This document shows, one piece after another, positions 1 through 64,000 of a stretch of 64,000 nt of DNA (within the stretch, counting starts at the first letter, position 1; each line of letters starts with the position of its first letter). The notes beneath the pieces are model-generated. The model was not told the DNA's origin. It was given only the letters and a program-made list of their open reading frames with translations, and did no database searches. The translations under genes were made by a program, and so were the position numbers. Source of the stretch: Trypanosoma brucei (lineage: Eukaryota); contig CP000067.1 in assembly GCA_000002445.1 (NCBI GenBank), positions 1,088,001 to 1,152,000 of the forward strand. The letters run 5' to 3'.

Positions 1-378
1 TGGTGTATCGTATAACCACTTTTTTCTCACTACAGAAGACACCATAACGGAAAGTGGACCCGCCATCCAAATAATGAGGTCGTACAGTTTATTCATAACC
101 GACTCAATGGAGCTTCCGTTTGGGGGCGGGGTTGCACCTTTTACACGTCATACATTTCAAAGAGTTATCTTTGTAAGTCAAGTACCGATTCTTGGTTCGA
201 TAAGACAAAGTCGTTCGGGAGACGTTGGTGAGGTGTACAGGCCTAAGTGGACTGATTTGGGAAATTGGAGAGTTAGCCAGTAAAAAACAACAAGACACGG
301 TAACAGGAGATATGTAGTGCCGTCAGGAAGCGGGGCGCCAGCACGTTCCCCCTTTCTTGTTCCCTTTTCTGCCTCCCT

Positions 379-1917
379 TCACGTAGGGGGTTCCACATCT
401 GCCTGTGCCATGAGTTGTTGATCAGTGACAATAAAACACAAACCGATGTCTTTTCGAATGCCAGCAGCATTTGTCAGTAAGGTAACACTTCCTGCTGTCA
501 CTGACTCAACTAACGCGAAGCCCATCAACAACCCACGCTTCAGTCGGGACTCAAATACGGCGAATGGAATGCGCTGCAGTGTGCCATCCGGTAGCTCCTC
601 TTGCTCAGTCGCTGTGCTCAACGCCAGCACACGATTTTTGATGTCAACATCTTGTGGGTGCACGTACGTTAGCGCTACGTCCGCTTGTCCGGAAACTGTG
701 GGATCTTGATGGTCTGAATCATCGTCTATCATGGGCATGAAAGTGGAAGTTCCACTTGTGTCACCTCTTCCAATTGTCACAAGACGAATGAGAGAAGCAT
801 CCACTGTAAAGAGTGTGGGCTTCACTGCCATTGTGCGGCTGCCGAAGAAATATTGTAACCAGCACTGGCGGTTAAAAAATGCATCGTCCGGCACCGCCCC
901 GCATTCAGTGGAATCCAATAGAAAAAGCTGTACCTTCAGCCCGTTACTGCACGTTATGGTAGATGGAGTTATTTGGGGGATTTCCGATTGTGCACCGCTC
1001 TCTTGATGCAGCCGCTGTGCTATCTTAAACCGTAACCAGGAGCTGCCAACAACAAAAACGTGATCGATACCTGCGGCAAGTATTGTACTCACAAGCACAT
1101 CTAGTGGGTTTACTTTGGGACGTCCTTCCGGTTTCTCCTCGGCGCATTCCCAAGCCTCCGCATCCTCCACCACTGCGCGACTGATAGTTCCATAGTCGAC
1201 GAAAATCCCGCCCACACGGCACCGGTCACTTCGTGCCATACGCTCTGTACTCAAGCGCATCATTTGACGTAAGATGTGCAAAAAGAGGGCCGGGTCCTCA
1301 TGTTTTTTTGTCCCTTGATGGGAGTGTAAGCCAGGGACAAATGCCATCTCGTTTTCGATGTCTATAGTATACTGCATCGCGTACAGAGAGACTACTCCAG
1401 GGTAACCAAACCGTGGGGCCTCCACCGAGGCATCTAGAAGCAGAGGGTGGTAGCCCAAACGGACAGCGTAGTTGATCAAAGTACGGACGTACGTGCTTGT
1501 GCCAACAGCGCGGCGCTCAGCCACGAAGAGTACATGTGGCCCTATCCCGTCTGCGCCGGTTCGTCGCGCCTTCACACGCTGCACCTCCAAGTGAGTATGA
1601 ATGTCTGCAACTGAGCGTGCCCGTGTAGCATTGCATGTCGTTCCGTAACATATCTGGTGAACAGCGGAGGATGCTGTAAGCACCAATCGGCAGCCTGTAG
1701 GGGAGAAGACAGCGAGAGAACGAGCCACCGGGAGATGGACAACTACGCCTGTCGATAACTCCGTCCCGAATATCTCGGCACGCGGTTCCTCGCCGCCATC
1801 TTCCACTTGAGCAAGAAGCGTAACGGTTGCAGCGCCGCCGCTGCTTGCGGTCGCTAAGCACAGCTCGCCCATCGGTGGTAGCGCATATTCTCGCTCCAGC
1901 AGAGCCGTGTTTGCCAT
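379..1917 (-). CDS. conserved hypothetical protein (512 aa)
   Basis: Long uninterrupted ORF co-directional with all neighbouring genes. Starts at an ATG (cat at 1915-1917). No motif I can recognise. Confidence 0.6.
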   Translation of the reverse strand: MANTALLEREYALPPMGELCLATASSGGAATVTLLAQVEDGGEEPRAEIFGTELSTGVVVHLPVARSLAVFSPTGCRLVLTASSAVHQICYGTTCNATRARSVADIHTHLEVQRVKARRTGADGIGPHVLFVAERRAVGTSTYVRTLINYAVRLGYHPLLLDASVEAPRFGYPGVVSLYAMQYTIDIENEMAFVPGLHSHQGTKKHEDPALFLHILRQMMRLSTERMARSDRCRVGGIFVDYGTISRAVVEDAEAWECAEEKPEGRPKVNPLDVLVSTILAAGIDHVFVVGSSWLRFKIAQRLHQESGAQSEIPQITPSTITCSNGLKVQLFLLDSTECGAVPDDAFFNRQCWLQYFFGSRTMAVKPTLFTVDASLIRLVTIGRGDTSGTSTFMPMIDDDSDHQDPTVSGQADVALTYVHPQDVDIKNRVLALSTATEQEELPDGTLQRIPFAVFESRLKRGLLMGFALVESVTAGSVTLLTNAAGIRKDIGLCFIVTDQQLMAQADVEPPT

Positions 1918-2112
1918 TACTTTCCTACTAGTTTCAACCCTAACTTCCTAGTCAACCAAACGTAAATTTGGGGGTTGGTGCAATGCGTAACAGTCAGGCA
2001 CGCGTATAAACCTACATGTCCGATTCCCACGACGAGCCTGAGATGTGTACGGAGTGTCAACGGCGAAGCGGATGTTATTAACTTGTGTGCAACAACAGCT
2101 TTGAACATTCAC

Positions 2113-2511
2113 CTATACCCAACTGCTATACCCCGTTGGCAACGGCGGGGCTGGGGCTTCAGGAAGGGGCACAATCTGCTCCTCCACTTGTCCATGTGCA
2201 TTCACAACACCACGTCGTAGGAGTCCGGACTCATGCAGGACCCGAGTGACGGCCAAAAGAATGGAAGGTTCCTTCTTCAGCATGGCCTTGATGTCATGGT
2301 GGGCTGTTGGGTCATCAATCTGCCGCCGTAATTCTTTGATGATGCTGTAAATCTCCTCTGTAGCTAAGCCGTATACATCGGCTGGTGGTGTTGGGGGCGG
2401 AAGAGGAGGCATCGGCATGTCTGACACGTTTGAAGATGCGCGACTGTGTGGTGACTCATCACCTTCAGCCTTATTGTAGTCATCATTATTCTCTTCCTCT
2501 TCGAAGTACAT
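2113..2511 (-). CDS. small hypothetical protein (132 aa), proline-rich (PPLPPPTPP) and acidic N-terminus
   Basis: ORF on the same strand as the transcription unit. Short and unassigned, so weak. Confidence 0.4.
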   Translation of the reverse strand: MYFEEEENNDDYNKAEGDESPHSRASSNVSDMPMPPLPPPTPPADVYGLATEEIYSIIKELRRQIDDPTAHHDIKAMLKKEPSILLAVTRVLHESGLLRRGVVNAHGQVEEQIVPLPEAPAPPLPTGYSSWV

Positions 2512-3294
2512 GTGCTACAGATAATGAGCCAGTCGATCAAACTTACCAACAATGGTCTTAATTTTGCTCAACGATTCGAGCAAATGATTGCTGGTTTGGT
2601 GGAACTATGCTTGACCGAGAACAAACGTCAAAATAGTCGGTTTTTGTAACAAGGAATAAGACAAGCGGAGGAGAATGTGTTTTCTCCCGTAGGATTAGGC
2701 ATACTGAGAAGTACGGTGGCGCGCACAGTTTCCTGTGAGCATCAACCAAGCAGAGAGGGATGGCTGCACATTAGCTTCCAAATAACAGTTGTGAAAGGGA
2801 AATTATATATTCATTAAACTGCATCGGCACTTCCCCACGGGACAAACTGATTTCAAAAAGTCACCGTGGCCCCTCTCCCCAGCTGCTAACGTGGCTACAA
2901 GTTGCACATGTTGCGCTCACCTGTGCGGTCATTAAACACAACGCTAACACTGTCCCTTTTTTGTTCACTACATTCAGTCAGTACGAGAGATTAACTCTCG
3001 TACGTGCCAAATGCAGCGGTGCGTGAATACTGGTTTCTTGTTACGGGCCCTCTGTCCCCACATGATGATAATAGATGTCATTGGGAATGAAGACAGAGGA
3101 GGCACCACAAACGAGGTGAGTGTGAAAACGTGATATGAGGGGCAGTTGTTGTTCCAATGATCTAATAGCTGTAAGCTAGACAGCAATTTTAAAGCAATAC
3201 AATGCATACGCAGGCGCTACTGCGTTCTAAAAAAAAAATCTACTTGTCAGTATATGCAAAAAGTAAAACCGCACTTGCCAATGCCCTCGAAATG

Positions 3295-6171
3295 CTACTC
3301 AATTACAAGACGGCTGGCCAGCAAGGTTTGCACATGGTGGCGAACTTCATCACCATGCTGTTGTGCCAACTGCAGCAAACGACCCAACGCACTGTTGAAC
3401 ATGTCGCGCTTCTCCTGGAGTTCGACATCAGCCAAAACCTCCGGTGGCACGTTGGCGCTTGCCTTCTGTATGGTCTGGGTGTAGCGAATAACTGTCTCCC
3501 GGGCTTGCATAATCCCTTCATGTACCTGCTCGCATGCCTTCTGCAGGTTTTCCATGGTAGCTCGCACCCGCTCTCTTTTCTCTATGATCTGACGGAGGTC
3601 TTGCTCCTTGCTTTCCATTACCTGCTGGTAATCATTCAGCTCCATCACGCGTCGACTCACAGCTGCCTTTAAGTCTCGTTGCTGTTGTTGGAGTGCTATG
3701 CGCATTTTTACCATGTCGTGACTCTCCGGCACGGGATCAAACATGTGACGGTAGTTCGAATTGCTCGCGCGAATGACACTTAGCGTCCGTTTCAACTTAT
3801 CCATCTCCCGTTCCATTCGGCTCACGCGGACATCTAAGGTGTCACCACGCAATTGCAAATCCTCCCGCTCGCGCGCTGCCTCCATAACAACTTGCGCTGG
3901 GGTCCAATTCACCTTCTCAGGATCAAGACGCACGAGCTGAACGTCGTAACGGTTCCGAAGACCGGCCAGTGACTTTTGCCTCTCTCGCAAATCTGATGCA
4001 AGACGCCGCCGCTGCTCCTCTACGAGTTTAGCCTCCATCTTCATCATATCATGATGCACGGCAATCTCAGAAAGCCGCTCCGCGATGTCACATGTTAACT
4101 GTCGTTTGCGCTCGGCGAGACTACCGAGCTCACCGTTCCGCTGATGCAATGTGCGCTTCAGATCCTGTAATTGCAGCTCTTGAGTGTCAACAAGCACCAA
4201 CTTCTCTTCGTGTTGTTTGCGAAGCTTTGTCAGTTCGGCAGTGCAGCTGTCGCAACCTAGAGTAAGCTGCAACAACTTCTCCGCTGCAATTTTTTTCTCC
4301 GAAGTGACCCGTTCCAACTCGACATTGGCGTGCCACGTTTCTTCGCGCACACGCTTAACCTGAATCTCCATTGCGCGCTGCTGTTTCATTAAGTCGGCTA
4401 ATGTATTCTGCAAAGTTGCTATTTTTTCTTGCAGCTTGTTGCGCTCATCCAAGGACCGCTCACCCTTGGCGCGGTTAACTTTCCGCTGCATCTGCTGAAC
4501 GGAAAACTCTACAGCGTAAAGCAGCTGCTGCTGCGCAAAGTACTGGCCGTCGAGTTGCCCGATTTTGGTCCTCAGATTCTGAGCTTGCAGTTGCCCACCA
4601 CTTATCTCCGCGAGAAGATCTGATTGTTCCCGGCGCACTTCTTTGAGCCTCTCACTCATCGTAAAATTTTCTTTCTTCAACATTTCAGTCTCCTTATCCA
4701 TCTGCTTTTCAGCATCCTGCGCCTCCTTGAAGAGCCTGCCTATCGTGGCCAACTGCGTCGAAAGATCCGCTCCCTTACTGTACACGCTACTCTTCTGTTC
4801 TTTCAAGTCATCCCTTTTAGCCGTGAGACGTTCGTGAGCTGCTGTTTTGTCGCGCACTGCCACCTTTGACTGCTCCAAACGGATACGGGCGTTGTTGCGC
4901 TCCTTTATGGAGCGTCCAAGTTCCTCTCGTATTGTTTCCACCTCATTCTCCAATCCAGTGACATGCGTTTCCAGTGATGATCGGGTTTGGCGGCTCTTCT
5001 CCGCACGGTGCTCGCGCTCCTCAATGCCCGCTTGCATGAGTGCCTCCTCCGCACGCGCAGCGTCGTAGTCATCGTGCAACTTTTTCAGTGCTACGCGCCG
5101 CTGCTCAATCCATTCAGCCCCTTCCGCGTACTGCTGGGCTGCTGCTCGGATGGAATTGTCACGCTCGCGGATCTCCTTCACAACGCGCTCCCACTCATCG
5201 ATTAAGTCACCGCGCTCTTTGTGTTGGCGCCGGTAGTCTGTCGCCACGCGGTTGAGTTCCAACTGCACACTGCGCATAACTGCGACCTCATCCTGAAGTT
5301 GTCTTCGTCGCTCGCGCAACTGCGCCTCATGCCGCTCAACTGCAATGTCGAGTTGGCGTAACTTTACCGCATCATCTTTCGCATACCGCGCAACAGCCGC
5401 TTCATCCGACTCCTTTTGTTGGCGTGCCGCGTCCCACTGCTCAAGCGCCTCCTGATTGTACGCCATAGAACTCTTCAGCTCCGCCATGCGGAGATTCTCC
5501 GTGAATAAGCGGTCCTGCACGACCTGCAGCCTCTCTTGCACATCTGCCTGCTCCGCCTGCATTTGCATCTGACTCTGCTTGAGCCTACCGCACTCACGAA
5601 GAAGGAGCCGGTACATGTGCGACTCGGACTCCATTTCGCGCCTTTTACTGTCAGCTAGGGCTTGCGTATTTACAATTTCGCCACGCACATTGGCCAGGTG
5701 TTCTTTCACGAACTCCAGACGGCGCCGCTGGTCTTGAATTTCGCGAACATGTCCGTCGTGTATTTCTTCATGGCGTGAGAGTTGCGCGGTAAGTTCCTTG
5801 TTAACCGCGTTCAGCAACTCCAGCGGCAGTGCTTCAGCCGTGGCATCCACGACCTCTAGACTCATATATATATGTATATATAAGTTGTGTCCTCTGGCGG
5901 AAAAGGAATGTTGCAAGGACGAAAAACAAGTTTGTGAATTGTTTGAGAAACCAGCGATAGAAGTGAAGACAATGGGGCTAAATTCAGAAAAGAGTGATGC
6001 GGAGCGATGATCGCCGCCGCACCTCACACGAGAGAGCGCAAAGACGGGGAATATGTGTGCATCCAGGAATTTGTTCATGACGATAGTGAAGAGTCGGCGC
6101 GCGTGTGGTCCATTGGGAAGAGGAGGGGGAAAAACAACAACAATGGTGCGTAGTTTCAAAGAGATGAACAA
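3295..6171 (-). CDS. large coiled-coil protein (about 860-958 aa), E/R/Q/L-rich heptad-like sequence throughout
   Basis: 2.9-kb ORF. Composition is typical of long coiled coils (cytoskeletal or flagellar type). The first ~100 codons of the longest ORF are non-coiled and hydrophobic, and they run through a (TA)n tract at 5866-5885. A more likely start is Met at 5865 (MSLEVVDATAEA...). Confidence 0.7.
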   Translation of the reverse strand: MFISLKLRTIVVVFPPPLPNGPHARRLFTIVMNKFLDAHIFPVFALSRVRCGGDHRSASLFSEFSPIVFTSIAGFSNNSQTCFSSLQHSFSARGHNLYIHIYMSLEVVDATAEALPLELLNAVNKELTAQLSRHEEIHDGHVREIQDQRRRLEFVKEHLANVRGEIVNTQALADSKRREMESESHMYRLLLRECGRLKQSQMQMQAEQADVQERLQVVQDRLFTENLRMAELKSSMAYNQEALEQWDAARQQKESDEAAVARYAKDDAVKLRQLDIAVERHEAQLRERRRQLQDEVAVMRSVQLELNRVATDYRRQHKERGDLIDEWERVVKEIRERDNSIRAAAQQYAEGAEWIEQRRVALKKLHDDYDAARAEEALMQAGIEEREHRAEKSRQTRSSLETHVTGLENEVETIREELGRSIKERNNARIRLEQSKVAVRDKTAAHERLTAKRDDLKEQKSSVYSKGADLSTQLATIGRLFKEAQDAEKQMDKETEMLKKENFTMSERLKEVRREQSDLLAEISGGQLQAQNLRTKIGQLDGQYFAQQQLLYAVEFSVQQMQRKVNRAKGERSLDERNKLQEKIATLQNTLADLMKQQRAMEIQVKRVREETWHANVELERVTSEKKIAAEKLLQLTLGCDSCTAELTKLRKQHEEKLVLVDTQELQLQDLKRTLHQRNGELGSLAERKRQLTCDIAERLSEIAVHHDMMKMEAKLVEEQRRRLASDLRERQKSLAGLRNRYDVQLVRLDPEKVNWTPAQVVMEAAREREDLQLRGDTLDVRVSRMEREMDKLKRTLSVIRASNSNYRHMFDPVPESHDMVKMRIALQQQQRDLKAAVSRRVMELNDYQQVMESKEQDLRQIIEKRERVRATMENLQKACEQVHEGIMQARETVIRYTQTIQKASANVPPEVLADVELQEKRDMFNSALGRLLQLAQQHGDEVRHHVQTLLASRLVIE

Positions 6172-7184
6172 AACGGCAATTGGATACCGGCCGCTCAGGT
6201 GAATCGTTGAAGTTTCTTTATCCCTCTTTATGCATGTATATGTGTGTCACCACATGATAGGCCGGGAAGGAGTGCAAAATGTGCAGTTCTTAACAAAACA
6301 TGTATGATTTCCAATCACCAGTTGGTCGTAATGCAGAAAGTACACTGAAGGTACAACTCCCCTTCAACAGCCAGACGAGGAGGTGTGTGGCAACTCAAAA
6401 CCCCTGCGCCAGTGAAAAAAAACACGAGAAAATACTCACCAGAGTTCCGTTCGTTGCACGTTTACCCCTGCGACAGAATAACAGTACCTTCACGTGGCAC
6501 ACGTAACGCACAGCTCGGCGAAACATGCCCGCGCAAATCAGCGAAAAAAAAAGGACAAGGTTAATCGCAGATACACCGAAAAAGAAACTAAGGATTACAG
6601 TGGGAAAAGAAAGGGACATGATCCGCTGTTGTTTTCTGCATTATTTTGGTATCCTTCACATAGGCCATTCGCCCTGTTCCAATTAGCACTCGTACCTCTC
6701 CCTCCCCCACAGTCGCTGATGCCAAACCAAATTCGACACCAACCCAAACAGGTCCGAAATAAATGCGCGGGAAGACATACCAACGCAGGGAATTGCCAAG
6801 GAAGAATGTTAAAAATAAGATGTGATAGGAGGACGGTTTGGGTCCCGGCACCTTCAACAGCAACTCAAATACATAACGTGTGGAGCCAAAACACCACTAC
6901 TGAATGGGGAGTTGCAGTCAGCACAGAAGTAGCGTAACACTTTTTTTTCTTGTTCGTATTTTCTTTGTGTCTTCATTGAAATCGTTGCTGCCGAAGACCG
7001 GACGCCATCGCCAGGGGACACAACACACACCAACTCACTCTCAACCGTGCAGCCTTACTCTCTCCGCCTAGCAGTGCACTTGAGTAATAATACACTGTGT
7101 AGACGTCTTGCCGGAGCGGAAAAAATAAAAACGAAGAGGGGGATAAAATGAGCATGTAAACAAACAAATGATACGCTGAGATTG

Positions 7185-9173
7185 TCATAAGTTCCACGTC
7201 AGCCCGCAGCGAAGATGGTGAAACGCCTCCGTTGCCGAGGGTCGCAATACGGCTTTATCGACCGACTGACCCTCAACAAGACCTGACAAAAGTTTCATAC
7301 CGTCCCTACCAAACTTCAACCACCAGTTAAAACTACACTCAAAGGACGAGGGCGCAAGGGTGTTGAAGGCGTCCTCTCTGGCACGTGGCCTGCTAGTCAA
7401 GGAGAATCCCATAGATGCTCGCGGTGGGTTCTTGAAGGAGTCCATCAAACAGGCGTTCGCATAAATCATTCCACCTGGTTTTCTCCAACCGGTTTGAGAC
7501 GCTCCGTCAACGAGCATTTTGGATTCGTCCCGCAACTTGCCGCCGAAGCCCAATTCCATGGAGAGCACCGTATACCACCTTGAGGCGTAGTGCATACCCG
7601 GATATATGTCACGGAATCCGCGTATGAGACCCGCATCCCACACCGGGCCTTGCGTAGCCCAGAATAAAGAGTGTTCTCCGCTCCTGACCGCGTGGCTCCC
7701 ATGGCTTCCGTTGACTTGGACGTCCGAAAATGTTTGCTTCCACTGCCCAGCGGTAAGCGGCTGCACGAGGGACGATTTGTTTCGAAGCCGAAGAAAGAAA
7801 CGGTCCGCGCGGAGTGGCAGCTCAACCCACCACTCCGACCACAGTTTACCGAAGAATGTCAATGAACGCTCAGCGCTATTGAAGTCCACGCCGGGACCAC
7901 CAGCCCACCGCAAACAGTACGTTGCACGTGGAAAAAGCCAACGCAAAAATGGTGATGTGAAGTGCTGAACAAAGCTGTCATACTCATCCAGCACTAACAA
8001 TGAAGTAATTCTTTGATTCGGTGCCCTCTCTGGGATACAAGTGGTACCCTTCACGGTGAGTGAGTAACGTGGGTTGCGAAATTGCAGTGACGCACGAAAC
8101 CCCGACTCACGAAGTTTTGCGGTAATGATTTCCGTCTCCGTCTCCTTCCCCTCGGCCTCCGCCTCTTCTGTCATGCCAACTACTGCAGTCTCACCTGCAG
8201 ACAGATGGTTCATTTCTGGTGACTTGCTACGTGTCTTGCAGAGCACCAGGCGCTCAGTACGCACTTGATTGGCGTGCCCATCCAAGTAAATGGCATCAAC
8301 ATCCCGCCACAACCTCACCCGATCCCCAAAGTCCTCGGAGAGTTCTCTCGGGAACTCTCGCGCAAAAGATACAGCCAGAACTAAGTCATTCCACGGCATG
8401 CGGAGCGGGCCAACAGCGTCGCCAACAATAGGGACACGTGCATGTGGGACCTTTTGATAACAACTCCCACGCAGGAAGTATGGAAACCATTGCTGCTTCT
8501 CAGTTGCGACAGTGACGTCGTGGTGCCACTGTGGGAAAACGAGGAACCTTGTGGGGCCGCGGGGAAGCGGCATGTGGAAATAACCACCAAAATACGGTCG
8601 CAACCATCCCGAGTGTCCGTTGTGGCCACGAGCGGCTTCCGCTTCTTCAATGCTCCTCACAAGGTTCTCCCTATTCTTCTTCCTCAACATCTCAGCGAAT
8701 ACGTGGCGGGATGGCTCCTCCTGCACGCTCCTGACGCGAGCTTCATGAGCATGTTTGGGAGAGGATTCCTGAAGTTTTACGCGGAGAACGCGATGCGGTT
8801 TCCCCACTGTTCCGGTAGTGGCAGCGGAATCTTCAACCTCCTCAACAACCGTTTCAATTGTGGAGCCCCTTCGCAGTGGGTAAGTTGGTGATGCTGCCTC
8901 ATATATTGGTGAGCTGTACCTGAATTTCTCCCAGCGGAGAGCCTTGCAGGCGGTAACGTCATTCTCCAATTGAACTAACAGTGCTTCTGTAGCGTTTTTA
9001 ATGTTATCATTCCCCTTTGTTGTTGGTGCAGCACTGGTGTCACTCCTTGACGGTAACGTAGTTGATGTGTGTGCGCGGTATCGTGAGAAAAACCACTGGA
9101 GGCAGGCGTCGTCACGCGCTATGGAAGAGTTGTGCAGTTCAAAATCTACCCGAGGCTCCTTAACTGCAGTCAT
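7185..9173 (-). CDS. conserved hypothetical protein (662 aa), Trp/aromatic-rich
   Basis: Long ORF co-directional with neighbours. No confident motif. Confidence 0.6.
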   Translation of the reverse strand: MTAVKEPRVDFELHNSSIARDDACLQWFFSRYRAHTSTTLPSRSDTSAAPTTKGNDNIKNATEALLVQLENDVTACKALRWEKFRYSSPIYEAASPTYPLRRGSTIETVVEEVEDSAATTGTVGKPHRVLRVKLQESSPKHAHEARVRSVQEEPSRHVFAEMLRKKNRENLVRSIEEAEAARGHNGHSGWLRPYFGGYFHMPLPRGPTRFLVFPQWHHDVTVATEKQQWFPYFLRGSCYQKVPHARVPIVGDAVGPLRMPWNDLVLAVSFAREFPRELSEDFGDRVRLWRDVDAIYLDGHANQVRTERLVLCKTRSKSPEMNHLSAGETAVVGMTEEAEAEGKETETEIITAKLRESGFRASLQFRNPRYSLTVKGTTCIPERAPNQRITSLLVLDEYDSFVQHFTSPFLRWLFPRATYCLRWAGGPGVDFNSAERSLTFFGKLWSEWWVELPLRADRFFLRLRNKSSLVQPLTAGQWKQTFSDVQVNGSHGSHAVRSGEHSLFWATQGPVWDAGLIRGFRDIYPGMHYASRWYTVLSMELGFGGKLRDESKMLVDGASQTGWRKPGGMIYANACLMDSFKNPPRASMGFSLTSRPRAREDAFNTLAPSSFECSFNWWLKFGRDGMKLLSGLVEGQSVDKAVLRPSATEAFHHLRCGLTWNL

Positions 9174-9800
9174 TGCGCACCCTAAACAAAGGTATGTATG
9201 TCCTTTCTCTTCCTTTACAAAAGTTTTTGACTGTTTTGACCCATACTACTACACACACAACGGGTAGGGATTAGAAATACATTAGAAACAATGATGCCAA
9301 AGAAACACTGTGCGCAATGAACAACCGTTTAAAAGTTTACTCCGGGATGCATCCCTGCTGGTACCCAAAGCACGAATGTACGAAAAACACGTCCCGCTGA
9401 AGCCGGTACTGTGATTCGATGCATAGGTAAGAAATTCATCTGTGTGACCACCATGTGTGCATCATCGGAGATGTTGTTTTAGCGGTAAGCGTCTGCTTTA
9501 GGGGTGTGTTACGAGCAAAAAAGAAAAAATGACGAGGCAACAAATGAGCAAATCTCAAAAAAAAAAACATAACACGATGTTTCACAGTGACCTCCGGCCT
9601 TGTTGAAACCTTACCAAAGCACAGGAAAGACATCTGACTTGCTTCCTCATTGCAGTTGCCTTCTTTTTCCACTGCTCTCCCCGTGTGCCGCTCCTCACCC
9701 AAACAACAACTCGCGGCACATCCCACTGCAGTTTGTGTGAATAATTAAATTACCCCTCCCCTCAGAGGATCACAGCCTCTGGTATCAAAAAGAGTTCATG

Positions 9801-12680
9801 CTAAACTGCTGTGGCCAGTTTATTCTCGACCACCCTCAGTACATCATCCATCCCCAGTTTCTTCGCTTTTTCTTCAACAAATCGCCACACAACTGGCGAT
9901 GCCCGCACCCGCCTCAGCGGTGTCCGTTGAAGCAAGCACACAAACTTCCCAAGATCTTCACGCGTAAGCAGTAATTCGCGCGGAGGCCGAAGGACAATGC
10001 TGTTCCCCTCCGTAATGACCTCCTCCCCACCACCGTCCAGCTTAGCGATAATACTTCTGCTGAGATGCCGTTCCACAGCTGGCTTTAGAGCATTGGAGAA
10101 AGCTTGAGCGAAAAGGTCTGCCGCCTCAAGCACATCGAAAGCACTAACTTCTGTTAGTGCCTGCTTGAAGTCCACTTGCAGAACGCCAGGTGTGGGGCGG
10201 TACTGACCGTAGGTGTTATAGTCGTTTACGATAAGGATGCGGTGAAGGGTTTCGCGCACGTCAATGTCCAACTGGCTGTAATATTCGTCATCACCTTCTG
10301 CATCATTTACACGACGCCGTTCAGCACAAAGCCGTTCAATATGCCCCGACACGTCCGGATGTTGTTGCTGTCGGCAAAGATCCGTGAAGACGTCAACGTG
10401 CGTCAATGAAACGATATGTAACTTCATTAGAAGGTACATTCGCTCTGCAAAGAATTCCATCAAGCGGGTGAGTGGGTCCAACGCCTCAAGTGGCACATCG
10501 TCCTTCATTTGAATCTTTAATAAAACAACTGCAACGGCACACATATCCCCAGGTCGTATTGGGGATAACGTGGTCATTGCACACGCAGCGGCATCAGCGC
10601 TATCGCTACTTTTCCCATCAGAGTGGCTGAACGAGGCCGAGCTGGAGTACACTGCCTCACATAACGATATGAGCTTTACAAGGTTGCGGGGTACCGGTAC
10701 GTCAGGCGGCGCCACCAGGCGGACCATTTGCAGCACATCTGCGGGTACAACATTTGTTGGACCAAGGCTATCGGCCATGAAGTCGATGACAGGTTCGATG
10801 AGGTCCAAATCCGTCGTCCTGAAGAGAGACATGGCGCGAAGTAAACGTGTAAAACTCGGTGGTGGGAAGGCCCGCAATGTGGGAAGAATGAGCGGCACAG
10901 TTGTGGGTCGTAAGTACTGTTGATGCGGTGCGCCAAAGCGTGCAAGAACAAGGAGAAGCTTGGTAAACATTGACGGTTTTAGTTCCGTTAGCCTCTTGAA
11001 CCGCTCCCGTGCTCTCAGGTTCTGTAGCAGATGCGGGTCCAAATCCCCGATGAATGCGACGTCGGAAGCTCCTTCAGATGTGTGTGTTGCCTTTAAATCC
11101 CCCGCGCCAGTAGTATTAGTTACAGTTGGGTTAGAACTACTTGTGGAGCCACCGCATCCGCTCTCATTAGTCGCACCGTTTTCGTTGGTCGTAGCGGCGG
11201 TAATGTTAGAGCTGCCTTGAAGTTGGGCCAAGCGCAGCCGTTTCTTCTCCGCTTTAATGTTGGAATCAATTGTCTCCAAAATGCAGTCCGCAAGAAACCG
11301 AAAAGTGTTCATCTGATCGTGGCCCATTTTGTAAAGGTTAACGGACGCTCGGTAACTAGGCAATGAGCCTAACTTTTTCCGTTTGTTGAGCACAGCAAAA
11401 CGCCGACCTAAGAGCGCCAGGAAACGTTTAGGTGGAACGATCTTAGCGCGAGCAAAAGCCGTGAGCACACGCACCAATTCGTGTGGATCTTTGTAGTGAT
11501 TAATGTGGTGAACTAAAAACATACCCATCGCCTGAAAGAATTGCAGGTCCCGCTTTCTACGACCAGCACTCATGCCCATAACAATGATGCACCGCAGCAC
11601 TGTCTCGGGTGACATTTCCTCGGCCGCACGAAGGATGATAAGGTCTGAAGTTTTCTCCTCTGCCTCGTGCACGTACACTGCACCTCCTTGTTCATCATAA
11701 TCATCAGCTTCCTCCTCCACGGCACCACCATCCCTGTTATCATTACCACTCTCCCCCGCAGCCGCCGGCCGCTTGGAGGCGCTCTTTGCCGCCGCGGTTG
11801 CAATAAGTGCAATTCTGTCACGAACCATATCCTTGAAGGTTGTACCGTACCGCACAAGTGTGGAACGGGCCCAGTGGCATTCCACAACATCCAGCAACTG
11901 GCTGACGTGGAATTCATTCAGACGCTCCATGAGAACAGGAAAAAAGATATGTTCCTCATCGGCGGACACCAGCCGTGGGTTCTTCGTCGCACGCAGGTAA
12001 AGAGTCACAGCCTCCACCAACTCCTCTAGGGAAAGCGAGCGCACACAAGCTTGTCGTTCAAGTGTGCTGCGACTCACCGTCATTTCCTCCGCCTGTGACA
12101 AAGGCACCGCGCCCCCTTCTCCTTCATCGTCCCTGTTGGCCAGCAGCGGGTCTGTCGGTTTCCCTGATGGTGGGATCGCCAAGCCCCGCTTCTCCAGCGC
12201 ACCTCCATCATTGTGTCTTTTGTATACGTTTTCCGCTTCAGCCAACGAATTTGTTCCTACACCCTCTTCGTCCCCTTCGGCTTCTAACTCCCCTAAATCG
12301 TCCCCATCGCCTTCCATTCCCGAGTCACCGGAAGTGGAGAAGCGCATGGGTTCCACCATGACACCAGAGAGCGCCGACTGCTTCGACCGAGAGGAAGTTG
12401 TGGATGCCACCTCCTGCTCGAGATCGTGCAGTTCCGCCATTTCCTCATCAGAAGGGACAACGCGCCTGATGCCGCTGCGTCGCGGTTTGGGCGGTGTTGT
12501 GCCATCGCTGTTATCCGTAGAGACGTGGCGACACATAACGTGGCACGCTGACAACCTCTGGTGTAGCGTCTGATAGCCTACAGTCCGACGATAAAGACGG
12601 TACATCAAGCTAATTTTATTGACTTGACCTACAAACACATAATGAGGAGAAGTGGAGGGAGAGAGAGAGTATATCCCCAA
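9801..12680 (-). CDS. hypothetical protein (959 aa) with acidic and Ser/Thr/Asn low-complexity segments
   Basis: 2.9-kb ORF on the unit strand. No recognised catalytic motif. Confidence 0.6.
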   Translation of the reverse strand: MGIYSLSPSTSPHYVFVGQVNKISLMYRLYRRTVGYQTLHQRLSACHVMCRHVSTDNSDGTTPPKPRRSGIRRVVPSDEEMAELHDLEQEVASTTSSRSKQSALSGVMVEPMRFSTSGDSGMEGDGDDLGELEAEGDEEGVGTNSLAEAENVYKRHNDGGALEKRGLAIPPSGKPTDPLLANRDDEGEGGAVPLSQAEEMTVSRSTLERQACVRSLSLEELVEAVTLYLRATKNPRLVSADEEHIFFPVLMERLNEFHVSQLLDVVECHWARSTLVRYGTTFKDMVRDRIALIATAAAKSASKRPAAAGESGNDNRDGGAVEEEADDYDEQGGAVYVHEAEEKTSDLIILRAAEEMSPETVLRCIIVMGMSAGRRKRDLQFFQAMGMFLVHHINHYKDPHELVRVLTAFARAKIVPPKRFLALLGRRFAVLNKRKKLGSLPSYRASVNLYKMGHDQMNTFRFLADCILETIDSNIKAEKKRLRLAQLQGSSNITAATTNENGATNESGCGGSTSSSNPTVTNTTGAGDLKATHTSEGASDVAFIGDLDPHLLQNLRARERFKRLTELKPSMFTKLLLVLARFGAPHQQYLRPTTVPLILPTLRAFPPPSFTRLLRAMSLFRTTDLDLIEPVIDFMADSLGPTNVVPADVLQMVRLVAPPDVPVPRNLVKLISLCEAVYSSSASFSHSDGKSSDSADAAACAMTTLSPIRPGDMCAVAVVLLKIQMKDDVPLEALDPLTRLMEFFAERMYLLMKLHIVSLTHVDVFTDLCRQQQHPDVSGHIERLCAERRRVNDAEGDDEYYSQLDIDVRETLHRILIVNDYNTYGQYRPTPGVLQVDFKQALTEVSAFDVLEAADLFAQAFSNALKPAVERHLSRSIIAKLDGGGEEVITEGNSIVLRPPRELLLTREDLGKFVCLLQRTPLRRVRASPVVWRFVEEKAKKLGMDDVLRVVENKLATAV

Positions 12681-13253
12681 TGTTTTTTATTGGTGTAAAA
12701 AATAAAATAAAATAATAACGTGTGTCCCAAACAGAATAACGCAAACTACGCGACTGGTGTGAACGACACATCGTCGAAAAGAAATCATGCAGCACACTTA
12801 ACAACCCCCCCAGTGCGAGCATACAACTCAGAAATCAGTAAATGCAGACATCTGCGAACAGAGAAAAAGGAACTGTGGAAGCATAAACTGGACCACACAG
12901 CTCCCCTTCATGTTGTGTACGTAACAAATTGCGGCCATGTCCCAAGTCATCATTTCGTGCGATGATGTTTACTTCAAACTTCACTTCGCGGATTAGCTTT
13001 GCCTGGCCTCAGCCTACTGTCGGCCGCGACACATCGATGCGCATGAAGGCGAATCAACTTGTTAGATAAGTGGCACAACTGAAAAGGAACAATCCGCATT
13101 CGCGTGGTTGACGTGATACAGAGACCACGCAAAATCCCACCAAATACCCTCCTCAACTGCACAACTAGCTCCAGTTGCGCACGTATTACCCACATCTCAG
13201 TACCTTTGAGGCTCCTTAATTTGCCTCTTTAGCTGCTCACTCAGCCCTGTGGA

Positions 13254-16064
13254 CTAATAAAGCACCTTCGCTAACATTTCCTGTGCCATTTGCTGCTCCT
13301 GCTCCCCACCAAATCGGCGCGCCAGTTCCACCGTAAAAATCCAGACGAAACGCTGCTGCTTAACCAAGACCAACGACGACTCCTCCATCAGCAGTTGCAT
13401 GAAGTGACGCACTTTTGCTGCGTTACAGCGGCGTTGCCCGAACAAACGGAGCACATCCTCGTCGGTTGAGGTGGCGCTTATATTCGCCCGCCTTATGCGG
13501 CCCTCGACAATAGCGTTAACGCGTCGCTCCACCCACACAGGTAGTGCTCGAGGCGGTGTAGAGGAAATACGGTGAGGCGAACTCAATGGAACGACGCCCT
13601 CAACACAAGAGGCATTGGCTGAAGGAAAAGAAGAAGGCTGAAGATGTACCCGCCACATGGCTCTGGCACCAACAACAATGTTGTACAACCCGACGTGACT
13701 AAACGTGTCATTCAGCCGATCCTCCTCCTTTTGTGTGATCGGCGAGCGCATGATCATCTGCATCTCAAACAAGTAAATTAGCTCATCATACACCTGACGC
13801 GCTGCCCTGCACAGCTCAGCAGTAGAACGGGAGGTCACCTCGCCCACCTCACCAGAATCCTCCAATTCTGCTGCGTTGTACGGGAACTCCGCCATCGGAA
13901 TCAACGTGTCATTCTCTTTATTCAAGACACTCTTCGCAAAAGTTATACGCGCGTTCGCCGCAGCATTGCGCTCCTCCCACAGTTTGATGGATTGCGTATA
14001 TTGAAGTGGCTTTGCGCGCATGCCGAGAATAACCGTGAGCTCAATGAAGCGGGAAACGACGGTCATCGGCACCACGCCCACCTCGAGCATAGCACGCAAC
14101 GGCGCTGCGAGTCTTTCTACACACGAACGTACGTTGACGCCAACAGATGACGATGGGTCGTGGCGACGAGAAAGATCATATAACACTTCCGCCCAACCAA
14201 GCAGCTGCGAGGCTCGCATATACCAGCCATATGTCTTACATAAAGATATGACATGATCAACAAGTGGTGTGAGGGTGAGTTGTGAAAGCAGAACTGGCTT
14301 CTGAAGCGCCGTGCGCAAGACCGCCTTGCTCACGCTAAGCGAAACTGGATAATTCACCCCGCGCCGTACAATTTCATTCGCCATCGATTGCAAAAGCGTT
14401 GGCGAGTCGCAGTGTGTCTTTCGAACAAAAAAAGACAACTGCAACAACTGCCCTCGGTCCAAATAATGTACCATTGGCGCCAGGAGAAAGTCCGATGTCC
14501 TCGCAAGTGATGCATGGAAGTCAACACCCAGTTCGCCCGCGATGCTCAACAGCGAGAGCAACTCCTTCGGAGTGAGGTCCGCTGATTTTTTTACGCGCTG
14601 GGTGATTGTTTGCCTTGACATTGGGCGCTTTTGAGAAGTGGCTTCACATGATCCAATAGCATCCACCTCAAGGGCAATATTTTTTAGAGCCTTGTCAACA
14701 AAGTCGTAAACGGTAGAGACATCGTTGCACCAGCATTCCTTTCGAAGTACTCGTAAAACACGGAATAGCTGCCTAGTTGTAAGTCCAGAAAACACATGAC
14801 CCACCGTATAGTTGCGCTTGGTGTCATTAATATTACCCTCCTTATTATCGTTGTTGCTTTTGATATCGGTTTCCCCACAGTCCTTTCCCTTATCACCAGG
14901 AGCGCTGCAGACGGCAGTGTCACCCTTGTGCCCGCTCTCACATTTCCCCAGCTGCACCGTGTCTCCGAATCTATGCCTCAGCGAGCGATTCAACTGCGCA
15001 AGCCTCCCCACAACACGCCTCCAAAAGTGATTGGGTGCATGTGTGCCCGCTTCATTCACCGACCACATCAAAACTATGATAGGCTCAGGGTTTTGTATTG
15101 TGTTGACGTCAAGGAGCGCCCGTTCTACAATAGAGCTCATGAGCGATATGTGCCCATGAAAGAGCCGCGGGCACTGCGACAGTACCGTCCGCGCGCCATC
15201 TGGTGCAAGCTTACCCTCTCGCAGTAACTCCGCAATCCACGACATAAGGCTGCGCTTCAAAAAAGAAAGGCAACGGCTGCCGGAAAGATCCGTAAATTGT
15301 GCGGGCCAGCGCAGTTTAAGTAACCGAGCGACTTCAATGAGGGGAACCTCGCGCCGCTCAACAACACGTGTAACTTCGTTCAGAAGAATGTCCCGGTGAA
15401 GCACCGGAAGTCGCTGCCGCCGTGCACGAATGACCAAATAGTGGCGTCGCACTGCAGGTATCTTAGAGCGGCAGAGTTTTTCCAGAAGAGCCTCACTGCG
15501 AATATACGCCCGAAGTACCCTGAGGAGCCGCCGTGGGTCTACGGGCTGCGGCGTGACATCGACAGCCACAGTTCCCTCAGCTGCTTCTTTTGTCTCCTCC
15601 GCACAAGCGGCGGTTGTGATGACGGTGCTTCTTTTCGTTTCCCTCTCTGAGGTGCACGCCATCGACATCAGAATTTTTACGGTCCCTGTGACTGTGCGCT
15701 TTCGGGCCCTGCTTTTCGGTGCAAGATATGTGGTACACGCTCCACCTTCCGCTTTCACTTCCCTTTTACTCTGATCAGTGCTAGCAAATGTCGTCGCTGT
15801 CCCCAACGTGTTCGTCCACGTTGAATTGATAGGCTGAAAACCTGCGGCTGTTGCACCCGCCGGGCTCAATGAAGTTATGAAGCGAACATGCATAACACTT
15901 ATCATTGGGCCGCACCCCCGGGGGAGAAGACTAAGACATCGCATATTTTTCTCTACTCTATACTTCTCGCCAATTTTCCGAGGTTCTATGAAAGGGTACA
16001 TAAAAAAAAAAGGCAGCAACTTGTCCTGAAGGCAAAATTTGGCAGAAAACAACTTGCCGAACAA
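13254..16064 (-). CDS. hypothetical protein (936 aa), Leu/Arg-rich helical repeats (possible organellar RNA-binding helical-repeat protein)
   Basis: 2.8-kb ORF. Repetitive amphipathic Leu/Arg-rich segments (e.g. LLRVLRAYIRSEALLEKL). Only suggestive. Confidence 0.6.
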   Translation of the reverse strand: MFGKLFSAKFCLQDKLLPFFFMYPFIEPRKIGEKYRVEKNMRCLSLLPRGCGPMISVMHVRFITSLSPAGATAAGFQPINSTWTNTLGTATTFASTDQSKREVKAEGGACTTYLAPKSRARKRTVTGTVKILMSMACTSERETKRSTVITTAACAEETKEAAEGTVAVDVTPQPVDPRRLLRVLRAYIRSEALLEKLCRSKIPAVRRHYLVIRARRQRLPVLHRDILLNEVTRVVERREVPLIEVARLLKLRWPAQFTDLSGSRCLSFLKRSLMSWIAELLREGKLAPDGARTVLSQCPRLFHGHISLMSSIVERALLDVNTIQNPEPIIVLMWSVNEAGTHAPNHFWRRVVGRLAQLNRSLRHRFGDTVQLGKCESGHKGDTAVCSAPGDKGKDCGETDIKSNNDNKEGNINDTKRNYTVGHVFSGLTTRQLFRVLRVLRKECWCNDVSTVYDFVDKALKNIALEVDAIGSCEATSQKRPMSRQTITQRVKKSADLTPKELLSLLSIAGELGVDFHASLARTSDFLLAPMVHYLDRGQLLQLSFFVRKTHCDSPTLLQSMANEIVRRGVNYPVSLSVSKAVLRTALQKPVLLSQLTLTPLVDHVISLCKTYGWYMRASQLLGWAEVLYDLSRRHDPSSSVGVNVRSCVERLAAPLRAMLEVGVVPMTVVSRFIELTVILGMRAKPLQYTQSIKLWEERNAAANARITFAKSVLNKENDTLIPMAEFPYNAAELEDSGEVGEVTSRSTAELCRAARQVYDELIYLFEMQMIMRSPITQKEEDRLNDTFSHVGLYNIVVGARAMWRVHLQPSSFPSANASCVEGVVPLSSPHRISSTPPRALPVWVERRVNAIVEGRIRRANISATSTDEDVLRLFGQRRCNAAKVRHFMQLLMEESSLVLVKQQRFVWIFTVELARRFGGEQEQQMAQEMLAKVLY

Positions 16065-16184
16065 TCTGGTATCTCGATTTAGTTTCTATACCAAGAAAGA
16101 TACAGGGGACTGAGACGTTAATGGCACCAGCGTCACCGACCACGAGGGGGTAATTAAAGGGTAGTTCGTCTTCAATAGTATACA

Positions 16185-17039
16185 CTAGTCCACGCGACTG
16201 CAGTTAATGCAAGGCGCAGCACCCATGCAGTACATGTGGCACCCCCAACAACGCCACACAATCTGCCGCCCCGGTAGCACGTCTTCCGAAAAGGGCGGTA
16301 GGCTCAGCAAACGTTGTCGCTGATTCAAAAATAGTGGGTTCCGCCGGTTCCTAGCGTGACTCATGAAACCGCGTGCCACAACATACGTTTCACTGCTAGC
16401 AGCGTTGCACTCTGCTGGCCTGTGGACAGAAACATGGCGGAAGTATGCTTTCATGGCGCTAAGCACCTGGTTAAAATGGGCTGACCGCATTGCCTTGGTT
16501 ACAAACGTTGGTCCCTGCGGTTCCGCTTTGGAAGAAGATGCTAAGCCATCCTCTGCGCGAGGAGGCTGACGGGTACCGGCGGGCTGTGAGGATAAAAGAA
16601 ATAGCGCACACGCTAGCCGCAACGCCCCTACTGCCATTTGGTTCTGAGCGTACGTAACAGAGAAGGCAGAGTGTGACTTAGCGACTGACACTCCGTCATG
16701 CAGAACAACGTCCACCTGCCTGTCTGCACCGTCACCGACTCCTCGCCGCTGAATGAACTCTTCCACACTGGCGATAACACGTTTATGATCGTTAATGTTG
16801 CACTGCACCACGTGTAAGTCCCGTGCCGCCTTCATCGGGCGAGTATCAAACGCGATAACAAGTGGTTTTACGGGAGGTCGTGACGTCACATCCTCCGCAG
16901 CTGTCATGCGCTGCAGTGCCACTTCCGAAAACCCTCCCGGTGCAGCGGCGAGGTCCACAACTGTGCGGCAACACCCGCCGAAGAGGGAGAACTTGTCGTC
17001 GAGTTCCAGCAGTTTGTAAGCGGAACGGCACCTGTACAT
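16185..17039 (-). CDS. FtsJ/RrmJ-like ribosomal RNA 2'-O-methyltransferase
   Basis: N-terminus RSAYKLLELDDKF...VVDLAAAPGGFSEV matches the RrmJ SAM-binding signature (RSRAxFKL ... VDLGAAPGGW). Size 284 aa. Confidence 0.8.
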   Translation of the reverse strand: MYRCRSAYKLLELDDKFSLFGGCCRTVVDLAAAPGGFSEVALQRMTAAEDVTSRPPVKPLVIAFDTRPMKAARDLHVVQCNINDHKRVIASVEEFIQRRGVGDGADRQVDVVLHDGVSVAKSHSAFSVTYAQNQMAVGALRLACALFLLSSQPAGTRQPPRAEDGLASSSKAEPQGPTFVTKAMRSAHFNQVLSAMKAYFRHVSVHRPAECNAASSETYVVARGFMSHARNRRNPLFLNQRQRLLSLPPFSEDVLPGRQIVWRCWGCHMYCMGAAPCINCSRVD

Positions 17040-17994
17040 TTGTTTCCCCCTTCCCTACGGACAAAATAAGAGGCGCACTGAGCGTGTCCCTGGGCTACTG
17101 TCTGCGACGCCTTCGTCGCAGCTGATTTGTATGTGCGCAGGAAGCGTAAAGGTGATATTTAAGTAAAGGAACATAAAATATAGGGTAGATATGGAGCTCA
17201 AGAGAGCATAGTGCGGTTTGTTTAGATGCACCCCCTTTTTGTCATATTTTTCACGATGGAATGTGACTAGTGCTGTGGCCGACATTCATGGTTGCTTCGA
17301 CCCTCCTTCCCTGTAATTTATGTTACCCACTCCTCTTCTAAACAAAAGTATTTCAAACTACTCACCTCATAACAAACATGATATATATATAAGTAGTGGG
17401 GTGATAAAGGCTTGGAGTAAGAGAGAGATGAAACCCACGCTTCTCACTCCTGTATACAGCCAGCGGATGCGAAATCGCTAGGGCCCACCGCGTGGCGTAA
17501 ACACAATGTAGGACCGTTCGAACAAGAGAAAATCCCAAAAAGAGGAGGTGGCGCCGGATGAAGTAATTGTGTATGTATGCGTAGTGCTCTCTCCATACTC
17601 AGAAGGGAATAAAAATCTAAAAAATAAGACAAAAGTCAAAAGACGGGTAAAGCTTTGCGCCACTCAACTTAGACAAGTTAAACTGCGATATCAAGGTCTC
17701 CGAAAATGTAAAGCACCTACTGTAACGTACCTGGTGCCAAACCAGTGTAGTTATGGCGTAACACTAGCAACAGCAATGTGTATCTATATCCCTGTACACA
17801 TACATGAAAGTCTACCGAGGGGAGTAGAGGATCCTCCCCTTCTCTATTTATATCTATCCGTGGAGTCTATTCTTGTAGAGAGAGAGAGCTCCCCCTGTCC
17901 AGAAGTACAGCTGCCGTTACCACTTCTTTCCTGCGAGTGTGTATTGGTGGGTCGTATGGTGCCTTTTACACAAACGCGCGACTCTTGCTAGTGA

Positions 17995-20502
17995 CTACAC
18001 GGGGTGTTTCAGTAGAGAATCAAAACAGCGGAGGGTGGCCTCCCGCCATTTCAGAAAACTCGGACTGGCACCCGCTGTGGATAGGCCCAACGTGCCAAAC
18101 ACAAGTAACCCCACCGTTGTGAAGTCGAATGTCAGCAAGCCTGAGGCACCGAGGAGCGGGAGGAGTACGTCCAGTACAAGTCTATAAATACGCAGTGCAC
18201 TAACGGCTTTCACATCGTCATCACCTTCCGTCTTCTTTTGGGAAACTGTTGTGTTTACTCTGCCGCTGAGTTTGGCCTTCTCATTTCGTGAGCGAGTGAG
18301 GAAAGCCTCCTGCGTTTTACGGCCACTCAGTGCGTCTTGAAGATTTCGCCGTTCCTCCTCAAGAAGCTGTCGCACCGAGGGAAGTAGCGCGACGCTGATG
18401 ACACCGGTTTTTTCGATATCCATTACCGCGAAAGCCTTCCGCAAGAGTGTTGTGCGTGTCACCCTCACTTTCCGCTTCACCTCACGGGCGTTGGAAGGGG
18501 CTGTTTCCTGCTCGCACGCCGCGTACACATTCATGTTTACCTTCCACGATGCTACAGTGTAAAGCTGCATCGACTCATAGAACTGTTCGCGCTGCTTTGG
18601 CGTGAGGCGTACGCCGGTAAGGAAGAACAACTCATCTCTCGACGACGGAGGCCAAGCGACGCCGGACAACTCGGCAAACTTTGCCAATGCGTCATCTCGC
18701 ACCTCCTTACTGATATTCTCGAAGCGTGAATTGCCTGTTTTTTCCGTTTTGGGTGGTCGCGGCCGCCTCGCCTTGCGTGTAAGAGGCCACCGACGTTTGT
18801 TCGGACTGGGAATACGCAAGGTTCCGATACCGGTTTCATAGCAGCCCCCCAAATGGTTAGCAGATGGCTTATTTTCATCGGTTAAGCGACCACAACCCGT
18901 CGACATTGCACCCGGCGACGTGTGGGCCCCTCCAGCATTTGTTCTTCCCCTATTCCCCGACCTGTTGCTATCTTTCCGAGTCTTCTTGAAGAGATCAGAA
19001 AAGCAGAGGGGCCTGCTCGTTTGACTCGGCCTCTCTTTTTCAGCCTTTCCCTCCCAAACGTTCGTACCTCCCTCACGTGTGCGCACAATCCGCTCCGTCA
19101 GTTGCACCACTTCTTCCCGCTGGACGTCGTTAAACATTCGCCAGTACTCCGTGTGCACCTTAGCTTGAAGAACCATTTCTTCCACATCGGGGGCCTTCAA
19201 GGAAACTTTGCGTCCCGGCGTTTGTGGGAATGGGAGCGGCAGGAGTGTAGCGGCGTTGGGCACCAAACTAGCTATTGTCTCATTATCTTCCGCGGCTTGC
19301 CTTTCATTCAGGACCCGCCCCCCGGCCAAATTTGTGGTACGCGGGGCCAATCCTCCTTCGGCCGCGGGGCGCAGAGCAGTAGCTCCAGCCTTATTTAGAG
19401 TGTGCTTACCACCCACCTTGTACACGTTGAAGGTTGCGCCCTCTCCCGCTCCGCCGTTAGAGACGTGTTGGGGCGTACTGCCTCTACTGTTCGCCCGTGC
19501 AGACCCCGTCCCTACTTCCTTTGGGCCTTGTGCCTTTTTGGAGACACTAGTCCTTTTAGATTTTCTTTGTGCATTCCCAGACCCGGCGGCACGCTTCGAC
19601 ACTTTCTCTGAAGGGGACTTCGGTGATGGCGAGGTGGAGATCCGTTTTCCACCAGCGGCCAGCGGCACTGGAGGTGACTTCTCTGACGCTTCATCGGCAC
19701 TAGCAATAACAAAGCTTATGCTCTTCTCGGCACTGCTCGTGCCCTCCCCACCACCGGTTACTGGATCTTCAACCACAAAGCTAATGGTGTCATCGTGCGA
19801 GTTTTCCCGCTGGGAGTTAATCTTCTTGCCAATGGACGATTGCGTGTCCTCCACGAAGAAAACAAGGGAGTCATCTGCTGTCTCCATATTCACCAACTGT
19901 TGTCCCCTTACTGCAGATGCACCCCGTTTGGTTTCTGCCATCGAAGTGGTGGACTGCACTTTAAAAGATACGTTACGTGAAGCTCCTTCTGTATGAAACT
20001 GTATAGAATCGCTGTCATCAAAGTCGTCGTCACCTTCCGCGTCACCATGGACAACGAAATGTAAACTTGTCCCCTCAGAGGACTGCCCATGGCTCCTGCG
20101 GGAGGCCTGTGGAACTGCACTGTGAAGCGGAGGACGTTTGGACTCCTGAGTAACAGGGCGGTTACTTATGCTCCTAGAGAGGGCCTTCGCCTCTCCCCTG
20201 GTGCTTGGGGAATCAACGTCTGTTAGCTCTTTGAACTGAAGGGACTCTGTGTGGTCTGAGTCCCCTACGCCCTCATCGTTCAGCACCACAAATTTCGGCG
20301 TTGAGGCCGACGATGAGTACATCTGACCTTTTCGTGCTGTTGGCGACAGTACGCCATGGAGTGGTGGTCTGTTAAACTGCTGAGCAGAACCAGTCTTATC
20401 AACTCCCTGTGGCATAGCCCTTGAGCCGACAGAAACGTTTGGTTCTTCGTTGTCTGTGACCTCGTTAAACTGAATAGATTCCGTGTCGCTCATCTTCTTC
20501 AA
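17995..20502 (-). CDS. hypothetical protein (835 aa) with degenerate internal repeats (S[IL]QF..[ED]..D, ISFV[VI]) and basic Ser/Pro-rich middle
   Basis: 2.5-kb ORF. The repeated short motifs are SIQFNEVTDNEEP, SLQFKELTDVDSP, SIQFHTEGAS, ISFVVEDP and ISFVIASAD. Confidence 0.6.
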   Translation of the reverse strand: MKKMSDTESIQFNEVTDNEEPNVSVGSRAMPQGVDKTGSAQQFNRPPLHGVLSPTARKGQMYSSSASTPKFVVLNDEGVGDSDHTESLQFKELTDVDSPSTRGEAKALSRSISNRPVTQESKRPPLHSAVPQASRRSHGQSSEGTSLHFVVHGDAEGDDDFDDSDSIQFHTEGASRNVSFKVQSTTSMAETKRGASAVRGQQLVNMETADDSLVFFVEDTQSSIGKKINSQRENSHDDTISFVVEDPVTGGGEGTSSAEKSISFVIASADEASEKSPPVPLAAGGKRISTSPSPKSPSEKVSKRAAGSGNAQRKSKRTSVSKKAQGPKEVGTGSARANSRGSTPQHVSNGGAGEGATFNVYKVGGKHTLNKAGATALRPAAEGGLAPRTTNLAGGRVLNERQAAEDNETIASLVPNAATLLPLPFPQTPGRKVSLKAPDVEEMVLQAKVHTEYWRMFNDVQREEVVQLTERIVRTREGGTNVWEGKAEKERPSQTSRPLCFSDLFKKTRKDSNRSGNRGRTNAGGAHTSPGAMSTGCGRLTDENKPSANHLGGCYETGIGTLRIPSPNKRRWPLTRKARRPRPPKTEKTGNSRFENISKEVRDDALAKFAELSGVAWPPSSRDELFFLTGVRLTPKQREQFYESMQLYTVASWKVNMNVYAACEQETAPSNAREVKRKVRVTRTTLLRKAFAVMDIEKTGVISVALLPSVRQLLEEERRNLQDALSGRKTQEAFLTRSRNEKAKLSGRVNTTVSQKKTEGDDDVKAVSALRIYRLVLDVLLPLLGASGLLTFDFTTVGLLVFGTLGLSTAGASPSFLKWREATLRCFDSLLKHPV

Positions 20503-21839
20503 CGCGCAGCAGCCTTACTTTGAGAGCCCCAGTTGGTTGGTAGCGTAACAACAACTTGACACACTATGGCTGAAAAGACACCTACCGCTTGCGGCAATAG
20601 GTGGGTGAACCTTTGTAGAGAAGAGGAGAAGGGGTGGGTGGAAAGCGAAGCAACGTGCAAACAAGTCTGGTGAATTGTGGGTTCCCCCTTTTACGTGTCC
20701 TCTTCGAGTGGCAGGCTTAGTTTCGGGTGCGCGGAAGTAGTGGTTTGCGTGCGCAAGGGCAAGCCAGTTGAAAGCGTACATAAAGTGTTAGGAACTCAAG
20801 TCACCGTTCCACGCGCTGGGTGCAGTTGACTCCCTCTGAAGGAAAAAAGCAGCGTGCACGTTTTCCTTAATCGCCGGTTTGTCTCTCTTTCACTATCAGT
20901 TGGATGACTATCCGCACCCGCGTGGTATTAAATAAACGCTGGTACTACCCCAATACAAAACAAAGGGGGAAACCGGTACCGGTTTCCACTCCTATATGCA
21001 CTTTCAGACAAACAAAGAATTTTCCTTCGCAGTCTCTTTCACAAGAGTTGAAGGAAGGTAGACCAGACTTGGTGACATTTGAAAACAAAATAGAAGCATT
21101 TACAACAAATTAACACTTTTCCCATGCAGGGATTGGTCTCATTGAAGGTTTCACACCCGTTGCTTTTTCCACTCTTCCAGCCAATTCACGACTCCCAACG
21201 TTAGACATACTTTTTCAATGTTTAAGTTTTCCCATTCGACGCGGCTGCTGTCAGGAGGGCAGGGGAAGAGGGAGTTCTCTTTTTCTTCTTGGATATAAGC
21301 TATATTCCGGGATAGCAAAAGAAATAAACGAAGTGTGCCGGCCTGCGTTAATGCCGAATGCTTTGCATACTCGCACTGCTGCCTTATACCTGTAGTACAT
21401 ATCTCACGGGATTGTCTTTTAAAAGTAGAGGAAAATTAAGAAAAGTAAACTGGGAAGTGTATTCGCTGTGAACTCCCCTTCCTTTCCGTAAAGGAAAAAA
21501 AAAAGCCATCGAAGGTACCGGTGAACTTGCCTGCAGGGGCTCCAGAGTGCGAGACCTTTGGAGGGTTCTTAGACAGGAACTCTGTTCTACATATCAAATA
21601 CACCACTTCACAGCATGTTTGTGCCATCTGTTTCCCAGTGCTTGGTTCTGATTACGAAGGGGCAACGCTACCGTTTTTCACAATTTTTTTCTTTTTCATT
21701 ACTCGTCCACAGGCCCAATTACTCCCAGATTTTCTCCTTTTCCCTCACATTCATATTTTATATGCTGATTACATCGCAACTGAGACATCCAAAGAAGGGA
21801 TGAACACACATGAGAGCTGTACATCAGCGAGAGTCATGT

Positions 21840-22313
21840 TTAAGCCATGAGAGCAGGAGCTGCAGCTGACAGTTTCTCGTCAGCGGCTAGCACGCTACAG
21901 TTGTTGATATCATTTGTTATCTTCCATCGCTGGTTGGGATGCGGCTGCTTGCCGAAGTCGCATGCTAAAAGACGGATGCGCAGCTCCGCGTTCGTGGGCG
22001 AATGTGAGAGGAGATACCACGAGTCCTGAATGATACCCATCGTTAGGCCTGAAAGGGGCAGACAGATTGACCCCAACACTCCATCCGTAATGACGTCGGT
22101 TGTCCAAAGCTCAACACAGAGATGCGCGGTGTTTTCGTCCGCCACATAGAACCGAAGAGTTTGGTTCCATACGGGATTACATGTATTATTCACGATTTTT
22201 GTTTTGTACGTCGTATCGCCCAATCGCACACAACAGTAAGGGTCGGGCATGCAGGGCGCCGACTGCTCATGAAGGTTGCGTGCGGCGCAAATGCACACCT
22301 GGAGCTTGCCCAT
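21840..22313 (-). CDS. C2 domain protein (157 aa)
   Basis: KLQVCICAARNL...PDPYCCVRLGDTTYKTKIVNNTCNPVWNQTLRF is a canonical C2 (Ca2+/lipid-binding) beta-sandwich signature. Confidence 0.7.
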   Translation of the reverse strand: MGKLQVCICAARNLHEQSAPCMPDPYCCVRLGDTTYKTKIVNNTCNPVWNQTLRFYVADENTAHLCVELWTTDVITDGVLGSICLPLSGLTMGIIQDSWYLLSHSPTNAELRIRLLACDFGKQPHPNQRWKITNDINNCSVLAADEKLSAAAPALMA

Positions 22314-22641
22314 TTAACCCGCTTTCTTTCCGAAAGGCTTTATTGATATGACCTTTGTACAGATACCACTCTGGACAATTTTTCGAAGTGGGAACACAAG
22401 GGGAGGGGATGGTAGCAGTAAACCGGTTGACAGGTAAAAAAGCAACATGAAAATGCCCCGAAAGCTGAGTGACAGAAAGGATTGTGGAGGGAAGCAACAC
22501 AAAGTGAGAGGAAGATCCATCGATGCAGGACACCATTTTCATCGGATCGTTGTTGTACACTGCGGAGTCCACGTACGATTTTTCATAGAGTTCCGTCGAT
22601 GGCTGTGGTTGCCGTCGAGAAACCCCATAAGTAGGTGCGCT

Positions 22642-23316
22642 TCAGTGTCTCCATAGAACAGGGAGGTTTGCAGGAGACATGGCCGGCATGTAGTTCTCGA
22701 AGCCTAACGCCCCCCCGTCATACCCAGAGAGTGCCACCCGGATGCGGAGCGCAAATTGAACGGAGTACGAAGATGCGCTTGCGAGCCGCACGACTCGGTC
22801 AGCGATATTCCCGCTGCTCATCTCAAGCGGAATGCAAAACTGATATCTCGCGAGGCAATCGTCAGAGCTAAGAGAATAGCGCCAGAGCTCCAGCGTTATG
22901 GCTGGAAGTGCACAAGATCCTCCCATCCATGGCGGCGCGAGTAAACCACGCTTCACCTCGTGGGGTTGCTGCGGAAGAATATATTCCCTTGAGGGATTTC
23001 CTAAAGAGGGACCGTCGTGATATGTGGAGATGTGCTGGCCAACAGTGACGTCTAGCCCTGACTTTGACAGCGTTGGGGCAGTTTCACGGAACTCGGGGGG
23101 ATTACCTTCAAAATGAAACATAAACACTTCGTTCCAACACCTACCTCCGGCACTGTCTGCGCCATTGCAAAGAATATTTGTCCGCTGAGCATCAGGACCT
23201 AGCCGGGAAACAACATATAATCCATCGTAAACGAAGTCACTGGCGTCCTCTGAAAGGACCGTAAGATCAAGTATGCGGATCTTCACTCTGCCTAGTGGTG
23301 CGCAGTTGGATCGCAT
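22642..23316 (-). CDS. C2-like domain protein (224 aa)
   Basis: RVKIRILDLTVLSEDASDFVYDGLYVVSRLGPDAQRTNIL...WNEVFMFHF resembles a C2 domain. It lies immediately upstream of the other C2 ORF. Confidence 0.55.
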   Translation of the reverse strand: MRSNCAPLGRVKIRILDLTVLSEDASDFVYDGLYVVSRLGPDAQRTNILCNGADSAGGRCWNEVFMFHFEGNPPEFRETAPTLSKSGLDVTVGQHISTYHDGPSLGNPSREYILPQQPHEVKRGLLAPPWMGGSCALPAITLELWRYSLSSDDCLARYQFCIPLEMSSGNIADRVVRLASASSYSVQFALRIRVALSGYDGGALGFENYMPAMSPANLPVLWRH

Positions 23317-23526
23317 CGCCTCTGTCTTGGAACCTGAACTATCCTTTTTGACAGGTTTGCCGCACCTGTCTTGGGTACAACTCCCCCCCCTTATACTTAC
23401 AGTACTGGCAGGTGTACACAGATAAGCGAAACAAAGTGTGATAAGACTAAGTGGAGGAGACGCTGAGATGTCGACAGCGAATGCACTGCAGCAAACGATG
23501 CTTACGGTTAAGCCACTGAGTGTGAA

Positions 23527-23548
23527 GGGAGGGTAAGTGTGTGTGTGT
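23527..23548. repeat. (GT)11 microsatellite
   Basis: Read directly. Intergenic, between the C2-like gene and the FtsH-like gene. Confidence 0.95.
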
Positions 23549-23899
23549 GTGTGTGTGTGGTTGAAATATAATAATCGTTGGTGGAGGCCAAATATTTCTT
23601 CTTTCTGACCATTTAACTACAATTCTTCCATCGGGCTCATTCACCCACACTGCCCTGCGACAAGCGCACGTAAGGGGAAAACAATAGGTACACTTGCTGC
23701 GAAAAGTCAGCGGTCTTCTTTGCTGCACGCGTGGTTGGTCATTCTTTTAAGTAGAGAGAACAAAACTAACCCACTCCCAAGACCATTCTTGACAGTCCCT
23801 CCATATGGTGCAAATTCATCATCGTGCGGGGCGTGGAATGCAGCTTCCGGAGGAACTGCGTAGTAACTGAAAGTAGTTATGAATATGACGTGTATGAAA

Positions 23900-26608
23900 T
23901 CACACGCCCTTCTTACGGTCTGTTTCCCTCGCCTTGCGTGTGCCAAGATACCTCACCACGTCATCGAAGGTTAACACCTCGTTTTCCAACAAGTGTTTGG
24001 CAAGCGTTTCCATCTCCTCCTTTTTCGATAACAACAGACTATATGTCTGCTCATATATTTCATCGACCAGCTTCTTTGCCTCCACATCGATATGGTTTGA
24101 CACTTTGGGCCCGAACGGTTTCACAATGCGCGTCCCCGCAGTACCTGGAGCGGGGTACACAGGCCGTGGTGCGAATGAACTAACAAACATGTACGCCATT
24201 CGTGCCACCTTGTTGAGATCATCGGATGCACCTGTGGAAAGATGGTTGAAAAAAATCTTCTCCGCCACGCGTCCGCCCAACGTCACGCTGATGGAGTCCC
24301 GAATCTCAGCTGCGGTCCGCACATTGTTTTCATTCGGTAGGTATTGAGCGTAACCAAGCGCTGAACCGCCGCGAGGTACGATGGAAACTTTCATGAGTGG
24401 ATCAGCGCGGTTGAGGAACCAACCGGCAACGGCATGACCTGCTTCGTGGTGAGCAACAACCTGCCGCTCAAATGGCGACAGCACACGGCTGCGGTGCTCA
24501 ATACCTGCCAATACTCGGTCAATGGAACGTTCCAAATGGGTAATGTCAACATTTGAATTGTTTTCTCGTGCTGCAAGTATAGCGGCTTCATTGCACACGT
24601 TGGCAATGTCGGCTCCAGTGAAACCTGGACAGAGACTGCTCATGCGTTCAGCATAGGAATTAATGAGGGCACGCTCGCGTTCGCTCTTATTTGCGAGAAG
24701 CGTCCGGAAATCGTAGGAGGGGTCCCCTGTCAGTTTCTCCTGTTCTAGCAGCTCTTGTTCAGCTTCCATCTCTTCTTGTAGTTTACTAACAACAAGTGAG
24801 GATGTGGTTGCGTTTGCTGTACTTACTTCACAGCTGTTGAAACCCTTAGCCTCATCAGCGGTAGGTGATTTATTTTCCGAAGAAGGAACCGTCCCCGACT
24901 CCATTTTCCCTTCATCGTCACTCTTGGCGTTGGCCTTAGCGTCAGACTTCTTGGACTCGGAAGATTCTGTGGACGCTTCTTCTGTTTGCTGTTCCACCTC
25001 TGCACCCTTAGCACCCTTGTTGCTTTCCTTCACCAATGTCAACGCACTGAGGTGGACCTTAAATATATCAATTCTCTCCGATATGACGGGCATGTCTACG
25101 TGAATAATACGGTCAAACCTTCCAGGACGTACAAGCGCCGGATCCAGCTGCTCCTGCGATACGTTACTAGATGCCAATATCATAACGTCTCCACGACGGC
25201 TGCTACTGAATCCATCCAATTGTGTTAGCAGTTCATTAAGTGTATGTTCTTGCTCCTGCTTTTCGCCGATACCAGCACCCGTTCGTTTCAGCCCAATGGC
25301 ATCAATCTCGTCAATATAAACGATGCAACGCTGCTTCTTCGCAACCTCAAACAACTGCCTAACACGCAATGCGCCCATCCCCACATACAACTCCACGAAG
25401 TCCGAACCGCAAACCGGGATGAAGCCCACTCCACTTTCACCTGCCACAGCTTTCGCCAGGAGTGTTTTACCCGTACCTGGCGGCCCCAGAAGAAGTGCCC
25501 CAGTTGGCACTTTTGCCCCCAATGACGTATAGCGCTCGGGGTGGCGGAGGAAATCTACCACCTCAGTCACCTCCTTTTTGGCTTCCTTTAAGCCGGCAAT
25601 GTGCTTGAAGCGTGTGCTGGATGAGAGTTCCACACGAAACACCATTTCCTTTGATTTGTGTGTCTTTTTACCAGCCTCCAACGTCAGCGCGAGTGACTTA
25701 CCAATGGAATTGGAGAGAACCATCACAAACACAGGGAAGAACACGAACGGCACAACCCACGCGAAAACACCCAACACTACCAGCGCTTGCTCTCCCAGTG
25801 GCGTTCCCTGCAGCGATACCTCGATTCCCTCCGATTTCGTTGTTACCGTCTCCCCATTCCCTTGCGGCCGCGGCTCTTTTATTCTCGTCGTTACTGCATC
25901 ATTATACGCCTTATTCAGTTTTTCCAGCTTTTCTTGGGTGTGCTGGTCGTCTACCAGTCCGAGGTAAACCTTTCCTTCACTGAGATACACCTGCGCGTAG
26001 TTGTGGTATAACTTAATGCTCTTTACGATCTCAGCATTCTTTAATAGCGATGCCCATCCAGTTTGTTTACCCAAGGGCTGAGAAAGCTTGTACAATACGT
26101 AGGAAGTTCCAAGCATCACCAATACGAAGAGCACAGAGCGTGCAACTATCAACTCCTCGGTGTTGTCATCTTCTGAAGATGAATTCGGGAATATGGGGCT
26201 TTCCTCTTCCTTTTTGTCCCTACCATTCTGCTCACCAGCCGTGTTATTTCCCCCATCAGAGGGTTTCGCAGAGAGAATTTTACCACGAGACAACTGCTTC
26301 ACCGCCATCGATGTGCCAAACGCTGTGACTAATTGCCGCAAATGGTTGAATGGCGAACTTCTGCCAAATTGGGGAGATGAGTCACGTGCAACCGAATAAG
26401 CAGTCAATACCTGCAGTTTGCTTTGCTGCTTTGGCTCAAAACTAACATGACTCATTGAAATAACGAGACCAGTGTGGGACGGGTAGCGCGGCCTGTGGGC
26501 CATTGGCAATGAGGCGAGCAAGTAGCGGCGCATTTCGGAAGAAAAGAAAAAAATATATACCCAAATGTTACTACATAATGTGTGGAAGGGGGGAGGGGGA
26601 GAGAACAA
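23900..26608 (-). CDS. FtsH-like ATP-dependent zinc metalloprotease (AAA+ / peptidase M41), probably mitochondrial
   Basis: Walker A GPPGTGKTLLAKAVAGE, AAA second region, HEAGHAVAGW zinc-binding HEXXH, and two transmembrane segments. The first 25 codons of the longest ORF are encoded by the polypyrimidine tract, so the likely true start is Met at 26533 (MRRYLLASLPMAHRPRYP, presequence-like). Confidence 0.9.
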   Translation of the reverse strand: MFSPPPPFHTLCSNIWVYIFFFSSEMRRYLLASLPMAHRPRYPSHTGLVISMSHVSFEPKQQSKLQVLTAYSVARDSSPQFGRSSPFNHLRQLVTAFGTSMAVKQLSRGKILSAKPSDGGNNTAGEQNGRDKKEEESPIFPNSSSEDDNTEELIVARSVLFVLVMLGTSYVLYKLSQPLGKQTGWASLLKNAEIVKSIKLYHNYAQVYLSEGKVYLGLVDDQHTQEKLEKLNKAYNDAVTTRIKEPRPQGNGETVTTKSEGIEVSLQGTPLGEQALVVLGVFAWVVPFVFFPVFVMVLSNSIGKSLALTLEAGKKTHKSKEMVFRVELSSSTRFKHIAGLKEAKKEVTEVVDFLRHPERYTSLGAKVPTGALLLGPPGTGKTLLAKAVAGESGVGFIPVCGSDFVELYVGMGALRVRQLFEVAKKQRCIVYIDEIDAIGLKRTGAGIGEKQEQEHTLNELLTQLDGFSSSRRGDVMILASSNVSQEQLDPALVRPGRFDRIIHVDMPVISERIDIFKVHLSALTLVKESNKGAKGAEVEQQTEEASTESSESKKSDAKANAKSDDEGKMESGTVPSSENKSPTADEAKGFNSCEVSTANATTSSLVVSKLQEEMEAEQELLEQEKLTGDPSYDFRTLLANKSERERALINSYAERMSSLCPGFTGADIANVCNEAAILAARENNSNVDITHLERSIDRVLAGIEHRSRVLSPFERQVVAHHEAGHAVAGWFLNRADPLMKVSIVPRGGSALGYAQYLPNENNVRTAAEIRDSISVTLGGRVAEKIFFNHLSTGASDDLNKVARMAYMFVSSFAPRPVYPAPGTAGTRIVKPFGPKVSNHIDVEAKKLVDEIYEQTYSLLLSKKEEMETLAKHLLENEVLTFDDVVRYLGTRKARETDRKKGV

Positions 26609-26640
26609 AACAACAAAGAAAAGAAAGAGGGTATATAATG
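26534..26640 (-). promoter_or_regulatory. polypyrimidine tract / probable trans-splice acceptor region upstream of the FtsH-like gene
   Basis: The plus strand is G/A-rich (gaaggggggagggggagagaacaaaacaacaaagaaaagaaagaggg), so the coding strand is C/T-rich. AG dinucleotides follow on the minus strand before Met at 26533. Confidence 0.5.
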
Positions 26641-28456
26641 AAACGGGTGTAGAACAAGCGCCTATTCAAATTCACGCACATGACATGCACAGACACGTAC
26701 AGAGATGCAGTTGTGCTCCACGAGCTTTGCAACTAACGGCATGTGAAATCGTTTTGTTGCTTTTTATATGCGCCACATCTAATTACTGCCTTTGTCACTG
26801 TAGTTTATATGTGTTGACATATGTTCGGTTGGTGGTGGTGGTAGGGAAGTTGATTTCGAGAGCGTTTGAAGGGCAGCCAATGGTGTGGCGGCGGGTGTGC
26901 AGATAGGTAAAAAAAAAGAAAAAAAGAAAAAAAAGAAATGCAAATACGCGTCGATAAAAAGACAAATAAATACGTACACGTGCACCGATAAGAATAATAA
27001 TCTAAACGCGAGGTGATAATTACCCGAGACGCAGATGCGAAACACGACACGGTGTTGTAAAAAAGAAACGTCTATTCCCAGCCGAAGCAGTCAGTCATGA
27101 AACTGGTCACAACGGAGGAAGCGCAACGCATAATAATCCTCTGTTCAAAAGGAAAAAAAAGAAAAAGAAATTTCTATAACTATTCCTTCCCCACGTCAAA
27201 ACATTGATAGTCAATGAAGGACCACAAGGGAATATCGAAGAAGTTTTACCTCGAAGATGTTATGCTCTTACGGCAGACCACTCCCTTTTGTTCTCTTCAC
27301 TCTACGCAAATAAAATAAATAAATATGTGTAATCTTGTTCATGATGTGATTACCTGCATAATATATCGACTGGCTTGCACAGCAGGCGCTTGCTCCAGTT
27401 TTTTTTAAATTATTACTTGCCGAAGGTGGGTTTAGTGAGATCCAAAAGCACTGCCCATAACAACGCGTGTTCAAAGCATCACCGTCCAGGGAATCTGGGA
27501 GAAAAAAAAAAGCCAATTTAAATGAAAGGCATTACATGGAATATACCACCTTTTCCTTGCGTATGCAAAAACAAACAAACAACAACCTCCTTCTCATGCT
27601 ATGTTTAACACAATCCCATCCATATGTAACTGCATAACAGTAGCCACAAGAACAATTAAAGGACTACCATCTGCTTTTGTCACGCCGTAACCTTCCACAA
27701 ATGATTGTATTATTATGGTGACAGTTCCTGAACGTTACAAACACGAATCGCGAGTTCATCAGGAGGGGGGAAAAAGGAAAGGAAAACTGCAGAGGCCGAG
27801 CGTGAAAAGAAAAAAAAACAAGGAAAAAAAAGCGGAAAAATATACATGAACATGACAAAGTAGTGAAAGTAAGGGAGAGAGGCTCTGAGTGAAGGGAAAG
27901 AAACGACAAAATTCAGGATTTAATTACATGAGCCACCGATTCCCCTCCACTTTTTCCGCCACAAACACTGTTTCGATAATGAAGACACAGATGTGCGGTA
28001 GTGTAGCTCATGCCGAGCAAAAAAGAGAAGAAAAGCAAAATAAATAAATAAATAAAAAATCGAGTTCGATCGGACCAAACGTCTTTGCCAACCACAAAGT
28101 CGCGGAAACAAAACAAAAAAAAAAAGAGAGGAGATGCGCACAGCTGCGAAGAGGCAGTGGAGCTGCCAGCTGGACCATCCCTCATTTCCTCATTATTAAT
28201 TACTGTCTTTCTTAATGCGCTTCCCTCAACTACTTCATAAGCTATGAGAGCTACACATTAGGGCCGATGGTCGCAAACACTTGGCGCGACAATGACGCGA
28301 AGGCAAACCACAGCTCAAAACAACAACAACAACAACAACGAACCACATAACAGAAACGTAGACGGGGCGGTAAGTCACCACACACATCTATGTGCGGTCA
28401 TTATTATTGTTATTATTATTTTTGCGAGTAGACGCCGGCTGCTCACTCAAAAAATC

Positions 28457-30148
28457 TCAACAACCCGAGCGTTTGGATCTGTCACCCTTCGAACCGAAGC
28501 ACGAACACGATGACAAATTAACTTTAGATGGCTTTTCATTACCGTGATCCACGGGAGTTGCCCCGTAGTCCACATCCTCAGCGACATGCCTACTTTCAGG
28601 GGAATTTTCCAGCTCAGCATCCCGATCTATGCGCCTAAGCATATCGTCAATTCTCCTCCGATGGGATGACGCTTCGGGGTGGTCATCGCTACTGATGGCG
28701 TTTGCATTTCTACCAGTGGCGGCCCAACTATGGGAGAGGGAACCAAAGTAGCTGTCCATAGACATTGAGTTATGCAAACGCTGCGATCCACCTACAAATC
28801 GAGCCGTATTCTCTACGCTGGGTGGCGCTGCGCTGGTTTGCTGACGAGTGGATTCAACACCCGTTTCGTCCCCCATGTTAAGTGCATCGATTGAACCACT
28901 GCCATTACTCGCCTCCGCGACACTGTTGTCAACGACACCGCTCTCTAGGGCTGAGCACACCGAATAAAGTGTAATATCCCTTTCTTCCTCTTTACATGAG
29001 AGCAATGCAGTTGGATCCATGTGCATATGAGAGCATGCTGTTTCCTCATGACCGTCAACATCTTCAGCCACAAGTGTGGTATCGGTGCCGGAGGGGCCAT
29101 GTGTGGGTGATTCCTTCACTTCCTCAGTCATATACTTATCACAAGCACACGTATCACCCTCACTTCCGCGTTCCCGCGGTGTGAACCAGCCACTTTCAGC
29201 TATTTGTGCACTTCTAACGGTAACCATCGACCCCAGTGAATATAGCGATGGTGCAGACGCCATAACTCCGTCTGTAGTAAAGAGAGTACCATCCGTCCCT
29301 GTCTCTCCGTCCATTGTAGTCCCAGTGTCAAAGTTTAATGGAAGGTGGGAATGCAGCGGACCTCGCTCCGCCGGTGTTGGTCCATTCTCTTTGATATTTC
29401 CCTCCTCACATGTCGTGTGATCGTTGAGAAGAGTGTGGCATAATCCGTGTAGCATTTCACGTAAGCCATAGTTCGTTAGTGTACTCACCTCGTAATATTG
29501 CACGTCAGGAAATGCACTAAACAACTCAAACTGCAGCTCGTGCTGTGTAACAAGCCTATCCATATCCTCAACCTCGGTATTGTCTATAAGATCCACTTTG
29601 TTTCCAACAACAAAAATGTGGCGACCACTGATGTCGGGGTTGTACCGCATGACCAAGTCGAGGTGTTGCGAGGTTACATGAGCAAAACTTTCCCTATTTT
29701 TCACATCAAACACAACAATCGCCGCAGAGGCGCAACGGAATGTGGACTTGTCCACAGAGGCGTACCGCTCCAACCCAGCTGTGTCCCAAAGTTGCAGCCG
29801 CACATGTTGTCCCGCCCGCACATTCCGCACGACCCGGGAGAAGAAATCGGTTCCCACCGTCGGCGTTGTGGTGTGAAGGGGTTGCAGCGAATTGGAAACA
29901 ACTTCACCTTCCCGGCTGGACCCTGGTGGTTGTGGCGCTGATGATGATGATGCGATTTTCTCGTACGGAATGTCGAGGAGCCTCTTTACCATGGACGTCT
30001 TACCAACGCTATAGTCGCCCACAATTGCCACCTTAAAAACAAACATTTGCTCTTCATCTTCCCACTGTTCATCCTCCGGTTCAGTGGATGCCTCGGTGCA
30101 CTCCGTCTCGGTTGCGGCCTCCACCAGCCCCGGGAACTCGGGGCGCAT
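28457..30148 (-). CDS. atypical Rab-like small GTPase with ~330-aa C-terminal extension
   Basis: G1 GDYSVGKTS, switch I TPTVGTDF, G3 WDTAGLERY (DTAGQE with Q to L), G4 VGNKVDL. No C-terminal CC/CXC prenylation motif (ends KRSGC). Confidence 0.8.
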   Translation of the reverse strand: MRPEFPGLVEAATETECTEASTEPEDEQWEDEEQMFVFKVAIVGDYSVGKTSMVKRLLDIPYEKIASSSSAPQPPGSSREGEVVSNSLQPLHTTTPTVGTDFFSRVVRNVRAGQHVRLQLWDTAGLERYASVDKSTFRCASAAIVVFDVKNRESFAHVTSQHLDLVMRYNPDISGRHIFVVGNKVDLIDNTEVEDMDRLVTQHELQFELFSAFPDVQYYEVSTLTNYGLREMLHGLCHTLLNDHTTCEEGNIKENGPTPAERGPLHSHLPLNFDTGTTMDGETGTDGTLFTTDGVMASAPSLYSLGSMVTVRSAQIAESGWFTPRERGSEGDTCACDKYMTEEVKESPTHGPSGTDTTLVAEDVDGHEETACSHMHMDPTALLSCKEEERDITLYSVCSALESGVVDNSVAEASNGSGSIDALNMGDETGVESTRQQTSAAPPSVENTARFVGGSQRLHNSMSMDSYFGSLSHSWAATGRNANAISSDDHPEASSHRRRIDDMLRRIDRDAELENSPESRHVAEDVDYGATPVDHGNEKPSKVNLSSCSCFGSKGDRSKRSGC

Positions 30149-30149
30149 C

Positions 30150-30270
30150 GCCTAAATTAGCTAATAAGAGGGAAAGAAGTAGTGAGGAAGTATAAAAAAA
30201 CAAATATTCCAAAGGAAATGAAAAAAAATTAATAATAAAATTAATAATAATAATAACTTTTCTCTTCTCT
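30150..30270 (-). promoter_or_regulatory. polypyrimidine-rich region upstream of the Rab-like gene (candidate trans-splicing signal)
   Basis: Plus-strand A/G-rich (gagggaaagaagtagtgaggaagtataaaaaaacaaat...), which is pyrimidine-rich on the coding strand. Confidence 0.4.
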
Positions 30271-32356
30271 CAAAACCTTCTTATTTCTATACAGTCCCCT
30301 CCGACCTTACCCCTTCGTAAAGGTTTCCTTATACCTGTTTCCTCTATGCAGTTTAACCGAAATCACGACCAAATAATATACTTCCATCATCAAACAATGA
30401 TATCAAATACCAACCACAGAGGTACCGTCGCAATGGACAAATGCCTGCACAACTAACACCCCTTTTTTCACCTCTTTGGCACAAAACCGTACGACCGAAG
30501 GGGAGACGCGATGACGAAACTGAACAAACAAACAAACAAAAAAATAAATAAATAAAAAATTAAAAAAAATCATTATGTTTGAACATCTAACAGAGAATTT
30601 CTCATGTCTTCATCACCTTTACCTATGGCATTTTACTTAATTTCTCTTCATTATTAAACTCACGCCTGCGTGCGTACTATTGGGACGCTTAGCACAACGC
30701 CCATCGCTCGCTTTTCTGTCCTTTACTTCCATTTCCTTCGGCAAGAATAAACATGTGAATATATTTGGGGGTCCGTGCATTAATGAGTAACAGTGGAAGA
30801 AAAAAAAATTTAATAACATTTCCGTTTCATCTCATGTTGGTGACGAGTACCATTCAACTTTTTTTTTTTTTTGTAGTCCACACGTCACCCGCGATACGAA
30901 TATGCTCCCGACTTCCACCCCGCTTCTTTTTTTTTTCTTTTTTCTTTTCCTCCCACTCCCATTTTTTGTGCTTTTCCTTTTTATATTTATGTAGTAACGC
31001 CCTCTCAAACTATTAACATAAAAACACGTATTTTTCCAACGCATGATTTGCTCCAATTGGCAAATTAAAAAGACCCAGCGGATTTAATGTTCATTTTTTA
31101 GCCTTTCATCAATGCCATATCGTGTCGCTGAACTTCGCCGTATCCGCGCAGGGCACCGCAGCGCTTTTCCGTCGCGTTATGAACATTTTCCGTGAACCAA
31201 CGCGTAAACCAATTGCAGCAGTTTTGTCTTTCTTTTTTTTTTTTTTGGGGGGGTGCGCTTCATGTTGTCCTTCATAAATCAAAGAGCCATGCATACTCCT
31301 GCCAGAATTGTCACGAGACGTGTCCAGAAAATAGCAGCAAAGGCAAATCAAATGATGTGAAGACTAACCAGAAGGTTAATGTAGCTCATAATTGAAAAGA
31401 AAACTATAAATGAGCTTTGTTACTGTTTGCTTAGAATAAATAATAATAAAAAAAAAGAAAAGCGACACCAAAAGCCAAGGAAAGTAAATGTTAACTGACA
31501 ACCAGTAACTTTGAGGTGTGAGGTCAACCTTTAAAGTGACATTACGTATTAATACTGTTGCTTTTCCCCTCTCTTTTTTTTCTTCCATCTCCATGACAAG
31601 AGAAAGAAAAAAGAAGAAGAAAACGAACAAACAAAAGAGGAACGGAAGAAGCACCAGTGAGTAACATCAACAAAAGATCAAACAAACAAGAAGAAGAAGA
31701 AGAAAAAAAAAGATGCTCTGCATACTTATTTTTGCGTTTATTCTCCTCTTCCGCCTTGAATATGTGTGAGATTGGTTTCAGAACACCAATAACAATTTTT
31801 TCTTTTTTTGTTTTTGAAAAAAAGAAGGAAATTTAAAAGTAGAGAGAGAGAGAGAGTTATAAAAAGCTACCGAAACAGGAAAGAAGATAAGTCAAAATAA
31901 AAGAGGAATGCATGACGGGTCTCTCGGACTGCTGCTCCATTCAAGTATCTGAAACAAAACAGAACAAAACAAAGAACCACGTAAACAGGGGTGAGAGCAA
32001 AAAAGAAAAAAGAAAAAAAGAAAAAGTGATTTTTTTTTAAAAAATTTCAGGAGTCGTCACATTGTGCATGATAGATATCTTTACTTACTTACTTAAATAT
32101 CATAAATCAAATAGAAACGAAGCTCATCCGTGAAGTGAAACAAATGTATGTGAGTGAACCATAATACAAATACAAGGGAGAAAGAAAGGGGTTTGGGAAA
32201 AATACTTGAACAGAAGGAAACCGTAAAGATAAAAAGAAAAAGAAAGAAAAAGAAAAAAAAAGAAAGAAAAATGAAACACCAACAATGAAGATAACACCAC
32301 ACTTTGAAACCCCAACTTCACCCCACCAAATAAAATAAAATAAAATGAACTACAGG

Positions 32357-32391
32357 AGGAGAGAGAGAGAGGTGGTGGTGGTGGTGGTGGG
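32357..32391. repeat. (GA)n followed by (GGT)7
   Basis: Read directly. It produces a spurious poly-Pro ORF on the minus strand. Confidence 0.9.
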
Positions 32392-33234
32392 AGGAACGAC
32401 AAAAAGAAAAAAAGAAAAAAAAAGGATCAACGAAACATCATGAACATTAACGTTAATGATAATGACGGCGTGTGTGTGCGTGTGTGTATGGGGAAACGAA
32501 ACCGGCCTGCTCGGTGCAAAACAAACAACGAGAAGAGAAAAAAGAAAGAAAGAAAAAAAAAAAGGAGCACCAGGAGATGATTGAGCAACTGGGTCCCGAT
32601 GCAGCTTTCACTCTGTGAGATATTTTTTGTGTGTATCCGCATTTTTTATTTTTCAAGGAGCAACAATAACACTAGTAGTAATAATATCGTTATTATTATT
32701 ACAGGGAAAAGTGACAAAAAAACATGGGAAGGAACACACAAAACAAAAAAAAAAAGGAAAAGAAAAAGAAAAAGAAAAACGAAACAACACCGAAAATTTG
32801 CGGATCAGAGTGTCGTGCTTAAAAAAAAAAAACTTCGTTCAACAGCACTGAAGGCGACGAAGGACCATCCAAATTGTATGAACAAGTGCAAATGAATATA
32901 TAAATAAATGTGGATGAATGGATAAATGAATGAAGGGACATGCAGGTATTTTTGGACATGAATATGCACTTCGGCTTCCATTCCATTCTTTTTTTTTTCC
33001 ATCTTCCTCCTCTCTCTCTCTTTTTCGTACTAAGGTCCCATAAACACCAACAGCGGTAAAAGTAGAAAAACAAAAGGTGACTGACTCGCCGAAAAATGTA
33101 AAGAAGGTCTAACTTTCATATGTACTCAAGGGTATCATTAAAAAATTTACCCCCTCCTTTGGTCCTCTTCCTCTTTCTTTCTAACAGTTCCACTAGCTCT
33201 TCCTTTTTTTTCTTTTTGAAACACACATACACGC

Positions 33235-33257
33235 ATATATATATATATATATATATT
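33235..33257. repeat. (AT)n microsatellite
   Basis: Read directly. Confidence 0.9.
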
Positions 33258-33611
33258 CATTTATATATTCCATTAGGGACTACTCCCTTCCTCTTCCTCC
33301 TCCTTCCCACACACTCCACATATGTGAATCACAGTAACATCCGGTTTCATGCATCCACCACCGTGTTGGAGCATGTGATATGAGAAATGATGATAATGCC
33401 GATGTACCATCAATCAAGGAAGACTTTTTTTTTTTGTTGCAGACAGGATGCGTATGTGTGTATTTGTGTCTGGGGAATGTTGAATTCCCTCCTTCGCTCA
33501 TTTGTATGCAACCAAATAATAACTCCCTTTTTGTGCTGTTGTTGTATGACGTTTTACTTGCACCCGTCGTTTTGCCGCGCCTGCCCCAACTTTCTGTCGT
33601 CCACACCTCAG

Positions 33612-33630
33612 TATACATACATACATACAT

Positions 33631-33669
<39 letters not shown>
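33612..33669. repeat. compound microsatellite (CATA)n-(CA)n-(TA)n
   Basis: Read directly: atacatacatacatacacacacacacatatatatatatatatatatatatata. Confidence 0.9.
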
Positions 33670-33673
<4 letters not shown>

Positions 33674-33805
33674 TTTGTAACGGGTGACACAAATGTGAAA
33701 TTATTTTTATTGCCGATCTACACCACTAAAATATTCTTTTCTTCCACTTCTACTCAGATTGTACTAATAATATTGACTAGTACCTAGTACTCTACTGGCG
33801 CATCA

Positions 33806-36073
33806 TTAGCGATCCACGCCAAACGTGCGCACCATATGCTCGGGAGGCAAATAAAACCACATCCCTTCACCAGCGGCTCCGGCTGAGTTTACATCAAAGT
33901 TGGTGAAAAAGGTTTCCACAAATGTGTCATGCCTCAACTCCGGAAGGAACACGGGCCGCAAGTGATGTATGCCACCTTCCTGCAATGCTCGCTCCAGCTC
34001 CGGTGGTGCCTCACCAAACAGCTCCTTTGCACGCCTATGCACCAAGACGTAGACACAACGTGCCACAACCGGTTGTGTATCTTCCATAGCAAAACCAATC
34101 GTCAGGAAAACATTCAGCACATACGAATGGAAACGCATGCAGCGGTGGTAGGCGGTTTCAACACCCGTCGCGGAACCAATGGCGGAGGCGGGTGGACGCC
34201 CTTCGGCACCAGCTTCAGGACCAATGCTAACATCTCCAAAGAGATCCAACACATGCGCCAATGGGTTAAAGACGGGAACAGTATCCTCTTTTGGTGCCTG
34301 CCCGAAGCCAACGACTGACTTGGTTTCTTCTTCGTCATTTTCATTTTCGTTGCCGTTATCGCTATTACTGGGACCACCCTCACGGCTGCCGACGACGTTA
34401 AACCAATCCCCTGGGGCGGCGGGTGTCTCTACCCTCTTAGCGTCTACAGACGCCCCTTTTCTGCAGAGGGGGACCGTTGGGATGACATTGCAACACGCCA
34501 CTGCGTTACGTACGGCCTGAAGCATCTCCTCACAATCCCCTTTGATGCTGTAAAGTAGTGAAAGCAATAAACACGCCAAAAGACGGAGCTGCAACAGACG
34601 CTGCTGGAGCATTTCCATCCCTTCGTCAGAGGCGGTGGAGCTTGCCTTGCGAAAGTCATTTAATGCTTGAGGTGTAACACAAGGTGCAGTGAGTTCATAG
34701 AGTCGCCGTAGTGCACCGACCGCATCGTGGGACCTTTCCCTTGTGACTACAAACACTTGCGCGTAACCCATAGCTGTGAGGACCAGCGTGCGCGCACGGT
34801 CCACCAGTTGCTGTAAGTTTGCATACTGCGGCAGCTGCGGTGTGGGTCCAAACTCATTGTGTTTTGGTGCAAAACCTAACAATGACGAAAACTTCCCCTT
34901 GCAACCGGCGAATTCCACGTCGTACGCGCCATGACCGAAGTTGCTAACAGGTGAAGGGCAAGGAAGAAAATACACGGGGCTATCGAATAAATAACTCCCC
35001 GAGGAGGGCCACTTTGCATCATTTACGGGAGGAACGTCCACACAGCCAGGCGATGGCTGCTGCTGCGATGCAATAGGCGGAGACTCCGCCCCGAGAACAG
35101 AGTTGCATGGCGAGCCCTGATCTATTAATGAGGACGTTGGGGCAGTATACTCTACCCAGTTGTGTGTCTCAGTAATAATAGGAGGCAAAGACGCCCGCTG
35201 GTCTTTGCCATCGCCACCGTTGTTGTTGTTGTGATGATTCTTATGATGATGGTCATGATTGTGGTTATGGTGATTATCATTGTTGTTATGCTTGCTAGAC
35301 CATCCGCTGCTGCCGTTGCCGTTGTTACTGTGTGAAGAATTGTTCATACGGGCTTGCGCGGCACCCATATTCCCTTCCTTACGTTTGAGGTTGTAATAAC
35401 TGTCAACCGCCTCCTTAAGGGTGCGGTTTGCAAAGTTTCCTGATCCAAATATGCAAGTTACATTTCCCTCAGGGCTGGCATCATGAAAAACGCGATCCAC
35501 TATGGGCTGCTTTGCTGCATTGCACTTCAGTCTCAGTGGAGGTTTTCCTGGCCCATTGGGTAGCTCCAACCCGCTTTGGCGCATCATCGCCGCGGCACCG
35601 CTGCGGTCGGCGAACTCAACGAAACCGTATATCCAATTTTGGGTATTGGTGGAGTTTCCACAGATGCGCACTCTCAGATATTCTCCGCACTGTGCGCACA
35701 ATGCGGCCAGTTCGCTCTGAAGCATGCCCGTGGGAAGAAAGCGGAGATGTACAGTGCGGGCAATGGCATCTGTTTCTTCAGCAGACTGGGCCGCAATCCG
35801 TTGTCGTTCCTCCTTCGGGAGTGCTTTGAACTGCTGATGTAAACGCTTCTGAGGGTCAGACCCAGCGTCAGGCCCGCAGTATGTGAAGCAGTTGCGCGTC
35901 ACATCTGCCGGTGGAGGAGCAGAATCCACACGGAACGATCGACCCGGTGGGCTGGTTATGTGATCAGCGAATACGTGTCCATTTCTCCCACCTGTTGATG
36001 CAGTGTCCACTACGGCGTGAGCGTTAGCGCCTTTCTCCAACGCCGTTGCGGCATGCCGCATCCGCCTTCCCAT
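33806..36073 (-). CDS. RNA-binding protein with N-terminal RRM-like domain and His/Asn-rich tract
   Basis: The segment VHLRFLP...IYGFVEFADRSGAAAMM looks like RRM RNP motifs. A tract NNDNHHNHNHDHHHKNHHNNNN follows. Confidence 0.65.
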   Translation of the reverse strand: MGRRMRHAATALEKGANAHAVVDTASTGGRNGHVFADHITSPPGRSFRVDSAPPPADVTRNCFTYCGPDAGSDPQKRLHQQFKALPKEERQRIAAQSAEETDAIARTVHLRFLPTGMLQSELAALCAQCGEYLRVRICGNSTNTQNWIYGFVEFADRSGAAAMMRQSGLELPNGPGKPPLRLKCNAAKQPIVDRVFHDASPEGNVTCIFGSGNFANRTLKEAVDSYYNLKRKEGNMGAAQARMNNSSHSNNGNGSSGWSSKHNNNDNHHNHNHDHHHKNHHNNNNGGDGKDQRASLPPIITETHNWVEYTAPTSSLIDQGSPCNSVLGAESPPIASQQQPSPGCVDVPPVNDAKWPSSGSYLFDSPVYFLPCPSPVSNFGHGAYDVEFAGCKGKFSSLLGFAPKHNEFGPTPQLPQYANLQQLVDRARTLVLTAMGYAQVFVVTRERSHDAVGALRRLYELTAPCVTPQALNDFRKASSTASDEGMEMLQQRLLQLRLLACLLLSLLYSIKGDCEEMLQAVRNAVACCNVIPTVPLCRKGASVDAKRVETPAAPGDWFNVVGSREGGPSNSDNGNENENDEEETKSVVGFGQAPKEDTVPVFNPLAHVLDLFGDVSIGPEAGAEGRPPASAIGSATGVETAYHRCMRFHSYVLNVFLTIGFAMEDTQPVVARCVYVLVHRRAKELFGEAPPELERALQEGGIHHLRPVFLPELRHDTFVETFFTNFDVNSAGAAGEGMWFYLPPEHMVRTFGVDR

Positions 36074-37478
36074 CTTTTGTCTTATTGGACGGAAACCTAT
36101 GTCGTTGTTACTGTTTTTTTCTTTTACCCTTGCCTGCCCACACTAGAACTTCTAATACTACCGGTATTTTCCCTTTCCTTTTGTTTCCTTTCTCGCTTGC
36201 AGTACTCCCCTTTGTCTGAAGAGCCCTCTTCTGTTGTTCAATGTAAGAATATCTAAAACAGAAAACCTCTAACAACAAAGTACGAAGGAATCCTTCCCTC
36301 TTTCTGTGTTTTCCGTCCTCTTTCCCCTTCTTTCGCTCGCTTACTACCCTACACTCTGCGTCCTCTACCTCTCTTCTACTTTACAATATATCAACCGGCT
36401 ACCTACCAATCCTAATATGCCACTTCCCCTGCTACCCTAGTACCTACTCAGTGTTGCTAATAATGAAGTAACTAATAATAATATGTAAATATCCCCCTAA
36501 CAACTACAACCCTCTAACAAACCAACACAACCGTCAGGCAGTTCCTTGACACCGTTAGCTCTAGGTACACACTCTACTTTCCACTGACAAAGAGTGAGAA
36601 ACTAGTGCCAACGCTAAAAGAGATGAAAAAGAAACTGCCTTGACTGTGCGTCTCCGCTGCGTACAGCTACACACAAATGTAATCAACCAAAAGAAAAAAA
36701 TGCGCTTCTCTACCTGCTAGTAAACAAGGTCCTAACAACCTACGCCGCCCACTATCACCTTAACTCACCCTAACCCTACCCGGCAATGCCCCTACAAAAA
36801 AAAAGTTCCCCTGATAGTTTCCGTTTCTCGAGAACAATATGACGTAAGAATGAACAAACAAACCTTAATTCACAACCCTTAATGCCTATTGTTTTTGCAC
36901 CACCAAGAAATGGGGGACATAAGTAGGGTAAAAAAGACAAAGACATCAAAAGTTAAGAAAAAACAACAACAACAACAGAATGGAAAATCAGAAGGTAAAG
37001 CAAAACAAACAACGGCCCTAAAAGTTGCATGACCACAAACGAACAAAAAGAAAAGACACAATTAAAACCTGCACGTATTCCTTCTGGAGCTCAATGGCAC
37101 ATGTAATCACCCCGGCAAGCAACAAACCGCGCAGAGGATTTGGCACGATACCAAGAAATGGTACAGGTACAATAAAATTAGATTTAGGGCTCACACACTT
37201 TAGTAAGCACAAACAAGCACCACGTCTTGACTACAGTTCGCGAACAATTTCGTCAAGTACGTACAAACCAACAATCACCATAGTTCTATCTTCCTCCCGC
37301 ATATTTACATTTGATGAATTTTTCTACGAAGTTTCGCCACCGTAATATGCAGAACGCCTAACTCATTCACACATATTGGAGACGTACATAATCAATGGTC
37401 TTTCTGTGCGCACATATGCGTTGAGGTTATGCTCTACACAACAAGGGTTGGCACAAAGGTCTCCCTATGTGGATAAAA

Positions 37479-38471
37479 TCATTGTCCTGCAGCGGCAGAC
37501 TTCGATCTCACACAAACACGCTGGGGAGGAATGGAGGGGCCAGTTTCTGTTAATGTGTCATCTTTCTGCTGTCGACTATGCCGAGTCTCAGTTCGAGATG
37601 CCACCCCAACATTACCTTTCGCTACCTTCGAGAAACCCGTAAATGCACCGAAGGCTGATGAGCCCCGCAACCTTGGATATGGCATTCCACTTAGCCGACG
37701 CGAGGCACCCCACAAAGATGTGGTAGTGTTACATTTCGTGGAGTGAGTAGCATGTGACCGGCAGTTTTTGATATCTTTTAACACCTCATGGGATGCCTTT
37801 ACGAAGCCACTGAAGGACGGCTTTTGCCGCACAACCTCACCATCCATCTTACTGCGCTCACTCGGGTTCTCTGTGAGTGCACCAACAGCTGTACGTTCCT
37901 CCAATTGTACTGTATTGGGAAGTGGCGGAGGCTCAACGGGGTACACATGTGTTGCCGTCTGCTGCACATCGTCACCTTTGATCTTACATTCAGGAGACAC
38001 ACCCTTCAGGTTGGTTTCCACAGCTTGTTTTCCATTGCTTACAGCCGGTTTCACTTTTCGGTCAGTGTGTTTCCTGCATACTTGTGCTGTGCGTTCCGTG
38101 GCAGACGGAAGTACATCCTCACACACATGACCTTTGCTACAGCTCACATCACTCTTTTGTTCGCACGGAGGTGTAGGTGGTTCACTGCAAAGGACTCGCG
38201 TCTGACTTCTTTCCCGCCCTTTACAGTAGTATTCCTCATGGGCCGCTAACCTTGCCATCTCTACTTCCATACCACAGCACGAGCATTCTACCAATTGTTG
38301 CCCACAGCGGCTGATGTGTTCACTACAGCCAAAACGCCTACAATAGGGGCACTTGCGAAGATTTTTGGGCAGTAAATCAGAACTTTTCCGCTTCGTAGGG
38401 TCACGCACAAGAGCACCATTGTACTTCCAGGGTGCACCACTCGTTACAGTTGTCTTGCTCTCCGTTTCCAT
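37479..38471 (-). CDS. TRAF-like zinc-finger protein (330 aa), repeat copy 1
   Basis: 1-kb ORF inside each cassette. Cys/His cluster CPYCRRFGCSEHISRCGQQLVECSCCGMEVEMARLAAHEEYYC fits a TRAF-type C2HC/C3HC pattern. The rest is Ser/Thr/Pro/Lys-rich. Confidence 0.65.
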   Translation of the reverse strand: METESKTTVTSGAPWKYNGALVRDPTKRKSSDLLPKNLRKCPYCRRFGCSEHISRCGQQLVECSCCGMEVEMARLAAHEEYYCKGRERSQTRVLCSEPPTPPCEQKSDVSCSKGHVCEDVLPSATERTAQVCRKHTDRKVKPAVSNGKQAVETNLKGVSPECKIKGDDVQQTATHVYPVEPPPLPNTVQLEERTAVGALTENPSERSKMDGEVVRQKPSFSGFVKASHEVLKDIKNCRSHATHSTKCNTTTSLWGASRRLSGMPYPRLRGSSAFGAFTGFSKVAKGNVGVASRTETRHSRQQKDDTLTETGPSIPPQRVCVRSKSAAAGQ

Positions 38472-38936
38472 GACCTACACCTAAAACAAGACAGCATAAA
38501 TAATTACAGTATTTGGGAAAGGAAGGAGAGCCATGTGTGAACCAGTCGGAAAATGTATCAACGGCAACATGACCTGCACAGAGTTACTGAAGCCACGGTG
38601 TGAGCAACAGCTAGCATTTAAGGAGGGGGAAATATAACACCTATGGGAATAAGTAACGCTTACACAATGTGAAAGGAGGGTTGCAGGAGACTACAGCCAG
38701 TGCAAATGGACACAAGAGTCCTTGCTGCCGCTTTTCATAACACAATCCAACACACAATGCAATGACTCGAGAAACCCCAACACTTCACCAGCACCTGCGG
38801 AAGCTACGGGCGTGTGTGCATGTGTGTGCACAATTTGGGGAACTCGGGCCTGACACAGACAGGATGGCAGGTAATGATAGAGTGGGAGGATTACCGCATT
38901 CCAGCAACTCTACAATGGAATAAACTTGATTCGATA

Positions 38937-38958
38937 CCTTGCATCAACAACTCAAACT
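38937..38958. repeat. 22-bp direct repeat taccttgcatcaacaactcaaa (left copy). The right copy is at 39760-39781. The pair recurs in unit 2 (43491-43512 and 44314-44335), and a single copy is present in unit 3 (48037-48058)
   Basis: Exact 22-nt match read directly. The segment between the two copies is missing from unit 3. Confidence 0.85.
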
Positions 38959-39828
38959 CTCTAAATTTTTGTGAGACGCAGATGGGAAGTGAAGGAACGT
39001 GTATTCGGTGATGATGTTAAAACTAGATAAGATTTTGTGATGCACATGTAGTTATGTTAAAAAAGAAAAAAAATATCGAGGGCTTCCTGGTGGCAAAAGT
39101 TTACCAACCCCCCATCCCCCTAAAAAAAAAAGATTTCACCGTGCAACAGATGTGAAACTGCAGTAAATATTGAGAACTTCCCGTCATTCACACTGCGCAC
39201 TATGACACCGGTTAGCTTATCTTGCTATCAGGGTCTGAAACTTTATGTGGGAGGTGGCTAACATTTAGAGCTTTCTTCACGATATTCAGAAATGACACTG
39301 ACAGAAAGCTGGTGATTACGAAAGGAGCAACGTATATTACTAGCGGTGTTCTTCAGGGGAATGTATGATCCGTGAGTATACGCCCCTGCATGTGTAAATG
39401 GATTGATTCATTTTGCGTGCTAACTCTTTTCTACTTTTCCAGAAAGTGACTTAGGTTGTGGCACCACAAAGCCGTTCCGGCGTATTAAAATTATGATGGA
39501 AAAGAAAGGAGAGGGAAATAGCCTGACTAACATTTGGGGCACCTTATCCATGGAAGGGATCCAAACGTTGTAAAAAAACAAGTCACTGCCACTGACTCAC
39601 ATTGGTATTTGCCGGATAACCTCACCGTGCTCCACGGCTGTACGTACGGTAACAAGACAAAGATTAGCACATGAAAACAAAGAAAAATTTAAGTTCTTTT
39701 AAAAAATACCCATGTTAGGAATATAACACTCTCACGACAAGAAAAAAGAAAATCTGCGGTACCTTGCATCAACAACTCAAAATCAATTTAAAAAAATATA
39801 TGTGTTCACGTTCGAATTCGTGTTCGCC

Positions 39829-40983
39829 CTACAAACAACTCATTTCCCGGAGAGGTCCCTGGCTGCCCGTTAGCGAGCGGTGCGAGATGTTCTTCTCATT
39901 GTTGAACCGCCGCCTCAACTCGTTGTAGTCACTCTCATTTACATGGTGTACCATAATGGAGCTTTTTGTCACGGCTCCCAACGTTGTACCGGCGTGCACA
40001 TCGTGAAACGAGCACTTAGGCTCGTGAACGTAGGTTATATTCGTATGATACATGGCCCTCCGCAATGTAATCCCTACCATTGCGTCTTCAACCATGACAC
40101 AGAGAGACTGGAACTCTTCGTCACGTATTGCTGTGTAGGGGACGTGGATTATTGTTCGAAGGGGCTTATACGAGACAAAACGTTCCGCGACGTCACGTCC
40201 TAGAGTATAGCACGCGCCATAAGCATAATTAAATCGGAAACCTTGCACGGTGTGCACGTCTATCGTACCCCAGTATAGCCCACGGCGAGGTAGGTTGCGT
40301 AAGTCTGCTAGATACTGAGGAACGCGTAGGAACATATCGTCATCTGCCTTCGCAATATACGGGGCATACGGAAATAAGCACACTGACATGTCAAACCACA
40401 AGAATGTCTTGCGGCTCATGCCAATCTCCGCATCAATGCCCCACTTCCCACCTTGACCCACACGCTTCCTACCTGACGGCCGGCCCTCGTTCATTGGCAA
40501 CGTTAAGATGTCACTCCATTGAGTAGCTTCCTCCACCAGTGCCTTGGTATAAGTGTAGCCATTTTCGGGATGTCGCGCAAGGATGTACAGCGGCAGCATT
40601 TCACCAGAGAAACCGTTCGCACGTACTGCAACGCCGGCGTATGTCCAGCATGCTGCCCGTTGCAGGTCGCGGCGGCGCCGTCTCACGTCCAGGTCTATGG
40701 AGGGGATGCCGATTACCACCAAGTACCGTCGCTCCTCCCATGCGCTAACGACGGGAGCTGGGACGTAAGTTAGCGACTGTTTCACCCACAGAGGGCGTTT
40801 CCAGTAGGTGCAGCGTTCGGTGATTTTTTTTCTTTCCCGGCGTCTAACTCGTTCCACATCCTCTAGGAGCGTCCTGAAAGTAACAATCGCCGCGGACACT
40901 GCCAAGAGAATAATGATAAGCCAATACCTCCGCTTGTGTGCTGTACATCTTCTAATCCGATTTCCCCGAAGCGCGGGGGCCAT
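39829..40983 (-). CDS. UDP-Gal/UDP-GlcNAc-dependent glycosyltransferase (GT31-like beta-1,3-glycosyltransferase family), repeat copy 1
   Basis: Type-II signal anchor (RRYWLIIILLAVSAAIVTF), DXD motif (IAKADDDMFL) and YWGTID motif, 384 aa. Typical of the kinetoplastid GT family. Confidence 0.85.
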   Translation of the reverse strand: MAPALRGNRIRRCTAHKRRYWLIIILLAVSAAIVTFRTLLEDVERVRRRERKKITERCTYWKRPLWVKQSLTYVPAPVVSAWEERRYLVVIGIPSIDLDVRRRRRDLQRAACWTYAGVAVRANGFSGEMLPLYILARHPENGYTYTKALVEEATQWSDILTLPMNEGRPSGRKRVGQGGKWGIDAEIGMSRKTFLWFDMSVCLFPYAPYIAKADDDMFLRVPQYLADLRNLPRRGLYWGTIDVHTVQGFRFNYAYGACYTLGRDVAERFVSYKPLRTIIHVPYTAIRDEEFQSLCVMVEDAMVGITLRRAMYHTNITYVHEPKCSFHDVHAGTTLGAVTKSSIMVHHVNESDYNELRRRFNNEKNISHRSLTGSQGPLREMSCL

Positions 40984-41220
40984 AACTACACATCAAAGGC
41001 GTTCATATTTGAGAATCCAGTGGAGTTGAGGGGGCGTAGAGACCCTACTGTCGGTGATAAGTTGACGTAAAAAGTACAGCCGCTGTGGAAGCAAACATCG
41101 TTACCCAACGAACGTACACAAAAACGGAAACGAAACGACCAAAACTGCTGGACCAACGTGTCAGAAAACAATAATCATGACATGAAAGTAAGCCCAACTC
41201 ACGGCCATGCAAGTATTCAC

Positions 41221-41290
41221 ACATACGAAAACAACAAAAATAACGTCGCCTGAAAAAAAAAACAAAACCAAACAATAGTAAGAAGTTACT
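41221..41290 (-). promoter_or_regulatory. polypyrimidine (T-rich on coding strand) tract upstream of glycosyltransferase copy 1. An identical tract sits at 45775-45840 upstream of copy 2
   Basis: The plus strand reads acgaaaacaacaaaaataacgtcgcctgaaaaaaaaaacaaaaccaaacaatag. Confidence 0.4.
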
Positions 41291-42032
41291 TCAAGATATC
41301 AACCTGAATCCGCTGCGCATGTAAGCGCTGCTAGAGAGCAAAACGTAATAAAGAAAAAAAAAACGTGCCACAAAATAGCAAAAGGTGAATTTATTACTCG
41401 CTAGATATGGGGGGAAAAAGCGAGCGACTGTCGTAGCCATTCTTTTAATTCAGCCCTGGTACACGTCCATTTACTTAACAGGGGAGAGGCATCGCCTCAT
41501 CGTCGAAAATACCCACAAAACGGAGGTTTAAGAACTCTAGATGGATAAAAGCTCGATCCACAGTGGCTGTGTGGTAAGTGGCATGGCACGCTATTCAACC
41601 CAATAATAAGGTAAAAATTAACAAACAAAAGGTTCTGAGCAAAGCATACACTGCATACAACCACCCCGGCAAGCAACAAACCGCGCAGAGGATTTGGCAC
41701 GATACCAAGAAATGGTACAGGTACAATAAAATTAGATTTAGGGCTCACACACTTTAGTAAGCACAAACAAGCACCACGTCTTGACTACAGTTCGCGAACA
41801 ATTTCGTCAAGTACGTACAAACCAACAATCACCATAGTTCTATCTTCCTCCCGCATATTTACATTTGATGAATTTTTCTACGAAGTTTCGCCACCGTAAT
41901 ATGCAGAACGCCTAACTCATTCACACATATTGGAGACGTACATAATTAATGGTCCTTCTGTGCGCACATATGCGTTGAGGTTATGCTCTACACAACAAGG
42001 GTTGGCACAAAGGTCTCCCCACGTGGATAAAA

Positions 42033-43025
42033 TCATTGTCCTGCAGCGGCAGACTTCGATCTCACACAAACACGCTGGGGAGGAATGGAGGGGCCAGTTT
42101 CTGTTAATGTGTCATCTTTCTGCTGTCGACTATGCCGAGTCTCAGTTCGAGATGCCACCCCAACATTACCTTTCGCTACCTTCGAGAAACCCGTAAATGC
42201 ACCGAAGGCTGATGAGCCCCGCAACCTTGGATATGGCATTCCACTTAGCCGACGCGAGGCACCCCACAAAGATGTGGTAGTGTTACATTTCGTGGAGTGA
42301 GTAGCATGTGACCGGCAGTTTTTGATATCTTTTAACACCTCATGGGATGCCTTTACGAAGCCACTGAAGGACGGCTTTTGCCGCACAACCTCACCATCCA
42401 TCTTACTGCGCTCACTCGGGTTCTCTGTGAGTGCACCAACAGCTGTACGTTCCTCCAATTGTACTGTATTGGGAAGTGGCGGAGGCTCAACGGGGTACAC
42501 ATGTGTTGCCGTCTGCTGCACATCGTCACCTTTGATCTTACATTCAGGAGACACACCCTTCAGGTTGGTTTCCACAGCTTGTTTTCCATTGCTTACAGCC
42601 GGTTTCACTTTTCGGTCAGTGTGTTTCCTGCATACTTGTGCTGTGCGTTCCGTGGCAGACGGAAGTACATCCTCACACACATGACCTTTGCTACAGCTCA
42701 CATCACTCTTTTGTTCGCACGGAGGTGTAGGTGGTTCACTGCAAAGGACTCGCGTCTGACTTCTTTCCCGCCCTTTACAGTAGTATTCCTCATGGGCCGC
42801 TAACCTTGCCATCTCTACTTCCATACCACAGCACGAGCATTCTACCAATTGTTGCCCACAGCGGCTGATGTGTTCACTACAGCCAAAACGCCTACAATAG
42901 GGGCACTTGCGAAGATTTTTGGGCAGTAAATCAGAACTTTTCCGCTTCGTAGGGTCACGCACAAGAGCACCATTGTACTTCCAGGGTGCACCACTCGTTA
43001 CAGTTGTCTTGCTCTCCGTTTCCAT
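42033..43025 (-). CDS. TRAF-like zinc-finger protein (330 aa), repeat copy 2
   Basis: Identical to copy 1. Confidence 0.65.
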   Translation of the reverse strand: METESKTTVTSGAPWKYNGALVRDPTKRKSSDLLPKNLRKCPYCRRFGCSEHISRCGQQLVECSCCGMEVEMARLAAHEEYYCKGRERSQTRVLCSEPPTPPCEQKSDVSCSKGHVCEDVLPSATERTAQVCRKHTDRKVKPAVSNGKQAVETNLKGVSPECKIKGDDVQQTATHVYPVEPPPLPNTVQLEERTAVGALTENPSERSKMDGEVVRQKPSFSGFVKASHEVLKDIKNCRSHATHSTKCNTTTSLWGASRRLSGMPYPRLRGSSAFGAFTGFSKVAKGNVGVASRTETRHSRQQKDDTLTETGPSIPPQRVCVRSKSAAAGQ

Positions 43026-44382
43026 GACCTACACCTAAAACAAGACAGCATAAATAATTACAGTATTTGGGAAAGGAAGGAGAGCCATGTGTGAACCAGT
43101 CGGAAAATGTATCAACGGCAACATGACCTGCACAGAGTTACTGAAGCCACGGTGTGAGCAACAGCTAGCATTTAAGGAGGGGGAAATATAACACCTATGG
43201 GAATAAGTAACGCTTACACAATGTGAAAGGAGGGTTGCAGGAGACTACAGCCAGTGCAAATGGACACAAGAGTCCTTGCTGCCGCTTTTCATAACACAAT
43301 CCAACACACAATGCAATGACTCGAGAAACCCCAACACTTCACCAGCACCTGCGGAAGCTACGGGCGTGTGTGCATGTGTGTGCACAATTTGGGGAACTCG
43401 GGCCTGACACAGACAGGATGGCAGGTAATGATAGAGTGGGAGGATTACCGCATTCCAGCAACTCTACAATGGAATAAACTTGATTCGATACCTTGCATCA
43501 ACAACTCAAACTCTCTAAATTTTTGTGAGACGCAGATGGGAAGTGAAGGAACGTGTATTCGGTGATGATGTTAAAACTAGATAAGATTTTGTGATGCACA
43601 TGTAGTTATGTTAAAAAAGAAAAAAAATATCGAGGGCTTCCTGGTGGCAAAAGTTTACCAACCCCCCATCCCCCTAAAAAAAAAAGATTTCACCGTGCAA
43701 CAGATGTGAAACTGCAGTAAATATTGAGAACTTCCCGTCATTCACACTGCGCACTATGACACCGGTTAGCTTATCTTGCTATCAGGGTCTGAAACTTTAT
43801 GTGGGAGGTGGCTAACATTTAGAGCTTTCTTCACGATATTCAGAAATGACACTGACAGAAAGCTGGTGATTACGAAAGGAGCAACGTATATTACTAGCGG
43901 TGTTCTTCAGGGGAATGTATGATCCGTGAGTATACGCCCCTGCATGTGTAAATGGATTGATTCATTTTGCGTGCTAACTCTTTTCTACTTTTCCAGAAAG
44001 TGACTTAGGTTGTGGCACCACAAAGCCGTTCCGGCGTATTAAAATTATGATGGAAAAGAAAGGAGAGGGAAATAGCCTGACTAACATTTGGGGCACCTTA
44101 TCCATGGAAGGGATCCAAACGTTGTAAAAAAACAAGTCACTGCCACTGACTCACATTGGTATTTGCCGGATAACCTCACCGTGCTCCACGGCTGTACGTA
44201 CGGTAACAAGACAAAGATTAGCACATGAAAACAAAGAAAAATTTAAGTTCTTTTAAAAAATACCCATGTTAGGAATATAACACTCTCACGACAAGAAAAA
44301 AGAAAATCTGCGGTACCTTGCATCAACAACTCAAAATCAATTTAAAAAAATATATGTGTTCACGTTCGAATTCGTGTTCGCC

Positions 44383-45537
44383 CTACAAACAACTCATTTC
44401 CCGGAGAGGTCCCTGGCTGCCCGTTAGCGAGCGGTGCGAGATGTTCTTCTCATTGTTGAACCGCCGCCTCAACTCGTTGTAGTCACTCTCATTTACATGG
44501 TGTACCATAATGGAGCTTTTTGTCACGGCTCCCAACGTTGTACCGGCGTGCACATCGTGAAACGAGCACTTAGGCTCGTGAACGTAGGTTATATTCGTAT
44601 GATACATGGCCCTCCGCAATGTAATCCCTACCATTGCGTCTTCAACCATGACACAGAGAGACTGGAACTCTTCGTCACGTATTGCTGTGTAGGGGACGTG
44701 GATTATTGTTCGAAGGGGCTTATACGAGACAAAACGTTCCGCGACGTCACGTCCTAGAGTATAGCACGCGCCATAAGCATAATTAAATCGGAAACCTTGC
44801 ACGGTGTGCACGTCTATCGTACCCCAGTATAGCCCACGGCGAGGTAGGTTGCGTAAGTCTGCTAGATACTGAGGAACGCGTAGGAACATATCGTCATCTG
44901 CCTTCGCAATATACGGGGCATACGGAAATAAGCACACTGACATGTCAAACCACAAGAATGTCTTGCGGCTCATGCCAATCTCCGCATCAATGCCCCACTT
45001 CCCACCTTGACCCACACGCTTCCTACCTGACGGCCGGCCCTCGTTCATTGGCAACGTTAAGATGTCACTCCATTGAGTAGCTTCCTCCACCAGTGCCTTG
45101 GTATAAGTGTAGCCATTTTCGGGATGTCGCGCAAGGATGTACAGCGGCAGCATTTCACCAGAGAAACCGTTCGCACGTACTGCAACGCCGGCGTATGTCC
45201 AGCATGCTGCCCGTTGCAGGTCGCGGCGGCGCCGTCTCACGTCCAGGTCTATGGAGGGGATGCCGATTACCACCAAGTACCGTCGCTCCTCCCATGCGCT
45301 AACGACGGGAGCTGGGACGTAAGTTAGCGACTGTTTCACCCACAGAGGGCGTTTCCAGTAGGTGCAGCGTTCGGTGATTTTTTTTCTTTCCCGGCGTCTA
45401 ACTCGTTCCACATCCTCTAGGAGCGTCCTGAAAGTAACAATCGCCGCGGACACTGCCAAGAGAATAATGATAAGCCAATACCTCCGCTTGTGTGCTGTAC
45501 ATCTTCCAATCCGATTTCCCCGAAGCGCGGGGGCCAT
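44383..45537 (-). CDS. UDP-Gal/UDP-GlcNAc-dependent glycosyltransferase, repeat copy 2
   Basis: Differs from copy 1 by one residue (R11G). Confidence 0.85.
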   Translation of the reverse strand: MAPALRGNRIGRCTAHKRRYWLIIILLAVSAAIVTFRTLLEDVERVRRRERKKITERCTYWKRPLWVKQSLTYVPAPVVSAWEERRYLVVIGIPSIDLDVRRRRRDLQRAACWTYAGVAVRANGFSGEMLPLYILARHPENGYTYTKALVEEATQWSDILTLPMNEGRPSGRKRVGQGGKWGIDAEIGMSRKTFLWFDMSVCLFPYAPYIAKADDDMFLRVPQYLADLRNLPRRGLYWGTIDVHTVQGFRFNYAYGACYTLGRDVAERFVSYKPLRTIIHVPYTAIRDEEFQSLCVMVEDAMVGITLRRAMYHTNITYVHEPKCSFHDVHAGTTLGAVTKSSIMVHHVNESDYNELRRRFNNEKNISHRSLTGSQGPLREMSCL

Positions 45538-46212
45538 AACTACACATCAAAGGCGTTCATATTTGAGAATCCAGTGGAGTTGAGGGGGCGTAGAGACCCT
45601 ACTGTCGGTGATAAGTTGACGTAAAAAGTACAGCCGCTGTGGAAGCAAACATCGTTACCCAACGAACGTACACAAAAACGGAAACGAAACGACCAAAACT
45701 GCTGGACCAACGTGTCAGAAAACAATAATCATGACATGAAAGTAAGCCCAACTCACGGCCATGCAAGTATTCACACATACGAAAACAACAAAAATAACGT
45801 CGCCTGAAAAAAAAAAAAACCAAACAATAGTAAGAAGTTACTTCAAGATATCAACCTGAATCCGCTGCGCATGTAAGCGCTGCTAGAGAGCAAAACGTAA
45901 TAAAGAAAAAAAAACGTGCCACAAAATAGCAAAAGGTGAATTTATTACTCGCTAGATATGGGGGGAAAAAGCGAGCGACTGTCGTAGCCATTCTTTTAAT
46001 TCAGCCCTGGTACACGTCCATTTACTTAACAGGGGAGAGGCATCGCCTCATCGTCGAAAATACCCACAAAACGGAGGTTTAAGAACTCTAGATGGATAAA
46101 AGCTCGATCCACAGTGGCTGTGTGGTAAGTGGCATGACACGCTATTCAACCCAATAATAAGGTAAAAATTAACAAACAAAAGGTTCTGAGCAAAGCATAC
46201 ACTGCATACAAC

Positions 46213-49078
46213 CACCCCGGCAAGCAACAAACCGCGCAGAGGATTTGGCACGATACCAAGAAATGGTACAGGTACAATAAAATTAGATTTAGGGCTCACA
46301 CACTTTAGTAAGCACAAACAAGCACCACGTCTTGACTACAGTTCGCGAACAATTTCGTCAAGTACGTACAAACCAACAATCACCATAGTTCTATCTTCCT
46401 CCCGCATATTTACATTTGATGAATTTTTCTACGAAGTTTCGCCACCGTAATATGCAGAACGCCTAACTCATTCACACATATTGGAGACGTACATAATCAA
46501 TGGTCTTTCTGTGCGCACATATGCGTTGAGGTTATGCTCTACACAACAAGGGTTGGCACAAAGGTCTCCCCATGTGGATAAAATCATTGTCCTGCAGCGG
46601 CAGACTTCGATCTCACACAAACACGCTGGGGAGGAATGGAGGGGCCAGTTTCTGTTAATGTGTCATCTTTCTGCTGTCGACTATGCCGAGTCTCAGTTCG
46701 AGATGCCACCCCAACATTACCTTTCGCTACCTTCGAGAAACCCGTAAATGCACCGAAGGCTGATGAGCCCCGCAACCTTGGATATGGCATTCCACTTAGC
46801 CGACGCGAGGCACCCCACAAAGATGTGGTAGTGTTACATTTCGTGGAGTGAGTAGCATGTGACCGGCAGTTTTTGATATCTCTTAACACCTCATGGGATG
46901 CCTTTACGAAGCCACTGAAGGACGGCTTTTGCCGCACAACCTCACCATCCATCTTACTGCGCTCACTCGGGTTCTCTGTGAGTGCACCAACAGCTGTACG
47001 TTCCTCCAATTGTACTGTATTGGGAAGTGGCGGAGGCTCAACGGGGTACACATGTGTTGCCGTCTGCTGCACATCGTCACCTTTGATCTTACATTCAGGA
47101 GACACACCCTTCAGGTTGGTTTCCACAGCTTGTTTTCCATTGCTTACAGCCGGTTTCACTTTTCGGTCAGTGTGTTTCCTGCATACTTGTGCTGTGCGTT
47201 CCGTGGCAGACGGAAGTACATCCTCACACACATGACCTTTGCTACAGCTCACATCACTCTTTTGTTCGCACGGAGGTGTAGGTGGTTCACTGCAAAGGAC
47301 TCGCGTCTGACTTCTTTCCCGCCCTTTACAGTAGTATTCCTCATGGGCCGCTAACCTTGCCATCTCTACTTCCATACCACAGCACGAGCATTCTACCAAT
47401 TGTTGCCCACAGCGGCTGATGTGTTCACTACAGCCAAAACGCCTACAATAGGGGCACTTGCGAAGATTTTTGGGCAGTAAATCAGAACTTTTCCGCTTCG
47501 TAGGGTCACGCACAAGAGCACCATTGTACTTCCAGGGTGCACCACTCGTTACAGTTGTCTTGCTCTCCGTTTCCATGACCTACACCTAAAACAAGACAGC
47601 ATAAATAATTACAGTATTTGGGAAAGGAAGGAGAGCCATGTGTGAACCAGTCGGAAAATGTATCAACGGCAACATGACCTGCACAGAGTTACTGAAGCCA
47701 CGGTGTGAGCAACAGCTAGCATTTAAGGAGGGGGAAATATAACACCTATGGGAATAAGTAACGCTTACACAATGTGAAAGGAGGGTTGCAGGAGACTACA
47801 GCCAGTGCAAATGGACACAAGAGTCCTTGCTGCCGCTTTTCATAACACAATCCAACACACAATGCAATGACTCGAGAAACCCCAACACTTCACCAGCACC
47901 TGCGGAAGCTACAGGCGTGTGTGCATGTGTGTGCACAATTTGGGGAACTCGGGCCTGACACAGACAGGATGGCAGGTAATGATAGAGTGGGAGGATTACC
48001 GCATTCCAGCAACTCTACAATGGAATAAACTTGATTCGATACCTTGCATCAACAACTCAAAATCAATTTAAAAAAATATATGTGTTCACGTTCGAATTCG
48101 TGTTCGCCCTACAAACAACTCATTTCCCGGAGAGGTCCCTGGCTGCCCGTTAGCGAGCGGTGCGAGGTGTTCTTCTCATTGTTGAACCGCCGCCTCAACT
48201 CGTTGTAGTCACTCTCATTTACATGGTGTACCATAATGGAGCTTTTTGTCACGGCTCCCAACGTTGTACCGGCGTGCACATCGTGAAACGAGCACTTAGG
48301 CTCGTGAACGTAGGTTATATTCGTATGATACATGGCCCTCCGCAATGTAATCCCTACCATTGCGTCTTCAACCATGACACAGAGAGACTGGAACTCTTCG
48401 TCACGTATTGCTGTGTAGGGGACGTGGATTATTGTTCGAAGGGGCTTATACGAGACAAAACGTTCCGCGACGTCACGTCCTAGAGTATAGCACGCGCCAT
48501 AAGCATAATTAAATCGGAAACCTTGCACGCTGAGCACGTCTATCGTACCCCAGTATAGCCCACGGCGAGGTAGGTTGCGTAAGTCTGCTAGATACTGAGG
48601 AACGCGTAGGAACATATCGTCATCTGCCTTCGCAATATACGGGGCATACGGAAATAAGCACACTGACATGTCAAACCACAAGAATGTCTTGCGGCTCATG
48701 CCAATCTCCGCATCAATGCCCCACTTCCCACCTTGACCCACACGCTTCCTACCTGACGGCCGGCCCTCGTTCATTGGCAACGTTAAGATGTCACTCCATT
48801 GAGTAGCTTCCTCCACCAGTGCCTTGGTATAAGTGTAGCCATTTTCGGGATGTCGCGCAAGGATGTACAGCGGCAGCATTTCACCAGAGAAACCGTTCGC
48901 ACGTACTGCAACGCCGGCGTATGTCCAGCATGCTGCCCGTTGCAGGTCGCGGCGGCGCCGTCTCACGTCCAGGTCTATGGAGGGGATGCCGATTACCACC
49001 AAGTACCGTCGCTCCTCCCATGCGCTAACGACGGGAGCTGGGACGTAAGTTAGCGACTGTTTCACCCACAGAGGGTGC
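46213..49078. repeat. repeat unit 3 (truncated, carries internal 823-bp deletion)
   Basis: See array. The glycosyltransferase start-to-start spacing is 3726 bp instead of 4554 bp. Confidence 0.9.
46584..47576 (-). CDS. TRAF-like zinc-finger protein (330 aa), repeat copy 3
   Basis: One conservative K to R difference from copies 1 and 2. Confidence 0.65.
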   Translation of the reverse strand: METESKTTVTSGAPWKYNGALVRDPTKRKSSDLLPKNLRKCPYCRRFGCSEHISRCGQQLVECSCCGMEVEMARLAAHEEYYCKGRERSQTRVLCSEPPTPPCEQKSDVSCSKGHVCEDVLPSATERTAQVCRKHTDRKVKPAVSNGKQAVETNLKGVSPECKIKGDDVQQTATHVYPVEPPPLPNTVQLEERTAVGALTENPSERSKMDGEVVRQKPSFSGFVKASHEVLRDIKNCRSHATHSTKCNTTTSLWGASRRLSGMPYPRLRGSSAFGAFTGFSKVAKGNVGVASRTETRHSRQQKDDTLTETGPSIPPQRVCVRSKSAAAGQ

Positions 49079-49266
49079 TCTGAGAGATGTTGACCTTTAT
49101 TGGCTATAGCTGTTTTCGGAACGTTGATTTCCCTTTTGCCGGCTCTCTCTGAGTTGTTGGAGAGCGTTGTCAAGAGAGATGTGACAACGCATATGGTAAA
49201 GAGCAATACCGTCAAAGAAATGCTGCTGCGCAGTATTCTTCCGCGACTGTTAAATTGCCTACACAT
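48109..49266 (-). CDS. UDP-Gal/UDP-GlcNAc-dependent glycosyltransferase, array-edge copy with divergent N-terminal 64 residues
   Basis: Catalytic region identical to copies 1 and 2 from PLWVKQSL onward, with 2-3 substitutions (HT to LS, I to T). The N-terminal cytoplasmic tail, TM and stem are unrelated (MCRQFNSRGRILRSSISLTVLLFTICVV...). Confidence 0.85.
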   Translation of the reverse strand: MCRQFNSRGRILRSSISLTVLLFTICVVTSLLTTLSNNSERAGKREINVPKTAIANKGQHLSEHPLWVKQSLTYVPAPVVSAWEERRYLVVIGIPSIDLDVRRRRRDLQRAACWTYAGVAVRANGFSGEMLPLYILARHPENGYTYTKALVEEATQWSDILTLPMNEGRPSGRKRVGQGGKWGIDAEIGMSRKTFLWFDMSVCLFPYAPYIAKADDDMFLRVPQYLADLRNLPRRGLYWGTIDVLSVQGFRFNYAYGACYTLGRDVAERFVSYKPLRTIIHVPYTAIRDEEFQSLCVMVEDAMVGITLRRAMYHTNITYVHEPKCSFHDVHAGTTLGAVTKSSIMVHHVNESDYNELRRRFNNEKNTSHRSLTGSQGPLREMSCL

Positions 49267-49685
49267 TATATAGAGGTGACTGTCTTTTGAAAGTATAGTA
49301 GAATAGTGAGAGTGTTGGTGTAGTAAATAGCGGGTTCTAACGATCGTATGCGCGTTCTTGTTGATGTTTTTTTCTGTTAATTTGCCGATATAACAGTAAG
49401 GTGGAGGGGAATTGCCTCACTTTGATGATTTGCTTTTCCTCTGCATCACTGTGTGCATGTAACGTTACAGCAGGATACGCTGTTTGTGGTGGTTGTCCTC
49501 TTTTGAGCTATTCGCTCTTTTTTCCCTCAGCGAAATGTAGCACCTTGACCCTCCCATTTACAATTCTCTCTGATGTCGAGTTAAGTTGGATCGCTGTGAT
49601 GGTAGTGCGGTCTTCTCTGTTTGTTCGGAGGTCATTGCAAAGAACTCCGGCTCTTTAACCAAGTCTCCTTTTTTCCCCCCTCTCA

Positions 49686-51536
49686 TCAGCGTTGAGTTCT
49701 CAGAACTGCATCGGCAGCGTCACCTGCTCTACGACGTAGCGGAAGGAACCCAAAGCGATAAAGCGTGTACGATACAGAGTAGCAGCGTGGGTAGAGCTGT
49801 GTCAGTTCATCACCTTCTTCAATGCGACTATTTGCACGAACTACTGCACACACCGCCTCCTTGCACATTCCGGCAGTATTGGCGACCTTGTTACTATCAT
49901 TTGAGAGTGAAATCTTCTCTATACTGCAGCTTGTATTTGACATACCTCCTGGTGGGTGCTGAAGCATATCTACTATGGGAACGATTGTCGCTATTGTATG
50001 GGGCTGAAAATCATTCACGCCGACACGGTTACGGTCGACAACCCTGAAAATGTTGTCCATGACGCCCATATGCATTTTTGTTATCAGACGTGTCCATAGA
50101 TGTAGTTTCTGAAGCACTTTTTCTTCGCTGCAAATGTCCTCGAAATGCTCAGTATGTCGTCGGAGGGGAAGAAGTCGCTGACGTGATAAAACAACACGTA
50201 GCGCCCACGTCAGATCATCCATTGATGGTGGCGGGAGCCGACCAGGAGTGGTGCACTGCGTTTTCCCTTCTTCGATGGGAGATCTCGCATTCACCACATC
50301 GTTGCCATCATTCGGTGATACGGAGCCGTCGACAGAGGAGACCTCTCCCGCACCAGAGCAAACAGCACTCTCATACTCCTGTTGCCATCTGTTACGGATT
50401 TGACGAAGGTAATGAGAGAATCTGCCACAGTGGTCAGTGTATTCAAGATGTGTCGCTGGGTCAAGCACCCCAAGGTGCAACTCCCGTATGAAGTCGTCGT
50501 CGAACGGAGAGAGAAGCCGCAAGTAAGAAAACAGGGGACTTTTGGCTCCCTCCGCACGCTCGCAGGCCAGAAGCAGGGCGAAATGTACCTGGTCGACGAA
50601 AAGTGGATGTGGAAGTGGATCGAACGAAGACTTTCGTTGACCAACAATCGCTTCCACACTTTGATACGAAGGAACACCGCGGCGTTGCGCCGCCACCGAG
50701 TGCCGTTGGAGATTCTCTGAATTGATCGTCAAACTCCAGGGCGTAAGGTTACCCTCGGAGGCAACTGAGGGTGCCGGTGAAGATGGCACAAACTCATCCG
50801 CGCTATCTGCCCCCAAAGCACCATAGAGAGGCACTGCGAATATCATGTCACCTTTGTGGAACGGTTTGCGTGCGACTAAGCCACGAGAATACTGCGATCG
50901 CAGATGAAAGTCAACGTTGTCCGTGAGCATGTTCCACAGCACTGTTTGCGAGCTCTTTATCAGCTCCTCACGAAACCATGCAAGAAAGTCCTGCACATGG
51001 TCCTCGGGCACCGTTCCCATACTATCAGTTGATATCCAATTCTCCACCCGGATGCGTTGCCTCCCCAGCTGTGGGGAAGTGAGGCTTGAGGCCCACATGG
51101 GGAGAGGCGCCTTCGGCGAATTGTTGGGAACCTCGTACACAGACAATGCGTCCGGAGGATGTCGTTCACTTGGGTCACTAAGGAACGAGAATTTTGGTTT
51201 ACGATACACTGCTGGCGGCAGCTCTTCCTCTGCCAACGGTGCTACCGCCGCTAGTGTTGCAATTCGCGGCGCGAACATTTCCTTCTTCCTTATAGTAGAT
51301 TGTACCTCCTCCGCCTGAAGGGAGGAGCCTGCTTGAGGTTCCACGCTTTCCAACGCAACGCGCAGCTGTTCATTCATTTCAACTTGCTGCCGCGCAGCAA
51401 TACCACAATTTGCGGGGTCACGTTCTTCATACGATACAAGCCTCTTTGAGGCATACCACACATCTCGTCTGAGTGGCACAAACGAAGAAGTTGCCACTCG
51501 TCTCCACATTGATAGAAGCGCATCCCTCTTCCTCAT
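49686..51536 (-). CDS. SET domain-containing protein (putative protein lysine methyltransferase, LSMT-like)
   Basis: SRGLVARKPFHKGDMIFAVPLYG, IVPIVDMLQHPPGG and a C-terminal YTLYRFGFLP are arranged like Rubisco-LSMT-type SET domains. Moderate confidence. Confidence 0.6.
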   Translation of the reverse strand: MRKRDALLSMWRRVATSSFVPLRRDVWYASKRLVSYEERDPANCGIAARQQVEMNEQLRVALESVEPQAGSSLQAEEVQSTIRKKEMFAPRIATLAAVAPLAEEELPPAVYRKPKFSFLSDPSERHPPDALSVYEVPNNSPKAPLPMWASSLTSPQLGRQRIRVENWISTDSMGTVPEDHVQDFLAWFREELIKSSQTVLWNMLTDNVDFHLRSQYSRGLVARKPFHKGDMIFAVPLYGALGADSADEFVPSSPAPSVASEGNLTPWSLTINSENLQRHSVAAQRRGVPSYQSVEAIVGQRKSSFDPLPHPLFVDQVHFALLLACERAEGAKSPLFSYLRLLSPFDDDFIRELHLGVLDPATHLEYTDHCGRFSHYLRQIRNRWQQEYESAVCSGAGEVSSVDGSVSPNDGNDVVNARSPIEEGKTQCTTPGRLPPPSMDDLTWALRVVLSRQRLLPLRRHTEHFEDICSEEKVLQKLHLWTRLITKMHMGVMDNIFRVVDRNRVGVNDFQPHTIATIVPIVDMLQHPPGGMSNTSCSIEKISLSNDSNKVANTAGMCKEAVCAVVRANSRIEEGDELTQLYPRCYSVSYTLYRFGFLPLRRRAGDAADAVLRTQR

Positions 51537-52137
51537 TCTGCCTTTGTCTCTCTCCCTCCACCTTGCGCTTTCTATTTTCCCCGAGTATTGAGGAGCAACG
51601 AAGGCAATAATAAAGGGACAGAGAAGCTAGACAATAAGAGAAAAACACGACATATGTCAAACGGTGCGGAGCACTGAGGGAACGAGTTTCCATCCAGTGT
51701 TGTTTCCGATCCATGTACAGATCAGAAAAGGAGTAAATTAGGTCACACATATTTGGGTATGCTAATTTCTTTTTTAAGAGCACGAGCAGCTAAATTATAT
51801 CGGACCAAGGGCGCGCTGTTACACATTTAAATTAAGAGAGATTGAGCCAATTGTATTCGAAGATCCTCATTCTCCCTTCTATACTGTTTTAGTGTTCTCA
51901 TTTATTCTTACTTCGGCTTCACTACCATTACTTTTCCCCTCCCTCCCGCTGCGCTCACTTCCATAACTCCTTACTTTCCCGTGGTTGGCTCATGTTCTCC
52001 GTTACAAGAGCTCCCTAGCTTCCCATTGGTATTCACGACGATCCTTTACTAAGCGGTCACAAATGTGGCCGCAGGATTTCTTCCGGAAGCCGCGAAAGTG
52101 CACACCCAAGTGAGCAGACAAGCAGTAAGAGAAAAAA

Positions 52138-54009
52138 TTAGTACCTCCTACACGGCCTTTTTCGCACACTTGAAGTGACTCCTTCTTGGGGTGCAGCTGG
52201 TTTAAGCGCGCCGCTTCCATCCCATTGGACCGAACCAAAAGAATTAGATGTCGTGGTGGCTGAGCCGAAGGCGGTGGTGGGAGCCAAGGCACCAACGGGG
52301 AATGAAGCGTTGTTGCCGAACGCGGTCGGTTCCGATAGGGTGGCAAACGGACTTGCATTAGGCAAGGGGTCCCTCGTTACCTCTGGCCCAGTCGAAACTG
52401 AGGTTTGCGCCGCTGAAGAAGAAGGGAATGAGAAGCATCCCCCGGGTCCCGGGGCACTCGCCACTGCTGCGTTATTCCCATTTGTCGTATTTTCCACTGG
52501 CTTGGGTGCGTTTCCAAAGCTAAAACTCGACGTGGAAGATTCAGTGGCGCCTGCACCACCAAATGAAAACCCGCCGCTTGGTGCCTGCGCTTGTGTTGCT
52601 GTTGCCCCTTCGGTGGACACGGCTGCACCAAAGGGAGTGGATGCATTTGGGCCGAAAGGTTTCGCTGTGCTTATGGAACCGAACGAAAACCTGTTTGCTG
52701 ATGCTGGTGTTGTTTCTGATCCACCAGTGGGTGTGGCAGAGGCGGGAGCTGCAGGGATGCTGAAGGGTTTGGGTGGCTCGCTCGTGGCAGCTGTAGCACT
52801 GTTCAACCCGCCGAACGAATATGTATCAGCTGACTTCGGTGTTGTTGCTGTTCCTTCAGTTGGTCCCCCAGCAGGCTTCACGGTGCCAAACGGCGACGAT
52901 GTTTTGTCTTCATGGGTTGCAGTCACAGCCACGGAACCAAACGAAAATGTGCCACTTGATTTTGGAGGCGCTGCTGATCCCTCAGTGGATATCAATGTGC
53001 CAAATGTGGCAGATGACTTGTTGGTGGATACCGCGTTTATACCTGTGCTACTGGACGAAACCGTTCCCGTCGACACTGGAGCTACTGGCGGTTCCGCAGC
53101 TGGTGAGGTAAACGGAGCGACCCCAGAGGAGGTCGGTTGTCTGTTGGCAGAGCCCGCGCTTAGATTTGCGGGAGCCTGTGGAATACGGGGCTGGTGTTTG
53201 ATGTCATCCAGCAGCTTTTCGAGCACAGCAACGGCAGTGGAGTTCTGTGTGGTCTCTTTGCGCAGGGTAAGTAGTTCACTTTGGAGGCACTCGACCACCC
53301 TTCGCATTCCATTGAGGGAGCTCACTGACTGCTCTACAGATGTATTTCGGCCCTCCAAAAGTTGTACATGTTTGGATAACTGGGCCACCTCCACACGCAG
53401 GTCAGTGATCGCCTGATCGGCATGCTGCTTTGACCGCTCAATCTCTTCCCGGCTGCGCCTTAGCTCATCACGTGCCTCCTCTATACTCCTGTTGAGTTTC
53501 TCATACTGCTCCTGCAAACGCACCAGGTCGGCCGACATGCTGGCGAAACTGGCACTTTCCCTATTTCCCGCGGTACTCGCCGCCGTGATCGGTTCTTTTC
53601 GGGGCAGTTTCGCATGCCTGTAGGCATCTAAAGACTCGCTATGTATTGCCCGTTCTCCAAAATCACTTATGGGCCGCACGGGACCTTGATGGGATTCATC
53701 ATATGGATTTACCACATCGCAATGGTGAGAACCCGGTGTCGCTCCAGCGAAACCCACAGTATTTTCTCCTATAGAGTTGTTGTGACACCGACTGTACCAT
53801 GAGCTTTCGCGCCCACGTTTTCCGCCCACCGTCAGAGCTGCAGCTTGAGGTCCGGGTGCTCTCGCTTGTGCGACCGACGTAGAAAGCTGAGTTGGCGTGT
53901 CGCTCAGCGTAATATCCTCAACAGATACATTTGGTGTAAAAATACGCGGGACAGCAATGGAATGCTCTGGTGTTATAAAATAATTCGACACGATGGTCTT
54001 CCGGTGCAT
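52138..54009 (-). CDS. FG-repeat nucleoporin-like protein (central coiled coil, C-terminal FSFG/FG repeats)
   Basis: Multiple FSFG, SFG and PFG repeats in a Ser/Thr/Ala/Gly-rich C-terminal half. A heptad coiled-coil segment sits at residues ~150-270. Confidence 0.7.
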   Translation of the reverse strand: MHRKTIVSNYFITPEHSIAVPRIFTPNVSVEDITLSDTPTQLSTSVAQARAPGPQAAALTVGGKRGRESSWYSRCHNNSIGENTVGFAGATPGSHHCDVVNPYDESHQGPVRPISDFGERAIHSESLDAYRHAKLPRKEPITAASTAGNRESASFASMSADLVRLQEQYEKLNRSIEEARDELRRSREEIERSKQHADQAITDLRVEVAQLSKHVQLLEGRNTSVEQSVSSLNGMRRVVECLQSELLTLRKETTQNSTAVAVLEKLLDDIKHQPRIPQAPANLSAGSANRQPTSSGVAPFTSPAAEPPVAPVSTGTVSSSSTGINAVSTNKSSATFGTLISTEGSAAPPKSSGTFSFGSVAVTATHEDKTSSPFGTVKPAGGPTEGTATTPKSADTYSFGGLNSATAATSEPPKPFSIPAAPASATPTGGSETTPASANRFSFGSISTAKPFGPNASTPFGAAVSTEGATATQAQAPSGGFSFGGAGATESSTSSFSFGNAPKPVENTTNGNNAAVASAPGPGGCFSFPSSSAAQTSVSTGPEVTRDPLPNASPFATLSEPTAFGNNASFPVGALAPTTAFGSATTTSNSFGSVQWDGSGALKPAAPQEGVTSSVRKRPCRRY

Positions 54010-54457
54010 AAGTTGGTGTTAAAAAAGAAGTGGCAATATTGGGTAAAGATACCTCTCCCTACTGTCTTGAGAGCGCCAGAGCTACTGTAATATTTCGATA
54101 AAATTTTAAATGAGTAAGGTTTAAAGGGAAGGCGAAGATGGAATGAGAGGTATTGTTGTCCACAGCAACGTGCACCAGTATTGGGAACTTTGTATAAATG
54201 AGCGATCTTACCCAACATTTCACCGCAAATAAAAAAAATGGCGAGATAAGTTTCTCTTGACACATGATATCAAATTGAGGATGTGACGCACCGGACTTAC
54301 TCACCAATTCCCTTCTCCCAACTTCTTTTCTTCTGCCGCAGAGAACAGCGGAAGTTAAATGTTCGTGAACGACTAGGACTGCACACACCCCATCGGTAAT
54401 TGTGCAAAAGACAACAGCGTTTACACATTCCAGTTTTTTTTTTTTTGCAACGCACAT

Positions 54458-54808
54458 TTAGCGGCAACTGCAACCGCTGTTGTTGTTGCTGCTAGTAGGC
54501 ATTGTGTTCTCCTCAACCCACTTGAGGTATTCTTCACTTCCAGAGCTTATTGGTACGCTAACAACTTCTGGCGTGCTGTATGGGTGATTCTTTTTCACGC
54601 TGTCAATGACCTCCTGTAGGAGCTCAGTGCGTGTCTTTATCATCATAAGACACTCCTGCTCTTCACACAGTTGACCTTCCCAACGGTATACGGAGGTGAC
54701 GCTGGGGACAATATTGACGCATGCAGCTTTGTTGCTGCTAACTAGAATCCGCGAGATTTCGCGCGCGACCTCCGAGGTTGGTGTCGTCACGTAACACACA
54801 GAAAACAT
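54458..54808 (-). CDS. cutA: CutA divalent-cation tolerance protein homologue
   Basis: 116 aa. AACVNIVPSVTSVYRWEGQL...IKT...HPYSTPEVVSVPISSGSEEYLKWV aligns closely to the bacterial/eukaryotic CutA1 consensus. Confidence 0.9.
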   Translation of the reverse strand: MFSVCYVTTPTSEVAREISRILVSSNKAACVNIVPSVTSVYRWEGQLCEEQECLMMIKTRTELLQEVIDSVKKNHPYSTPEVVSVPISSGSEEYLKWVEENTMPTSSNNNSGCSCR

Positions 54809-55479
54809 TTATTGTGCTGCCCGCGCCAGCCGAAAACTGGTATTCGTGCAAGTGTTTTTTTCGATACGCTACGCTTTTACCTCTTGTCCAATTTTTATGT
54901 ATTTTCAAACGCTCGCTCAAGGAAATGTTCGAAAAATGGAGGGGATCAATGATAACAAATAATATCAGCAGGAGAGTGACGCCAAGCAACGTGGTGAAAA
55001 CCAGAACGAGAAAGCTTCTATGCGTCGAACGACGAAGGGACAAGGACAGGGATGCCAGTTGAACGATGCATGACATGCTTGTAGGAGAGCATTCCCATGA
55101 CCACTGTCAAGCACAGCGGGAGAGCAGGCTCCCGAGTAGTCCACCACCGTTAGCGTGGACAATACGCAGCGCACTCAGCTATGTTTTTTATCCATGCTAC
55201 TCGGACACCCCATCAACAGAGAATTGATTTTCGGAAGCAAAGCACATGGACAAGCTCGAATGTGCCTTTATATCCCAAGCAGGGTAAATAAATTTGATTC
55301 AAACACGTCTTGTTCAATGTCTCGTGCGCACCCTGGAAACCTTCTCCCTTGCCTTACAATGCGTCACTTTCTCTACAGTGCTTTACTCTGTGATAGGGCG
55401 TGGGAGGGGGGGGAGGGGGATGCAAGGCGTCTTTGTTAAGAAAAGCGCCTCAAGTGGAACTCTCCATTTCATCAGCGCC

Positions 55480-56232
55480 TCATAGCTTTGCCTCTCTCCT
55501 CCAGCCCGAGACCGAAACGATGTGACCACCAGGGAACACGGCTGCGGAAAGCCTCCCGCCGTACACGCAGCCGCTATCCAATCCTATCGCTAGCGGTCTG
55601 TATTGTTCCTGCAAGCCCCGTCGCGAATCATGGCCAAACACCACCGTTTCAGGACCACGCCACAACGAGGCCCACGGAACACCGCCATCTTTCGTCTCCG
55701 GAGTGGCGACAAGGGTTACACCACCCGCCTTCTGTTCCTTCTCAATGAGATTACGTAGGGTGGTAACCTCATCGATGTATTGGCAGTCCAGTGGGCGCTG
55801 CGGATGGAGGCCGCCGTGCGTCACAATCACATTATGGGCGGGGATGCGGATGATGTGCGGAAGCTGCGACAAGTAGACCTCCACATCAACAGGTACGGTC
55901 AGTGCAAATGGGGCTAGAGACGACTTAGTGTCCCTCTCATTCAGAGGACCTTTCTCTCTTATCTTTTTGACAAGTTTCAGCAGCTTCACATCATGGTTGC
56001 CGAGCACACTGTGGGCCCCGAGGCGTTTGAGAAGGCGGACCACACCAAAGGAATCTGGTCCTTTGTTCACCAAATCCCCCACCGCAACTAACGTGTCACT
56101 TCCCTGCTTGAAGGAGACCGCGCGGAGGAGGCCCTGCAGCTGTGCCAGACAGCCGTGAATATCCCCCACAACCACAAGGCGACCCGTTAGATTATCTAGC
56201 GTTAGCACACTGGCGTAGCGTTGCGCCTTCAT
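55480..56232 (-). CDS. ApaH-like PPP-family phosphatase (ALPH; bis(5'-nucleosyl)-tetraphosphatase-like), minimal catalytic domain 250 aa
   Basis: PPP motifs GDIHG, GDLVNKG (GDxxDRG variant) and GNHD (GNHE variant). These are the substitutions characteristic of ApaH-like phosphatases. Confidence 0.8.
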   Translation of the reverse strand: MKAQRYASVLTLDNLTGRLVVVGDIHGCLAQLQGLLRAVSFKQGSDTLVAVGDLVNKGPDSFGVVRLLKRLGAHSVLGNHDVKLLKLVKKIREKGPLNERDTKSSLAPFALTVPVDVEVYLSQLPHIIRIPAHNVIVTHGGLHPQRPLDCQYIDEVTTLRNLIEKEQKAGGVTLVATPETKDGGVPWASLWRGPETVVFGHDSRRGLQEQYRPLAIGLDSGCVYGGRLSAAVFPGGHIVSVSGWRREAKL

Positions 56233-56666
56233 AGCAATGCAACTAACGCTCCTTTATGGAGCTAGTAAGCGACCGTTTCTCCTCTTCTGTGGCCTAAAGT
56301 TGATCGTGAAGTATCGGGCGTTGTAACGACAGAAGTTTGCCCCAAAACAGCCGAAAATAGATGAAAATCAGATGATGTGCGAAGCATATTCACCAAGAAG
56401 AAATCGACACGAACGAGGGAAATTAATGGTCTTGTTAAGGCCTTTCCAACAGCTCTCAACTGCTCCCTTTTTTCAAACTATTTCAGCGGGTTAGGTAATC
56501 GCCAGGAAGTTATACGGAACGGAACCAGAACTGTCTAAGTATGGTGCTTTTGACGCCGGGAAGTTGGCAAAAAAAAAATCTTCCAACGGGGAACGGAACG
56601 CCATAAGAAAAGCCCCACTCCACACTGCCCTTTCGCGCTTCCGGGATTATATGAATTGCAGCTGCT

Positions 56667-57764
56667 TCAAAAACTGTGATACCACACAACAACTTCTCCT
56701 AGCAACGGGTCGATGCAGACATAACAGTAGTTCAAGTTATTTGGAGATGCTCCGTCGTCTCTGTCAAACAGGTGAAGTCCGGCAACTGCGTGCACGGAGA
56801 CGACAGTGGACACGACATCTGGTTGCAGTGATTGGTGGGGTGTGTCCTTCATTTCCACAACACGATCGGGTTCATCTGCCCCATTTGTCGCAGCAGCACC
56901 TGCTGCTGCTGCGGTAGGAACGGCGCGAATGGATACAAGAGCCTTGTAGAGCATCCGCGTGGCCTCCAAGTACACCGTCAACTCATCGTCCCACTGGTTT
57001 GTGGTACCGCCACCAGCAACTAGGCGCCAGAGAATATGGTAAAGAAACTCTGCTCGTTCATTCACATCCCCGAACACGGTGCGAAGTACCGCTAATGAGA
57101 GGCCGGCACAAGAGCCAAAAGTGAATGCTCCACTTCCCATGTAGTCATCGTCTTCGTCATACTCACAGCCTACAGAGGCGAATTTATTGTGGGCGAGCAG
57201 GAAGAGAGCGCGCAACTCGTCGCACACGACAATATCGTGCGGCAGATAAACGTCGGCGCGCTTGACGATGGGCATACGGACACCATCAAACAAGGGTGTT
57301 TCAAATTCGCTAACCATAACAGTTCCTTTGGCTTCATCGCCTTTGTCTTCGTCTTCGACGCAGCGCACAATTCCAGCATCTATGAGCCGCTTGAACGGTT
57401 CTAACGTAGTCCAGCGGCATTGTAACTCGCAGTACTCCACACCACCTCCACTCGACGAGGTTCCTTTGGGTTCACCACGCAACTGAAGTTTCTCTCGCAC
57501 TTCTGGCGCATCGAAGAGGGAGGCCAGAAACTCCTGCAACAAACCCTTATGAAACCCGAAAAAGCGAAAATGGCCGGAAACGACAGTTCCAACGGTACCA
57601 CTGTTGGTGCCTGTGGTGTCTCGTTCAAAGCGGAAGGCACTAATTTTTGTGCGGTGTTGAAGTCCCCACCTTCGATATGCTTCCTTAAAGAACGGATCGG
57701 CCATCAGAGTTTCCAAACGCCGCTTGGAAATGGGCTCAAAAGTAAATACTTCTCGTTGCACCAT
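56667..57764 (-). CDS. conserved hypothetical protein (365 aa)
   Basis: ORF on the unit strand. No recognised motif. Confidence 0.55.
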   Translation of the reverse strand: MVQREVFTFEPISKRRLETLMADPFFKEAYRRWGLQHRTKISAFRFERDTTGTNSGTVGTVVSGHFRFFGFHKGLLQEFLASLFDAPEVREKLQLRGEPKGTSSSGGGVEYCELQCRWTTLEPFKRLIDAGIVRCVEDEDKGDEAKGTVMVSEFETPLFDGVRMPIVKRADVYLPHDIVVCDELRALFLLAHNKFASVGCEYDEDDDYMGSGAFTFGSCAGLSLAVLRTVFGDVNERAEFLYHILWRLVAGGGTTNQWDDELTVYLEATRMLYKALVSIRAVPTAAAAGAAATNGADEPDRVVEMKDTPHQSLQPDVVSTVVSVHAVAGLHLFDRDDGASPNNLNYCYVCIDPLLGEVVVWYHSF

Positions 57765-58230
57765 TTCCGAGTGTCGGCCAATTTTGACACTGTTGCTACC
57801 GTCTACTGCCTTAACTTTCTATTTACCTTATGTACCGAGTAATTCAACACTAGAAAAAAAAACACGAAGGGATGGAGGAAAAAAAACTTACAGTTGTTTT
57901 CAGGGCAAAAAATACTGATTTTTTTCCACTGAACGCATAGGTCCTCGAACTCCATGTTTTCCGACGCTAAGGAAAATGTTTCAGCTTGTCGTGCGTTATA
58001 ATTTGCCTCTTCCCACATGTTATACTCGCTCACGCTCACTCAATCAGCTATTAACGGTTCAAGCCGACCCCTTCCCCGCCCTCATTTCAGGTGAAGATGA
58101 ACGGTAAGTGGTCTTGCAGACACGGCAGAGTGAAAAAGAGAAAAGCACCCCCCCCCTAACCCCTACTTCGCTCCCCCAAAACAATGCGCAACATTTATTT
58201 CGTCCCGCTACGTACCGAACAACAAATGAT

Positions 58231-58980
58231 TTATACAAACGACTTGCGCTCCAAGAAGCACTTCAAGAAGTACAACTGGAAGATAGTTACGAAGAGCAGC
58301 GATATCGCCTGAAAAATGCTCCACAGCATCATCCACTTCTCTGTGGCGTCAACAGTTTCCTTGTGCACATACTGAAGCGCCTGAAGACGTTCCTGCTTCA
58401 ACTGCATCCTACGCATGCTCTTAGCCGCGGTCACCACAAGCCGTTCCACAGGGTCCAGCAGCTTTGTTTCATCAGACACTGAGTTGTAGTCTACGTGAAA
58501 ACGGAAGTGGAACGATACTCGTTTTGAGGCCTCATGCGGTCCTGTGTTGTCAAAACAAGCGTGCAGAGCCGTCGCACCAACCTTCGCGAGTACTTCATGA
58601 TCACCGGAGGACGCTCTATCCCACTGCATGAGCTCCGTCCCATTTTGATCATGCAACGTTGCTTTTATTCCCTTGCCACCGGTCTCAACAACATAAAACT
58701 GAAAGGTGGCACGGGTGTGTGGAGGCACGAAATCCCACAAGCAAAGTTTCTCCCTCTGCCCAACCACCACTACCGCGGTTTCTACACCGCGGTGAACGCA
58801 AAGAAGAGTGAGAATGGCAAGAAGCTGCAGTAGTGCGTACATCTCTTCTTTTGGGTGTGTAAGTACGTGGGTACACGAACAATGTATATCACGCTGACGA
58901 TAGTTGACGGTTGTATCGATATGTCTAGTCCCCTTTCTAGTTGCTGCAGTAGAGTTCTTGGACAATTCCTTATTCTTCAA
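58231..58980 (-). CDS. emp24/gp25L/p24-family (GOLD domain) cargo receptor
   Basis: N-terminal signal peptide, a luminal domain with conserved Cys pair, a C-terminal TM with Gln (FQAISLLFVTIFQLYFLKCFLERKSFV) and a short tail. Typical p24 architecture, 249 aa. Confidence 0.65.
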   Translation of the reverse strand: MKNKELSKNSTAATRKGTRHIDTTVNYRQRDIHCSCTHVLTHPKEEMYALLQLLAILTLLCVHRGVETAVVVVGQREKLCLWDFVPPHTRATFQFYVVETGGKGIKATLHDQNGTELMQWDRASSGDHEVLAKVGATALHACFDNTGPHEASKRVSFHFRFHVDYNSVSDETKLLDPVERLVVTAAKSMRRMQLKQERLQALQYVHKETVDATEKWMMLWSIFQAISLLFVTIFQLYFLKCFLERKSFV

Positions 58981-60066
58981 GCGATTTTTTTTTACGCTTT
59001 ACTGCAGACCTCGTCCCAGCTTTTTTTCCCTACAACTTCCCTTCGGATGATTCGCTATTGTTCACCCTTTACTTTCGTACTCTTCTTGATGCTTGTTATC
59101 TCTCCCCCTCTTTGGCTGTCTCCGCTGTTCTATTCATTGCAGAAGGGATCCGCGCGCAGTTGGTAGGGGAAATATATGAGAAGTGATTGAGGAAAGTGTC
59201 TAAAACAGAATGCGCGCATACACGCATCTGCGCAATAGCATCAAACGTAGGAACCACAGCCATAAAATGGTTACAGTAATACTAATAGGGGTAATTTGAC
59301 GGAACCCTTGTAGATCCCGAGCATACAATGATGAACGGCGCGCCCGGTAGTAAGGAGGAAGAAAAAAAGAATGAGTGCACACACCATCGCAAGCACGCAG
59401 ATAAAAAAATGTTTTCTCCACTCTCCATCCCTTTTCATTCTTCCAATTCACCACACCACCACCAAGGGCACGTAAGCCAAATCAAAACGTTCATTTTTCT
59501 CACACGGACCCGCCTCTGGGGGAGCGAATGACGAATCAAAAGGGAAATGCCCAGGCCCCCTTCACGCTGAAATAAGGCAGCTTGCCCTAAAGCACAGCAA
59601 CCAAACAAATCATAGAAAAGAGGAGAGTGCAGAAAAGGAAATTGAAACGAACCAACAGCTCAGCGCAACTGTGGCCCCCACCCAGTTGGCCGTGCAAACA
59701 AAGGCCAAGGTGAAAGCGCGCTCAGACTACAGTTAGATGTTGGAGATGTGTGACTTAAGGGAAGAAAAGATGTGCTGTGCACACTCGTGCACAGATCCTG
59801 TGCCATGCCAGGCTTTCCCCACATTATTTCCTCTTCACGCCTCGGTACAGTCGTGTACGCCACACCTTGCGCCAACAATTCTGCACAGCAACGACGCGAC
59901 CTTCACGGTAGTAGATAAAACACCGTAGACGTAATGACCGGCGGTGACAGCGGACGCGGTGCAGCGGTCAGTGATGTGATGAATTGTAACAATAAGGAGA
60001 AGGCCGCGGCGGACGACACGCAATCAAGCGGGGTAAGGGGTAACTGAGACAATCATGTTGCAGTCT

Positions 60067-61035
60067 CTACTGGCAATGTGCATTAAGAAATTTTAATATG
60101 TCACCGAGTACTTCTCTCCAGCGTACTTCCGTCAACACTTCATGACCTAAACCAGGGTACTCAATCAACTGCTTGTCCGTAGTCGGTACACAACTGAACA
60201 GTCTCCTCGACCCACTTACTGGACAAAGGGCGTCCTTCGCGCCATGTACAATTAACAGCGGGTAGGTGGCTCTCTCAACATGTTCCCATACGGATTCCAT
60301 GGCGTCAAGCATCGTCTTGGCCCACCGAGTGGTAAGCTTCACCTTAAAATAAACAGGGTCTTGTTCCATTAGCTCCACCACCTGGCGGTTCGTGCTAGCT
60401 AACTTTGGGTCGATGCTGTCCACGCCAAACTTCGGCGCACAGCTTGATAGCACACCAACTAGCCACCGCTTGAAGGGGGTGGCAATTTTCGGATCGGGTT
60501 CCAATGCCGGTCCACTGAGTACAACCCCCGCAAAGCTCGTTGGGTCACGAAGAGAAACATGTGTGGCTATAAGGCCACCCATGGAGTGACCCAGCAGAAA
60601 GCGCGGCAGTTTTGCATACTCGGGGTAAAGGGAAAACACACGCCTCCTGAAAAGGAAGATGTCATCAACGAAGTCTTCAAAGTCCACAACGTACAATCGT
60701 TCACCCTCACTGGCGCCTGCGCCCTGATTGTCCATGCAAAAGACGTGATACCCTTCACGAGAGAAGTAACGGCCCACACCACCGTAACGAGCGGTGTGCT
60801 CACCGAGTCCACTCACGACAAAAAGTACACCGCGTACGTTTGGTACATCCCGCGGCGGTGCCCACTCAGTGAAGTGAAGCCAAAGTCCCTGTTTGTTTTG
60901 CAAATAATGAGGGAATAGTTCCGGGTCTGGTGGTTCGCGGTCTGGCGTGGCATACTTCAAGTCGTGATTCTCGTCGATGCAGCAGGAACAGCAACCCATT
61001 GCGGTATCTGTAATATGGGAAAAGTGCACCTTCAA
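60067..61035 (-). CDS. monoglyceride lipase-like alpha/beta hydrolase with N-terminal MGCCSCC acylation motif
   Basis: Strong similarity to the MGLL core: VSGLGEHTARY, HVFCMDNQGAGASEGER, FLLGHSMGGLIA (GxSxG nucleophile). A C-terminal His lies in GLGHEV. Confidence 0.85.
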   Translation of the reverse strand: MKVHFSHITDTAMGCCSCCIDENHDLKYATPDREPPDPELFPHYLQNKQGLWLHFTEWAPPRDVPNVRGVLFVVSGLGEHTARYGGVGRYFSREGYHVFCMDNQGAGASEGERLYVVDFEDFVDDIFLFRRRVFSLYPEYAKLPRFLLGHSMGGLIATHVSLRDPTSFAGVVLSGPALEPDPKIATPFKRWLVGVLSSCAPKFGVDSIDPKLASTNRQVVELMEQDPVYFKVKLTTRWAKTMLDAMESVWEHVERATYPLLIVHGAKDALCPVSGSRRLFSCVPTTDKQLIEYPGLGHEVLTEVRWREVLGDILKFLNAHCQ

Positions 61036-63301
61036 TGGTGATTTTAAATGACTACTTCTTGCCCTTATAGTTACTACTTCAACAATCCAGGAGGAGTTTT
61101 TTTCCTTTTTTTTTTTTCAAGCGATGCCAAAGTGTTAGATGGGTTCCGCCTAAGTAAAGGTTTAACCGATAAATAGTCCAATGGGCGGGCTGATAGAACT
61201 CGTATCGTATACTCCCATAAGGTGCGACAGAACCCATAACAGCATTTACGGGAAATGGTGGAAAAAAATAAAAGGTGAATGAAAAGGTAAAAACCCGGAC
61301 GCACGCCCCGTCCTTCATTTGTAGCTATCCCTTCTGATTTTTGGAATCAGATCCCGTCTAGACAGGTGAAGTGTGTTGTCAAATGCTCACAACATAGGTA
61401 ACCATTAAACAGATACAGTGCACAATCAAAAACCATCGAATCAATTGGTGTATCGCAAGATATCGCTCTAACACGCACACACAAGACAACAACATCAACA
61501 ACAACATCAACAAAACGAATAGTCACCCACACGTTAAAAAACCCTCCTTTTTCTTTTTCTTTTACACCTGCTCTTTAATTGATATTGAAAGAAACGCAGT
61601 GAGGTGGGTCTGACAGAGGGACCACCGCATGCCACTTCGACGACCACAATGTCACGAACTGGAACTCTTTTTTACACCGTTTGAATTAATGCACAACCAA
61701 AGGCGGTCATGTTTCTCATTGCTTTGACTGCTTAATATCCACTCCGGGAGCCACCACGATGTCGTTTCTTCGGTGGTCCATATGAAGTCTCCGGTGACTT
61801 CTACTTCGTTGGTTGTAACGTGTGACGTAACACGACAACCCGACACAAAATTTTGTTTCTTTCACGTACTGTCAATATGTCCATTCACAAGAACTGATCC
61901 TTCTGGACGCACGACAAAGACGTGAAATGAAGATGAAACGACAAGACAATACTGATGATGTGTCCGTGGAGAAGGTCTCAGCGTATCGAACCCATAATTA
62001 TAATGCTGCTTCTGAAGTTGCTTTCGTTGTGTATCTGCTGTCACGCCACGTCACATCCGTGCCTTGTTGAAGTTGCGGTTATATATGCGGGCTCCATTGT
62101 ACAGCAATTTACATTTTCCCCCTTTCACTTACAGGTGTGTCTGCACAACTTACACTTTGAGTCGGCCGCCTCCGCGGCGGGCGATTCATAAGGTGGTACA
62201 AAACAAGACAAAACGACAACAGCAACAGCAACCATGCAGCGCTAGGATAACCATTTGATTCCTCAGGACGTTCCAGCGACACTTGCACATCTCCGCCGTG
62301 GCCTCTCCGCAAGCTTTACTACTAAAATTCAAGCATTTTCTCTCTAATATCACAAAGTTAAAGTGAGTACGGTTCTGCGGATTTGCGTCTTATTTTTACC
62401 CCCTTTCCTCCTTCACAATCAACGTCGCCTGTCACGCGCAAGCAAGCATGAAGGACCAACAATTACGTTCACCGACTAACTGCGTCTCAGCATCGCCTAA
62501 AAATGGAACGTTTCGCACACCCTCACAGTATTCAAAAAAGTTCCGACCAGTTTTGAAGGGGACTAGTTGCTTAGGCTCTAACCCGCATCAGAGCAACCTG
62601 TGTTTACCATGTGCAAATGATGCAACATATATATATATATATACGCAGGTGTGCTTCAGTGGGTAACAATAAAAAAATACTGCAACGAGGCCATGCTAAC
62701 TTGAGAGATACCGAACGCTATTTCTTTTTTCCGGAAAAAATCACGCAGTCCCCCTTCCTTCTTTTGCTCATTAGATATTTCACGACTGTTCCTCGCGCCC
62801 TGCCCTACTCTACTTACGCATTTTTTTTTTTCGTAAATGCGTTCCTCTCATTTTACCCTCGGAAGGCATCACATGTGTATATGGAAACAAAGACAAAAAC
62901 AAAAACAAAGAAAAAGATATGAAGGCCAGTCGGGCGCAGCATGAGCTCATGCAAAGATGCTGTTGCACGTTTTTCTTTTTCTATTCGTTTACTGCCTTTG
63001 AAATGACAAACGAGTTGAGTAAAGGAAACAACTAAAATCTCTCCGCCCCCCACCAAATACTCAGCATCAACACACAAATACACAAACATACATATGCGGA
63101 GACCTGTACGAGTAATCCCTCATACGTAGGTAAAAAAAAAAACAAGTAATAATCAAGGATCGCCACGATATAAAGACGGAACGAAGGGAAGAGAATGATG
63201 AAAGAGCTGCATTCAAACTCACGGAACGCATATTTCACCCCCACCTCAACTTTCCTCCGTATTGTGAGGCAGCTCCTCCCGTCAAGATAAAAGAAAAAAA
63301 A

Positions 63302-63328
63302 AGCAGCAGCAGCAGCAGCAGCAGCAGC
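63302..63328. repeat. (CAG)9 trinucleotide repeat
   Basis: Read directly. Intergenic. It produces a spurious poly-Ala ORF. Confidence 0.9.
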
Positions 63329-63494
63329 GGGCGCGTGCCCACCACTTCTGTCACGATTCACCGCTCTCTAATATGTACAAGCTGCATCAAAGGCAGCGGT
63401 TTGCGCGCAAACTGACCAAACAAACGAACAAATAAAACAAATAATTTTGATAAATAAATAAATGTAAATATAAATATACATGTATATGTTTGTG

Positions 63495-64000
63495 TCACAA
63501 CTCCGCACCCTCAGAAGGAAATTTCTCAGCGTTCTTTACGTTGGCTCTGTTGTCACTCTCGGTGGACCCACCCTCAGGATGGTGCGCCCCCTCTGTGTGA
63601 CCCACGTAATCCTTCCTGACCTCGTCATAACGTGAGCTAAAGAGTTCTTTTATCCACTTCTCTGTCCTTTCCCTCAGTAAGGAAATGGGCAGGCGATGCT
63701 TCTCTGGAATAAAAAATACCATTGGTCGCTCGCTAGTGTCTGCCTCCATCTGGACCCGAGATTCTTCAGTGACTTCGGCGCCCTCAGGATCAGCGCCGAC
63801 GGCAGCAGCACCCCCTTCAGGCCGAGCCGGTGCCTTCCCCTCTGCCTCCGGCTTCTTCTCCAACATGAGAAATTCCATGAGTTCACGTGTGGAACTCTGT
63901 GTAAGGACATTTACCACGTTGGGAGGCACCACAAGTTCAAACGGCCGGTAGGTCGAGCCTAAAAAGTAGCTGTAAGCATTGTAGAATTTGTCTGCGAACG
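63495..64000 (-). CDS. partial CDS (C-terminal part; the ORF continues beyond the right edge of the window), acidic/Gly-rich tail
   Basis: The reading frame stays open from 63932 to 64000 upstream of the GTG-initiated ORF-track entry. The true start is outside the window. Confidence 0.5.
   Translation of the reverse strand, partial: FADKFYNAYSYFLGSTYRPFELVVPPNVVNVLTQSSTRELMEFLMLEKKPEAEGKAPARPEGGAAAVGADPEGAEVTEESRVQMEADTSERPMVFFIPEKHRLPISLLRERTEKWIKELFSSRYDEVRKDYVGHTEGAHHPEGGSTESDNRANVKNAEKFPSEGAEL

What the first reader, a model, noticed from the sequence alone, without database searches (positions are those of the whole stretch)
37108..49078. Co-amplified two-gene cassette: GT31-like glycosyltransferase plus a TRAF-like zinc-finger protein, in a near-identical 2.6-unit tandem array
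Self-comparison shows a 4554/4551-bp period with only a handful of SNPs per unit. Seen in sequence: 37470 ctccctatgtgg versus 42024 ctccccacgtgg versus 46575 ctccccatgtgg; R11G in glycosyltransferase copy 2; K to R in zinc-finger copy 3. Each unit carries two co-oriented genes. One is a type-II-anchored DXD glycosyltransferase of the kinetoplastid UDP-Gal/UDP-GlcNAc-dependent family. The other is a 330-aa ORF with a TRAF-type Cys/His zinc-binding cluster and no signal peptide. Kinetoplastids commonly use tandem gene amplification to raise expression, since they lack gene-specific promoters. Here two unrelated genes are amplified as one unit, which suggests they are needed together. A zinc-finger partner of a Golgi glycosyltransferase is not an established pairing. 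Array identity this high also means the assembly could have collapsed or expanded the true copy number.
Basis: partly seen in the sequence, partly recalled or inferred. Interest (0 to 1): 0.7.

Follow-up and report, generated by a model that had tools for sequence, protein, structure and literature searches.

The report
Known trypanosome glycosyltransferase/zinc-finger gene array
This is the already annotated Tb927.4.4240-4290 locus on Trypanosoma brucei chromosome 4: a glycosyltransferase gene was tandemly amplified along with the small zinc-finger gene that has long been its neighbour, and the evidence says the two travel together because of where they sit, not because they work together.

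Summary
The repeat is real: window 37105-49075, periods 4554/4551 bp, with units 1 and 2 differing by 7 substitutions. All genes are on the minus strand. The third unit is not just truncated. It lacks an 825-bp segment, and its glycosyltransferase (GT) keeps a different, ancestral N-terminus.

The window is T. b. brucei TREU927 chr4:1,088,001-1,152,000. The genes are Tb927.4.4240/4260/4280 (zinc finger, ZnF) and Tb927.4.4250/4270/4290 (GT67 family). They are already annotated and were analysed in the chr4/chr8 duplicon paper.

The 330-aa ORF is a genuine gene:
- It has mapped spliced-leader and poly(A) sites and a ribosome-profiling entry.
- Its TRAF/CEP104-like C2HC finger domain is conserved across the genus Trypanosoma and under purifying selection.
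- TrypTag localises it to the posterior cell tip, not the Golgi.

It occupies the same syntenic slot in T. cruzi and one T. vivax locus with no GT beside it. GTs are amplified without it in T. melophagium and T. grayi. The "needed together" reading is therefore not supported; co-duplication by position, with concerted evolution, explains the cassette. Independent read sets contain the inter-unit junction, so a multi-unit array is not an assembly artefact. Exact copy number is untested and appears to vary between strains.

Verdict: ordinary, already known.

The parts
37105..49075 (-). Whole tandem array: two full units plus a structurally distinct first unit (first in transcription order)
   Evidence: Self-BLAST; three-way alignment
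37105..41658 (-). Unit 1 (4554 bp; last in transcription order): J + GT1 + 825-bp segment + ZnF1
41659..46209 (-). Unit 2 (4551 bp): J + GT2 + 825-bp segment + ZnF2
   Evidence: 7 substitutions and 3 gap columns versus unit 1
46210..49075 (-). Unit 3 (first in transcription order): the 3' 83% of GT3, a short intergenic region and ZnF3. It lacks J and the 825-bp segment. This is the form found as a single copy in T. b. gambiense DAL972 and T. b. equiperdum
37479..38471 (-). ZnF1 = Tb927.4.4240, 330 aa. Two C2HC fingers at residues 41-83, then a disordered tail
   Evidence: Exact match to AAZ11015. ORF coordinates 1126471-1125479 and mapped transcript 1126510-1124997 in Kolev 2010 Table S3. Translation efficiency 0.88/1.13. 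TrypTag 'Posterior tip'
42033..43025 (-). ZnF2 = Tb927.4.4260, identical protein to ZnF1
   Evidence: Predominant splice-acceptor site at 1131034 = window 43034, 9-nt 5'UTR
46584..47576 (-). ZnF3 = Tb927.4.4280 (K232R)
   Evidence: Predominant splice-acceptor site at 1135585 = window 47585
39829..40983 (-). GT1 = Tb927.4.4250, 384 aa GT67 glycosyltransferase with a novel N-terminal tail/TM/stem
   Evidence: PF01762 at 27.7 bits against a cutoff of 23. TM at 22-40, YIAKADDD at 209-216, EDAMVG at 299-304. Splice-acceptor site at window 40985
44383..45537 (-). GT2 = Tb927.4.4270, 384 aa (R11G)
   Evidence: Mapped transcript 1133601-1132152 = window 45601-44152
48109..49266 (-). GT3 = Tb927.4.4290, 385 aa. 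Ancestral N-terminus; its catalytic part differs from GT1 at H244L, T245S and I366T
   Evidence: Its N-terminus aligns with the chr-8 paralogue (37% over 49 aa, E 9.5e-5). Splice-acceptor site at window 49283
40796..41658 (-). Junction segment J, copy 1. Carries the GT1 start codon, the first 63 codons and the 5' splice signals. Found only between units
   Evidence: Seen elsewhere only in Logan contigs L003 and L011-L014
45350..46209 (-). Junction segment J, copy 2
38957..39781 (-). 825-bp segment, unit 1. Absent from unit 3 and from the single-copy strains. Bounded by 22-25-nt direct repeats TTTGAGTTGTTGATGCAAGGTA at 39757-39781 and 38932-38956
43511..44335 (-). 825-bp segment, unit 2. Contains the GT2 poly(A) site (44152) and the splice-acceptor sites of 'new transcripts' Tb4.NT.43 (44003) and Tb4.NT.42 (43514). 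No ORF longer than 53 aa
33806..36073 (-). Downstream flank: Tb927.4.4230, RRM protein. A conserved syntenic neighbour of the ZnF gene in every Trypanosoma locus with enough flanking sequence
49686..51536 (-). Upstream flank: Tb927.4.4300, 616-aa protein. Directly precedes the ZnF gene in T. cruzi and in T. vivax locus L005

Best explanation
The window is T. b. brucei TREU927 chr4:1,088,001-1,152,000, and the feature is the annotated locus Tb927.4.4240-4290. A lineage-1 GT67 glycosyltransferase gene lies immediately upstream of an ancestral, Trypanosoma-wide zinc-finger gene, within one minus-strand polycistronic unit.

Mechanism (inferred). Unequal crossing-over between GT copies duplicated everything lying between them, so the ZnF gene was copied as a passenger. 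Ongoing gene conversion or unequal exchange then keeps the copies nearly identical. The homogenised tract runs from about codon 64 of the GT to 374 nt past the ZnF stop codon.

Shown. Each gene is processed into its own trans-spliced, polyadenylated mRNA.

Inferred. Amplification raises the dosage of the GT, which is upregulated in bloodstream forms, and incidentally raises ZnF dosage too.

The array encodes two GT isoforms. Their catalytic domains are virtually identical, but the cytoplasmic tail/TM/stem differs (ancestral in GT3; novel and junction-encoded in GT1/2), and so does the 3'UTR (825-bp indel).

The ZnF protein has a pair of TRAF/CEP104-type C2HC fingers and a disordered basic tail. 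It localises to the posterior tip of the cortical cytoskeleton. Its most likely role is as a protein-interaction adaptor there, unrelated to Golgi glycosylation (inferred).
For: Identity and coordinates:
- Exact protein matches to AAZ11015-AAZ11020 on the 1,590,432-bp TREU927 chr4.
- A constant offset of 1,088,000 to the published ORF coordinates of three genes.

Already known:
- A GT67 review describes lineage 1 as TbGT4 (three copies) plus TbGT16 (two copies), with higher expression in bloodstream forms.
- Ribosome profiling also shows these GTs are higher in bloodstream forms.

The ZnF ORF is a real gene:
- Eight homologue clusters found by exhaustive HMMER; the named ones are all Trypanosoma species.
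- Cys/His residues are invariant.
- In the finger domain pN is 0.25-0.39 against pS 0.70-0.98.
- Splice-acceptor sites lie 9 nt upstream of ZnF2 and ZnF3, and both transcript ends of ZnF1 are mapped.
- RNA-seq read counts are comparable to those of the GTs.
- It appears in the ribosome-profiling translation-efficiency table.
- The tagged protein localises to the posterior tip.

Position rather than function:
- p616-ZnF-RRM with no GT in T. cruzi and in T. vivax locus L005.
- GT-only tandem runs next to a single ZnF gene in T. melophagium.
- GT-only tandem runs in T. grayi and between the two ZnF genes on chr 8.
- TrypTag reports that transcription units do not group proteins by localisation.

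Concerted evolution:
- Divergence is 0.15% within the array, against 0.7-0.9% between strains over the same sequence.
- Yet the inter-unit junction J is present in those other strains.

No hidden RNA genes in the unit.
Against: - GT-ZnF adjacency recurs on chr 4, on chr 8, in T. congolense and in T. melophagium. ZnF-family ORFs stay intact in every repeat, so selection for joint dosage cannot be excluded.
- The origin of J and of the 825-bp segment is unexplained. A simple duplication of a GT3-ZnF ancestor does not generate them.
- The TrypTag localisation comes from procyclic forms, whereas the GTs are mainly expressed in bloodstream forms.
- The localisation and activity of these particular GTs have not been determined.
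Confidence: 0.85

Rival explanations
1. Functional co-amplification: the zinc-finger protein and the glycosyltransferase act together, for example as a cytosolic adaptor recognising the GT tail. Selection therefore maintains them as one dosage unit.
For: ZnF-family genes are interleaved with GT copies on both T. brucei duplicons and in T. congolense. ZnF and GT mRNA read counts are similar. TRAF/CEP104-type fingers are protein-interaction modules.
Against: The ZnF gene persists in the same slot without a GT in T. cruzi and in T. vivax locus L005. GTs are amplified without it in T. melophagium, T. grayi and inside the chr-8 array. The protein localises to the posterior cytoskeletal tip, not the Golgi. 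GT1/2 and GT3 have unrelated cytoplasmic tails, which is hard to reconcile with a tail-specific partner.
Confidence: 0.06
2. The amplification is driven by selection for ZnF dosage, and the GT is the passenger.
For: All three ZnF copies are intact and expressed, with pooled RNA-seq counts slightly above those of the GTs. The homogenised tract covers the entire ZnF gene but only part of the GT.
Against: GT67 genes expand repeatedly and independently across trypanosomatids, including arrays with no ZnF gene. The ZnF gene is single-copy in T. cruzi, T. vivax, T. melophagium, T. b. gambiense and T. b. equiperdum. In T. brucei and T. congolense the ZnF protein is truncated and its tail is almost unconstrained.
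Confidence: 0.05
3. Assembly artefact: the reference mis-assembled a single GT-ZnF pair into three.
For: The DAL972 and T. b. equiperdum assemblies show one pair with no gaps. Identity between units is very high.
Against: Segment J, which joins a ZnF 3' region to a GT with a distinct N-terminus, can exist only if at least two units are present. It is found at about 99% identity (21-24 differences) in contigs from two independent non-TREU927 read sets, ERR034315 and ERR7929157-162. Units carry private SNPs. The unit-specific J and the 825-bp segment are not what a spurious expansion of one GT3-ZnF pair would generate.
Confidence: 0.03
4. The 330-aa ORF is non-coding GT 3'UTR sequence.
For: No Pfam hit for the T. 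brucei protein. The word-indexed search found only its own cluster. The C-terminal 230 aa are poorly conserved.
Against: The protein has homologues, all from Trypanosoma where named, with invariant Cys/His. It has its own splice-acceptor and poly(A) sites, a ribosome-profiling entry and omega 0.26. The tagged protein has a specific localisation.
Confidence: 0.01

Closest known systems
The paralogous array on T. brucei chromosome 8 (Tb927.8.8070-8110; TbGT16 sub-family)
   Same: It derives from the same ancestral locus through the chr4/chr8 duplication. GT67 lineage-1 genes are interleaved with ZnF-family genes, next to the spectrin-repeat paralogue.
   Different: On chr 8 the ZnF genes are long forms (550/636 aa) with a degenerate finger 1 and a retained finger 4. 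They are only 37% identical to the chr-4 protein, over 84 aa. The order there is ZnF-GT-GT-GT(partial)-ZnF rather than strict alternation.
T. brucei tandem gene arrays evolving in concert (Jackson 2007, PMC1855330)
   Same: Near-identical copies in one polycistronic unit, homogenised by unequal crossing-over or gene conversion. Structural disruption at the array ends allows divergent terminal copies.
   Different: That paper's GT arrays are other loci: array 30 at chr4:1.425 Mb with 7 copies, and array 77 on chr 8. Here the repeat unit holds two unrelated genes and comes in two structural types.
Leishmania major chromosome 2 SCGR/SCA array
   Same: A GT67-family array interleaved with a second gene type, at a locus flanked by a Rab-like GTPase gene.
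   Different: In Leishmania both interleaved genes are glycosyltransferases (galactosyl- and arabinosyl-). Here the second gene encodes a cytoskeleton-tip zinc-finger protein.
TRAF-type and CEP104-type tandem C2HC zinc-finger arrays (TRAF6 3HCS, CEP104 5LPI, TRAFD1/FLN29 2D9K)
   Same: Tandem beta-beta-alpha C2HC fingers with H-x3-C-x6-C-x2-C linkage. The four-finger T. cruzi model matches TRAF6 (E 1.1e-5) and CEP104 (E 3.5e-4, 119 of 123 columns aligned). There are sub-threshold Pfam hits to CEP104_ZnF, zf-TRAF and TRAFD1-XIAF1_ZnF.
   Different: No Pfam hit to RING, TRAF-C/MATH or TOG domains. All Pfam scores fall below the curated cutoffs. The T. brucei chr-4 protein keeps only fingers 1-2. 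TM-scores are low, about 0.3.
Characterised T. brucei GT67 enzymes (TbGT3, TbGT8, TbGT10, TbGT11/GnTI, TbGT15/GnTII)
   Same: Type-II topology and the three GT67 motifs. About 38% identity to TbGnTI.
   Different: The donor, acceptor and linkage of the chr-4 enzymes are unknown. Their proposed role as beta1-4 Gal-transferases is only postulated.

Membership tests
CAZy GT67 (kinetoplastid UDP-Gal/UDP-GlcNAc-dependent glycosyltransferases) | Motif Y(I,V,F)XKXDDD (the DXD region), as given by Duncan & Ferguson 2022 | tested here: met
   YIAKADDD at residues 209-216 of GT1. Motif definition.
CAZy GT67 (kinetoplastid UDP-Gal/UDP-GlcNAc-dependent glycosyltransferases) | Motif ED(A/V/I/L/M)(M/L)X(G/A), plus a WG motif | tested here: met
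   EDAMVG at 299-304; WG at 181 and 238. Motif definition.
CAZy GT67 (kinetoplastid UDP-Gal/UDP-GlcNAc-dependent glycosyltransferases) | Type-II membrane topology: a short cytoplasmic tail and a single N-terminal TM | tested here: met
   Kyte-Doolittle maximum 2.47 at residues 22-40 (GT1) and 2.15 at 16-34 (GT3), preceded by basic tails.
CAZy GT67 (kinetoplastid UDP-Gal/UDP-GlcNAc-dependent glycosyltransferases) | Sequence homology to family members and to the beta3GT Pfam model | tested here: met
   PF01762 at 27.7 bits against a cutoff of 23. 58 homologues with E<=1e-20, almost all annotated as this family.
CAZy GT67 (kinetoplastid UDP-Gal/UDP-GlcNAc-dependent glycosyltransferases) | Inverting beta-glycosyltransferase activity and Golgi residence | not testable with these tools
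   Shown for TbGT11 and TbGT15 only. These genes are uncharacterised.
TRAF protein family | zf-TRAF domain scoring above the Pfam gathering threshold | tested here: not met
   No hit for the T. brucei protein. Homologues score 13-22 bits against a cutoff of 27.
TRAF protein family | N-terminal RING and C-terminal TRAF-C/MATH domain | tested here: not met
   No such Pfam hits in any family member. The remainder is predicted disordered.
TRAF-type / CEP104-type C2HC finger fold (structural class only) | Tandem beta-beta-alpha fingers with C-x2-C...H-x3-4-C ligands, matching solved TRAF or CEP104 arrays | tested here: met
   Invariant C41, C44, H52, C56, C63, C66, H78, C83. AF2 pLDDT 85-95 over residues 11-66 of the 111-residue modelled segment (about protein residues 35-90). 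Foldseek hits to TRAF6 (1.1e-5) and CEP104 (3.5e-4) for the four-finger form. Hits for the two-finger form are weak, E about 1e-2.
CEP104 orthologue | PF21039 above threshold, together with jelly-roll and TOG domains | tested here: not met
   PF21039 scores 18-26 bits against a cutoff of 27.4, and only in the long homologues. No TOG or jelly-roll hits.
Tandem array under concerted evolution | Copies within a genome are more alike than orthologous copies between strains, although the duplication predates the strain split | tested here: met
   0.15% divergence within the array against 0.7-0.9% between strains. Junction J is present in the other strains.

The most novel reading that the evidence does not exclude
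The Trypanosoma-specific C2HC zinc-finger protein is a genuine cytosolic partner of lineage-1 GT67 enzymes, for example sorting or anchoring them through protein-protein contacts near the posterior or endocytic region. On this reading its repeated co-duplication with GTs on chr 4, on chr 8 and in T. congolense reflects selection for balanced dosage.

A weaker and more probable variant (about 0.25) concerns the GTs alone. The junction-encoded N-terminus and the alternative 3'UTR of GT1/2 would give the same catalytic domain a different sub-compartment or stage profile from GT3.
Probability: 0.05. Interest if true: 0.55.

Novelty: already known. Interest (0 to 1): 0.15.

Why it matters
The locus matters mainly as a worked example. 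In trypanosomes, co-amplification of neighbouring genes cannot be read as evidence of functional coupling, because gene order in polycistronic units is largely historical.

Two details may be useful to specialists:
- The TbGT4-type array encodes two isoforms that share a catalytic domain but differ in tail/TM/stem and in 3'UTR.
- The interleaved "hypothetical protein" belongs to a TRAF/CEP104-like zinc-finger family, found here only in the genus Trypanosoma, that localises to the microtubule-plus-end-rich posterior tip.

Neither point changes current understanding of glycosylation.

Tried and rejected
- Jackson's array 30. I first took "array 30" of Jackson 2007 (BMC Evol Biol) to be this locus. 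Its coordinates (chr4:1,425,330-1,436,840, 7 copies) show it is a different GT array, so I dropped the citation.
- Word-indexed protein searches. The single-sequence search with the ZnF ORF found only its own cluster. The profile search added only four family members. The family was revealed by exhaustive HMMER.
- Hidden RNA genes as a driver of the repeat. Rfam (E<=0.1) and ARAGORN found none.
- Origin of J and of the 825-bp segment. No similarity to either array flank, the chr-8 locus, T. congolense or any other fetched locus. The GT1 N-terminal 64 aa match no other fetched GT. Both remain unexplained.
- EB1-binding SxIP motif as an explanation for posterior-tip localisation. Absent from the T. 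brucei protein and not conserved in position among homologues.
- omega by the Nei-Gojobori method. dS is saturated for most species pairs, so only pN/pS is reported. The published omega of 0.26 was used instead.
- Orthology of the slot GTs across species, by NJ tree. The T. brucei chr4 + chr8 + T. congolense clade is clear, but the backbone is unresolved. Whether GT-ZnF adjacency is ancestral or arose repeatedly is undecided.
- T. vivax gave two conflicting loci, L005 without a GT and L015 with a GT after the p623 homologue. They share only 60-67% amino-acid identity and are not alleles.

Full report
OBSERVATION.

A self-BLAST of the window and the repeat finder confirm a large direct repeat:
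- 37105-43510 matches 41659-48061 at 99.77% (12 mismatches and 2 gaps in 6406 nt).
- 39757-40795, 44311-45349 and 48037-49075 match at 99.6%.
- Tandem Repeats Finder could not see it, because its period limit is 500 bp.

The array therefore spans 37105-49075, with units of 4554 and 4551 bp.

Units 1 and 2 differ by 7 substitutions and 3 indel columns. R11G in GT copy 2 and K232R in ZnF copy 3 are confirmed. The quoted SNP strings are present but 9 nt from the stated positions.

All six ORFs, and every other long ORF in the window bar two that overlap minus-strand genes, lie on the minus strand. The region is thus one polycistronic unit.

ANATOMY: THE UNITS ARE NOT EQUIVALENT.

A three-way alignment in transcription orientation shows two structural types.

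The first unit (GT3-ZnF3, 49075 down to 46210) has these features:
- A 532-nt GT-ZnF spacer.
- Homology to the other units begins only at about GT codon 64.
- GT3 (385 aa) therefore has its own N-terminal tail/TM/stem.

The two downstream units differ from it in two ways:
- They carry an 860-863-bp junction segment J (45350-46209 and 40796-41658). J supplies a different start codon, the first 63 codons and the polypyrimidine/AG signals for GT2 and GT1.
- They carry an extra 825-bp segment (43511-44335 and 38957-39781). It starts 48 nt after the GT stop codon and is bounded by a 22-25-nt direct repeat.

Neither J nor the 825-bp segment resembles the array flanks or any other locus I fetched. 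A simple duplication of a GT3-ZnF ancestor therefore does not explain them, and their origin is unresolved.

The GT3 N-terminus is the ancestral one. It aligns with the chr-8 paralogue (37% over 49 aa, E 9.5e-5), whereas the GT1 N-terminus matches nothing. The catalytic parts differ at only three residues.

IDENTITY OF THE LOCUS.

All six proteins match T. b. brucei TREU927 entries AAZ11015-AAZ11020 exactly, on the 1,590,432-bp chromosome 4.

Published v4 coordinates differ from window coordinates by a constant 1,088,000 for three genes:
- Tb927.4.4240: 1126471-1125479
- Tb927.4.4270: 1133537-1132383
- Tb927.4.4230: 1124073-1121806

The window is therefore chr4:1,088,001-1,152,000, and the genes map as follows:
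- Tb927.4.4240/4260/4280: annotated "hypothetical protein, conserved" (the ZnF genes).

WHAT IS ALREADY PUBLISHED.

[quoted passage not shown] It lists Tb927.4.4240/Tb927.8.8070 as a retained pair described as "Zinc finger, C2H2-type". For that pair, SLAC omega is 0.26, FEL finds 13 negatively selected sites, and neither SLAC nor FEL finds a positively selected site.
- Silva Pereira & Jackson 2018 cite ribosome profiling showing Tb927.4.4250/4270/4290 and Tb927.8.8090/8100 are higher in bloodstream forms, with function uncharacterised.
- Duncan & Ferguson 2022 describe lineage 1 of GT67 as TbGT4 (three copies) plus TbGT16 (two copies). It derives from a single T. vivax-type gene and is postulated to encode beta1-4 Gal-transferases. 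Equating TbGT4 with this array is my inference from the copy numbers and from my tree.
- I initially misattributed Jackson's "array 30" to this locus. Its coordinates show it is a different, 7-copy array at 1.425 Mb.

THE GLYCOSYLTRANSFERASE.

- PF01762 scores 27.7 bits against a cutoff of 23.
- There is an N-terminal TM (residues 22-40 in GT1, 16-34 in GT3).
- The three GT67 motifs are present: WG, YIAKADDD (209-216) and EDAMVG (299-304).
- The family is CAZy GT67, derived from an ancestral beta3GT.

THE 330-AA ORF IS A REAL, INDEPENDENT GENE.

Homologues and fold:
- A word-indexed search found only its own cluster.
- Exhaustive HMMER found eight further clusters matching residues ~4-100. They come from T. 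congolense, T. vivax, T. grayi, T. cruzi marinkellei and T. melophagium. T. cruzi was added later.
- Eight Cys/His ligands are invariant.
- The long homologues have four fingers plus conserved C-terminal motifs. The T. brucei chr-4 form and the T. congolense 196-aa form keep only fingers 1-2.
- Pfam gives only sub-threshold hits, and only in long forms: CEP104_ZnF at 18-26 bits against a cutoff of 27.4, plus zf-TRAF, TRAFD1-XIAF1_ZnF and UBZ types.
- An AF2 model of the T. brucei domain is confident (pLDDT 85-95) over residues 11-66 of the 111-residue modelled segment, about protein residues 35-90. It weakly matches TRAF6, TRAF4, TRAFD1, RNF125 and CEP104.
- The four-finger T. cruzi model (pLDDT 78) matches TRAF6 (E 1.1e-5) and, over its whole length, the CEP104 finger array (E 3.5e-4).
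- "TRAF-type-like C2HC fingers" is therefore a fair structural description. The protein is not a TRAF or CEP104 family member: the other defining domains gave no hit, and scores fall below threshold.

Constraint:
- In the finger domain pN is 0.25-0.39 against a saturated pS of 0.70-0.98.
- In the tail pN is 0.57 against pS 0.79, which is nearly unconstrained.

Expression (Kolev et al. 2010 and others):
- Predominant splice-acceptor sites lie 9 nt upstream of the ZnF2 and ZnF3 start codons (window 43034 and 47585). This matches the polypyrimidine/AG site I predicted from sequence.
- A ZnF1 transcript is mapped from window 38510 to 36997.
- Pooled RNA-seq read counts are 1290 for the ZnF genes against 867 for GT1/GT2.
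- Vasquez et al. 2014 list Tb927.4.4240 in a ribosome-profiling supplementary table. I read the values there, 0.88 for bloodstream forms and 1.13 for procyclic forms, as translation efficiencies; I did not check the column headers.
- TrypTag places Tb927.4.4240 among 12 proteins of the cortical-cytoskeleton "posterior tip" sub-domain, together with EB1, XMAP215 and MAPK6.

IS THE PAIRING FUNCTIONAL OR POSITIONAL?

Gene order around the ZnF gene, by species (h = homologue):
- T. b. gambiense DAL972 and T. b. equiperdum: p616-GT(385 aa)-ZnF-RRM, single copy, no assembly gaps.
- T. cruzi (two assemblies): CFAP300-Metallophos-CutA1-p623h-p616h-ZnF-RRMh, with no GT.
- T. vivax L005: p616h-ZnF-RRM, with no GT.
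- T. melophagium: a run of at least five GT copies or fragments, then a single ZnF gene, then RRMh.
- T. congolense: GT-460aa-GT-543aa-ZnF(196 aa)-RRM. The 460- and 543-aa ORFs share only a weak N-terminal match with the ZnF family.
- T. brucei chr 8: p623 paralogue-GT fragment-ZnF(long)-GT-GT-GT(partial)-ZnF(long).
- T. grayi: three tandem GTs on a contig with no ZnF gene.

Two conclusions follow. The ZnF gene is the stable syntenic element. The GT is the mobile and expanding one, and it expands both with and without the ZnF gene.

Two further points bear on the pairing:
- The ZnF protein localises to the posterior tip.
- GT1/2 and GT3 have unrelated cytoplasmic tails.

Taken with these, co-duplication because the ZnF gene lies between recombining GT copies is the best explanation. 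TrypTag also reports that transcription units do not group proteins by localisation.

Functional coupling is not excluded, because the adjacency recurs and ZnF ORFs stay intact, but I put it at about 5%.

ARTEFACT OR REAL? CONCERTED EVOLUTION.

- Contigs assembled independently from ERR034315 (L003) and from ERR7929157/159/161/162 (L011-L014, identical to each other) span ZnF -> J -> GT(384 aa).
- These contigs are about 99% identical to the window and carry 12-24 differences. They are therefore not TREU927.
- J can exist only between units, so at least two units exist in other isolates.
- Divergence within the array (0.15%) is about five-fold lower than divergence between strains (0.7-0.9%) over the same sequence. 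This indicates ongoing homogenisation.
- The single-pair assemblies of DAL972 and T. b. equiperdum suggest copy-number polymorphism or a collapsed assembly. I could not decide between these.

OTHER CHECKS.

- No Rfam family (E<=0.1) or tRNA lies in or near the array.
- The 825-bp segment contains the mapped GT2 poly(A) site (44152). It also contains the splice-acceptor sites of two "new transcripts", Tb4.NT.43 (44003) and Tb4.NT.42 (43514). It has no ORF longer than 53 aa.
- The ZnF protein has no SxIP motif.

VERDICT.

The locus is already annotated and published. The one novel inference, a functional GT/zinc-finger partnership, is not supported by synteny or localisation.

Residual points of modest interest:
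- The two GT isoforms, with swapped tail/TM/stem and different 3'UTRs.
- The unexplained origin of J and of the 825-bp segment.
- The uncharacterised posterior-tip zinc-finger family.

Noticed in passing
window 38957-39781 and 43511-44335: An 825-bp segment is present only in units 1 and 2. It is bounded by a 22-25-nt direct repeat (TTTGAGTTGTTGATGCAAGGTA). It contains the GT2 poly(A) site and the splice-acceptor sites of two published 'new transcripts', Tb4.NT.42 and Tb4.NT.43, with no ORF longer than 53 aa. It is not resolved whether this is an insertion or a repeat-mediated deletion in unit 3.
   Followed up: partly
window 40796-41658 and 45350-46209: Junction segment J gives GT1 and GT2 a 63-codon N-terminus (tail, TM, stem) with no detectable homologue in any fetched GT. 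GT3 keeps the ancestral N-terminus. Across strains the J-encoded region shows two non-synonymous changes (R11G, S30T) and no synonymous change.
   Followed up: partly
L001 and L002 versus window 37105-49075: T. b. gambiense DAL972 and T. b. equiperdum (GCA_003543875.1) assemblies carry a single GT(385 aa)-ZnF pair of the unit-3 type, with no gaps. Two other read sets carry the multi-unit junction. This is either copy-number polymorphism or a collapsed assembly.
   Followed up: partly
L005 versus L015 (both labelled T. vivax): Two loci have overlapping gene content (EMP24, Metallophos) but only 50-67% amino-acid identity and complementary gene sets: p616h-ZnF-RRM in one, CFAP300-p623h-GT in the other. 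Either the region is also duplicated in T. vivax, with reciprocal gene loss, or one assembly is from a divergent lineage.
   Followed up: partly
window 30262-33806: An AT-rich stretch (GC 0.37-0.38) full of A-rich microsatellites coincides with the mapped 3.5-kb 3'UTR of the RRM gene Tb927.4.4230. That gene also has an ~812-845-nt 5'UTR.
   Followed up: yes
L007:4762-6414 and L007:14134-16044; L006:1201-2583 and L006:5956-7587: The chr-8 ZnF paralogues are long forms with a degenerate first finger (the His ligand is lost) and a retained fourth finger. The chr-4 and T. congolense short forms keep only fingers 1-2. This looks like complementary domain loss after duplication. The T. congolense 460- and 543-aa ORFs share only ~50-70 N-terminal residues with the family.
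   Followed up: partly
P0018 (JGI metagenome protein, 603 aa): A protein from a metagenome carries two copies of the same finger pair (CPHC...H..RC....C..CG) at its C-terminus. It is the only hit that carries no Trypanosoma annotation and comes from a metagenome. Its source organism was not identified.
   Followed up: no
L004:1-9368 (T. melophagium): At least five GT67 copies or fragments lie in tandem directly upstream of the single ZnF gene. Several look like pseudogenes, giving split or partial tblastn matches.
   Followed up: no
window 1-64000: Every long ORF that has a Pfam assignment lies on the minus strand: CLP1, CCDC39, FtsJ methyltransferase, FtsH-like AAA protease, Rab-like GTPase, RRM protein, Metallophos, CFAP300 and monoglyceride lipase. 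This is a single polycistronic unit of ordinary core genes, with no other large repeat.
   Followed up: yes

What the first reader, a model, noticed from the sequence alone, without database searches (positions are those of the whole stretch)
38937..39781. 823-bp segment bounded by exact 22-bp direct repeats is present in units 1 and 2 but cleanly absent from unit 3
Units 1 and 2 contain taccttgcatcaacaactcaaa twice, 823 bp apart (38937/39760 and 43491/44314). Unit 3 has a single copy at 48037-48058, with the left flank of the first repeat and the right flank of the second. Two readings are possible. One is a deletion by recombination between short direct repeats in unit 3. The other is that the 823-bp segment is an insertion carrying a long target-site-like duplication, with unit 3 preserving the empty site. 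The segment lies between the glycosyltransferase stop and the zinc-finger start. That is a 3'UTR and trans-splice region, so unit 3 mRNAs should differ in UTR content and possibly in regulation.
Basis: seen in the sequence. Interest (0 to 1): 0.5.

Follow-up and report, generated by a model that had tools for sequence, protein, structure and literature searches.

The report
Intergenic indel between trypanosome tandem-repeat units
Two of three tandem gene-pair units in this Trypanosoma brucei locus carry 803 bp of extra non-coding DNA flanked by an exact 22-bp duplication; this is a real but fairly ordinary difference between repeat units, and it probably changes only how the neighbouring mRNAs are processed.

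Summary
The 22-mer lies at 38935/39760 and 43489/44314, 825 bp apart rather than 823. Unit 3 has one copy at 48040-48061, joining the left flank of copy 1 to the right flank of copy 2.

The window matches T. brucei TREU927 chromosome 4. It holds a minus-strand array of glycosyltransferase (GT) plus 330-aa protein gene pairs. The short junction is not an assembly error: two other assemblies have it, an independent read-set contig spans it, and four more contigs break exactly at the repeat.

The 803-bp segment (S) has no retroposon hallmark and no RNA-family, tRNA or minicircle signal. No second copy was found in the DNA available here. Its composition is that of ordinary intergenic DNA.

A 22-bp exact repeat cannot arise by chance, so some duplicating event made the long form. 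I favour an insertion-like origin with unit 1 of transcription (unit 3 of the window) keeping the empty site (about 0.5). Precise loss by microhomology-mediated repair is a serious rival (about 0.3). Sequence alone cannot separate them.

S adds six polypyrimidine tracts between the GT stop and the next gene, so mRNA 3'-end processing probably differs between units. Interest is low.

The parts
38935..38956 (+). 22-bp repeat R, left copy, unit 1
   Evidence: Exact match; alignment.
38957..39759 (-). Segment S, 803 bp of unique non-coding DNA, unit 1. The transcribed strand is minus.
   Evidence: Identical to the unit-2 copy and found nowhere else in the window. 40.5% GC with the strand skew of an intergenic region. 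Six polypyrimidine tracts on the minus strand.
39760..39781 (+). 22-bp repeat R, right copy, unit 1
43489..43510 (+). R, left copy, unit 2
43511..44313 (-). Segment S, unit 2
   Evidence: 803/803 identical to the unit-1 S.
44314..44335 (+). R, right copy, unit 2
48040..48061 (+). Single R in unit 3 (the short, unoccupied form of the intergenic region)
   Evidence: The same junction is in DAL972, IVM-t1 and a Logan contig.
37105..41658 (-). Array unit 1 (4554 bp): 330-aa gene 37479-38471, long intergenic region 38472-39828, GT gene 39829-40983 (384 aa), and the inter-unit region 40796-41658, which includes the unit-type-specific GT N-terminus
   Evidence: Self-BLAST; ORFs; Pfam Galactosyl_T; N-terminus comparison.
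41659..46209 (-). Array unit 2 (4551 bp): 330-aa gene 42033-43025, long intergenic region, GT gene 44383-45537
46210..49075 (-). Array unit 3, the first unit in the direction of transcription: 330-aa gene 46584-47576, short 532-bp intergenic region 47577-48108, and the body of the GT gene 48109-49266 (385 aa). Its N-terminus beyond 49075 is unrelated to that of units 1 and 2.
39498..39518 (-). Longest polypyrimidine tract inside S (TTTCCCTCTCCTTTCTTTTCC), a candidate extra trans-splicing/polyadenylation signal
   Evidence: Length range of such tracts from Kolev 2010 (PMC2936537).
39739..39752 (-). Polypyrimidine tract starting 77 nt after the GT stop, 8 nt into S

Best explanation
This is a genuine structural difference between units of an old tandem array of GT and 330-aa protein gene pairs on T. 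brucei chromosome 4. The units evolve in concert.

The long intergenic form (units 1 and 2) equals the short form (unit 3) plus 803 bp of unique non-coding DNA (S) and a second copy of a 22-bp site. An exact 22-bp repeat cannot be chance, so the long form was made by an event that duplicated the site. I infer an insertion-like event: capture or templated copying of S at a staggered or microhomology-primed break. It was not ingi-type retroposition.

On this reading the unit next to the unique upstream gene keeps the unoccupied site. S then spread to, or was duplicated with, a second unit.

Predicted effect (not shown): S puts six extra polypyrimidine tracts between the GT stop codon and the next gene. 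GT mRNAs from units 1 and 2 should therefore have different poly(A) sites and 3'UTRs from the unit-3 GT. Extra spliced-leader acceptor sites may also give long 5'UTR variants of the 330-aa gene or a non-coding transcript.
For: **The dimorphism is real.**
- Exact repeats and a clean junction.
- The short junction is also in T. b. gambiense DAL972 and T. equiperdum IVM-t1.
- An independent Logan contig (ERR034315) reads short junction, 330-aa gene, inter-unit region, then the unit-1/2-type GT.
- Four Logan contigs (ERR7929157/59/61/62) end on the last base of R. That is the expected de Bruijn branch point if both forms follow the same flank.
- The long form with an identical S is in T. equiperdum OVI.

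**The repeat is not chance.** It is the only such repeat in 64 kb, and no homology extends beyond it apart from 2 of 3 bases on each side.

**Hints that the short form is primary.**
- Any model needs an event that makes the duplication. 'Never occupied' then needs fewer steps than 'occupied everywhere, then lost'.
- The five outgroup GT-to-next-gene spacers are all shorter than 1357 bp. T. congolense has 315, 355 and 881 bp. The chromosome-8 paralogous locus has about 455 and 520 bp. The short form is 532 bp.

**The array is old and evolves in concert.**
- T. congolense also has three GT plus related-gene units after the same upstream gene, with a distinct first N-terminus.
- SNPs in the GT body are specific to strains, not to unit types.

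**Processing signals.**, with parameters from PMC2936537.
Against: - No known T. brucei mechanism makes a 22-bp target duplication. Ingi-clade elements make 12 bp (PMC3820030).
- No donor or second copy of S was found, but the rest of the genome could not be searched.
- S looks like native intergenic DNA in the native orientation. That fits equally well if S has always been here.
- Precise loss between 22-bp repeats is a demonstrated T. brucei repair outcome (PMC3045614) and gives exactly the same short sequence.
- The intergenic regions of the outgroups do not align with this one, so the polarity rests on spacer lengths and parsimony only.
- The single-unit structure in DAL972 and IVM-t1 may be assembly collapse (PMC6395869).
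Confidence: 0.5

Rival explanations
1. Deletion in unit 3. All units once had the long form. A double-strand break inside S in the first unit was repaired by microhomology-mediated end joining or single-strand annealing between the two 22-bp copies. This removed S and one copy precisely.
For: - The product has the exact structure expected: one repeat copy, the left flank of copy 1 and the right flank of copy 2.
- T. brucei lacks NHEJ and repairs breaks by MMEJ using 5-20-bp microhomologies. An 18-bp perfect microhomology about 950 bp on either side of a break was used experimentally (PMC3045614).
- S has native intergenic composition and orientation.
- Concerted evolution could have spread S to all units before the loss.
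Against: - It still needs an earlier event to create the 22-bp duplication, so it requires more steps.
- The short form sits next to the first-unit GT in TREU927, DAL972, IVM-t1 and ERR034315, so the loss would have to be old and stably kept.
- Outgroup spacers are short.
Confidence: 0.3
2. S is a relic. Units 1 and 2 once had their own unrelated intergenic region, as the T. congolense units do. Two separate one-sided gene conversions from the unit-3 type, using homologous recombination in the gene and MMEJ in the spacer, overwrote its two ends. Their end points overlapped by 22 bp in donor coordinates, which duplicated R around the surviving middle part, S.
For: - In T. congolense the homology between units stops about 50 bp before the GT stop, and the spacers and downstream genes differ between units.
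- In T. brucei the homogenised blocks end exactly at S on both sides.
- One-sided MMEJ gene conversion has been shown in T. brucei (PMC3045614).
- S resembles native intergenic DNA, lacks mobile-element features and has 2-bp microhomologies one base beyond each repeat edge.
Against: It needs two independent events whose ends happen to overlap by only 22 bp. A short clean duplication is a natural outcome of insertion, but only one of many possible outcomes here. There is no direct evidence for the ancestral spacer.
Confidence: 0.15
3. S is an ingi-clade retroposon remnant (RIME, SIDER or DIRE-like) with a target-site duplication.
For: Direct repeats flank a sub-kilobase non-coding segment, and the + strand is A-rich near its right end.
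Against: - No match to the 77-nt Pr77 hallmark above shuffled controls.
- No poly(dA) run next to the repeat. The end reads ...AAGAAAAAAGAAAATCTGCGG|R.
- The duplication is 22 bp, not the conserved 12 bp (PMC3820030).
- No RT-like or other protein similarity in six frames.
- No other copy in about 210 kb of Trypanozoon and T. congolense DNA held here.
Confidence: 0.03
4. Assembly artefact: unit 3 really contains S and the reference collapsed it.
For: Tandem arrays are often misassembled. The OVI contig shows the first-unit GT followed by the long form.
Against: - The short junction is independently present in DAL972, IVM-t1 and a Logan contig that continues into the next unit.
- Four further contigs break exactly at the repeat.
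- The OVI contig carries unit-1/2-type SNPs in the GT body and a run of 26 N inside S, as expected for a collapsed short-read consensus.
Confidence: 0.02

Closest known systems
MMEJ / micro-SSA deletions in T. brucei (Glover, Jun and Horn 2011, PMC3045614)
   Same: One copy of a short direct repeat remains in the short allele, and the sequence between the copies is absent. The repeat length (22 bp) and the distance (803 bp) lie within or near the experimentally seen range: 5-20 bp microhomologies, and an 18-bp one about 950 bp on either side of a break.
   Different: No break or repair event was observed here. The direction of change is unknown. The 22-bp repeat is itself too long to have pre-existed by chance.
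Target-site duplications of ingi/RIME/SIDER retroposons (Bringaud et al. 2011, PMC3820030)
   Same: A non-coding segment of under 1 kb bounded by exact direct repeats, with an apparent empty site in a paralogous unit.
   Different: The duplication is 22 bp, not 12 bp. There is no 76-79-bp 5' signature and no terminal poly(dA). No other copies were detected.
Concerted evolution of trypanosome tandem gene arrays, and the chromosome 4/8 glycosyltransferase arrays (Jackson 2007, PMC2212663)
   Same: Units within a strain are more alike than positional counterparts between strains. A paralogous GT array exists on the chromosome-8 duplicon.
   Different: The papers read here do not describe an indel that persists between units while both of its flanks are homogenised.

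Membership tests
ingi-clade retroposon (RIME / SIDER / DIRE) | 76-79-bp 5' signature (Pr77 hallmark) | tested here: not met
   The Smith-Waterman score of L1Tc Pr77 (sequence from PMC1874656) against S plus flanks was 20. Shuffles gave a mean of 17.6 and a maximum of 27. No BLAST hit in S stood out above background. Caveat: no ingi or RIME element was available in the window or loci as a positive control.
ingi-clade retroposon (RIME / SIDER / DIRE) | Poly(dA) stretch at the 3' end, directly next to the downstream target duplication | tested here: not met
   On the + strand S ends ...AAGAAAAAAGAAAATCTGCGG before R. On the - strand it ends ...CACAAAAATTTAGAGAG.
ingi-clade retroposon (RIME / SIDER / DIRE) | 12-bp target-site duplication | tested here: not met
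   The duplication is 22 bp exact. The 12-bp rule is from PMC3820030.
ingi-clade retroposon (RIME / SIDER / DIRE) | Dispersed copies in the genome | tested here: inconclusive
   There is no second copy in the 64-kb window, the chromosome-8 paralogous locus or the T. congolense locus. A concatenated six-frame translation gave no protein hits. The rest of the T. brucei genome could not be searched by DNA.
DNA transposon / MITE | Terminal inverted repeats and a short (2-10 bp) target duplication | tested here: not met
   The inverted repeats found are internal, A/T-rich and 73-87% complementary. None lies at the ends of S. The duplication is 22 bp.
MMEJ / SSA deletion product | The repeat is present twice around the segment in the long allele and once in the short allele, with matching outer flanks | tested here: met
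MMEJ / SSA deletion product | The long allele is ancestral to the short allele | tested here: inconclusive
   Outgroup spacers do not align. Their lengths favour the short form. The strain distribution fits either direction.
Nuclear insertion of a kDNA minicircle | CSB-1 (GGGCGTGCA) and CSB-3 (GGGGTTGGTGTA) within about 100 nt of each other, in an A/T-rich circle of about 1 kb | tested here: not met
   S has only a 10/12 match to CSB-3, a quality of match found 14 times in the window. It has no CSB-1 with one mismatch or fewer. Motifs are from PMC6868439.
Structured RNA gene (snoRNA, tRNA and others) | Match to a curated RNA family or a tRNA model | tested here: not met
   No Rfam match at E <= 1 in 36000-50000. 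No tRNA or tmRNA.
Tandem array under concerted evolution | Paralogous units within a genome share strain-specific alleles that differ from those of their positional counterparts in other strains | tested here: met
   At least six sites in the GT body and several in the 330-aa gene region separate the TREU927 units from DAL-type units whatever the unit type. No unit-type-specific SNP is shared across strains.

The most novel reading that the evidence does not exclude
S records an uncharacterised way of adding DNA to the T. brucei genome that duplicates about 22 bp of target. It could be an unrecognised non-ingi mobile element, or templated capture of a DNA or cDNA fragment at a staggered break in an organism that lacks NHEJ. 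The paralogous unit would then preserve the exact empty site.
Probability: 0.12. Interest if true: 0.55.

Novelty: new member of a known kind. Interest (0 to 1): 0.2.

Why it matters
The finding has three modest uses.

- It is a natural experiment for mRNA processing. Near-identical GT genes differ by 803 bp in their 3' processing region, and the first copy also has a different N-terminus. Copy-specific poly(A) and spliced-leader mapping could therefore show how an intergenic insertion re-routes coupled trans-splicing and polyadenylation.
- It shows an indel persisting between units while both of its flanks are homogenised. That bears on the lengths of gene-conversion tracts in trypanosome arrays.
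- It flags this array as probably collapsed in the DAL972, IVM-t1 and OVI assemblies.

None of these changes current understanding.

Tried and rejected
1. **Elevated divergence of S.** S looked only 96.8% identical between TREU927 and OVI. This was a run of 26 N in the OVI scaffold. The other 777 positions are identical.
2. **The 863-bp inter-unit region as a second foreign insert.** This region (40796-41658) carries a different GT N-terminus. I rejected the idea because T. congolense has the same architecture, three units with a distinct first N-terminus. The N-termini themselves are not detectably homologous between the species, so I do not claim orthology of the N-termini.
3. **DAL972 and IVM-t1 as true single-unit haplotypes that give polarity.** Not relied on. 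IVM-t1 is mostly a short-read, reference-guided assembly, and a contig with the DAL-type protein shows at least two units.
4. **OVI 'first GT followed by the long form' as evidence that unit 1 of transcription can carry S.** Rejected as probable collapse, because the contig has unit-1/2-type SNPs in the GT body.
5. **Origin of S from the chromosome-8 paralogous array.** No similarity.
6. **kDNA minicircle origin**, prompted by a GGGGTTGGTAAA motif. Rejected.
7. **Retroposon hallmark search.** Negative, with no positive control available.
8. **Rfam and tRNA scans.** Nothing found.
9. **Protein-level searches.** An exact look-up of ten small ORFs in and around S and a homology search with concatenated six-frame stretches of S both found nothing.
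10. **Alignment of S and the short spacer to T. congolense and chromosome-8 spacers.** No signal except a 19-bp match.

Full report
**Observation.** The 22-mer TACCTTGCATCAACAACTCAAA occurs five times, at 38935, 39760, 43489, 44314 and 48040, all on the + strand. Shuffles of the window give none. An alignment of the five sites shows that the single unit-3 copy has exactly the left flank of copy 1 and the right flank of copy 2. A self-BLAST gives the same picture: 37105-38956 matches 46210-48061, and 39757-40795 matches 48037-49075. In the whole window this is the only exact direct repeat of at least 16 bp within 3 kb that is not low-complexity sequence. Beyond the 22 bp only 2 of 3 bases match on each side.

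**Context.** All long ORFs in the window lie on the minus strand, so this is one polycistronic unit. The array spans 37105-49075 and has three units: unit 1 at 37105-41658, unit 2 at 41659-46209 and a shorter unit 3 at 46210-49075. Each unit holds a 330-aa protein gene and a Galactosyl_T-family glycosyltransferase (GT) gene. Exact protein look-ups identify the GTs as AAZ11016, AAZ11018 and AAZ11020 of T. brucei brucei TREU927, on a 1.59-Mb chromosome. Together with Jackson 2007 (PMC2212663), I infer that this is one of the chromosome-4 GT arrays with a paralogous array on chromosome 8. The paper lists more than one chromosome-4/8 GT pair, so I did not assign gene IDs.

In the direction of transcription the order is: 616-aa gene, GT (385 aa, unit 3), short 532-bp spacer, 330-aa gene, inter-unit region, GT (384 aa), long 1357-bp spacer, 330-aa gene, and the same again. 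The 'zinc-finger' label has only sub-threshold support.

**Is the dimorphism real?** Yes.
- T. b. gambiense DAL972 and T. equiperdum IVM-t1 both have the first-unit GT followed by a 533-bp spacer with a single R.
- A Logan contig from ERR034315 starts 8 nt before R on the short junction. It runs through the 330-aa gene and the inter-unit region into the unit-1/2-type GT.
- Four Logan contigs from ERR7929157, 59, 61 and 62 carry the unit-1/2-type GT and end on the last base of R. That is where a de Bruijn graph must branch if the same flank plus R is followed by two different sequences. The start of the ERR034315 contig, one k-mer past that node, fits the same reading.
- The long form is in T. 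equiperdum OVI. Its S is identical to the TREU927 S outside a run of 26 N.

The OVI contig places S after the first-unit GT. It also carries unit-1/2-type SNPs in the GT body, so it is probably a collapsed consensus. The single-unit structures of DAL972 and IVM-t1 may also be collapsed. IVM-t1 is largely a short-read, reference-guided assembly (PMC6395869).

**History of the array.** Units 1 and 2 also differ from unit 3 in the first 63-64 GT codons and the 675 bp upstream of them (40796-41658), which are unrelated in sequence. This is not a second insertion. The T. congolense orthologous contig has three GT-plus-related-gene units directly after the orthologue of the 616-aa gene. Its first GT has an N-terminus unlike the other two. 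In T. congolense, homology between units is confined to the GT body. In T. brucei it extends through the spacer and the 330-aa gene. SNPs in the GT body separate strains rather than unit types, which is the mark of concerted evolution. Units 1 and 2 are identical over 3.3 kb including S. Unit 3 differs from them at five sites, two of them within 130 bp of R on either side. S thus persists as a difference between units although both of its flanks are homogenised.

**What is S?** It is 803 bp and 40.5% GC. Its pyrimidine excess and T-skew on the transcribed strand are typical of spacers in this window. The tests for other identities were all negative:
- No copy elsewhere in the window, the chromosome-8 paralogous locus or the T. 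congolense locus.
- No Rfam or tRNA hit.
- No terminal inverted repeats.
- No Pr77 retroposon signature, although no positive control was available.
- No poly(dA) next to R.
- No protein similarity in any frame.
- A minicircle-like motif turned out to be background.

Ingi-clade elements make 12-bp duplications (PMC3820030), not 22-bp ones. S is therefore not a recognisable mobile element.

**Mechanism.** A 22-bp exact repeat 825 bp apart has a chance probability of the order of 1e-7, by my estimate, so some event duplicated the site. I weigh three histories.

1. *Insertion-like addition of S with a 22-bp duplication, unit 3 keeping the empty site (about 0.5).* This needs the fewest steps. All five outgroup spacers are shorter than 1357 bp, and most are close to 532 bp: T. 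congolense has 315, 355 and 881 bp, and chromosome 8 has about 455 and 520 bp. The weakness is that no mechanism or donor is known.
2. *Precise loss from unit 3 by MMEJ or SSA between the repeats (about 0.3).* Glover et al. showed that T. brucei repairs breaks this way. In their experiments an 18-bp perfect microhomology about 950 bp on each side of the break was used (PMC3045614). This history still needs an earlier duplicating event and the spread of S to all units.
3. *S as a relic of an older unit-specific spacer, left between two one-sided HR/MMEJ conversion tracts that overlapped by 22 bp (about 0.15).* This fits the T. congolense pattern and the native look of S, but needs a coincidence of end points.

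The junction sequence cannot separate history 1 from history 2, because precise loss regenerates the empty site.

**Likely consequence (inferred).** In the short spacer the first polypyrimidine tract starts 324 nt after the GT stop. The strongest tract, CTCTCCTTCCTTTCCC, has its next AG 9 nt before the ATG of the 330-aa gene. S adds six tracts. One starts 77 nt after the GT stop, and one is 21 nt long. Genome-wide, such tracts have a median length of 18 nt, and poly(A) sites lie a median of 142 nt upstream of the coupled splice site (PMC2936537). From these figures I predict a 3'UTR of about 380 nt for the unit-3 GT. For the GTs of units 1 and 2 the 3'UTR should be either about 1.2 kb or S-internal poly(A) sites should be used, possibly with extra spliced transcripts. 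The splice site of the 330-aa gene is probably shared by all units.

**Verdict.** This is a real, reproducible indel between repeat units, of an ordinary kind. It is not a retroposon and not an artefact. The direction of change is unresolved, with a modest preference for the short form as the original state.

Noticed in passing
window 40796-41658 and 45350-46209, compared with 49076-49266: The GT genes of units 1 and 2 (384 aa, MAPALRG...) and of unit 3 (385 aa, MCRQFNS...) have unrelated first 63-64 codons and upstream regions, joined to near-identical bodies. The three-unit T. congolense array has the same layout of a distinct first N-terminus.
   Followed up: yes
window 37105-49075, compared with L002, L003, L005-L008 and L012: Concerted evolution. 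SNPs in the GT body and the 330-aa gene region are shared by all units of a strain and differ between strains. Units 1 and 2 are identical over 3.3 kb but differ at 5 sites in the last 370 bp of the unit and at 5 positions in the inter-unit region.
   Followed up: partly
L002 (DAL972), L003/L010 (IVM-t1), L001 (OVI): The public assemblies of these strains show one unit, or a contig that breaks in the array. Independent read-set contigs carrying the DAL-type protein show at least two units. The array is therefore probably collapsed in those references. The OVI contig also has 26 N inside S.
   Followed up: partly
L009 (IVM-t1 CM010679.1, presumably the chromosome-8 duplicon): The paralogous locus has three tandem GT copies (one apparently interrupted), a GT remnant with a remnant of the related gene upstream, and a 636-aa relative of the 330-aa protein. 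Only the Cys/His-rich first 80 residues or so of the 330-aa protein are conserved with this paralogue and with T. congolense.
   Followed up: partly
window 26534-28456 and 30149-33805: Unusually long, A/T-rich spacers (36-41% GC) with (AT)n runs near 33235 and 33645 and A-rich repeats around 32000-32400. They lie between the RRM-protein gene and the next gene downstream.
   Followed up: no
window 38932-38959 and 39757-39784: The repeat extends to 28 bp at 26/28 identity (CGA/CGG before it, CTC/ATC after it). This means 2-bp matches lie one base beyond each edge, which could be junction microhomology or chance.
   Followed up: partly

What the first reader, a model, noticed from the sequence alone, without database searches (positions are those of the whole stretch)
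48040..49266. Array-edge glycosyltransferase copy has a chimeric N-terminus (different cytoplasmic tail, TM and stem)
Identity between unit 3 and units 1/2 ends abruptly at 49078 (cacagaggg|tgctctgag versus cacagaggg|cgtttccag). That position is codon ~65 of the glycosyltransferase. Copy 3 therefore encodes MCRQFNSRGRILRSSISLTVLLFTICVVTSLLTTLSNNSERAGKREINVPKTAIANKGQHLSEH in place of MAPALRGNRIRRCTAHKRRYWLIIILLAVSAAIVTF... Both versions are type-II signal anchors, but their tails and stems are unrelated. For Golgi glycosyltransferases the cytoplasmic tail, TM and stem specify sub-Golgi localisation and retention. The first-transcribed copy may therefore be targeted differently from the internal copies. 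The repeat boundary falling inside a coding region is also a clear footprint of how the array was built: unequal crossover within the gene.
Basis: seen in the sequence. Interest (0 to 1): 0.5.

Follow-up and report, generated by a model that had tools for sequence, protein, structure and literature searches.

The report
Glycosyltransferase gene array with two N-termini
Three near-identical Trypanosoma brucei glycosyltransferase genes differ only in their first ~64 codons; the array-edge copy keeps the ancestral membrane anchor and the two internal copies carry an orphan one, which is the ordinary mosaic left by concerted evolution of a tandem array.

Summary
The window is T. brucei TREU927 chromosome 4. 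It holds three units of a GT67 glycosyltransferase gene plus a Cys-rich 330-aa ORF, all on the minus strand. Beyond that point nothing aligns. Independent assemblies reproduce both junction types, so it is not an assembly join.

The edge copy's N-terminus (N3) is homologous and colinear with the chromosome-8 paralogues (37% over 49 aa, E=9e-7; shuffle z about 10). The internal copies' N-terminus (N1) lies on an 863-bp segment (J) with no detectable homologue. No donor gene exists for copy 3.

Six core sites partition by genome and none by N-terminal type, so the catalytic core evolves in concert and codon 64/65 is the edge of the homogenised block. T. congolense has a syntenic three-unit array with the same pattern.

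J has no counterpart in either flank, so one unequal crossover inside the gene cannot explain the array. Differential Golgi targeting is plausible but untested. This is a new example of a known kind; interest is modest.

The parts
48109..49266 (-). GT3, the array-edge GT67 glycosyltransferase ORF (385 aa; inferred to be Tb927.4.4290, XP_844579)
   Evidence: ORF. Exact match to XP_844579 of T. b. brucei TREU927. Pfam PF01762 Galactosyl_T 27.8 bits against a cut-off of 23.
49076..49266 (-). N3 module: codons 1-64 of GT3 (tail, TM, stem). It lies outside the repeat and is homologous to the N-terminus of the chr8 paralogues.
49075..49076 (.).
   Evidence: The same position is seen in T. equiperdum OVI.
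48109..49075 (-). Shared catalytic core of GT3 (P65 to stop), 99.6% identical to GT1 and GT2. It carries the GT67 motifs WG, YIAKADDD and EDAMVG.
   Evidence: Motif definitions from PMC9472816.
44383..45537 (-). GT2, internal copy (384 aa, N1 type with G11; XP_844577)
39829..40983 (-). GT1, internal copy (384 aa, N1 type with R11; XP_844575)
40796..41658 (-). J, copy 1: 863 bp made of 675 bp of T-rich 5' intergenic sequence plus 188 nt encoding N1. It is present only between units and has no detectable homologue.
45350..46209 (-). J, copy 2 (99.4% identical to copy 1)
37105..49075 (-). The whole array: U1 37105-41658, U2 41659-46209, U3 46210-49075 (U3 lacks J and K)
38957..39759 (-). K, copy 1: 803 bp in the GT 3' intergenic region of U1 (a second copy lies at 43511-44313 in U2). 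It is absent from U3.
48040..48061 (+). The single copy in U3 of the 22-nt direct repeat r (TACCTTGCATCAACAACTCAAA). In U1 and U2 r brackets K, at 38935-38956 / 39760-39781 and 43489-43510 / 44314-44335.
   Evidence: 5 exact copies, 0 expected by chance.
46584..47576 (-). Cys-rich 330-aa ORF ('ZnF') of U3, the co-repeated partner gene. Other copies lie at 42033-43025 and 37479-38471.
   Evidence: No Pfam family. A paralogue lies on chr8 and homologues lie in the T. congolense array.

Best explanation
The finding is the upstream edge of a tandem array of (GT67 glycosyltransferase + Cys-rich ORF) units on T. brucei chromosome 4. The genes are inferred to be Tb927.4.4240-4290, with the GTs forming the 'TbGT4' subfamily of GT67 lineage 1. 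Recombination between units (unequal crossover and gene conversion) keeps a block nearly identical in all three units. That block runs from GT codon 65 through the 3' intergenic region, the Cys-rich ORF and its tail. Homogenisation cannot extend past the point where the first unit stops being repeated, which is codon 64/65 of the GT. The array therefore stably encodes two isoforms with one catalytic domain. The edge gene carries the ancestral cytoplasmic tail, TM and stem (N3), inherited from before the chromosome 4/8 duplication. The internal genes carry a different module (N1) that sits with its own 5' intergenic region on an 863-bp inter-unit segment (J). The minimal ancestor is a two-unit array, flank-N3-[block]-J-[block]-flank. 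Unequal crossover between blocks then adds or removes only J-type units, giving three units in TREU927. Shown here: the boundary, the homology of N3 to the chr8 paralogues, the orphan status of N1, the presence of both types in several strains, and exchange of core variants between the two types. Inferred: the recombination mechanism, the age and origin of J, and any functional difference between the isoforms in localisation or expression.
For: 1. Structure: self-BLAST and junction prints.
2. N3 is ancestral. tblastn of GT3 against the chr8 locus gives one HSP over residues 3-384, while GT1 aligns only from residue 62. N3 alone against P0002 gives 37% identity over 49 colinear residues, E=9e-7. 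Smith-Waterman score is 66, z=10-11, with 0 of 500-1000 shuffles reaching it. Other family N-termini reach at most z=5.5, which reflects anchor architecture only.
3. N1 is an orphan. There is no alignment to P0002. A full HMMER scan of 1.84 billion representatives gave only one spurious hit, to a repeat ORF. J has no BLASTN or tblastx match in any fetched locus.
4. Concerted evolution. Of 11 variable core sites across nine copies, six separate TREU927 (both N-types) from the other genomes (both N-types). None separates N1-type from N3-type.
5. Both types are old within T. brucei. J is 98.3% identical in four Logan assemblies and is present in T. equiperdum OVI.
6. The array is ancient. The chr8 duplicon holds a GT remnant, then ZnF, three GTs and ZnF. 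The syntenic T. congolense locus holds GT403-ZnF-GT374-ZnF-GT364-ZnF, and identity between the first and internal copies is confined to the core, starting at about codon 51. The chr4/8 duplication is T. brucei-specific according to PMC2212663.
7. N1 coding sequence is compositionally coding-like (GC 0.51, T 0.21), unlike the adjacent J intergenic part (GC 0.42, T 0.39).
8. The general pattern is already described for T. brucei arrays: divergent 5' copies accompanied by unalignable intergenic regions (PMC1855330).
Against: The origin of J and N1 is unresolved. N-terminal anchors of this lineage are not alignable between T. brucei, T. congolense and T. vivax, so orthology of N1 with the T. congolense internal-copy N-terminus cannot be shown. 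On chromosome 8 the copies downstream of the ZnF gene carry N3-like, not N1-like, N-termini. That pattern fits a later, chr4-specific origin of N1 at least as well as an ancient one. DAL972 and IVM-t1 assemblies show only one unit, N3 type. This may be a real one-unit allele or a collapsed repeat, and I could not tell which. The concerted-evolution table compares N1-type and N3-type copies from different non-TREU927 genomes, not from within one of them. No expression or localisation data were examined.
Confidence: 0.7

Rival explanations
1. Recent origin of the internal-copy N-terminus, specific to chromosome 4. A duplication breakpoint at codon 64/65 produced 5'-truncated internal GT copies. 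These were rescued by an 863-bp segment (J) that supplied a new splice-acceptor region, start codon and signal anchor. J would have been captured from elsewhere in the genome or evolved de novo from intergenic sequence. N1 would then be a young, T. brucei-specific orphan module.
For: N1 and J have no homologue anywhere searched. The chr8 copies that follow the ZnF gene carry N3-like N-termini, which suggests that internal copies were N3-like at the time of the chr4/8 duplication. On chr8 the first full GT copy is an example of the truncated intermediate: homology starts inside the TM coding region, with stop codons upstream and no start codon. Translations of the T-rich J spacer readily give TM-like stretches.
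Against: The N1 coding sequence has coding-like composition (GC 0.51, T 0.21, GC3 0.53), not that of the adjacent T-rich spacer. That argues against very recent recruitment of spacer DNA. An 863-bp filler that supplies an in-frame, well-formed type-II anchor by chance is improbable. T. congolense shows the same split between first-copy and internal-copy N-termini, so the two-type design may be old. No source sequence was found.
Confidence: 0.2
2. The array-edge copy 3 is a chimera that acquired a foreign tail, TM and stem from another glycosyltransferase gene, and the internal copies show the original N-terminus.
For: Only the bare fact that copy 3 differs from the two-copy majority.
Against: N3 is colinear and significantly similar to the N-terminus of the nearest paralogues on chr8, and N1 is not. 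The similarity is 37% against about 58% in the core. That is far too diverged for a recent transfer and is what a fast-evolving region would show after the old chr4/8 duplication. N3 is contiguous with the conserved upstream flank in four independent assemblies. No other family member among 80 retrieved proteins matches N3 better than the chr8 paralogue does.
Confidence: 0.04
3. Assembly artefact: the N3/core junction is a mis-join of two loci in the TREU927 assembly.
For: Tandem arrays are often mis-assembled. The DAL972 and IVM-t1 assemblies may have collapsed this array.
Against: The same flank-N3-core junction at the same nucleotide is present in DAL972, IVM-t1 and OVI. The J-N1-core junction is present in OVI and in four Logan assemblies.
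Confidence: 0.01

Closest known systems
T. brucei tandem arrays with 'mixed dynamics' or divergent 5' copies (Jackson 2007, BMC Evol Biol 7:54, PMC1855330)
   Same: Copies are homogenised by concerted evolution. A terminal copy differs and is accompanied by an intergenic region that cannot be aligned with the internal ones. Conversion tracts often end in or near the start of the coding sequence.
   Different: This two-gene-unit array was not found in the held supplementary text of that paper. Its GT entry #30 is the 7-copy array at 1.425 Mb on chr4. Here the divergence is confined to a discrete 64-codon targeting module, and the terminal copy is the one that keeps the ancestral form.
Phosphoglycerate kinase PGKB/PGKC and hexose transporter THT1/THT2 arrays of T. 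brucei. These are cited in PMC2212663; details of PGKC targeting are from my own knowledge.
   Same: Tandem paralogues have cores kept alike by gene conversion, while a terminal segment differs and specifies a different compartment or stage. In PGKC this is a C-terminal extension giving glycosomal import.
   Different: In those arrays the functional consequence has been shown experimentally, and here it has not. Here the variable module is an N-terminal signal anchor of a Golgi-type enzyme.
T. congolense IL3000 syntenic lineage-1 GT array (P0003, P0004; loci L007, L008)
   Same: The flanking genes are the same, and three GT + Cys-rich-ORF units are present. The first GT has a different N-terminus from the internal ones, and the homogenised tract starts just after the stem.
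   Different: In T. congolense only the GT core is homogenised (94-97%). The partner ORFs and spacers have diverged, the C-termini also differ, and the boundary lies about 18 aligned codons further upstream. The N-termini are not alignable with either T. brucei type.
Chromosome-8 paralogous array (Tb927.8.8090/8100, 'TbGT16'; locus L009)
   Same: It has the same ancestry through the chr4/8 duplication, the repeat boundary again falls inside the N-terminal coding region, and its N-terminus is homologous to N3.
   Different: The GT copies are directly adjacent, without an interleaved ZnF gene. The first copy lacks a start codon and part of the TM. No N1-like module is present.

Membership tests
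GT67 / beta-3-glycosyltransferase superfamily (kinetoplastid UDP-Gal/UDP-GlcNAc-dependent GTs) | Sequence membership: Pfam Galactosyl_T (PF01762) above the gathering score, and closest relatives annotated as trypanosome UDP-Gal/GlcNAc GTs | tested here: met
   Scores of 27.8 and 27.7 bits against a cut-off of 23. All 74 hits are Trypanosoma proteins, nearly all annotated as GT67-type glycosyltransferases.
GT67 / beta-3-glycosyltransferase superfamily | The three motifs WG, Y(I/V/F)xKxDDD and ED(A/V/I/L/M)(M/L)x(G/A), as given in PMC9472816 | tested here: met
   GGKWG, YIAKADDD and EDAMVG are all present in the shared core of all three copies (translations; motifs quoted).
GT67 / beta-3-glycosyltransferase superfamily | Type-II membrane topology (short basic tail, single TM, stem, lumenal catalytic domain) | tested here: met
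   Hydropathy and charge analysis of both N-termini. This is a prediction only.
GT67 / beta-3-glycosyltransferase superfamily | Glycosyltransferase activity and Golgi localisation | not testable with these tools
   The TbGT4 subfamily is described as uncharacterised (PMC9472816; PMC5853035).
Tandem array evolving in concert (unequal crossover / gene conversion) | Paralogues within a genome are more alike than the same positional copy in other genomes | tested here: met
   Six of 11 variable core sites partition TREU927 from the other genomes irrespective of N-type, and none partitions by N-type. Caveat: the non-TREU927 N1-type and N3-type copies come from different genomes.
Tandem array evolving in concert | A sharp transition from near-identity to unalignable sequence at the array edge, with a remodelled intergenic region | tested here: met
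   The best match of N3 is the gene's own chr8 paralogue, colinear at 37% identity. No other match was found among 80 family proteins. The word-index search with N3 alone returned nothing, not even the near-identical cluster representative P0001, so it is uninformative.
Simple tandem duplication by one unequal crossover | Every base of the array derives from the single-copy locus, so the junction is end-of-unit joined directly to start-of-unit | tested here: not met
   J (863 bp) and K (803 bp) have no counterpart in the flanks or in the one-unit loci of DAL972 and IVM-t1.

The most novel reading that the evidence does not exclude
The internal-copy N-terminus (N1, on segment J) is a T. brucei-specific orphan signal-anchor module, captured or evolved de novo, that rescued 5'-truncated duplicates. 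More generally, lineage-1 GT67 arrays would repeatedly swap their tail/TM/stem module while recombination keeps the catalytic domain uniform. This is seen three times: chr4, chr8 and T. congolense. It would imply selection for one enzyme activity delivered to different Golgi sub-compartments or expressed from different UTRs.
Probability: 0.2. Interest if true: 0.55.

Novelty: new member of a known kind. Interest (0 to 1): 0.3.

Why it matters
TbGT4 belongs to GT67 lineage 1. PMC9472816 proposes this lineage as a candidate for the still-unidentified beta-1,4-galactosyltransferase that builds bloodstream-form poly-LacNAc.

Knowing that the locus encodes two isoforms matters for knock-out, tagging and proteomic design. 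The isoforms share a catalytic domain but have different tail, TM and stem, different 5' spacers and, in TREU927, different 3' spacers. N-terminal tags, UTR-based constructs and 'unique peptide' assignments will behave differently for Tb927.4.4290 than for Tb927.4.4250 and Tb927.4.4270.

In evolutionary terms this is a clean, strain-replicated example of how the edge of a homogenised block can preserve an ancestral targeting module while the internal copies carry another. The phenomenon itself is already well documented in trypanosome arrays.

Tried and rejected
1. Word-index protein searches with the isolated N1 and N3 peptides returned 'no candidate'. The N3 search failed to find even its own near-identical cluster representative, P0001. 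Both nulls are therefore uninformative and I do not use them as evidence.

2. The exhaustive HMMER scan with N1 gave one hit, P0081. It is a 416-aa ORF made of six copies of a 67-aa repeat, and it matches only 20 residues per repeat. I rejected it as a repeat-inflated chance match.

3. I searched for a source of J and K by BLASTN (word 7) and tblastx against the window, the chr8 locus, the T. congolense loci and the other strains. Only T-rich low-complexity matches appeared.

4. I looked for a frameshifted or decayed N3-like remnant inside J by three-frame translation. None was found.

5. I tried to use T. vivax, T. grayi and T. cruzi as outgroups. The T. vivax contig is syntenic but ends just after its single GT. 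Its N-terminus, which is longer than annotated, aligns with neither type. The T. grayi and T. cruzi best hits lie at non-syntenic loci.

6. I checked whether the array is Jackson's array #30. It is not: #30 is the 7-copy array at 1.425 Mb.

7. I considered K as a mobile element. It has no poly-A tail or RIME/ingi-like features in the sequence read, and a 22-nt flanking repeat is too long for a typical target-site duplication. Deletion between the repeats is more likely.
Full report
**What the window is.** The three glycosyltransferase ORFs are exact matches to XP_844575, XP_844577 and XP_844579 of Trypanosoma brucei brucei TREU927, on a 1,590,432-bp record, i.e. chromosome 4. All long ORFs in the window lie on the minus strand, so transcription runs from high to low coordinates.

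The gene order downstream of the finding matches the locus pairs listed for the chr4/chr8 duplicons in PMC2212663: a Rab-like GTPase, an RRM protein, then three ZnF + GT pairs, then a 616-aa and a 623-aa protein. From this order I infer that GT1, GT2 and GT3 are Tb927.4.4250, Tb927.4.4270 and Tb927.4.4290. Pereira & Jackson list these three with Tb927.8.8090 and Tb927.8.8100 (PMC5853035). [quoted passage not shown] The gene-ID assignment is an inference from order and accession numbers, not a look-up.

**The observation.** A self-BLASTN defines the array. U1 is 37105-41658, U2 is 41659-46209, and a partial U3 is 46210-49075. U3 matches U1 and U2 at 99.6-99.8%.

Identity ends between 49075 and 49076. 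Sensitive BLASTN and tblastx found nothing alignable beyond the boundary. By hydropathy and charge, both N-termini look like type-II signal anchors.

Two further structural facts were not in the finding.
- The internal copies' N-terminus (N1, 63 codons) sits on an 863-bp segment, J (40796-41658 and 45350-46209). J also contains 675 bp of T-rich 5' spacer and has no counterpart in either flank of the array.
- U3 lacks an 803-bp segment, K, in the GT 3' spacer. In U1 and U2, K is bracketed by an exact 22-nt direct repeat.

**Not an artefact.** The junction of upstream flank, N3 and core is found at the same nucleotide in T. b. gambiense DAL972, T. b. equiperdum IVM-t1 and T. equiperdum OVI. The junction of ZnF, J, N1 and core is found at the end of the OVI contig and in four independent Logan assemblies, ERR7929157, ERR7929159, ERR7929161 and ERR7929162, with J at 98.3% identity.

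DAL972 and IVM-t1 show a single unit of N3 type. This may be a real one-unit allele or a collapsed repeat, because the path through the unique edges of a collapsed array would look exactly like that.

**Which N-terminus is the odd one?** The nearest paralogues lie on the chromosome-8 duplicon. tblastn of GT3 against that locus (L009) gives one HSP over residues 3-384, whereas GT1 aligns only from residue 62.

| Comparison | Result |
|---|---|
| N3 alone vs chr8 protein P0002 | 37% identity over 49 colinear residues, E=9e-7 |
| N1 alone vs P0002 | no alignment with E <= 100 |
| N3 vs chr8 N-terminus, Smith-Waterman | score 66, z=10-11, 0 of 500-1000 shuffles reach it |
| All other N-terminal comparisons in the family, including N1 vs N3 | z <= 5.5 |

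I attribute the z <= 5.5 values to shared 'basic tail + TM' architecture rather than to homology.

An exhaustive HMMER scan of 1.84 billion representatives with N1 found only a repeat-inflated chance hit. The edge copy is therefore colinear with its family across the boundary. The internal copies are the ones with an orphan N-terminus. The 37% identity, against about 58% in the core, is what a fast-evolving anchor region would show after the old chr4/8 duplication, not after a recent transfer.

**Why the boundary is sharp.** I aligned the 967-nt core from nine copies:
- TREU927 GT1, GT2 and GT3;
- the N3-type copies of DAL972 and IVM-t1;
- the N1-type copies of the four Logan assemblies.

There are 11 variable sites. 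Six separate TREU927 (both N-types) from all the others (both N-types). None separates N1-type from N3-type. The two amino-acid differences between GT3 and GT1/GT2 in TREU927 (LS vs HT) are not type-specific either.

Core variants have therefore been exchanged between the two gene types since these strains diverged, while J and N3 have remained distinct. This is concerted evolution with a fixed upstream limit. The caveat is that the non-TREU927 N1-type and N3-type copies come from different genomes.

**How old is the arrangement?**
- The chr8 duplicon holds a GT C-terminal remnant, then a ZnF paralogue, three GT copies and a second ZnF paralogue. The pre-duplication locus therefore already had more than one GT-ZnF unit.
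- The syntenic T. congolense locus has the same upstream genes and carries GT403, ZnF388, GT374, ZnF-like 460, GT364 and ZnF-like 543.
- In T. congolense the first and internal GTs are 94-95% identical only from about codon 51 to about 90 nt before the stop codon of the first copy. The N-termini, C-termini, partner ORFs and spacers have diverged.
- The chr4/8 duplication is reported to be T. brucei-specific (PMC2212663).

The design 'first copy with one anchor, internal copies with another, shared core' thus recurs in the sister species. On chr8 the repeat boundary again falls inside the N-terminal coding region: homology of the first full copy begins inside the TM, with stop codons upstream.

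Orthology of the N-terminal modules between species cannot be shown, because they are unalignable.

**Best model.** The ancestral array has two units, flank-N3-[block]-J-[block]-flank. Its blocks are homogenised by recombination. Unequal crossover between blocks adds or deletes only J-type units, giving three units in TREU927 and possibly one in some strains.

The origin of J remains open. Coding-like composition of N1 (GC 0.51, T 0.21, against 0.42 and 0.39 in the J spacer) and the T. congolense parallel favour an old second-gene N-terminus. N3-like N-termini on the chr8 internal copies favour a later, chr4-specific replacement.

**Function.** The shared core has all three GT67 motifs and passes the Pfam threshold. 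In TREU927 the two isoforms differ in several respects.

| Feature | N1 type (internal copies) | N3 type (edge copy) |
|---|---|---|
| Tail net charge | +7 | +4 |
| Uncharged stretch | 17 aa | 23 aa |
| Stem | 27 aa, 16 charged residues | 28 aa, includes an NNS sequon |
| 5' spacer | own spacer within J | unrelated spacer |
| 3' spacer | contains K | lacks K |

In other eukaryotes the tail, TM and stem set Golgi retention, and in trypanosomes UTRs set stage-specific expression. Both statements are general knowledge and were not tested here. Different targeting or regulation of the isoforms is plausible but unproven.

**Novelty.** The general phenomenon is documented for T. brucei arrays: concerted evolution, divergent terminal copies with unalignable spacers, and conversion tracts ending near start codons (PMC1855330). 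The PGK and hexose-transporter arrays are classical cases (cited in PMC2212663).

[quoted passage not shown] I found no description of its two N-terminal types in the papers searched, although that library is incomplete. I rate it a new member of a known kind, of modest interest.

Noticed in passing
window 38935-39781 and 43489-44335 (U1, U2) versus 48040-48061 (U3): There is an 825-bp indel in the GT 3' intergenic region: K (803 bp) plus one copy of an exact 22-nt direct repeat, TACCTTGCATCAACAACTCAAA. K is present after GT1 and GT2 and absent after GT3 and in DAL972 and IVM-t1. It is present after the first GT in T. equiperdum OVI, although that assembly has an N gap there. It looks like a deletion between short direct repeats, and it gives the edge gene a different 3' spacer/UTR in TREU927.
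   Followed up: partly
L009 (T. b. equiperdum chr8 duplicon) 4119-16044: The chr8 paralogous array is a GT C-terminal remnant, then ZnF, three directly adjacent GT copies and ZnF. The first full GT copy shares homology only from inside the TM coding region (ICATVLLL...), with stop codons upstream, and is annotated from a downstream Met without a TM. The third copy aligns to GT3 only as two separate tblastn segments (12532-12840 and 12843-13673), consistent with a frameshift. Its last ~140 nt match the upstream remnant (98%) rather than the other copies (81%).
   Followed up: partly
L007 812-12674 and L008 (T. congolense IL3000): The syntenic three-unit GT + Cys-rich-ORF array has homogenisation confined to the GT core (94-97%). 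The partner ORFs are 388, 460 and 543 aa and strongly diverged. The T. brucei partner ORF looks like a mosaic: its N-terminus resembles the 460/543-aa genes and its Cys motif resembles the 388-aa gene.
   Followed up: partly
window 49209-49266 (first 20 codons of GT3) compared with L001 and L002: Between TREU927 and the gambiense and equiperdum strains, the 64-codon N3 module has 4 non-synonymous and 2 synonymous differences, all 4 non-synonymous ones in the first 20 codons. The 321-codon core has 3 non-synonymous and 4-5 synonymous differences. The cytoplasmic tail evolves fast.
   Followed up: partly
L011 9880-10000 (T. vivax): The annotated T. vivax orthologue (352 aa) lacks a TM. The in-frame upstream sequence, starting at MHRGYCASRFGRTYHYVWGLLLFMLIVTLIS..., supplies a normal type-II anchor, so the deposited start codon is probably too far downstream.
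   Followed up: no
window 37788-38249, 42342-42803 and 46893-47354 (+); 52175-53416 (+); 49586-50047 (+): Long ORFs lie antisense to the Cys-rich ORF, the FG-rich 623-aa gene and the 616-aa gene. They are repeated only because their host genes are, or they arise from biased composition. They are very probably not genes.
   Followed up: no
window 30000-34000: A long AT-rich stretch (GC 0.37-0.38) lies between the Rab-like GTPase and the RRM gene. It is A-rich on the plus strand and contains short A/G-rich microsatellites. The only weak BLASTN matches of J and K fall here and are low-complexity.
   Followed up: partly
tool behaviour: The word-index protein search returned no candidates for the 64-aa N3 peptide, although the cluster representative P0001 is 94% identical to it. 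Nulls from that tool with short peptides should not be read as absence of homologues.
   Followed up: yes
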